In this document: one piece after another, positions 1 to 28,045 of the stretch | How positions within the stretch are numbered: the stretch's first letter is position 1 | Layout: each line of letters begins with the position of its first letter | Assembly: GCF_006345805.1 (NCBI RefSeq) | Contig: NW_021832319.1 | Coordinates: forward strand, 1 to 28,045 | Direction: 5' to 3' | Length of the DNA stretch: 28,045 nt | Source of the DNA: Octopus sinensis | Lineage: Eukaryota | Made by a program: the position numbers and the translations under genes | The notes under the pieces: generated by a model | Told to the model about the DNA's origin: nothing | Databases searched by the model: none | Seen by the model: only the letters and a program-made list of their open reading frames with translations

Positions 1-8
1 GAGCTAGT

Positions 9-235
9 CCTTCCAAATCAAATCAAATAAACACGTACATATAACTAAATCAACCACTTAAATTTTATTAATAAGAGATTCCATGATAGAATATACATTT
101 TTGTGTCTATTTCAGGTCCTTGTAAATTTGATGGGAAATTTTTTAACATCTTATTAATCCTCAATTAACACGTGAATGTGTTTAAAATTTTTACGATTTA
201 AAAAATTTTTTGTTCAGATTACATTCTTGATGTAG
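9..235 (+). repeat. Diverged dispersed repeat, copy 1 (similar to 1855-2085)
   Basis: Shared colinear blocks: ccttccaaatcaaat, ttattaa(t/g)aagagat(t/c)ccatg, tatacattttt and attacatt(c/t)(t/c)tgatgt. Confidence 0.55.
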
Positions 236-583
236 GCTGTAATAATTAAGACTTAATAACTAATTTTATTAAAAACTTAATCTCAGAATGAACAACATAA
301 GAATGAACAATAATATAAGAAAGAGCAACAAGAGCAACAACAATAAGGTCAAAAACGTGCAACCAATTATCTAATACAGTTGTTCTTTAAATTTTTTGCC
401 TTGCGTACACCTTGCTATCTAAATAATTTTTCGATTTAAAAAAATAAGGAACAAAATATTTAATTATTAAGATGAATGGTGTTGTTTATCAAACACTAAT
501 CTATCAATTTCTGGATCCTTTGACTAAAGATACACCATTTAGCCTCGCACGATGAACTGTTTTTAAACTAAACAACAAACTTA

Positions 584-646
584 ATTACCGATAATCGGCA
601 AAGTGGCCGATTACCGATTATCGGCCGATTAATCGGTGCACCTCTA
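584..646 (-). mobile_element. Orphan hAT-like transposon terminus with subterminal ccgat/atcgg palindromic repeats
   Basis: Reverse complement reads tagaggtgcaccgattaatcggccgataatcggtaatcggcc, resembling hAT ends. No partner end found in the window. Confidence 0.5.
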
Positions 647-648
647 CT

Positions 649-843
649 ATGAACCCATCTCATATCGAATCGTTTCCAACATTCCAATGCTTAATTTGCT
701 TAACCAATAACACTCGCAAGAAGGCGAGAAAGTGCTTTGACTGTAAGAGAAATGTCCACCTATCTTGTGTCGGCTTAACTAAGTTATCATCTACAGCCCT
801 CGCAATCTGGAAATGTCAAGCGTGTCACTGTATTAGATGTTAA
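649..843 (+). pseudogene. PHD-finger (C4HC3) fragment, probably transposon-derived (retrotransposon N-terminus)
   Basis: CLIC..CFDCKRNVHLSC..WKCQAC has PHD spacing. It starts right at the hAT end and is followed by another TE fragment. Confidence 0.6.
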
Positions 844-869
844 AATTCTCATCAAGATACAGACATTAA

Positions 870-990
870 CAAAATCAAATGCCATAAAAAATGGCTGCAT
901 TCAAAAATAAATTATCTCTATGGCGTCTGCAAACCAGCAATCTCACGAGTTTCCCAACCTTATTAAAAGGTGGTCAACAATTCAATGATT
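870..990 (+). mobile_element. hAT (Buster/Charlie-like) transposase C-terminal remnant
   Basis: MAAFKNKLSLWRLQTSNLTSFPTL matches the AFKxKLxLW...FPxL segment also present in the 16166-16750 ORF (KAFMKKLVLW...MFPLL). Confidence 0.5.
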
Positions 991-1854
991 GAACTACTCG
1001 ATATAAATAACTCTTTCAACTGCATCCGTCTGGACCACTTCCTCTCAGTTTGTCACAACCATGTTCATATTTTGTATCCAACTCTCCTCGTCTTAAATAT
1101 TAACCACCGTAATTTCCTTCCAAATAGTTTCTGAATGGAAGAGTCTTTAAATTTCTGAGAATTTCAAAAACACTGGCAAGATGTCATTAGTAAAAACTAT
1201 TATTCTATAAATATATATAATTTGAACATAATCAACTCAATTAATACAAAAAGAGAAGCTAAAATCATTTTGTAAAGTGATAAAAATTTGTTTTTAACTT
1301 GATTGATTTGAGTCTGGAACTACAATATAAAAATCAAAAATCGTGGAGAAGTTTTGCTGGCCGCAGACTCCAGGTAAACAATAAAATACAACGATGGGAG
1401 TCGGAAATGTATTTATTTTTAATCTTTTAAATAAAGACGGAGTTACAAAATTACATTTTTCAAAGAATTTGTTACCGGAATTTTCAGGGAATGTCCGTCT
1501 AATTAAACAAATTCTTGACAAATTGAGGTTTCATAAATATAGAGCAATTTTAGAACTATCCCAAACCGACTTTGAGTGAATAAGCAGAACTCTCCAAAAA
1601 TATTTTTAATAATCAATATTTTAAATTTCGTGAAAGCACTCTAGATATATTATGAAGCATAAAGGTGTTTTTGAAGATAGGATAAAGAAGAAAAAATCAT
1701 TTGAACCATCATCTCGGATAGTTCGCATATATAAATGACTCATATTAAAATAATACAAAAAAATTGACTTTGAAGGAATAAAATCGTAATAAATGATAAA
1801 AATATGAAATTTCAAATTCTTTAATCAGTAAAAGAAAGTTCATAAAGAATTATT

Positions 1855-2085
1855 CCTTCCAAATCAAATTAAATAAGAATGTGAAAAATACCGATAAATA
1901 ACACAAACTAAACCAATTACGTGTATCAGCGTGCTTAATTTATTAGGCTTTCTTTTAAAGATAGGTTAACCATAGTTTACTAACTGTAATTTTAATAAAA
2001 TAATTTTTATTTTTATTAAGAAGAGATCCCATGTAAACTATACATTTTTATTTGTTTGTTTAGTATTACATTTCTGATGTTATTG
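1855..2085 (+). repeat. Diverged dispersed repeat, copy 2 (similar to 9-235)
   Basis: Same blocks in the same order as 9-235, with an insertion. Confidence 0.55.
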
Positions 2086-4265
2086 GTACTTGCTGCTCGG
2101 CAAAAAACCACAAAATGGACTAAAAATGAAACCTCGGTGTTTCGTCTCGACTGACCACAGGGTTTTAATTATTTATTAATCGATCATCAATGTAAACAAA
2201 AATCGGCTTTTTACGTCTTAGTATTAGTCGGAAATGTATTTATTTTTTTAATCTTAAAAACGACATTGAGTTGTGAAAATGGTAAAGAACGGACCAAAAA
2301 CAACGCTTAATAAACAGTTGAGAATAGCAGACAGAGACATAGCCCTGCTCCTCCCTCCTTCAACTAACGTAATGTCACTTATTTCTCAACCTTTCGGACA
2401 ATTTCTCCAATTTATTTACAACTAACCCGGTCGTAAGTCGCTGAACTAACACAAAAACACAAACAATGATAGTCGTTATTGCCAAAGGCGTTTATGGGTT
2501 CGTAACTAACGAGAATTCTCTATTTTGCTTACAAATCAACTCGTAAAGTAAATCGAACAGTCGCACTGCACTCACCACTTCTGCAAATCGTCAACCAGAC
2601 AATCTCTGAGAGTACTTTCTATTACCATTAGTTTGCCTAAGAGTATTCGAAAATATCCCAAGTCACTCGATATTATAGCTATTCTCCCAAAAATGTCAGT
2701 TTCTTTAACAAATTTTTATGTTCTTGTTTAGTCTGGCCGAAAAAGACTCATGTCGGTGATGTTTCGCAGTTTCAGTTTGGACTCGTAAATATTTTAATTT
2801 TTACCAGGTATGTTCTATTTTACTCACAGTGATGGAGCATCAGGAAGCAAAGCAGACGAAGCGAAACCAAGCATTTGCCTGCTTGTATGCGTGTAAATTT
2901 TGGAATGCAAAAAGGGATTTTCAGTGAGTGATATTATTCGGATATTTTGGCAAAAAAGGTGTCCGTGAAAGGCAGAAGGCAGGTTATGGGAAATTGAGTT
3001 GGACCGTGACTTTTATTGTCCTGAAAACCACCTGTTTGACAGCATTGGACGACCAATGCTAAGGAATGTGATGGAAAACAGGTCTGCAAACACGGGAGTG
3101 CCGATGTGCCTAAATATCTCTGCCTCAACTACTCGGTATAGTCACTTTGTCATGCCACCCAGTCAAGTTCGTTGTTTTGAGTTCTAGAATTATTTCACTC
3201 GCTTCTCTAACATTACATCAAACTGAATGGCCTGTAGAATCACTTTGGTCGATATTGCCTCAATTGTGATGTCCACATGAGGACAGTTGAATGTTAGAGT
3301 CTATTGAATATAGTTTGAAAAGTTGAATTCGAGTTATCTGACTTATCTCAACCGCCAACTCACGGCTGCTCAATTTTCTTAACAAAGTAGGTCTTATTGA
3401 TCCACTTTTCTAGAACATGGATAAAAAACAAGTTTAAATTCAGACCAAAGGAGGAAAACACGTGTCATTTGGAACGATACAGTTAGCCCTGAGTATCTGA
3501 GACTGGCTATCTATATTTCTTTAATAAAATACAGCAGCAGGTAAACGAGTTTGATAAGAACTTTGTTAATAAATAAAAGACTATTTTCTTATGAGGAAAA
3601 GATTGGACTAATTTATACCATTTAAATGGACTTGAGTAAAGTTTAAATGTAACATATAGGTTCTTAAACATAACGAGTCAGTGCTTAGTGTTTTTCGATA
3701 TTGCGTAGATAAGACCACAAAAGGCAACGAACTGTAAGACCACACGAGTCTTCATCATTGATTGCGACAGTTTCTGATTCCCTCTGGACATGGCTGGTAG
3801 TATTTAATGCATATTTTTGATTTCTTAGTCACCAATGATGAGTTCATAGTTCTTATTACACATAGGCTGGTTCGCCGACAGTTGTAATTTCAGCGCATTA
3901 CAATATAACTTACAAATCTGAAAAGTGAATTGTATTTTTAAAATAATCCTCAAGTATGTAATTCACTGGTGTTAAAAGGCAATTTAAATTAATTATTAAC
4001 AAGCATGTAATCAGGACAATCAAGAGATCGACAAATTGTCAAAAGGACTCATTGTCAGCACAACTGTTTGTTTAGATTGTGAACCATTTGAGTATTAACT
4101 AAAAAATTCATAAAAATGCCTACCAGTCGGTCAAAATCATCAATGACCTGAAAATTTTGGCCCAATAACAATCCACAATTATTAAAATGATAGATATTAA
4201 TAAATCAGCTGGACTTGAGAGAAACGTTAATAAATCGGCTAATATTTTACAAAATGACAGACAAA

Positions 4266-4319
4266 GTAGGTAACTAAAAGAATAGTCGAGAGCCTAAATG
4301 TCAGTCCAACGACTCTGCG
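4266..4319 (-). repeat. Unclassified dispersed repeat motif, inverted copy of 25381-25440
   Basis: Reverse complement cgcagagtcgttggactgacatttaggctctcgactattcttttagttaccta aligns with cgcagtccgacgtagttgagctgacccttaggctctcgactacttttctaccttaccta. Confidence 0.6.
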
Positions 4320-4557
4320 ATGCATATTGAGCGAGATTCGCTGAAAAAACAGCTAGTCTTTTTCCGATCGTTAGTTTTCGTCAAACTTTTACGGCCAATG
4401 TCTGAATGAAGTTAAGTTCGCAGCCTTGCTGAACATTTCAGAGGTTCCAAAGAGTTTTTTTCAAAGGACTACTAATAAAACAGCCAAATGTAGAAAAACT
4501 TGTTTCTAAATTCATACAACGTTGATTGTGGTATAAATGAGTTTATTTTTTCTATTT

Positions 4558-4660
4558 CTTATTCCAAAATTACTTTAGAATCGTCCCCCCTCAGAATCGC
4601 TATGGAGATTCTTTTGAATCGCTTGATTTCTATCTTCCTTGTGGGTGTCCCCATATCGCA
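4558..4660 (-). mobile_element. Degenerate CRE-type RLE endonuclease C-terminal remnant
   Basis: KRISIAILRGD resembles QRFSIAVIRGN in the CRE ORF at 27108-27389. Confidence 0.35.
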
Positions 4661-4999
4661 ATAAGTTTTTTTTTAATTTAAAGATGTTTAGAGAATTTGG
4701 GCTGATGTGTGATTAATTCTCTTTGGGATATGAACATCTGACCATTAAAAGACATTTTCCAAGTTTATTCGTTTAATTTTATGTAAGATAAACAAACAGG
4801 CTAAAGTATAATCGGGCACTATCCATATTCTAGCTTTATTCGTTTATAAGTAAATATAGTAGCAGGAGTAAAGGAATCTCCTTTTGTATAATTCAATCAT
4901 GTTATCAAAATTGGTAAAAAAAATAGTCGAGTTTATGTAATTTTTTGATTTTTGTCAGAAGTTGCTGAATTTTTTAGTTGATTGAGCGAAAATAAAATT

Positions 5000-5617
5000 T
5001 TTAATAGTAAAAATTATCATTTTATTAAATAATAAACTTATGATTAAGTTAAAATCTGGTGTACCTCCCTATATTAAACAATAAAATCTTAACCAATAAC
5101 ACTGATATTTTCAAACACATTTTTATATTCAAATTCAATAATATTTTTCACCATTTTACTATCACTTTATATTCATTTAAATTACACTGATTTTAAGGAC
5201 TTTAGTCCAGCAAATGCGTCTTTTTGAATTTCTGAAATATGATTTCTGATTAAAATTCTTAAATATTTTTATCTTTTTACATTTCCTGCAGATTCTTCAA
5301 ATTTTTCAATCCAAAAGGTTGAAACAATTTTACATTGGAGCTAAGAATCAGCCTGATTTAAATTAAGTTATCACAAAAACATTTTAATAACTTTTTGACA
5401 GTCTTTAAAAAATGTTGAATTTATGGCCACAATTCGAGAATTTTGAATCAAACTTAATTACTTTAAAAATATAAAACATTTGTTTTGTGTCTTCTCTGCA
5501 TTTGATTGAATTTTGTTTATCAGAGGCGGGAAACGAGCAAACAAGTGAATGGGAGATGTCCCAACAGGCACGTGTACTTGTTATTTGAATAATATGTATA
5601 AAAATAATATAAATCAT
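5000..5617 (-). CDS. Signal peptide + LRR protein (LGR-ectodomain-like), paralog 1; 3' end unresolved
   Basis: Signal peptide and Cys cap (MIYIIFIHIIQITSTRA-CWDISHSLVCSF). GT-AG phase-2 introns at 5453-5477 (25 nt), 5353-5380 (28), 5258-5280 (23) and 5165-5185 (21) delimit three exact 72-nt LRR exons: LIQNSRIVAINSTFFKDCQKVIKM, LILSSNVKLFQPFGLKNLKNLQEI, ILIRNHISEIQKDAFAGLKSLKSV. A fifth intron at 5069-5093 follows a 71-nt exon. Confidence 0.78.
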
Positions 5618-6549
5618 TAATTAATAGTCTAATTAATTGTTATATATTTTTAAAATGTAGCAGATACTAAATAATTATAAATAATTACCAAGTAACAGAT
5701 TGCGTTGTTAATTATATTTAGATTTTTTTTTAATTTTTAATGTTATCTTTATAATTATTTTTTTATATACTGGTTAACCTTTTTAAAATACTGGGACCTT
5801 AACAACATGTTGGTTTTTATGTTCTCTGCAGTAGGTCAACGTCTCATCAGATGGTTCTATGTATAAAATAGCCTGAAGTACTGCAGAGCATGTTGATTGG
5901 CCAACTCGGTTCTTGTCTTTGAGAACAAAAACCTTTTCGAAGATTCGGAAATGCTAGAAATCACGTTTCACGACAATTTTTGCCTTCCAATAACTTAAAA
6001 GACTGTTTGAGACAGTCTTTATTCACCAACAGTCTTAGACGATGCCGTTTATTTCTATAGATTTTAGAACTGTCCATATCATTGGGAATGGCCTGTTTAT
6101 TCGACAAAGCTATTCGATTTATTGACTGTTGTAAGAAAGCCACTTTTGTCAAATAGGTCAGTGTGATTGAGGTAGGGAGGAGTTGAGGAGGTACTGATCG
6201 GAAAAATCTAGGAACTCCCCCAAACAAATAATTAAGTCTCCAGGAAATAAAAAAATCAATTTTTATATTATTAAATAGAATGGCTAAACATTTGTAAGTA
6301 TTGAAACATTCCCTGATTTAGTTTGTTTTGTCTGACTCCCTATTTGTCGTCCCAAAAACGTGTGTTTTTAAATGTTAGAACATATTAAAGGGGCAATTAT
6401 TATAAATATTTGTATTAGTTTTTCTAAATCATTATCCCGTGCTTTTCTATTAATTCGAAATTAAATTGTTTTGTGTGTACCTAAACAAAAGATTTTCTGA
6501 TAATATTAAAAAATATTTGTTAATTGTATTTAATATTTATGAATGTCTG

Positions 6550-7280
6550 ATAAATTATGAAAATCGGCTTATGATTAATCAAATATTTACAAAAAATTCG
6601 AAAATGTTTGAAAGGCCTATTAGCATCAAAGTATCACAATTGATAGCGAAATCAGGAAAATTTCATACTATTGGGGAGTTTTTAATATTACCAGCTGTCA
6701 AAGAAGTGTTATGATTGTGATTCTGAACAGATATTTTAATCAATTTCTTTGAGTAATAGTTCAGTCTCTTTCAGAATTGATGAAATGGCATCTGATATTT
6801 AACCTTATGTGCATTTTTAAGAACAACAAAATTTTCGATTCAAATTGATGAATCGACATTTACAGATACTGTTTCACTTTATTAATTTACGTACGTTATA
6901 TTAATCAAATAATTTAATCGAAAAAGAATTTTTATCTTCTGAACACCTTGGACTCAAAACAAGAGGGGTTAACAATTTTTGAAACTGTTGAACAATATTT
7001 GTGGAGACATGAATTACTCCTTATCAATATTATTACTTGTTCAACAGATGGAGCACCTGCGATGGTTAAAGTTCATCGTGGGTTTTTGGGATATATGAAG
7101 GAGAAAGTACCAAATATTTTTAACAATCCATTGCGTCATTCACAGACAGCATTTAGCAGCAAAAAATTTAGGTGAAGGACTAAAAGAATTATTAAATGTA
7201 GTTATCTGTGCAATAAATCGTGTTAAAATGCATCCGAGAATATTTCAACTTATATGTAAACAAAACGATGAGCATTATGA
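6550..7280 (+). mobile_element. Degraded hAT (Buster/Charlie, ZBED5/SCAND3-like) transposase
   Basis: Motifs KSGKFHTIGEFLILPAVKE, SLSNSSVSFRIDEMA, FSIQIDEST, CSTDGAPAM and HCVIHRQHL. True in-frame stops and several shifts; no TIR seen. Confidence 0.88.
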
Positions 7281-7905
7281 ACTGAGCAAGCTGTGGACAG
7301 TAGAGATGAGTGTCTCCTAATGTAGAGGATTGGAGAAATGTAGTGGTTTTCAATTCATTCACACAAACGTATTTGAAACGAATATAAAATTATCATACTT
7401 GTAATATCACATTAAATGCAGAGCTTTTCCAAAACACTTTATCTTCAGAATATTCTACTCTATTTTCTCAGAACTAAAGATATAGTTTTATCCTAATATG
7501 ACGTTCTTGTCTGTCCTTCAGGTAGACTATATATGCAATGAGCCCCAATGGGACTATACTCAATACTTACTGATATTGAATTCCTAAGCAGTGTGTGGCA
7601 ACAGATACTATTTAATAAAATTTTGATAAATATCGGGAAAAGATCGGATCGGCAAACATCAAAAAAAATATTCCCAAGCGTCATCCTAGAAGCAGTTGAC
7701 TACAGATAAGCCTGTAGAGAGTTATAAACACAACTGTCATTCCATGGTACATCAGCATAGCTCGTTACGCATTTTTGCCTCAGAAAATGTTAATGAAATG
7801 ACTGAAAAACAACTGAATCAGTTCAAACATTAATTAAATTCCAGTAAAATATACTTTTTTGGTTGGGTTATAGTTTTATATTTTTTGTGTTGAATTTAGG
7901 AAGGA

Positions 7906-8075
7906 TCAAGCCACCTCCTCAATTCCATAATCAAGTTTTAAAAATGGCCTTGGAATTTCATAAAGATTTTTGAAGTCTTTGCTCACTCTAACGGCCATTC
8001 CTGAGTACAAAGTGCTTCCACCCGAAAAGACTACGTTGGAGTAGAGATTCTTTCAAATACTGGTCATCCAAATAA
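7906..8075 (-). pseudogene. Actin/actin-related protein fragment
   Basis: I*KNLYSNVVFSGGSTLYSGMAVRVSKDF vs the actin motif [29 protein letters not shown]. In-frame TGA; no flanking actin sequence found. Confidence 0.7.
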
Positions 8076-8329
8076 TACAAATTGGCCATTACCAACGATC
8101 GAGACTATACACCTAATTAAACAATCAAACTTAAATGAATGATTAAAAACATGTTTAATAAAATTTTGAAATATATTTGTTGTTATTTATTGGTTCGTAT
8201 TTTCTTTTACAATATATCGAGGAATGGCAATTGGTGATGTTTACAGTCTCGAAAAATTACATTTTCTATAAATCGACTTTTTTAATGTATTTCAATTTAT
8301 AAGTTTTTCACAAATTTCATCTGAAGTTA

Positions 8330-8860
8330 CAAATTATTTTTATGTTAATCTTTTAATGTACAATCCCGTTTCATTGCAGTTAAAAATATTTTCAATGCCA
8401 TAGTTATTAAAATAGTCATCGTACTTATCAAAAAAATTCCAAGGCAAGAAATAGCACACGATTTTTTTCACTTTGTATTATTTCAAATGACAAATTGTGT
8501 CTTTTCTTAAATTTTCAAGCCAACCATTCGAACCTCTGAATGAGGTATAGTTCAAATTCCTACCTACTTTTATAGCAACGTTTTTAAAAATAGGTCCTAA
8601 AACGGAAATTTTGCTTTTAAGAAGCATTCATAAACAATTTTATCAAATTTCTGCGACAGACTGTCTCTTATCTGTGAAATTTGACTAAGACGATATGATT
8701 GTACGGACCCATTATTTAAAGAGTTCTTGTTATTTTGTTTAATTCTAAATACTGCTCTCAAACAATAGAATTATCAGATAACCTTTACTAGTTTTATATT
8801 TTTTGACAATATCTCGTTCGCTCATGAAACAATTTTGGGACAATTTTAAGCTTTAACTCC
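8330..8860 (-). mobile_element. Tigger/pogo (CENP-B-like) transposase remnant
   Basis: SERDIVKKYKTSKG (HTH), GPIFKNVAIKVG..FRGSNGWLEN / KRHNLSF (CENP-B HTH) and YGIENIFNCNETGL (DDE start), colinear but disrupted. Confidence 0.75.
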
Positions 8861-9329
8861 AGAATAAGCTTTCTTCCCGTGACATCAAAACGCAAATCTA
8901 GCAAGCAAAGTTTGAGAAAAATTTATATAATTAAACTTAATATTAATTCCAAGACTTTATATAAATTAAATTCAGTGTGTAGAATAAGTGGTGGCCCGAC
9001 ATAATAAAGAATTCTTTGGAATAAATTTGTGATTTCTGCAGAAGATTTGGTCAACGACAGTTCAAGCATTACATATTTTGAAAAAGAATCCCCAATTACC
9101 GAAATCTATTTTAAAAGAATATTTTCTGAGGTCAATTAAATCCGCAATGTATCAGTCCCTAAATCTTCATCAATGATTGGCGTAATTAGGGGCTTCGTAG
9201 ACAATATTTTTTTCGACTAAGAATATTTACTAAAATGAGTTATTACCTGACAGAAAGCACAAAACGAAATCACCTTAGATATTTCTTCTTTGAATGAATG
9301 AATGAATTTTTTATTAAAACGGAAAAGCC

Positions 9330-9700
9330 GGAAAAAAGAGAGAGAAAGTTAATGAGACAACGTATGCCTCTTCTCCGTTGTTTCCCTCTTTTTTTATGTT
9401 TAATTAGAGATTCGAGAGATTCCAACTCTTGAAGGATGGGTTGGTCCAGCTGGAGTCCATTTGCCAATTTGATGGCATATCGTCTCGTCTTTTCGAGCTT
9501 TGCGATAATGCCATCCCTCTCAGCAGTAGGGTACCATAATGGTTCGACGCACGTTTTATAAACATATAAAAACGTTTCCGGACAAAGGTGGAAGTGAATT
9601 ATGCTCCTGAGAATTTGAGCGCATTTCTTTCTCCTCGAGTCGATGTATTTCTTCTTTATTCAATCCATAATGGAGATTTCCTAATTTTGAAAAAGGCGGT
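9330..9700 (-). mobile_element. CR1/L2-like LINE reverse-transcriptase C-terminal remnant
   Basis: TFLYVYKTCVEPLWYP...IIAKLEKTRRYAIKLANGL...LESL resembles the LYKxxVRP..W.P..I..LE..QR motif. Confidence 0.5.
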
Positions 9701-10649
9701 TTTTCCCCAAGTGGTTATAGTTATGTTTTACCTAACTTTAATTTATTAAGTTGCACCTCAACACACCCAAGCTTTAATTCGAATTCATCTTCACAGAAAA
9801 AACATAATTTTAGCCCATTTTTTAGAAAATATGTTTTTTTCATTTTCAAAATCAAAAGTCATTCCCAATTTCGTATTTGAGTAATTCTAGATATTTCGTA
9901 AATATTTTATATGCAATCAAAAATTAAATTATCAAGATAAAATGTTAATTTTTCACAGTCGCAAAAATCGAGCGACTTTTGAGCGATCATTACACCGGAG
10001 GTGTCCACATAAACAGATTTAACGATAAGAATTACTTGTATGCTGCTATTTGGCTTTTAAAACTGATTTGCTAATACTAGGCACATTTGAGGACATTAAA
10101 ATTGTTTTTTTAGTTATAATAAAAAGACACAAAATACATAGATTACAAAAATTGTCGAGGAAATAAATTTTCTCTCAAATTTCAAAGTAAAAATTCATTT
10201 TACAAAAACGTCAATAAAAAATTAAATTTTATTTCCAAAATAATGTCGAAGAACAGGAAATAAAAGATGGCCAATTATTAATGTTCCGTTTTACGCGTCT
10301 CCATTTTCATGTAGTAACTTCAGAGCTCACCTTGGCCGCAAATACGTTGTTTCACTTTGATATCGTCATATTCCGTGAAGATTTATTTGATGAAAGTGTT
10401 AATTAGAGTCTATCAAATTCCCTTTGATAGCTCACAAGTAGAAAATACAAAAATAAACGAATACAGTGTTCATGTTTTCAGTTCACAAGACGTAGATAGT
10501 GGTTGTTGGTATGTGGTTGAAGGCAATGATTTACAAACAAGGAAGTTGTGCAATGACACGGAGTTCTAATAATTTGTTAAAAATGAATTTTGTTATTCGA
10601 CCTGTCATTGTTTTAGCGCCACCATCTCATGTTCATAAACGACATTAAA

Positions 10650-11265
10650 CTGTTCGCTCGGACTTTAGAGATCCTCCACTCGATGGGGAAAGCCTTGGAA
10701 GGTTTTATGAAGGCCGTGGATCTGGAACTCAACTAAAAGTCGGCGACTAACACTCCTGTGTGCGGTGACCTAGTCAAAGTCTTGGAGGAGCACCAAGGGT
10801 ATTAGTCACAAGAAAACCACGTCCACTTCTTTGCAAGCAATCAGGAGAGATTATACTTGTCTCGCGGGCAGCTAGGACATGGACTGAGTAACATCGTACA
10901 CTTAAGTGAGCGAATTCTTACTAAGATGCACGACACCTTGTGGAGTGGGTTAAGTGAATCCCAAAGGAAGGCTGACATCCTTCCTGTTGAAAAAACGCGT
11001 GGTACACAGCGAGGGACCATAAAAGACTACATGTCGGCTAAGTATGGTCTGGGTGCTACCCAAGTTAATGTGAAGGAGTTGATCAATTTTCAGAGGGAAT
11101 CGCTAATAAAAAGATCAACTTAAAAATCATTTACAAGACTCTTTTTAGAAGTCTGGGAAACCCGCACATTGACGTATCGTCGTCATCAACGTGGCTGAAA
11201 TATGGGAATAACTCTCCCCGATCAGAAGGGTTATTCTCATATTTGCAGGATAGAAACTTTTAATG
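10650..11265 (+). mobile_element. R4/Dong-like (RLE-type) non-LTR retrotransposon, RT C-terminal remnant
   Basis: KSATNTPVCGDLVKVLEEHQGY, ERLYLSRGQLGHGLSNIVHLSERIL and SSTWLKYGNNSPRSEGLFSYLQDRNF; internal deletion and stops. Confidence 0.75.
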
Positions 11266-11615
11266 GTCAACAGAAAAAATGGGAATCACTGTAAAAGTAA
11301 GGCGATGAGCGTTTAGCCACGATAAAGAACTTTTAGCTAATGTTGAGAATAAACATGAAGTTTTTCTAATTTCTCAATTAACAAATTACAAAGCAAATAT
11401 TGGAAAATAACAATTAGAAAGCACATTTTATTTTAATTAGACTAAAAGTCATTTTTGTTCATTAAAGCCATTTCTTTAATTATTTATATTCTAAAATTAT
11501 TGATTTGTTTTTTCAAATTGGCCACAAAATTTTAAGGGCCAATTTCTTATTAACATAAGAAGATATCAATTATAATAGATTTTATTTTTATTTAATTAAA
11601 AGTAATTTCTTGAAC

Positions 11616-13457
11616 TTATTTATTCTTCATTTTCGCGATTCCCCAAAAAATCGACACTCGGTCGCGAGTTTCTGATCGATTGTGAGACTTCTACAAATAA
11701 AAGCGAGGCTCAACCATGTGTACAATCACAAAAAACTGCACAAAAATTGATGTAAATAGGGACAAAACGACGTATATAAAAAAAGATATAAACAAGATCT
11801 GATACATGTCCGAAAATAATCTGAAGCGTGAATCCTCCGTTGACATCATAGTATCATTAATTATATCCCCGTTCATTATTGCAAAAAGAGAAATAGCGGA
11901 TGAGTAGAGAGTTTCAAACTAAAAATAATTGACAAAACTAGCCTTTTCATTATAGGGATGAAGAACTATCAACCCACAAAATACAAAGCCCATATACACA
12001 ATGATTATGCAGGACATGAAACGGAGGACCAAGAGGGTCGACCTAGTCAGAGTCATCATCAGGATCTTAAAATTATTTAAGCATAATATACGTTAAAACC
12101 CGAAAAGAAACTAAGATAGCGAAGGAGACCAGTCCAAATGAGAAGAATGTTAATTCCATAAGCAATCGCGAGATAAGGAGAATAAAATTGCTAAAAAATA
12201 AGCTACAGAAGAACGTGAATTTGAGTAATATAAATTCCAGTGACAACAATATTACTTATGTCAGTGAAAATAATTATGAAATTCCATATGTCGAAGTATA
12301 TTGATAATTCCGAATACGACAAACTTTCTCCCTCTATGCGAGAAAAGTAAGAATTTGTAATCTTGGCCAAATAAATGGATTTTAACACAGAACGGACACA
12401 TGTGATGAGAGATATAAAACTCACCAATAATGCCAACGAAGATACTATAAGGTGCACCGTACGGGTATAATTGAAGACTATGGTTGAGATATGACACTTA
12501 CAAAAATATCCATAAGAACGACGTTGTGCCGAACTATCAATTTTGTAAGCTTCGTTCAAGTTTGATCGAATTATGTTGACCTAAAAAGTAATTAAATAAT
12601 ATTACATTGTATTTAATTTGCTCATTCACGATGTGCTCTGAGTTATTCATCCAAGTTGTTGACATCGACATTAATTCCATTGTAAGACTTATTTTGAAGG
12701 TTCTTTAATATTCACTTTTTATCCTTACTTGGATAATAATACATTGTCAGTAAATTTTGTTATTTTTGAAACGTCAAAAGTAGTCATATTGGACAATATA
12801 TCAATTTCCTCACATACTTGAATTCATTCATAAATTAAATCAACCCCATTTAAAACTGACTTTCAAGAAATTGTTCTCTAAGTCTAATTTTGTGTTTTTA
12901 TCATCGATATGATAATAATTTAGACAAATTAGAACAGGAAAAAGATTGTTCGAGTTCAGTTTTAGGGATTATAACCAATCAATGAGTCGTTTCCAATACT
13001 GATATACTATGAATACTCAATCAAATAGTTTGTCACTTTATTTAATGTGAAATTGATATTATTCAACATTTGAGGTAGGCTCATCACAAATGGCAAATGT
13101 TCATGGCAATAAGACGGATGTTTAACAAAATCTTGGATAAAGTAACGATCAAGCGTTAAAGTCGGAATATTCGCCAGTCGAGATTGACCATAAATATAAA
13201 TCTACAATATTAAATAATTTACTTGAACAGTGAAGATTATACTTTGGCCAGTTGTGCAAACATTTTTATAGGAAGCTTTCGCTTTTCATTCCATTTTCCC
13301 ACCGGATCTTTTAAATAGTATGAAGCATAGGTCTTAAACTCATCAATATCTTCATTTAAACAATTTTTTTCTTCTAATTAGAGATATTGCACGATTAGCT
13401 CACCGCCGGGCAGTCCAATGAATGCTACGTTTTTTTGTGTTTTTTTTGACTTGACAT
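11616..13457 (-). CDS. MCOLN: Mucolipin / TRPML cation channel, 12 exons, ~520 aa after repairing three 1-nt deletions
   Basis: Introns: 13374-13403, 13202-13222, 13007-13036, 12817-12844, 12703-12728, 12581-12605, 12478-12501, 12191-12214, 12066-12091, 11919-11942 (GC-AG), 11691-11714. The spliced product has YYLKDPVGKWNEKRKLPIK, ICLNYYH, ITCVRSVLKS, WTGLLRYLSFFSGFN|ILMMTL, GFVFCGLIVLHPYNEK|FETL, SLFAIMNGD and FISFFIYVVLSLF, all mucolipin hallmarks. Frameshifts near 13443, 13241 and 12966; repaired length is 1563 nt, divisible by 3. Confidence 0.93.
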
Positions 13458-13925
13458 ATTTTTATATTAGTAAGCGACTAATGGAATTTGAATTTTATTA
13501 TAAATAAATTGAATTTAGTTATTTTTATTTTATGTATCTTTTTATTAAAAATTAATCTCATCACTTCAATTTTTGAATTAGATTTTATAAGAAGGTGTAG
13601 AAGAAAAAGCTTTCTCGATGGTCAAATATTCGCCTTTTAAAAAAATATAGTTTTAATAAAAATTCGCCCTTCTATGTGAATGAGAATAGAAAACGAAACC
13701 ACTTGTGAATTTATAACACTCGAGTTATTGTATGGGCGAAGAGTGGATACTGATTGGGGATATGTACTCTAAAAATTTAGCGAAAACAAAAACTTAATTA
13801 TTGATTTATTCAGACGCAACCAATTTGCACCAATTTCATGTGACCTAAATTTTAAATTCCTATTTTTTGGCTGTCAAAAGAAAACCGAGATAGAAAGAAC
13901 AGATGAAGTCTGTTGAGGAATTTCA

Positions 13926-13976
13926 CAAAACAGAAAAATTTACTCAAAACAGAAAAATTTACTCAAAACAGAAAAT
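13926..13976 (+). repeat. Tandem repeat, 19-bp unit x2.6
   Basis: caaaacagaaaaatttact at 13926-13944 and 13945-13963, then partial caaaacagaaaat. Confidence 0.9.
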
Positions 13977-14149
13977 CCCAAATACTGCCGGAGTACATTC
14001 AAAAATTGTCTTTAAAAATAGACTTACGCTGAAACTCAAAAAATCATAGGATTCCCTAGACAGAACTTTAATGAGTGAAAGAATAAATGCCATTTCCAAA
14101 TCACTTTGTTATACGACTTAAATCGGAAAAGAACGTGCTTTGTTAAGAC

Positions 14150-14620
14150 AATCGAATATACTACATCCAAAACATCCCACATTTTAGACAGCTTATAACA
14201 AAGTAACTAGAACTCAAACGAAGGCTGAAGTAATTTGCCTGCAACTTCCGGGAGGATCCCTGTCCAGTCAAGAGGCGACAACCGAACTTGCAACTGTTCT
14301 TGAAGCAAATCCATCTGCCTCCTTACTAGAGCCTCCTTCTGTAACCTACACACGCATATTGAGACCCTGAAAGCAATAAGGACAGCCAAAAATGTGTCCC
14401 CAGAGTATGACAAAATTCCAATGGCCTGTTTCAAGCTGCCGTCTCTACTTACAAACCTTTTCAATTCCAGCCTACAGAGATAATACGTTCCAAAATCATA
14501 AAAAACTGAAGTTCGGATGGTTTGAAAACCTAAAAAACCTAAAGAAAAAGTCTTAAGCTATAGCCCTATAAGCCTAATTTGCTCTACATCAAAGATAAAG
14601 AAGAGTTAAAACTTTTAGAA
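14150..14620 (+). mobile_element. Jockey/I-like LINE RT N-terminal remnant, copy 1
   Basis: AIRTAKNVSPEYDKIP..LLTNLFNSSL..KPKKPKEKVLSYSPISL matches SPGxD..LFN..KP.K..SYRPISL; alignable at DNA level to 27435-27665. Confidence 0.7.
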
Positions 14621-14640
14621 TCATTATCGTTAATGACAAT

Positions 14641-14811
14641 TTTTTTTTTTTTTTGGAAGCAAGAAAGAAATTAAAGATAGCTAAGTTAATTAAAGGCCTC
14701 ACGAGACACCCGACCAGCCTCGCGAATGGCGAAGCCGTTCCCTCGGATCACTGCAATCGACAGACGTTCCAGGAGCCAAGAAAACTCTCTTGGATCGTGA
14801 CTAGTCCTTGA
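14641..14811 (-). mobile_element. 5'-truncated CRE-clade retrotransposon 3' end with poly(A) tail and TSD
   Basis: Reverse strand encodes SRTSHDPREFSWLLERLSIAVIRGNGFAIREAGRVSREAFN*, then a short UTR and an A15 tail (T-run 14640-14654). Flanked by aatgacaat at 14632-14640 and 14812-14820. Confidence 0.88.
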
Positions 14812-14925
14812 AATGACAATTATGACACACTTAAAAAAAGCTATTAATGCATTGAAAGACAATTTTTCAAATGCTTTACTTCGCGATATATTTACCGGTT
14901 TCCCTTTTTTACTAACAATTTAGAT

Positions 14926-17113
14926 CAGAGGTTTCCAAATGGGGAGGCGCGCCTCCCTAGGGAGGCGTTGACTCGTGTCAAGGGAGGCGCGAAAAGTATT
15001 TCAGAAACATTTTTTAGAAAATTATATCTATGTAAAAAACGTGACTATATTCCGATAATAAGAGTTATTAATTTAAAAATTATATTTTTCAAAAATTTAT
15101 TTAATTTATTAGACAATTAAATAATTTTAACACATGAATAAATTCTTGAGTGGTTGCAAAAGAAAATTCACGAATAATAAAGATTTTGACGATGGTTCAA
15201 AAAATCAAAATGATTGGAATATAATCAATACCACTCCAAAGACAAGAAAATACTTTCCATCTTACTTATTGTTAGGATTCACACGTATCTTTGTTGATTC
15301 TATGGAAAAACCCCTCTGTTGCTTTGCCTCAAAACACTTGCAGCAGATAGTATGAGGCCATGCAAATTAAGAAGACATTTTGAAACGATGCATTCTGAAC
15401 ATGTCCATAAGTCTGAAGAATTTTTTAAAAGAAAATTAGAAGAGTTTGATAACCAAACGAAATCGTTAAAAATACTTGTTTCTGTCTCTTCAAATGCTTT
15501 ACTAGCATCGTACAAAGTTTCTTACAGGATTGCAAAATGCAAGAAACCGCACAATATCGGAGAAACTCTAGTTTTGCCAGCAGCTATCGATATGGTTGAA
15601 GCAATGTTTGGCGAATCCTATGCAAAACAATTACAGCAAATACCGCTTGCTGATAACACAGTCGCTAGAAGAATTGATGACATATCTGAAGATCTTTGTG
15701 ATCAGTTGGTTTCTCGACTACGTAACTGTAAATTGCTATACAAGTTGATGAGGGAGCTGACATAAATAAAAATGCACATTTAATTGCATATGTCAGATAT
15801 GCTGAAGAAAGTACAATAATAGAAGATCTATTATTCTGCAAACCATTTCCTGGAAGGAGCACGGCCAATGAAATTTTTATATAATTGATACTTTTTTGAA
15901 GAAAATAACATAGAATGGATCAATGTGTTGGACTTTGTACAGACGGAGCACAGTCAATGTCAGGAAATAAATCTGGTCTTCAAGCTCTTGTAAAAAACAG
16001 AGCACCAGAAATTATCTGGACGCACTGCATGCTGCACAGATCAGCACTTGTCTCAAAGAATATGAGTCCAGAACTGAACGATATTTTGCGCAAATTACAA
16101 AAGTTATAAACTACATAAAACACAGTCCTTTAAGAGCTAAGCTTTTTGCAAAGCTGTGTGAAGATATGGATTCAAAATATACATCGCTTTTATACTATTG
16201 TGAGGTACGCTGGCTATCTCGTGCAAAAGTGATTAGAAGGGTGTTTGAACTCAAAGATCAAGTTGCAGATTTTCTTGATGAAAATGATATTGAAGATGCA
16301 AAGTTGTTCAGGGATGATGACTTTATTGTCAAATTTGCCTATTTAGTTGACATTTTTGGGAAATTGAGTATATTGAATAAATCAATGCAGGGACCACAAC
16401 TACATTTATTCTCTCAAAAGGACAAAATAAAAGCATTTATGAAAAAATTGGTATTATGGAAATCAAATATACAAAAAAATATCTATGACATGTTTCCACT
16501 TTTAAACACCTTTTGCGCCATAGTGAACATTGAAGCAAACAAAGACATATTTGCTGAACATTTGGATTGTTTGTTGAAGCATTTTGCTCACTATTTTAAA
16601 GATCTCGACTGTAAAATGTTCGAATGGATACAGAATCCATTTATTGATGAAGAAGATAATCAATTTGCATTGACAACTTTTGAAAAAGAAAAATTGATAG
16701 AATTGTCATGCGATACATTATTGAAACAAAAATTGAGAGAGAACCGCTAATTTCTTTTTGGTTGAATGTAAGAACGGAATATGAAATTTTGTCGAATAAA
16801 GCAATGAAAGTTTTGTTGCCATTTGCTACTTCATATTTATGCGAAACTGGATTTTCTGCACTAGCTGCAATAAATCTAAATATCGAACTTGTTTAGTAGT
16901 GACTAATGAGCTAAGAGTAGCACTCTCTGCGATGACACCAAGATTTGAAAAACTTTGCGCCAAGATGGAAAAAAAATTATCTCATTAACTTTTTGTTTTA
17001 AAAATTGTTTTTGATAAAATAATAATTGTATTATATTATGGAATATAAAGGGAGGCGCAAGATTGTACTTTTTCTCTAAGGGAGGCGCGTAAAAAAAAGC
17101 TTGGAAACCTCTG
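14926..17113 (+). mobile_element. Full-length Buster-subfamily hAT DNA transposon (2188 bp)
   Basis: TIRs cagaggtttccaa (14926) and ttggaaacctctg (ends 17113). Perfect 8-bp TSD atttagat (14918-14925, 17114-17121) with central TA. Subterminal gggaggcg repeats at both ends. Confidence 0.96.
15134..16988 (+). CDS. Buster hAT transposase (BED finger + DDE), ~620 aa after repairing eight 1-nt deletions
   Basis: BED finger CLLC..LRRHFETMH; catalytic IQVDE, CTDGA and LCETGFS; CxxH motif HCMLH. No in-frame stops after repair; (1855+8)/3 = 621 codons. Confidence 0.9.
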
Positions 17114-17349
17114 ATTTAGATGATGACGATGGCAAGAAAATCTGAATTTTCGGATTCAGCATTGCCATCGAGTTATCGAGGCACATGGATGTTTTTGACA
17201 ATCTGATCTAAAAAAAATAATAAAAGTATGTAGTATTTTTAATTTGCAAGTTTTCTATTTAACTTAAAGTACAAAATTAATAACAGATTGTCAGAGAAGC
17301 ATTCAGAAATTGTTTTAAGAATTGGTCCCTGCATGTTAATGAAGAAAAG

Positions 17350-17720
17350 ACCGAACATATAAGAACCGCAAAGGAATTAATACTAGCCAGTGCAAGAAAA
17401 TGCACAAAATATGGAGTCTACCAAAGTTAATCAAAACAAAAGTACGAATAAGGTTATAAAACTTGTATATAATGCTGGTACTTGTGTACATCTCGAGTAC
17501 ATGGGGAGTCACTAAGTTAGAACTCAAGAAAATGGACACATTTAATCGAAAACTATTACACAATTTACTCGGCCTAGAAGGTCTTTAACAAGAAATTGTA
17601 TTCTATGATACAATCGGTTCCAATAAGTACTGATATTGTCGAATCGAGATGGAGGCTATTTGGTCATGTACTTAGAATGGATATAAACACTCCCGCAAAC
17701 ATTATAACGATTCCAAGCAG
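17350..17720 (+). mobile_element. RTE-clade LINE C-terminal remnant
   Basis: KIWSLPKLIKTKVRIRL..VYISSTWGVTKLELKKMDTFNRKLL and PISTDIVESRWRLFGHVLRMD. Confidence 0.75.
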
Positions 17721-18399
17721 ACCTTATAAAATATTTAAAATGAAATGTAAACTTCCATAATGGAGCTATTTTAATATGGCCTTGCAACGGGGCTGTGAGT
17801 ATACTGACAACACAGATCAAGGCAACAGTGAACAAAGCTACCAAATACAATTAAACGTGGCAATTTTAAGAAGTTTTAGTTAAAACATTTTTGCAGATAT
17901 TTGAAATTAAACAGCAATTTTAGTTTGCAATTTTTCGGACTATATTGGTTTGATATAAAATAACTTCACTGAATGGAAAAAAGATGGATGTAAACTTTAA
18001 TTCAATAGTTCACGTCATTCTCTCTGTGATAATATGGACGGACTGCTCAGAAATTGCAAAAAAATGACTAATCATGAAAGAATCATTTTTTTCGGATTTA
18101 AATATGGTTCTTGTTTTAGTTTTTGATTAGTTTTTCTTATTTGTTAACAATACTCTCATTATTATATTTGTTTAGCATGGAATTAGTTTGGATCAAAAAA
18201 CGTGTTTCTATGCTATTTGAAGTTAATCTTTTAATAGTGACAATATTATAAGACGAATAGCTTATCAGGTCACTACATGTTTAGTGAACCGCTTGTTTTC
18301 ATTTTTTCATACAAATTTCTGGCAAAGGAGCAAAATTTTAAAACGAAAAATGATTTCTTATAATCCAAGTTTCTGAAAAATTATCGCCCTTTTTTAGTT

Positions 18400-18703
18400 C
18401 TAAATTTGGTCATCAGTCACAAATTCGCAGATTGATGTCATAAATTTCAGACTATGATTGGATATGACTATTAGATGTGTAAGTTCAAGTGACCCTTCTA
18501 TTTTTGAGCAGCCTTGGTAGAGCTTTCTATAATATTCGAGACGGTCTATTCCCCGAAAACTCGATAGCCCATTGGTAATAAAATAAAACACTGCCTCTTG
18601 GATAATAGAATTTACTTTTACTGTTTGCTTCTGAAATGAGCAAAGACAAGAGTAAAGGTGTAATTGTAAAAATATAACTAAGCAGAGTAGAAAACTAATT
18701 CAT
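18400..18703 (-). pseudogene. EGFR/ERBB-like signal peptide + receptor L-domain fragment
   Basis: ATG at 18703, TAG at codon 3, hydrophobic leader, 25-nt intron (18591-18615), then TNGLSSFRGIDRLEYYRKLYQGCSKIEGSLELTHL..SLKFMTSICE, resembling ERBB2 LYQGCQVVQGNLELTYL..SLSFLQDIQE. No intact continuation found. Confidence 0.68.
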
Positions 18704-19284
18704 ATATACTTATACTTCAATTTGACAAAATTCCTATAAAACTTACGGCCGATCATAAAATTAGTGACTCGGGGTCAGATAATTAGCTACATATTGAAAA
18801 ATGTCAATAATCAATTTCATTTTAAATTGTTTAATTTATAGGCAATATTTTTATAAACTTGAAATTAATCTGATAATTCATACTTATTCCACAAAACATC
18901 CCATTTTGTGGTCCAAATGCACTTTTAAATTGTACTTTGGACATATTCAAGTGTCTTTGTCATTAAGAAATTGGTTCAATTAGTTAATCAAACGGCCATA
19001 ATTATATTTCCATATCTTTTGAATATTCTAAAAGATTATTTATATCACTCCTAGAGACCAATAAGCTTTAATTGTTCACAATTTGTATTAATTATGAGCT
19101 TACTAATTATCTAGAATCATTCAATTTTATTTTTTGAAAATCAGCTGAGAACAAGAAGGAAGTGTCAAAATTCAGTTGAGAAAGTCACAGTTTAGTACGG
19201 AGAGGATTTGAATCATAAAACGAAATAATGGAATATTGCAAGAAGATTCGTAGTCTTTACAGCGGTTTTTCTAAGTTATATAGT

Positions 19285-19600
19285 GTTTTCAGAGCTTTAA
19301 CATCGAAAGTGCAAGCATTAGTGTTGACACATCAAGCAAAGTGTTAATGCAACCAGCATTAGTGTCGAAGGTTTAAAAAATCGAAATTTTATTCATTAAT
19401 TTTTTACTTTCTGTTTGGCAAAGGAAACATATTTGAGCATTTTTCGATGAAAAGAGTCATAATGTTCGATCGTTATTTCATTCATCTTTTCACATATAAC
19501 ATTTTTCAACTCTATTTCGCTGTTGAAGCCATGTGCTTCATAGACCTCGGTATTAAAGAAAAATGACAAAAATTCATGCATAGTTGATTCCACTCCACCA
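19285..19600 (-). mobile_element. Tc1/IS630-like transposase C-terminal remnant plus terminal repeat region
   Basis: NSEIELKNVICEKMNEITIEHYDSFHRKMLKYV resembles Tc1 C-termini. 19285-19368 carries cattagtg direct repeats shared in inverted orientation with 23405-23486. Confidence 0.5.
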
Positions 19601-19624
19601 AACAAGAATTCAGCAACTAAAGGC

Positions 19625-20250
19625 AATCAATACTCTTTGCAATCGTTTTTTGGCAACATTATCCCGTTTACGCGTGACTTATTCTTCTTTGCCAACTTCA
19701 CTGGCTTAAGGAAAACCGATGGATGAGTTTGCCCCATCGCTGTTGGCATTACTTTAGGACGCTATCTGCTAAGATTGTTTGCAGGCTTGTCTATTCTGAT
19801 CTTGAGCCATTTTTCGAGCCTGTTCAACTTGGAGTTTCTGTTAGGAACGGATGTGAGGCTGTTGCTCATGCCTCAAGATATTATATAACCAGTGCTTCAG
19901 CTGCTTCTTGCTCTGAAAGAGGACTCCTCAAACTCGATATAAAAAACGCCTTCGGCTACATCTGTCGGAACCACTTCCTTCAAGTTTATAACGACAATTA
20001 TCATATTTTGTACCTCTTAGCTCTCACTGTGCAAAATCTGAATTAGTTAGCCTCAACCTTGTTAATGAACGCTTTGGCCATCTACTATCGTCCTTCCGCA
20101 CTAGCCTTGGTCAAGTACAGACGACTGATATCAACGATCTCCGGATTCTCGGATCCCCCATTCTTTCAACCGGTATAAAGACTAATCTTCGTATTAAACA
20201 TTCGACACTCATTCGTTTGTTGGATTGCTTTACAACTTTGGACAGCCACA
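19625..20250 (+). mobile_element. CRE-clade retrotransposon RT remnant
   Basis: FANFTGLRKTDG*VCPIAVGITL, LSAKIVC, PVQLGVSVRNGCEAVAHA, LKLDIKNAF and LRILGSPI; frameshifts, a stop and deletions. Confidence 0.85.
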
Positions 20251-20329
20251 TCAATGAAAAGTACTGTCGAAGAAGATTGTAGTTAAATTCGACGATCGAA
20301 AGCTTGTAGAGTAAAACGTTTCTACAAAA

Positions 20330-20721
20330 GATAACAAAAGAGAAACCACCAATAACGTAGACCGCATAGTCCATGTGCAGTCTGGAGCGTAAGAATCTGT
20401 TCTCGTTACGGGTCATTATCGATCAAGTAACGCAGATGACCTATGATCACCTGGATTTTTTACGAAAAGTTCTTTATTTCAAAATCTGTGGCAAAGTTGA
20501 ATGTCGGGAATCCGCAACTAAGTTTGATCGAAGGACCCACACAAGCTTACAATCAGTCAGTGATTATCCGAAAAACACTGGAGAGTATTTATACAGAAAA
20601 TAAGTTTAGAATGATCCCGCCGAGAGAACGCCAAAAGTCGCGGTTTACAAATATAACAACGGAGAAAGCTTTGCCGAGTGTGCCTATTGAGTCAAACTTG
20701 AGATTAAAAACTTTATCCTAA
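20330..20721 (+). mobile_element. R4/Dong-like retrotransposon RLE C-terminal remnant
   Basis: MITW....QAYNQSVIIRKTLESI matches the terminal ITW..AYIQSxVxxKTLESI motif; same family type as 10650-11265. Confidence 0.65.
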
Positions 20722-21164
20722 CCATTTTGTTTAAAAAATTGAAATGACTTAAAAAATTTGTTTAAAAATCTAAAAAGTTGACATAATTGACCAAAAAACT
20801 TTATAGAAACTTTTTTTAGCATTTTTATAAATTAATCAAGGCAGTAATAGACATTAATTGAAAAATAATTTTATTTGGATTTTTATTTTTCAATTTTTGT
20901 GAAAAATTGAATGTAATACTTTTCTAAAAGAAAGTAAAGCATCTAATGAATTGTCCAAAAAATGTATTTAAGAATGCAGCTTAATTCTATTCAAAATAAT
21001 AAATTTTATGTTCGATGATACTTTTTAGACTTCGAGAGACTTTTATAAAATTTTTACAGAATTTAATTTGTCTGGTAAAACCAACACTGCTAAAATAGCA
21101 AGTAATAGTTGAAATTAATTAAGACCAAAAAAGGAAAATAAAATTAAAGTTAACGTAGAATCGG

Positions 21165-21981
21165 TCATGAATCATCAATTTCCACATATCCAGTTATGCA
21201 TAGAATATTATATGGCTCCATGAGGTCGCATTTATCGCAGGCTATTGATAATTAAGTAAGACATACAATATGTTTCAGACAATGTAAGAGTTTTTATTGA
21301 ACGCCATTTACTTCTCAGTATAACATCTGTAGTATCAAAATATAGATAAGAATCCTTCATTGTAACCCTATATAAGAAAGTCTCTGAATACATTGTATAC
21401 TCTTCCAACTCGCCATTGTATATGCATATCTTGTTCGATGAAGACATGCTAAACAATGATTGACTAAAATACCGAATAGATGTCTTGGTCTTAAAATTAG
21501 GTTGTTTAAAAATGGAGTTCTGTGGCATTATTCTTTAAAATTAAAAATGATTATTACATTGTTTTTAAAAGGGTGAGATCTGAGAAAGCATCGACGTCAA
21601 TAAAATTCAAATTATCACAATATTTCAGATCGCTAATGATTATAAGTGTTTAGATGTACATTTCAAGCAATTTAGGCAAATTGTCAAAAGAATGTGCCCA
21701 TATTTCGTAAAATGAACTGGATTGACACTGACTATTATTAATATAAAACTTTTCAGTACAAGATTGCTGCATCTCTAAATTCAAACTCGGAATTCCATTT
21801 TGGTGGGGAATTCAGTATTTTTATAGTTCGTGGATTATCACCCCGTTCGAATAATGAATAATAGCAGTCACAGTTAAAACTAACACAAATTAATATTCAT
21901 AAAAAACTCTCCAATTTGGCTTAAATTATTTGCAGTTAAATTATTTATTAAAATTAGAGCAATAAGATAAAATCCGAGCAT
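21165..21981 (-). CDS. Signal peptide + LRR protein (glycoprotein-hormone-receptor/LGR ectodomain-like), paralog 2
   Basis: Leader MLGFYLIALILINNLTA. Phase-2 introns at 21880-21907, 21732-21759, 21633-21659 and 21533-21557; candidate introns at 21449-21472, 21368-21391 and 21242-21266. A 72-nt exon (QCQSSSFYEIWAHSFDNLPKLLEI) and a 75-nt exon (DLKYCDNLNFIDVDAFSDLTLLKTI) resemble TSHR exons (..ESHSFYNLSKVTHI / [25 protein letters not shown]). Stop at 21165-21167; no 7TM domain seen. Confidence 0.8.
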
Positions 21982-22429
21982 TTTGTAAATTGACAATATT
22001 TTATTATTATTTAAATGGTTTTTAAAAATGAATTTATATATTATTTTTATTAAAATATCAAATAAATCCAACTTTATGAGAAAATCATTTTTCTTAAAAA
22101 GTTAGAAAATGCTAATTCTTACGGACAAGCCACCATTCTTGAAAACGCAAATTATTTTTGCTTCCCTAAAATTATCTAAAATGATTGTAGCATGTTTTAG
22201 ATTATTCTTTTATGTGACCCAGAGCGTTTATTTGGTCAGCATTTGAGTTGGGTGTTTAGGCTAATCGTTTCAAACTGTTATTTAAAAAATGTTTTAATGG
22301 GGAATCGAACCCGGATATGACAATAAATTATATTGAAGGCCGGTATTAAAGACAAGAGAGAGTGAGGTTAACACAAATACGAAGCACACACCATTGCAAA
22401 GGATTTGTAGACTTAAAGTAAATCTTCGT

Positions 22430-23490
22430 TTTATGAATTGGTTATACTGACTATTTGTGTTATTTTTATGATGGTGTGATAGATGATGTTTATTTTATTT
22501 TGTTTGAGAATAATGTTCTGGTTAAGAATGACACTAATAAAGTCGAATGTTAAACATAATGAAAAACCACAAGACTGAAATATAACTGAAAAAATCTTTG
22601 CCGTGAACACAGAACGCATGATATTTGGTTTGACTTCTCTCGCTAGTTTCAATACACGTTTTTTCTGACGACTCACAAAACTGGAGAACGTTTCTATGGG
22701 GTATTGTAACTCTATTTCGCTGCGGAAATTACAAGACGTTTCCATTCAAAGAATATACGAATTATAAAGGAAAGTATTGTAGTAAATATTTAATATTAAA
22801 ATTTGGAATGACTTCAGTAATTCTTTATAATGGTGTATCGAGAATTATCTATTATAAATAATGGACCTGTCTCTCTTTTTTTCGCAAACTGAAAATCCTA
22901 CTTTATCCAGAAAAATGATGTTCTTATCTTCGATTTCAATTTGTAAGCGTCGAAAATTACTTGCATATTTTTTTCAAGTTCAATGGTAGCATTACATTTT
23001 GCCTCACTGGTATTTTCACAATTTGTTTCACTGTGTAGTGAAAGTCTTTAAGACATCTGTTAATAGTACTCGGACTGATATTTATCCGATATTCAGAAAA
23101 CAGCATGTCTTTTAGTTTTGATAGTGTGAATAATGGATTATCATCGACGCATTAAGAATTTATTGCTTGTATAAATCATTCAATTTGGAAAAATATTGCT
23201 CTCAATATCTCTGGATTTTCTCCATTGACAAAGTATTCGGCTTATGAAGGATTGAGACATATTTATATAGTCACTTATTTCTTTGTTAGATTTTCTATTA
23301 ACTGAAAGTTCAGTTTTTTGGTTGAAAAAGATTTTTTGTCCATATATAGCTCTCACTCTAACATAGAATTTTCCGAAAACCGTTAATTCTTGCTTATATG
23401 CGAAAATTAGCACTAATGTTTGGTGCATTAACACTAAAGCTTGCGCTTTTAACGCTGTTGGCCTCAAGAATAGCTCTGAAACATGCAATT
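22430..23490 (-). mobile_element. Degraded Tc1/IS630-like transposon
   Basis: HTH RKSNKEISDYINMSQSFISRILCQW; DDE region FIIDN / IHH..IKYLLQYFPL (degenerate KYLPPYSP); C-terminal NFRSEIEL similar to the 19396-19600 copy. Confidence 0.55.
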
Positions 23491-25380
23491 TTAAAGACTA
23501 TTGTAGGAAATGTAAAGAAAAGGAGTGTGGTGCATAGAAAAATCAATTTTCGAATATTTTTAAAGGCATAAACAAATATGATTTATCCCTTTCCAATTAA
23601 TATATTGAATTAGTCAATAATGAAACAAAAGATTTTGAAAATATTGATTTGGAAATTCGACGTGTATATTATCTAATTTCAAAAAATCGCAGGAAAAGTG
23701 TTTCTCTTTAAATGATTTGATAAACTGCATCTACTGGTTTATTAGCAATTGCTGAGAAATATTAACGCCTCTGATCTAACATTTAGGCCAAACAACGCAA
23801 GATTTAAAATAAACTATAAAACGGTTGTTTTTAAGAGAAAAACACATGACTTATTACTTGTGCTGGCATATCTCATTGTTAAGAATGGACAGAGTGGAAA
23901 ATTACACGTGATTTGGAATAGTTGTCTGCCTCAAATTCGCGCTAGCTAAGTTTTCGGATATGCCATTTCGGTGACATAAGCACATAATAGTTTGGATGTG
24001 ATATTAGTCTAGTTAAACTGCTCCAGATTGTGCTAATCAAATCCATTGGCATTGCAAAGGGAGTGAGATGGCTCTTCTTTTTCTGGAGACCTATTCTTGC
24101 CAACTGTCTAGTATATATTCATACACCAACAATTACCCCGGAGGCATTCCATTTACATTATTCACAGACCTTATGGAGACAGTATGTCTTTATCCTTGTA
24201 AATGGTGGCTGTTGATCGCGTGTTTGTATTTACATAAGTTGTACAGGATGGGACGACTTTACATTGAGGGCAGCTCATGATTACTGCCAATCAATTTAGT
24301 ATACAAAAAATGTGTCATGGAGCCGAAAAACAGGTGTATTACCAGTGTATCAGTGTGTCATTAATCAATCAATATATCAACCAAAAAGATGGCAAAAACA
24401 TAGATTGATGTGAAGTAAGTTTTCGATTCTGTTAATAACAACTTTTTAGACTATTTGTTACCTTGGCTGTTTTATTCAGAGCCTGATAAAGAAATGGAAA
24501 ATAAGATTGAATTTTGGTTTCTAAGTCATTAGAAGTGAAAATAAAAAGAGAAATTTTGCAAGGAAACTTTCTGTTGCCACAAATCTTTGTTATTTGATCC
24601 TTCAAGTCAAATTTTGGATAGCAAAATATCTGAAAGTAACATTGGGGATAGGATATGCTCACTTAGTCTATGTAGCAAATCATCTCCTCTTATAAATTGC
24701 ATTTTTTATGAAGCTCGCTAACGAATACTGATATCTGGGCTAAATTTGATATCAAACCTGAAAAATTTAAATAAAGTGATATTAATGTTCACAGAATCCT
24801 TACGGAGAAGCATATTCAATTGCGACCGAAAGAAGGTTCAAGTTCGTTAGCCACAAATCTAAGCAAATTCTTTTTCTATTTTATCATGACTTGAAACATT
24901 AAGCCAATTACTGTCTGAAGAATTATGTAAGTCGTTAATTCAAAAACACACACATGATCTCTATCGTAGAATTCATTTCCCGAAACTACAATATTACAAA
25001 TGCTAATGATTTGAGCTTATTATCCAGTTGGATATGATTTTCTCAACGTGGAAATAGGAAAGTGCTCATGAAAACCAATCGTCCGGATACTCTTAATCAA
25101 AAATGAGAGACTTCATAAAAGTTGTATTCAATAAACATTAAAAAAATTTCAAAAAAGTGCATGGCTAATAGGCGAGCGGAGATTTCTACAAAAAAGGGTT
25201 TTTCGACCGCTGCAAATAATTCCTGCAAAAAGTAAATAAGCCAGCTGATCTGACAATAACCCAAATTTAATTAGATCCAAAACTTTTTTATAGAATGGAA
25301 TGAAAACATTTTAATAAAATCTAGTTCAGTAGATACTTGTTCCGGACATCGACCACCAGTTTTTTATTAACCGCGGAAAC

Positions 25381-25440
25381 CGCAGTCCGACGTAGTTGAG
25401 CTGACCCTTAGGCTCTCGACTACTTTTCTACCTTACCTAG
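25381..25440 (+). repeat. Unclassified dispersed repeat motif (second copy at 4266-4319, minus strand)
   Basis: Core taggctctcgacta is identical in both copies and the flanks align. Confidence 0.6.
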
Positions 25441-25998
25441 CATCTCACCTTTTCTCTACTTTTCCTATCTCGCTTAGTAAAAATTTTAAATATTTAGTTA
25501 GTAGGTTAATAGCACTTCCGTCTTGCCATAAACACGTTTTTGTGGGCACATGGCCAGATTTTTTTGTAAAAAATAAAATAATAGTAAAAATAAAACATTA
25601 TAATTTAATTAATTAAAATTTATAAATAATAGGTTTTGTTGGCCTTCGAAAAGGCCTTGTAAGGCAACCAAAACGTAGCTGACCCGACTCCTTTCGTCCC
25701 CCCAACCCCCTGTCCAGCCGTCTGGGGATCCAGTTGGGCAGTGACCCAATATTTCACAATCGAGTATTTTTTCACCACGGTCTGGGCTAGCATGTTGTAA
25801 CTGAGTTTTAAACAATACCAGAGAAAGTGTCCGAAAAAGTTATACGCTCAATTCTGAGAGAGAAAATGGCAAATTTTCAAGACGCATATTCTACAGTTAC
25901 GGAGATTACTTCGTATATTTTATTGATACAGACTGTGAGTGGAAACGGGCACTTTTTTTAAATCACTTTCAGAATATTTCACAGATCCTTGGCTAGTA

Positions 25999-26696
25999 CA
26001 TTGGAGAGTACTTCCTCCACATGACTCCCCTTTTATAGTAAAGTTAAAGAGTCTAATAAAGAGAAAATTAGCATGGGGGCAAACAGGTGCAAGCCATGCC
26101 CTTCTATATTCGAATAGTTCTTGAACTTTTTGAAAATCTAGCCTAGTTATCTCAATTAATAACAATCTTGAGCCCGGTGATGAAATTTTGGAAGATTGTT
26201 TGATAAAGTCCTTAATGAACTTAAAAGGGACGTTCCCGCACGCCCGTGCTTGACTTGATCACAGTATCGCGATTACAGAGAAGCTCCAATCCGCTGATAC
26301 TTTATGCCCGTTTTTTGATGTTTCTAAAATACAACTAAGCTTGATAAAAGAATTGTGCTCTCTTGGTTTGTAATTTACATAAATTGAGTAAGCTACCCAA
26401 TAAGACACTTAAATTAAATTTAGAAAGGATTATCTGAGGAAAACTTGGCAACTTTAAGATATAATGCACTATAAACACAGATTCGAATTCTTTGGTAGCT
26501 AAAGACCTAAGAGGAGTTTGCAAATTATAAATCCAAAGATAAACACTTGTGCGCAAACTGAGCATATTTTCGTGTGACTATAAAATACTCGGGTTAATTG
26601 TATTTACCTATAAAACTCGAAATTCGATGTAAATATAATTTTGTTAATCCAGAAGTTCAAAAGGGGTGAATCCATGTGGAGGAAGTACTCGCCATT
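25999..26696. mobile_element. ~700-bp TIR-bounded non-autonomous DNA element
   Basis: Imperfect ~35-bp inverted repeats: ggagagtacttcctccacatgactcccctttt (26003-26034) and aaaaggggtgaatccatgtggaggaagtactcgcc (26659-26693), each flanked by TA. Confidence 0.65.
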
Positions 26697-27034
26697 TAAT
26701 TATAAATATATAATAATACAAATTTCCTGTTGTTTAAATTAAAAATAAGGAAACGTGGGAGAAGAAAGTCAGTAAACTCTGTCTCCGTATATGGTTATAG
26801 TCAATAAACAGGAGAAGGGAATATGAAAAGCAAAGGAGAACAAAGCAGCAAAAAAAAATTGTAGAGAAAGTCCTCAAAAAGCAGGTTGGACGGAAAAAGA
26901 AATTGAAATCCGCCGTTTCAGAACAAGTCAGGATGATTTCCACTCTCTTCACGAAATCGGGAACTTTAATAAGTTACTTCGAGAACTACGAACCGGCAGA
27001 GAAGATATACAAGTATAATTACGCACTCGATAAT

Positions 27035-27392
27035 TCAGTCCACCTTAGCCACGAGAAATGACCTGTGGGGCGGCTGGCTGTTCGAATTCGAGGAAATACT
27101 CCTTTTCTTGTGTCTGGAAACTAAATCTGCTGCTAAGAAGGCTGAATATTTAAAGCTATTTAAATATTCTGCCCTTTCGGATGAGTTTTTCGTGGTGCCG
27201 ATAGCGGTGGAGACGTCGGGTGCTCTTGGTCCAAAGACGGAAAAATTCCTCCGCAAGCTCGGGGTCAAAATCTCTATGCGCACTCGCGATCCTCGCGAGG
27301 TAGACTGGCTTCTTCAACGGTTCTCGATCGCCGTCATTAGGGGGAACAGTTTGGCAATCCGCCAGGCTGCTAGCCCTCCCTTTGATTAATCT
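27035..27392 (+). mobile_element. CRE-clade retrotransposon RLE endonuclease / 3' end
   Basis: AAKKAE..KYSAL..VPIAVETSGALG..DPREVDWLLQRFSIAVIRGNS, then a stop. Confidence 0.85.
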
Positions 27393-27429
27393 TTTATCAC
27401 TTTTGCTTGAACTAAATGAAATTTGCGTT

Positions 27430-27930
27430 TAGCGGCCCCGGAGTATGACAAGATTCAAATGGTCTGTTTTAAAAATGCGCCGAATTTTTTGGTGTTTTTG
27501 CTTACAAACCTTTTCAATTCCAGTCTGTAGAAAGTATACGTTTCCAAATCATGAAAAAAAACTGGATTTTGAATGGTTCGAAAACCTAAGAAACATAAAG
27601 AAAAGGTCTTAAGCTATAGGCATATAAGCCTAATTTGTTCTACTTTAAAGAAAACGAAGAAAATCATTTATAACAGGCTAGTGTTGAATATAGAAAAAAA
27701 TCACTGACCTTATCACAATCAGTGGAGTTTTCGTCCGGGGCGGTTTCGTGCTAACTACATCTATCGACTGAATTCTTTAGTATCCAAAGCACAGAATTCT
27801 GCTTATCGACCACTATCATCTGTTTCGATGTGTCGAATGGTTTACACAGTGTCTGTCACTCCGTATTGGTAGAAAATCTTAGAAACTGTCAAATTGATGC
27901 AAAAACACTTGGCTGGTCAGCGAGTTTTTC
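27430..27930 (+). mobile_element. Jockey/I-like LINE RT remnant, copy 2
   Basis: Aligns with 14397-14620, then continues FRPG..FDVSNGLHSVCHSVLVENLRNCQIDAKTLGW (degenerate QxGFRxGRS / DxxxAFDxVxH motifs). Confidence 0.7.
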
Positions 27931-28045
27931 AAGTTTAAAAATTTGAATATATAAATATGTGAATATATAAATATCTCAAAAAAGTTCATATAAATTAAAT
28001 TATTTTTTATATTTAAAATTCTTTGAAACGCACAAAATATGTCTA

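What the first reader, a model, noticed from the sequence alone, without database searches (positions are those of the whole stretch)
5000..21981. Dispersed set of ectodomain-only, receptor-like genes (2 LGR-like LRR + 1 EGFR-like)
Seen: three minus-strand loci each begin with a signal peptide followed by the ligand-binding ectodomain of a metazoan receptor family. None shows the expected 7TM or kinase part nearby. Inference: this could be an expanded family of secreted or surface decoy or host-ligand-binding proteins in a parasite, diversified by modular phase-2 LRR exons. It could also be truncated duplicates scattered by TE activity. This is the best candidate for an undescribed system in the window.
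Basis: partly seen in the sequence, partly recalled or inferred. Interest (0 to 1): 0.7.

Follow-up and report, generated by a model that had tools for sequence, protein, structure and literature searches.

The report
Truncated receptor gene heads among transposons
Three short minus-strand loci keep only the first few exons of two LRR-type hormone receptors and an EGF-receptor-like gene in a transposon-rich stretch of a parasite genome with 21–28-base introns. They look like leftover gene fragments, not a decoy-receptor system.

Summary
The sequence observation holds; the "system" reading does not.

**What is there.** With 21–32-nt GT..AG introns spliced out, three minus-strand loci each start with ATG and a signal-peptide-like segment.
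- **Locus A (21981–21165)** best matches TSH, LH and FSH receptors at the same residue numbers (E 2.6e-4).
- **Locus C (5617–4955)** best matches LGR5 and LGR4 (E 1e-12).
- **Locus B (18756–18400)** has about 40 residues like the start of ErbB2 domain I (E 2.5e-3).

**What is missing.** No 7TM, hinge, cysteine-rich, further L-domain or kinase sequence was found anywhere in the window.

**Why they are probably fragments.**
- Each is only the front of an ectodomain: 3–4 recognisable LRRs in A, about 6 of 14–18 in C, and about a quarter of L1 in B.
- A and C show no similarity to each other, so this is not an expanded family.
- The phase-2 72/75-nt LRR exons, from my own knowledge, are the ancestral LGR gene structure, not diversification.
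- The region is full of transposons, including a hAT with an intact target-site duplication, and also holds an isolated 32-codon actin fragment.
- A complete mucolipin gene between B and C spans only about 1.8 kb, so missing 3' exons should have been close by.

**Verdict.** Most likely these are 5' remnants of three unrelated receptor genes. Secreted function for A or C is possible but untested. Interest is low to moderate.

The parts
21165..21981 (-). Locus A, a glycoprotein-hormone-receptor-like (type-A LGR-like) head. It is a 227-codon model of 6 exons: 21981–21908, 21879–21760, 21731–21660, 21632–21558, 21532–21267 and 21241–21165 including the stop. The introns are 28, 28, 27, 25 and 25 nt, and the first four are phase 2.
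   Evidence: - Spliced model.
- Best PDB matches are TSHR, LHCGR and FSHR. Query residues 71–117 align to TSHR 67–113 (E 2.6e-4).
- Pfam LRR_8 at 3.1e-5 (24.1 bits, below the 27-bit cut-off).
- Residues of about 128–227 have no relative among 1.84 billion representative proteins.
18400..18756 (-). Locus B, an ErbB/EGFR-like stub. Exon 1 is 18756–18716, followed by a 21-nt intron, then exon 2 at 18694–18421. The ErbB-like stretch is about 18543–18424. Homology stops at a GT ('ICEF|GTGACT'), and read-through reaches a stop at 18402–18400.
   Evidence: - PDB phmmer aligns query residues 65–104 to ErbB2 22–59 (E 2.5e-3). The top 27 rows are ErbB2, then LET-23.
- Pfam Recep_L_domain gave no hit.
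- No further L-domain, furin-like or kinase exon was found downstream.
4955..5617 (-). Locus C, an LGR4/5-like (type-B LGR-like) head. It is a 179-codon model of 6 exons: 5617–5478, 5452–5375, 5352–5281, 5257–5186, 5164–5101 and 5068–4955 including the stop. The introns are 25, 22, 23, 21 and 32 nt. Exons 2–4 are 78, 72 and 72 nt and phase 2. The exon 5/6 junction is uncertain: the typical 25-nt intron there would break the frame.
   Evidence: - Model.
- PDB: LGR5 at 1.2e-12, then LGR4, TLR13, LRIG1 and RXFP1.
- Pfam LRR_8 at 3.4e-6.
- No donor site after exon 6 and no LRR, hinge or 7TM downstream.
11616..13377 (-). Mucolipin (TRPML) gene lying between B and C. It looks complete and compact, with 24–26-nt introns, and serves as the internal control for how a normal gene looks in this genome. 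The 5' limit is approximate.
   Evidence: PDB phmmer gives E 8e-34 to TRPML1, covering residues 244–521, plus a weak match to the pre-TM1 segment at 40–76. Intron list.
7963..8058 (-). Isolated actin-like fragment of 32 codons, preceded by an in-frame stop, with no other actin sequence nearby. It counts as gene debris.
   Evidence: - Pfam Actin at 1.2e-4, profile positions 323–352 of 410.
14918..17121 (+). hAT-type DNA transposon at 14926–17113. It has 13-nt perfect terminal inverted repeats (CAGAGGTTTCCAA) and an 8-bp target-site duplication (ATTTAGAT) on both sides. It is inserted in an older retroelement.
   Evidence: - Inverted repeat I3, with the sequence read directly.
- Transposase-like ORFs at 15134–16896.
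- The hAT assignment of the ORF rests on my own recognition of motifs; Pfam gave no hit.
19228..20721 (+). Reverse-transcriptase-like retroelement piece between loci A and B, on the opposite strand. One segment repeats at 996–1076.
   Evidence: Repeat 996–1076 against 19932–20012 at 78% identity. The RT assignment is by eye only, with no Pfam hit.

Best explanation
The three loci are the 5' remnants ("heads") of three unrelated ancestral receptor genes: a glycoprotein-hormone-receptor-type LGR (A), an LGR4/5/6-type LGR (C) and an ErbB-type receptor (B).

**Setting.** They lie in a transposon-churned region of an animal genome with ultra-short introns. In the literature that trait is reported only for myxobolid myxozoans and a dicyemid, both parasites.

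**What each keeps.** Each has its start codon, a signal-peptide-like segment and the first two to six exons. The original intron positions are preserved as 21–32-nt introns.

**What each has lost.** The rest of the gene is absent from the locus: the remaining LRRs, hinge and 7TM for A and C, and the rest of L1, the cysteine-rich domains, the TM segment and the kinase for B. The reading frames then run into a stop.

**Shown.** The homology, the intron structure, the absence of downstream parts in the window, the transposon context, and other gene debris alongside.

**Inferred.**
- The truncation came from transposon insertion, from rearrangement, or from duplication of gene fragments.
- B is non-functional, because it is too short to fold as an L domain.
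- A and C are at best short secreted LRR proteins of unknown function, and more probably decaying relics.
For: 1. **Homology is specific and positionally right but partial.** A aligns to TSHR, LHCGR and FSHR at the same residue numbers. C aligns to LGR5 and LGR4. B aligns to the first 38 residues of ErbB2 domain I.
2. **The tiny introns match those of the neighbouring mucolipin gene.** They run 21–28 nt with one uncertain 32-nt junction in C, start GTA, GTT or GTG, end AG, and have 12–26% GC. In A and C they fall between LRR units in phase 2 with 72/75/78-nt exons.
3. **Nothing follows.** Pfam scans of the minus-strand frames (all of the window except 14931–16901, within and next to the hAT element, and the mucolipin gene body), and of spliced candidates downstream of each locus, gave no 7tm_1, Recep_L_domain, Furin-like or Pkinase. 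tblastn probes hit only the three heads. The best spliced path from each ATG ends at the stated stops even with introns up to 60 nt allowed.
4. **Normal genes here are compact.** Mucolipin covers TRPML1 residues 40–521 within about 1.8 kb. PMC13644364 reports that introns of 30 bp or less are flanked by significantly shorter neighbouring introns than longer introns are.
5. **The region is rich in transposons and holds other fragments.** These include a hAT with intact TIRs and target-site duplication, repeated retroelement pieces, a Tc1-like HTH, a 32-codon actin fragment and a half HIG1 domain.
6. **A and C are not paralogs**.
8. **The second half of A has no real relative** among 1.84 billion representative proteins.
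Against: - A is an uninterrupted 227-codon model with five intact GT..AG introns and a 100-codon exon. Its score of 207 exceeds all six shuffled or reversed controls (maximum 201). A long-dead pseudogene would not look like this, so A is either recently truncated or still coding.
- The LRRs of C are close to consensus.
- All three fragments are heads with a start codon and a signal-like segment, and all host genes in the window lie on the minus strand. Random breakage does not predict this.
- Raw-frame Pfam scanning is insensitive to short exons: it recovered only 1 of about 9 known LRR exons. A 7TM region split into many small exons could therefore be missed, although the spliced-path search argues against that.
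- No transcript data, no sister genome and no second copy were available.
Confidence: 0.55

Rival explanations
1. A and C, but not B, are working genes for short secreted LRR proteins. They derive from LGR ectodomains that lost their membrane part, and may bind host or endogenous ligands as decoys or adhesion-type proteins.
For: - A has an intact 227-codon spliced ORF with five correct tiny introns, and scores above all shuffled controls.
- C has near-consensus LRRs, with E 1e-12 to LGR5.
- Both start with hydrophobic signal-like segments and end at stops without a TM segment. These features were read from the sequence.
- No 7TM was found downstream.
Against: - The ectodomains are incomplete: 3–4 recognisable LRRs in A and about 6 in C. 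Neither has a C-terminal cap or hinge.
- The N-terminal cysteine caps are degenerate.
- The exon 5/6 junction in C needs an atypical 32-nt intron to stay in frame.
- No relatives of either protein were found: word-indexed searches of A and C gave nothing, and the exhaustive search of A's 100-codon exon gave nothing real. There is therefore no sign of a conserved family.
- C's ORF score of 159 is within chance.
- Identity to vertebrate receptors is only about 30–36% in the HMMER and tblastn alignments. The loci are therefore not host-derived mimics.
Confidence: 0.2
2. The loci are the first exons of full-length receptor genes. Their remaining exons would lie far downstream, beyond long transposon-filled introns or outside the window.
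For: - Usable GT donors exist before the stops: 'ICEF|GTGACT' in B and 'GY|GTGGAA' in A, read.
- Transposons lie immediately downstream of A and B.
- Raw-frame scans are insensitive to short exons.
Against: - The next same-strand coding sequences after A are another gene start (B), then a complete mucolipin gene, then C. Introns would have to be over 15 kb and contain other same-strand genes.
- This is a genome whose introns here are 21–32 nt. PMC13644364 also reports that introns of 30 bp or less are flanked by shorter neighbouring introns.
- No 7TM or kinase was found anywhere in the 28 kb on either strand.
- Exon 6 of C has no GT donor before its stop.
Confidence: 0.1
3. The heads are gene fragments captured and moved by a transposon, for example Helitron-type or other DNA-level capture. 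Such capture is known to collect promoters and first exons of several genes in one orientation.
For: - All three are 5' fragments with introns retained, so they are DNA-level copies, not retrocopies.
- All are on one strand.
- They are interspersed with transposons and other gene fragments.
- That Helitrons capture first exons is my own knowledge and was not tested here.
Against: - No Helitron Rep or helicase, or other capturing-element protein, was seen among the ORFs and spliced models of either strand or in the minus-strand Pfam scans. Plus-strand frames were not scanned with Pfam.
- No shared flanking repeats link A, B and C.
- The complete mucolipin gene in the middle is not a fragment.
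- Transposon ends cannot be defined without other copies.
Confidence: 0.1
4. Locus B is a chance resemblance in AT-rich sequence and not a receptor remnant at all.
For: - Only about 40 residues match, at E 2.5e-3 against a small database.
- There was no Pfam hit at the loosest setting requested (max E 10; HMMER's filters drop most matches above about 0.1).
- The ORF score of 125 is within the null range.
- tblastn gives E 1.8.
Against: - The top 27 PDB rows are all ErbB2, followed by LET-23.
- All align to the very start of domain I, at the right distance after a signal-like segment.
- The conserved 'YQGC..(V/I).G.LE(L/I)T' core is present.
- From my memory of the human EGFR gene, the match ends at a GT that coincides with the exon 2/3 boundary.
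Confidence: 0.08

Closest known systems
[quoted passage not shown]
   Same: - Locus A has an N-terminal signal-like segment, a C-x-C cap remnant and LRR2–LRR3 at the same residue positions as TSHR.
- Its 72- and 75-nt LRR exons are separated by phase-2 introns. From my own knowledge this is also the pattern in vertebrate and sea-anemone receptor genes.
   Different: - Only 3–4 recognisable LRRs instead of 7–9.
- Two of the four cap cysteines are missing.
- No cysteine-rich hinge and no 7TM.
- The C-terminal 100 residues have no recognisable relative.
Type-B LGRs (LGR4, LGR5, LGR6)
   Same: - Locus C gives its best matches to the LGR5 and LGR4 ectodomains (E 1e-12 to 1e-9).
- It has canonical 24-residue LRRs on 72-nt phase-2 exons.
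   Different: - About 6 LRRs instead of 14–18 (definition in PMC9545775).
- No C-terminal cap, hinge or 7TM.
- The similarity is spread over many LRRs of LGR5 and is not one-to-one. Subtype assignment is therefore weaker than for A.
ErbB/EGFR family (ErbB2, C. elegans LET-23)
   Same: Locus B has a signal-like segment followed by the first 40 or so residues of ligand-binding domain I, including the conserved 'YQGC…G.LE.T' stretch.
   Different: There is no remainder of L1, and no furin-like cysteine-rich domain, L2, TM segment or kinase.
Naturally truncated soluble receptor isoforms and decoy receptors (from my own knowledge, for example secreted ErbB or gonadotropin-receptor splice variants)
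   Same: A signal peptide plus an N-terminal ectodomain part, ending in a stop without a membrane anchor.
   Different: Known soluble forms are products of full-length receptor genes and keep a foldable ligand-binding unit. Here no full-length gene is present at the locus and the domains are incomplete. Neither expression nor binding is known.
Gene fragments and unprocessed pseudogenes in transposon-rich DNA
   Same: - Partial genes with introns retained, lying between transposon insertions.
- Accompanied by other fragments: actin and a half HIG1 domain.
   Different: - A is still a clean ORF across five introns.
- All three are 5' ends.
- No parent copies could be examined.

Membership tests
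LGR (leucine-rich-repeat-containing GPCR), any type | Rhodopsin-type seven-transmembrane domain C-terminal to the LRR ectodomain | tested here: not met
   - No 7tm_1 hit on any scanned minus-strand frame or on spliced downstream candidates.
- tblastn with the 7TM parts of FSHR and LGR5 gave only noise.
- Sensitivity for very short exons is limited.
LGR (any type) | Cysteine-rich hinge between the LRRs and the 7TM | tested here: not met
   The C-terminus of A gave no receptor match. C ends inside an LRR-like exon.
LGR type A | About 7–9 LRRs after an N-terminal cysteine-rich cap (PMC9545775) | tested here: not met
   A has clear homology for LRR2–LRR4 only, at residues of about 65–127.
LGR type B | About 14–18 LRRs (PMC9545775) | tested here: not met
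   C has about 6 LRR units within 179 residues.
LGR genes (gene structure) | One LRR per exon of about 72 nt, separated by phase-2 introns (my own knowledge of vertebrate and sea-anemone receptor genes) | tested here: met
   A exons 3–4 are 72 and 75 nt, and introns 1–4 are all phase 2. C exons 2–4 are 78, 72 and 72 nt and phase 2.
ErbB/EGFR receptor tyrosine kinases | Complete L1 (Recep_L_domain) followed by a furin-like cysteine-rich domain and L2 | tested here: not met
   Only about 40 residues of L1 match. Pfam Recep_L_domain and Furin-like are absent in B and downstream of it.
ErbB/EGFR receptor tyrosine kinases | Transmembrane segment and tyrosine-kinase domain | tested here: not met
   No Pkinase or PK_Tyr hit on the minus-strand frames scanned. 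The tblastn kinase probe was negative on both strands.
Secreted decoy or soluble receptor | Cleavable signal peptide; a foldable ligand-binding unit; evidence of expression, secretion or binding | not testable with these tools
   - Signal-like segments were judged by eye only.
- No transcript or protein data were available.
Unprocessed pseudogene or gene fragment | Partial gene with introns retained, lacking essential parts, without evidence of constraint | tested here: inconclusive
   - Partial structure and retained introns are shown.
- No disabling mutation lies inside A.
- There is a possible frame problem at the exon 5/6 junction of C.
- Constraint cannot be measured without a second sequence.

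The most novel reading that the evidence does not exclude
A parasite with ultra-short introns has discarded the signalling halves of a glycoprotein-hormone-type LGR and an LGR4/5-type receptor. It keeps only short secreted LRR heads (A and C), which it uses to bind host or its own hormone-like ligands. That would be a case of receptors turned into soluble binders by gene truncation.
Probability: 0.1. Interest if true: 0.7.

Novelty: new member of a known kind. Interest (0 to 1): 0.3.

Why it matters
- **If these are relics.** They are a small, concrete example of how receptor genes decay in a reduced, transposon-rich parasite genome. Heads survive with their ancestral intron positions shrunk to 21–28 nt. 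They also warn annotators that such heads can pass as "secreted LRR proteins".
- **If A or C is expressed and secreted.** They would be candidates for parasite proteins derived from hormone-receptor ectodomains, which would interest people working on host–parasite signalling.
- **Either way.** The conserved phase-2 intron positions of LGR genes preserved as 25–28-nt introns support, on independent genes, the recent report that animal introns below 30 nt are real (PMC13644364).

Tried and rejected
1. **Raw six-frame Pfam scans.** They found neither the LRR exons of A nor Recep_L in B. They are insensitive to 24-codon exons, so spliced models were needed.
2. **Spliced-ORF search with introns of 20–60 nt.** It was not discriminating, because shuffled sequence gave longer ORFs. 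Restricted to 20–32 nt, it leaves only mucolipin, the hAT and A above the null range.
3. **Word-indexed protein searches.** A and C gave no hits. Mucolipin gave only 33–37% relatives. Neither the source genome nor a close relative is in that collection, so the synteny test could not be done.
4. **Exact-product look-ups of two window ORFs.** Neither is on record.
5. **Exhaustive HMMER search.** Run on A's 100-codon exon, it returned one repetitive fibronectin-III protein whose score is summed over five repeats. I judged this spurious.
6. **Metagenome scan for A's exon.** It returned one locus sharing a 10-residue word inside what looks like an unrelated membrane protein. I rejected it.
7. **A hinge resemblance I noticed by eye.** The 'CDLMEPYNIL' end of A looked like the receptor hinge, and two stretches downstream looked like a decayed TM1. 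No search supports this, and AT-rich DNA translates into TM-like strings by chance.
8. **GC by codon position.** It does not separate coding from non-coding sequence in this genome.
9. **Host contamination or recent transfer from the host.** I rejected this. The loci carry the genome's own tiny introns, and identity to vertebrate receptors is only about 30–36% in the and 36 alignments.
10. **Transposon protein domains.** Pfam did not recognise them. Transposon calls other than the hAT ends, the Tc1 HTH and the internal repeats rest on my own reading.

Full report
**Nature of the window**

The window is AT-rich at about 32% GC. It has no long bacterial-type ORFs, no tRNA and no Rfam match. Reading the minus strand showed that coding pieces are joined by extremely short GT..AG introns.

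A dynamic-programming search for spliced ORFs recovered a mucolipin gene with 24–26-nt introns. Homology confirmed it: E 8e-34 to human TRPML1 over residues 244–521, plus the conserved pre-TM1 segment.

Introns below 30 nt are reported in animals only for myxobolid myxozoans and for the dicyemid Dicyema japonicum.
- Henneguya salminicola has 29% GC and a median intron of 27 nt. Splice signals in these groups are reduced to 'GTa…AG' (PMC13644364).
- D. japonicum has 36.7% GC and 49% repeats (PMC6736024).

The window fits such a parasite. I could not tell which one. Protein searches found no close relative even for mucolipin, and exact-product look-ups failed.

**Locus A (21981–21165, minus strand)**

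Removing five introns of 28, 28, 27, 25 and 25 nt gives a 227-codon ORF. Each intron starts GTA or GTT, ends AG and has 12–26% GC, like the mucolipin introns.

[quoted passage not shown] Residues 71–117 align to TSHR 67–113, so LRR2–LRR3 sit at the same distance from the N-terminus (E 2.6e-4).
- Pfam LRR_8 scores 3e-5, which is below its 27-bit gathering cut-off.
- Exons 3 and 4 are 72 and 75 nt, and introns 1–4 are phase 2. From my own knowledge, this is the classic structure of glycoprotein-hormone-receptor genes.

Recognisable homology stops at about residue 127.
- The 100-codon fifth exon has no real relative among 1.84 billion representative proteins. The single hit is a repetitive fibronectin-III protein whose score is summed over five repeats.
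- The C-terminus gave no hinge match.

**Locus C (5617–4955, minus strand)**

Five introns of 25, 22, 23, 21 and 32 nt give a 179-codon ORF. It comprises a signal-like segment, a three-cysteine cap and about six LRRs. Exons 2–4 are 78, 72 and 72 nt and phase 2.

- Best matches are LGR5 (1.2e-12) and LGR4, ahead of TLR13, LRIG1 and RXFP1.
- The exon 5/6 junction only stays in frame with an atypical 32-nt intron. The typical 25-nt one would shift the frame.
- Exon 6 has no donor before its stop.
- C's ORF score of 159 lies within the range of shuffled controls, 122–201.

**Locus B (18756–18400, minus strand)**

B has a start codon, a 21-nt intron, a signal-like segment and then about 40 residues that align to ErbB2 domain I residues 22–59 (E 2.5e-3). 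The top 27 PDB rows are ErbB2, followed by LET-23.

- Pfam gave no Recep_L_domain hit.
- Homology ends at 'ICEF|GTGACT'. From memory, this coincides with the EGFR exon 2/3 boundary.
- No further ErbB-like exon follows. That holds even after mentally excising the nested hAT and retroelement between B and mucolipin.

**Absence of the signalling parts**

- Pfam scans of the minus-strand frames found no 7tm_1, Pkinase, Furin-like or further L-domain. They covered the window except 14931–16901 (within and next to the hAT element) and the mucolipin gene body.
- The regions just downstream of each locus were also negative, as were spliced candidate ORFs in those regions.
- tblastn with human FSHR, LGR5 and EGFR hit only the three heads, on both strands.

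*Limits.* Raw-frame scans recovered only one of about nine known LRR exons. A finely split 7TM could therefore be missed. The scans did detect a 32-codon actin piece and a 23-residue HIG1 piece, so a kinase fragment would probably have been seen. In addition, the best spliced path from each ATG ends at the stated stops even with introns up to 60 nt allowed.

**Context**

The loci are separated by transposon material.
- A hAT element at 14926–17113 has perfect 13-nt terminal inverted repeats and an 8-bp target-site duplication. It is inserted in an older retroelement that has a second copy at 27.1–27.7 kb.
- An RT-like piece lies between A and B and repeats near 1 kb.
- A Tc1-like HTH is present.
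- By eye only, there are also pogo-like and older hAT pieces.

Other host-gene debris is present.
- An isolated actin-like fragment of 32 codons at 8058–7963 is preceded by a stop.
- A 37-codon ORF matches only the second half of the HIG1 domain.

By contrast, the intact mucolipin gene spans only about 1.8 kb.

**Interpretation**

A and C are not similar to each other, and they point to different LGR subtypes. B is unrelated to both. There is therefore no expanded family. The phase-2 exon modules are inherited gene structure.

Each locus holds only the front of an ectodomain. B is far too short to fold as an L domain.

In a genome where genes are compact and short introns cluster (PMC13644364), missing downstream exons would be expected within a kilobase or two. 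They are not there.

The best reading is that these are 5' remnants of three receptor genes in a transposon-churned region (confidence about 0.55).

A's clean ORF across five introns scores 207 against a null maximum of 201. A is therefore either recently truncated or still coding. A secreted-LRR-protein role for A, and less so for C, remains possible (about 0.2).

Other readings are less likely but not excluded.
- Distant 3' exons beyond very long introns: about 0.1.
- Transposon capture of first exons: about 0.1.
- For B alone, chance resemblance: about 0.08.

**Membership**

By the definition of LGRs in PMC9545775, A and C fail on 7TM, hinge and repeat number. That definition requires a cysteine cap, 7–9 or 14–18 LRRs, a cysteine-rich hinge and a 7TM domain. 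A and C are LGR-derived, not LGRs. B fails every ErbB criterion except the first 40 residues of L1.

**Verdict**

The "undescribed system" reading is not supported. Transcript data and a whole-assembly search would settle the rest.

Noticed in passing
window 11616-13377 (-): A complete-looking mucolipin (TRPML) gene with 24–26-nt introns. One junction near 11943–11919 keeps 'PYNEK|FETLY' aligned to TRPML1 'PYHVKFRSL' only if a 24-nt intron starting with GC is removed, or an in-frame TAG is read through.
   Followed up: partly
window 14918-17121 (+): - hAT-type transposon with 13-nt perfect TIRs (CAGAGGTTTCCAA) and an intact 8-bp target-site duplication (ATTTAGAT), so the insertion is apparently recent.
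- Its transposase reading frame is joined only if 23–26-nt introns are removed, at 15318–15343, 15722–15744 and 16103–16125.
- It sits inside an older retroelement ORF that reads across the empty site.
   Followed up: partly
window 7963-8058 (-): An isolated actin-like fragment of 32 codons, 50% identical to actin residues 289–320. It is preceded by an in-frame stop, with no other actin sequence nearby.
   Followed up: yes
window 3678-3791 (-): A 37-codon ORF (MSRGNQKLSQSMMKTRVV…) matching only the second half of the HIG_1_N domain (profile positions 23–45 of 52, E 1.6e-5). It is either a small gene with an unrecognised upstream exon or another fragment.
   Followed up: no
window 649-843 (+), 996-1076 (+) and 19932-20012 (+): A PHD-finger-like ORF (E 4e-4) lies next to an RT-like segment that repeats at 78% identity between loci A and B. 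It is probably part of a retroelement family.
   Followed up: no
window 14398-14838 and 27246-27660: Two diverged copies (about 77% DNA identity) of a retroelement tail. The conserved ORF end ('…REFSWLLERLSIAVIRGN…') is inverted relative to the adjacent repeated non-coding segment between the two copies.
   Followed up: no
window ~23000-23150 (-), 8343-8627 (-), 6622-6711 (+): - A weak Tc1-type transposase HTH (Pfam E 0.06).
- Pogo-like ORF pieces, by eye only.
- An older hAT fragment, 53% identical at protein level to the intact element.
- Together with the other elements, these make the 28 kb mostly transposon-derived.
   Followed up: no
all tiny introns of A, B, C and mucolipin: Introns of 21–28 nt start GTA, GTT or GTG, end AG and have 12–29% GC. 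LGR intron positions and phases conserved with vertebrate genes are preserved. This is independent support for real sub-30-nt introns in an animal genome.
   Followed up: partly

What the first reader, a model, noticed from the sequence alone, without database searches (positions are those of the whole stretch)
11616..13457. Metazoan gene architecture built from 21-30 nt spliceosomal introns
Seen: the 11 mucolipin introns measure 30, 21, 30, 28, 26, 25, 24, 24, 26, 24 and 24 nt. The two LRR genes and the EGFR-like fragment add introns of 21-28 nt. Donors are very degenerate (GTGAGC, GTTGAT, GTTCTT, GTATAT, GCTAGT) and there is little room for a branch point or polypyrimidine tract. Established: such tiny introns are exceptional in animals and are reported for dicyemid mesozoans; myxozoans also have short introns. 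Several junctions (FN|IL, EK|FE, and the junction after the last helix) appear to match vertebrate MCOLN intron positions. Inference: ancestral introns were shrunk in place and are spliced mainly by length definition.
Basis: partly seen in the sequence, partly recalled or inferred. Interest (0 to 1): 0.72.

Follow-up and report, generated by a model that had tools for sequence, protein, structure and literature searches.

The report
Tiny introns in an animal mucolipin gene
A mucolipin ion-channel gene of a fast-evolving animal, probably a myxozoan or dicyemid parasite, is split by eleven real introns of only 21-30 bases at the same places as frog introns of hundreds to thousands of bases, a pattern already published for those two parasite groups.

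Summary
On the minus strand, 13457-11616 encodes a TRPML/mucolipin homologue.

They are real introns at ancestral positions. Ten of the 11 match, in order and phase, the introns of two frog MCOLN genes. Six fall in the identical alignment column, and exon sizes match to the base (97=97, 123=123, 263=113+150).

Two LRR genes in the window show the same architecture: one 72-nt repeat per exon, with 21-28 nt introns.

Two are single-base homopolymer undercalls. The third is either another undercall or a twelfth intron of 26 nt. A neighbouring hAT transposase has eight such breaks, all -1 and all in homopolymers, which points to long-read assembly error rather than a pseudogene.

The phenomenon is already published, for dicyemids in 2010 and 2019 and for myxobolid myxozoans in 2026. 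The source organism could not be identified. "Spliced by length definition" is untested. This is a well-supported but known finding of low novelty.

The parts
11616..13457 (-). TRPML/mucolipin gene, ATG to TAA; 12 or 13 exons
   Evidence: PDB MCOLN1-3 E about 1e-33 with a near full-length alignment. Pfam PKD_channel. Homologues are animal mucolipins at about 28% identity.
13425..13450 (-). Candidate extra intron of 26 nt (GTCAAAAAAAACACAAAAAAACGTAG), which puts the ATG in frame (MSTFIGLPGEEKN...). The alternative is a missing A in the A8 run.
   Evidence: Without it, ATG 13457 runs into TAG at 13427-13425.
13374..13403 (-). Intron 1: 30 nt, GTGAGC..TTAG, phase 1
   Evidence: In-frame stop if retained. 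N-terminal region cannot be compared with the frog genes.
13243..13245 (-). AAA run where one base is missing; the frame shifts by -1 between ...MFAQLAK and (S)IIFTVQ
   Evidence: Both flanks align without a gap to KLFLQVLKIVMVTTQ of the frog protein.
13202..13222 (-). Intron 2: 21 nt, GTAAAT..GTAG, phase 0, junction TVQ|IYI
   Evidence: Same column and phase as the frog introns TTQ|LVL and TIQ|LVL.
13007..13036 (-). Intron 3: 30 nt, GTGACA..ATAG, phase 0, junction LNK|YIS
   Evidence: Same column and phase as the frog intron IDQ|YRR.
12965..12967 (-). CCC run where one base is missing; the frame shifts by -1 between ...LIGYNP and LKLNSNNLFPVLICLNYYH
   Evidence: The conserved Cys/YYH segment of the luminal domain continues in the -1 frame.
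12817..12844 (-). Intron 4: 28 nt, GTTGAT..CAAG, phase 1, before VCEEID
   Evidence: Same column and phase as the frog intron before ECLHIE.
12703..12728 (-). Intron 5: 26 nt, GTAAGG..AAAG, phase 2, within the K of LLSK
   Evidence: Same column and phase as the frog intron within the R of FEFYR.
12581..12605 (-). Intron 6: 25 nt, GTAATA..TTAG, phase 0, junction KYN|VNI
   Evidence: Same phase as the frog intron HNK|IIF. The preceding exon is 97 nt in both species.
12478..12501 (-). Intron 7: 24 nt, GTAAGT..ATAG, phase 1. This is the only interval that is in frame and stop-free if retained.
   Evidence: Same phase as the frog intron AGS|TQK. It lies 263 nt from the next shared intron in both species.
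12191..12214 (-). Intron 8: 24 nt, GTTCTT..TTAG, phase 0, junction QIH|QFY
   Evidence: Within one column of the frog intron KAK|NLS, same phase.
12066..12091 (-). Intron 9: 26 nt, GTATAT..TAAG, phase 0, junction GFN|ILM
   Evidence: Same column and phase as the frog intron KYN|VLI.
11919..11942 (-). Intron 10: 24 nt, GC-AG (GCTAGT..TTAG), phase 0, junction NEK|FET
   Evidence: Same column and phase as the frog intron HEK|FED. The exon before it is 123 nt in both species.
11691..11714 (-). Intron 11: 24 nt, GTTGAG..GTAG, phase 0, junction VHM|KSH
   Evidence: Within one column of the frog intron TIK|KYQ, same phase.
4955..5617 (-). LRR gene 1. Exons of 78/72/72/71 nt are separated by introns 5477-5453 (25), 5374-5353 (22), 5280-5258 (23) and 5185-5165 (21), all phase 2.
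   Evidence: Pfam LRR_8 E 1e-8. The LRR period continues across each junction.
21165..21981 (-). LRR gene 2. Exons of 120/72/75 nt are separated by introns 21907-21880 (28), 21759-21732 (28), 21659-21633 (27) and 21557-21533 (25). 21266-21242 (25) is less certain.
   Evidence: Pfam LRR_8 E 5e-5, below the curated cut-off. Frames and junctions.
18424..18543 (-). Exon resembling the start of an ErbB/EGFR receptor L domain
   Evidence: All 29 PDB hits are ErbB2 or let-23, best E 0.005. No Pfam hit.
15134..16985 (+). hAT (ZBED5/Buster-like) transposase copy, used here as a yardstick of assembly quality
   Evidence: Matches the 624-aa P0021 end to end at 68% identity. It has 8 frame switches, all -1, all in homopolymers, with no nonsense substitutions.

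Best explanation
These are ordinary U2-type (GT-AG, one GC-AG) spliceosomal introns of an animal mucolipin gene. They were inherited from the common ancestor shared with vertebrates and reduced in place to 21-30 nt. The exon-intron map stayed almost unchanged: one ancestral intron was lost and none was demonstrably gained.

The host genome is a compact, fast-evolving, transposon-rich animal genome. It most probably belongs to a myxobolid myxozoan or a dicyemid, the two animal lineages in which such introns are already documented.

Shown here: the termini, lengths, positions, phases and the consequences of retention.

Inferred: recognition happens across the intron (intron definition) by the normal spliceosome, using minimal signals (GTa ... 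weakly T-rich ... AG). Unspliced transcripts are non-productive, because 10 of the 11 intervals carry an in-frame stop or shift the frame.

The residual frame breaks in the given sequence are homopolymer undercalls of a long-read assembly, not biology.
For: - Lengths and termini are exact.
- The spliced product aligns end to end with MCOLN1-3.
- Exact gene structures of two frog MCOLN genes, mapped onto a MAFFT alignment, give 6 identical column-and-phase matches and 2 within one column.
- The remaining 2 match in phase and are fixed by equal exon sizes: 97=97, 263=113+150, 123=123.
- Retention gives a stop or a frameshift in 10 of 11 introns.
- Intron GC is 26% against 33% in exons.
- The same architecture appears in two LRR genes, with 72-nt exons in phase 2.
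- The terminal stop is TAA and there are no in-frame TAA/TAG codons in exons, so the standard genetic code applies.
- All 8 hAT frameshifts are -1 in homopolymers, and both mucolipin breaks are of the same kind.
- Literature: median intron 27 nt in Dicyema sp. (PMC6543705); 27 nt in Henneguya salminicola and 22 nt in T. kitauei and M. rasmusseni, with the 5' splice site reduced to GTa and U2 snRNA and U2AF retained (PMC13644364).
Against: - There is no RNA evidence, so splicing itself is inferred.
- The sequence as given is not an intact ORF (3 breaks), so a recently inactivated gene cannot be formally excluded.
- Intron 7 is in frame and stop-free and could be retained as coding sequence.
- No branch-point motif is detectable in this small sample.
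- The source organism was not identified. No homologue exceeded 28% identity over the full protein, and none exceeded 44% over the pore exon.
Confidence: 0.85

Rival explanations
1. The locus is a decaying pseudogene. The frame breaks are real mutations, and the short intervals are relics of introns that are no longer spliced into a functional mRNA.
For: Three frame breaks remain after removing the 11 introns. The pore filter reads NGDI instead of NGDD.
Against: - There are no nonsense substitutions anywhere in about 511 codons.
- The breaks are all -1 in homopolymers, the same signature as 8 of 8 breaks in an otherwise intact transposase 2 kb away.
- Homology continues on both sides of each break without a gap.
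Confidence: 0.06
2. The sequence is correct, and the reading frame is kept by larger alternative introns: 41 nt (13242-13202) instead of 21 nt, and a 91-nt intron (12978-12888) inside exon 4.
For: Both alternatives have GT-AG ends and restore the frame arithmetically. This is my reading.
Against: - They would delete SIIFTVQ in transmembrane helix 1 and a 31-residue luminal segment with the conserved Cys and YYH. Both align to vertebrate residues in the shifted frame.
- The 41-nt version moves the junction 7 codons away from the conserved position.
- 91 nt lies far outside the 21-30 nt class.
Confidence: 0.04
3. The window is not from an animal but from a protist with tiny introns, such as a ciliate or a chlorarachniophyte nucleomorph.
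For: Intron lengths of 20-30 nt are typical of Paramecium, from my own knowledge. PKD/mucolipin-like channels occur in protists.
Against: - The stop codon is TAA and no in-frame TAA/TAG occurs in exons, which rules out the ciliate code.
- All full-length homologues are animal mucolipins, the best being a scyphozoan.
- Ten intron positions are shared with vertebrates.
- An ErbB-like exon is present.
Confidence: 0.02

Closest known systems
Ultra-short introns of myxobolid myxozoans (Henneguya salminicola, Thelohanellus kitauei, Myxobolus spp.; Hadjez et al. 2026, PMC13644364)
   Same: - Animal genes with median introns of 22-27 nt at conserved positions.
- The 5' splice site is reduced to about GTa.
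- AT-rich genome: 29% GC in H. salminicola, about 32% in this window.
- Long-read assemblies.
- The best mucolipin hit here is a cnidarian.
   Different: - Source identity is unproven.
- Only 3 of 19 introns here are 22 nt or shorter, which fits H. salminicola (median 27) better than T. kitauei or M. rasmusseni (median 22).
- No myxozoan homologue was retrieved.
Dicyemid mesozoan introns (Ogino et al. 2010, as cited in PMC6543705; Lu et al. 2019, PMC6736024; Zverkov et al. 2019, PMC6543705)
   Same: [quoted passage not shown]
- Repeat-rich genome: 49% repeats in D. japonicum.
- The assembly is partly PacBio RS II.
   Different: - D. japonicum GC is 36.7% against about 32% here.
- The paper reports only a bare AG at the 3' splice site, while this sample shows a weak T-rich stretch before the AG (by eye, 19 introns).
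- Identity is unproven.
Ciliate tiny introns (Paramecium 20-30 nt, Stentor 15-16 nt)
   Same: - Same length class and a narrow length distribution.
- Most 3n introns carry in-frame stops: 6 of 7 here.
   Different: - Different kingdom and genetic code.
- The stop enrichment here is not significant. I estimate about 60% would be expected from composition alone.
Vertebrate MCOLN1-3 genes
   Same: - Same protein family.
- 10 shared intron positions and phases.
- Near-identical exon sizes.
   Different: - Frog introns are 72-4533 nt, against 21-30 nt here.
- One frog intron (LQK|RF) is absent here, and the C-terminal intron is absent with the shorter tail.
- About 25-28% protein identity.

Membership tests
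U2-type spliceosomal introns | GT (rarely GC) at the 5' end and AG at the 3' end | tested here: met
   10 GT-AG and 1 GC-AG.
U2-type spliceosomal introns | Removal restores a continuous reading frame that is colinear with orthologues | tested here: met
   Every one of the 11 junctions joins segments that align without a gap to MCOLN. The remaining breaks lie inside exons, at homopolymers.
U2-type spliceosomal introns | Position and phase shared with introns of orthologous genes | tested here: met
   10 of 11 are shared with two frog genes.
U2-type spliceosomal introns | Branch-point adenosine, and a polypyrimidine tract upstream of the AG | tested here: inconclusive
   YTNAY occurs in 7 of 11 introns against 5.8 expected, P=0.31. 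There is only a weak T excess at positions -5 and -6 (by eye, 19 introns).
U2-type spliceosomal introns | Absent from mature mRNA | not testable with these tools
   No transcript data for the source organism are available.
TRPML / mucolipin channels | Six-transmembrane PKD-type channel domain, with full-length similarity to MCOLN1-3 that includes the S1-S2 luminal domain | tested here: met
   - Pfam PF08016 scores 29.5 bits, above the cut-off of 22.4.
- PDB MCOLN2 E 8e-34 over residues 23-493.
- PKD2L1 scores only E 1e-3.
- The luminal-domain cysteines align.
Animal genomes with ultra-short introns (Dicyemida, Myxobolidae) | Bulk of introns below 30 nt | tested here: met
   19 confident introns in three genes span 21-30 nt with a median of 25. 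This is a window sample only, not genome-wide.
Animal genomes with ultra-short introns (Dicyemida, Myxobolidae) | Source organism belongs to one of these clades | tested here: inconclusive
   No close relative appears in any collection. The best hit is a scyphozoan, at 159 bits against 150 for a mite.

The most novel reading that the evidence does not exclude
The window comes from an animal lineage other than Dicyemida or Myxobolidae. That would make it a third independent origin of sub-30-nt introns in Metazoa, with near-complete retention of ancestral intron positions.
Probability: 0.1. Interest if true: 0.6.

Novelty: already known. Interest (0 to 1): 0.2.

Why it matters
This locus is a clean single-gene illustration that introns can shrink to about 21-30 nt without moving. 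Ten of eleven sit exactly where frog introns of up to 4.5 kb sit, and exon sizes are conserved to the base. That pattern bears on the minimal requirements for spliceosome assembly and on intron shrinkage during genome compaction in parasites. The phenomenon and this interpretation have already been published for dicyemids (2010, 2019) and myxobolid myxozoans (2014 in passing, 2026), so the finding confirms rather than discovers.

There is also a practical point. The assembly carries frequent homopolymer undercalls, which will break gene models and shift apparent intron lengths and 3n classes by one base.

Tried and rejected
- **Intron-aware gene finder.** A dynamic-programming search allowing 18-60 nt GT-AG introns predicts spliced ORFs everywhere, including antisense to real genes. 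Tiny-intron models therefore mean nothing without homology, and I used it only for the LRR coordinates.
- **Organism identification, all unsuccessful.**
  - The full mucolipin search found nothing above 28% identity.
  - An exact look-up of a window ORF found nothing.
  - The hAT transposase search returned unnamed metagenome and Logan proteins at 62-73% identity, then arthropods and fish.
  - Two of those hits lie on long contigs of one ENA assembly, ERZ22157276, from an unknown eukaryote.
  - A LINE/RT-like query found nothing.
  - A search with the pore exon against 1.84 billion representatives gave 14 weak hits, and the named ones are oomycetes.
  - Rfam found no RNA genes.
- **Branch-point motif test.** Not significant.
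- **In-frame stops in 3n introns as a surveillance signal.** Six of 7 is not above what composition predicts.
- **Alternative 20-nt, 41-nt and 91-nt introns as frame fixes.** Rejected, because they delete conserved residues.
- **A 15-nt GT-AG alternative to the GC-AG intron 10.** Rejected, because the GC-AG version sits exactly at the conserved K|F junction.

Full report
**What is there**

Reading the minus strand from 13457 to 11616 gives a gene whose coding segments switch frame every 80-260 nt. Eleven short GT/GC...AG intervals were located by exact string search. Removing them leaves segments that together encode a mucolipin (TRPML) channel.
- PDB sequence search: human MCOLN2 E 8e-34, aligned over residues 23-493 of the query. 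MCOLN1 and MCOLN3 score similarly, and PKD2L1 only 1e-3.
- Pfam PKD_channel scores above its curated cut-off.
- In 5.8 billion clustered proteins, all 16 hits are mucolipin-type channels at 24-35% identity (about 28% at best over the full length), and every named one is from an animal. The best is from the scyphozoan Sanderia malayensis.

**Are they real introns?**

The decisive test was intron position. I fetched the genomic loci of two frog homologues: Spea bombifrons mucolipin-2 (P0006, L001) and Hymenochirus boettgeri mucolipin-3 (P0015, L003). I derived their exact exon-intron structures by requiring the spliced translation to equal the deposited protein.

On a MAFFT alignment:
- Window introns 2, 3, 4, 5, 9 and 10 fall in the same column and phase as introns of both frogs.
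- Introns 8 and 11 are one column off, in the same phase.
- Introns 6 and 7 lie in a gappy region, but they have the same phase and order as the corresponding frog introns.

Exon sizes settle the last two. The exon before intron 6 is 97 nt in both species. The distance from intron 7 to intron 8 is 263 nt here and 113+150 nt in Spea, where it is split by one further intron that this gene lacks. The exon before intron 10 is 123 nt in both. The pore exon is 204 nt against 207 nt.

Ten of the 11 introns are therefore ancestral. The frog counterparts are 72-4533 nt long. Six exact matches among 10 introns, with 11 target sites in about 1400 possible site-phase combinations, has a chance probability near 5e-11 by my estimate. 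By contrast a mite homologue keeps only two introns, at other positions, and a caddisfly homologue has none.

Independent support comes from the consequences of retention. Six of the seven intervals whose length is a multiple of three carry an in-frame stop. All four others shift the frame into early stops. Only intron 7 (24 nt, GTAAGT...ATAG) is in frame and stop-free. The intervals are 26% GC against 33% for the exons.

**Other genes in the window**

Two LRR genes on the minus strand show the same architecture (Pfam LRR_8).
- LRR1 has exons of 78/72/72/71 nt, separated by 25, 22, 23 and 21 nt.
- LRR2 has exons of 120/72/75 nt, separated by 28, 28, 27 and 25 nt.
- All junctions are in phase 2, so there is one 24-residue repeat per exon.

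With the mucolipin gene this gives 19 confident introns of 21-30 nt, median 25. The 'EGFR-like fragment' rests on one exon of about 40 residues. Its only PDB matches are ErbB2 and let-23 domain I, best E 0.005, and Pfam finds nothing.

With only these 11 introns the coding sequence is not open. Three frame changes remain, each equivalent to one missing base.
- Two lie inside exons, at an AAA run (13245-13243) and a CCC run (12967-12965). The protein continues to align to vertebrate residues, without a gap, in the shifted frame on both sides.
- The third is in exon 1, where the ATG at 13457 runs into a TAG. A ninth A in the A8 run would fix it. So would a twelfth intron of 26 nt (13450-13425, GTCAAAAAAAACACAAAAAAACGTAG), which gives MSTFIGLPGEEKN.... 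I cannot choose between these two.

A nearby hAT (ZBED5/Buster-like) transposase copy at 15134-16985 served as a yardstick. It matches an intact 624-residue protein end to end at 68% identity. It has eight frame switches, every one of them -1, and every one at a homopolymer (tt, tt, T5, T6, gg, A4, aa, A3). It has no nonsense substitutions.

Ten or eleven out of ten or eleven breaks of the same kind is the signature of homopolymer undercalling in a long-read assembly, not of mutational decay. The gene is therefore most likely intact in the organism. Intron lengths that include T runs (introns 6, 8, 10 and 11) may be one base short.

Alternative fixes by larger introns (41 nt and 91 nt) work arithmetically. 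They would delete conserved residues, so I reject them.

**How it works**

Shown: canonical termini, ancestral positions and phases, a narrow length class, and non-productive retention for 10 of the 11 introns.

Inferred: splicing by the normal U2-type machinery, recognising each intron as a unit. In 11 introns a YTNAY branch motif is neither enriched nor depleted (7 observed, 5.8 expected, P=0.31). The sample says nothing either way about a branch point.

[quoted passage not shown] 'Spliced mainly by length definition' therefore remains speculation.

**Comparison with what is known**

The phenomenon is published.
- Zverkov et al. 2019 give a median of 27 nt for Dicyema sp. (PMC6543705).
- Lu et al. 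2019 give a mean of 38 nt for D. japonicum (PMC6736024).
- Hadjez et al. 2026 show medians of 27 nt in Henneguya salminicola and 22 nt in T. kitauei and M. rasmusseni. They conclude that sub-30-nt introns arose at least twice in animals (PMC13644364).

**Source organism**

I could not identify it. No close relative of any window protein exists in the collections. The hints are weak.
- The best mucolipin hit is cnidarian.
- Window GC is about 32%, against 29.1% for H. salminicola and 36.7% for D. japonicum.
- The window is transposon-rich, and its errors are of the long-read type. That fits several candidates: ONT-only M. rasmusseni (PMC11557904), the PacBio-based H. salminicola assembly, and the partly PacBio RS II D. 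japonicum assembly.
- Only 3 of the 19 introns are 22 nt or shorter. That fits a median near 25-27 better than a median of 22.

My rough split is 55% myxobolid, 30% dicyemid and 15% other or undetermined, of which about 10 points are a third animal lineage with such introns and the rest is non-animal or unresolved.

**Verdict**

The main inference, that ancestral introns shrank in place, is strongly supported. The mechanistic claim is untested. Novelty is low because the pattern is already described in the literature. The added value is the quantitative position and exon-size match for this gene, and the recognition that the assembly carries systematic homopolymer deletions.

Noticed in passing
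window 15134-16985 (+); also 13243-13245 and 12965-12967 (-): The assembly has systematic single-base homopolymer undercalls. There are 8 in 1.85 kb of a hAT transposase and 2-3 in the mucolipin gene, all -1. Gene models, and intron lengths and 3n classes, from this assembly need polishing before use.
   Followed up: yes
window 15134-16985 (+): A near-intact hAT (ZBED5/Buster-like) transposase. It is 62-73% identical to unnamed metagenome and Logan proteins, 68-69% to partial copies in the caddisfly Arctopsyche grandis, and only about 45% to fish copies. The patchy distribution suggests horizontal transfer.
   Followed up: partly
window 6586-7278 (+): A second, decayed hAT-like copy, 23% identical to P0021 and with several stops.
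   Followed up: no
window about 11880 (-), exon 11: The pore selectivity filter reads N-G-D-I (AIMNGDIIND), where frog and human mucolipins have N-G-D-D. The second acidic residue is lost, which may alter cation selectivity.
   Followed up: no
window 11620-11625 (-): An AATAAA polyadenylation-like hexamer overlaps the TAA stop codon of the mucolipin gene (…AAGAATAAATAA). This is consistent with a very compact 3' end.
   Followed up: no
window 14398-14604 and 27436-27660; 996-1076 and 19932-20012: Two dispersed repeat pairs at 77-78% identity. They lie in regions whose translations look like LINE/reverse-transcriptase fragments. A protein search with a 281-aa query stitched from 26.97-27.95 kb (LINE/RT-like plus C-terminal motif) found nothing.
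   Followed up: partly
window 8343-9105 (-): The translation contains motifs reminiscent of pogo/Tigger DDE transposases (…FRGSNGWLENLRK…, …NCNETGLYIK…). This is recognised from memory only, and there was no Pfam hit at E<0.01.
   Followed up: no
window 5094-5164 (-): The fourth repeat exon of LRR gene 1 is 71 nt where its neighbours are 72 nt, and the frame is lost after it. This is probably another homopolymer undercall.
   Followed up: no
mucolipin introns 2, 3, 8, 10, 11: All five phase-0 introns whose length is a multiple of three end in TAG, so the acceptor itself is an in-frame stop if the intron is retained. With 8 of 11 acceptors being TAG this is not significant (about 0.12), but it is worth testing genome-wide.
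   Followed up: partly
L005 and L006 (ENA ERZ22157276, contigs of 1.48 Mb and 380 kb): An unidentified eukaryote in a public metagenome assembly carries hAT copies 65-70% identical to the window's element, in gene-poor surroundings.
   Followed up: no
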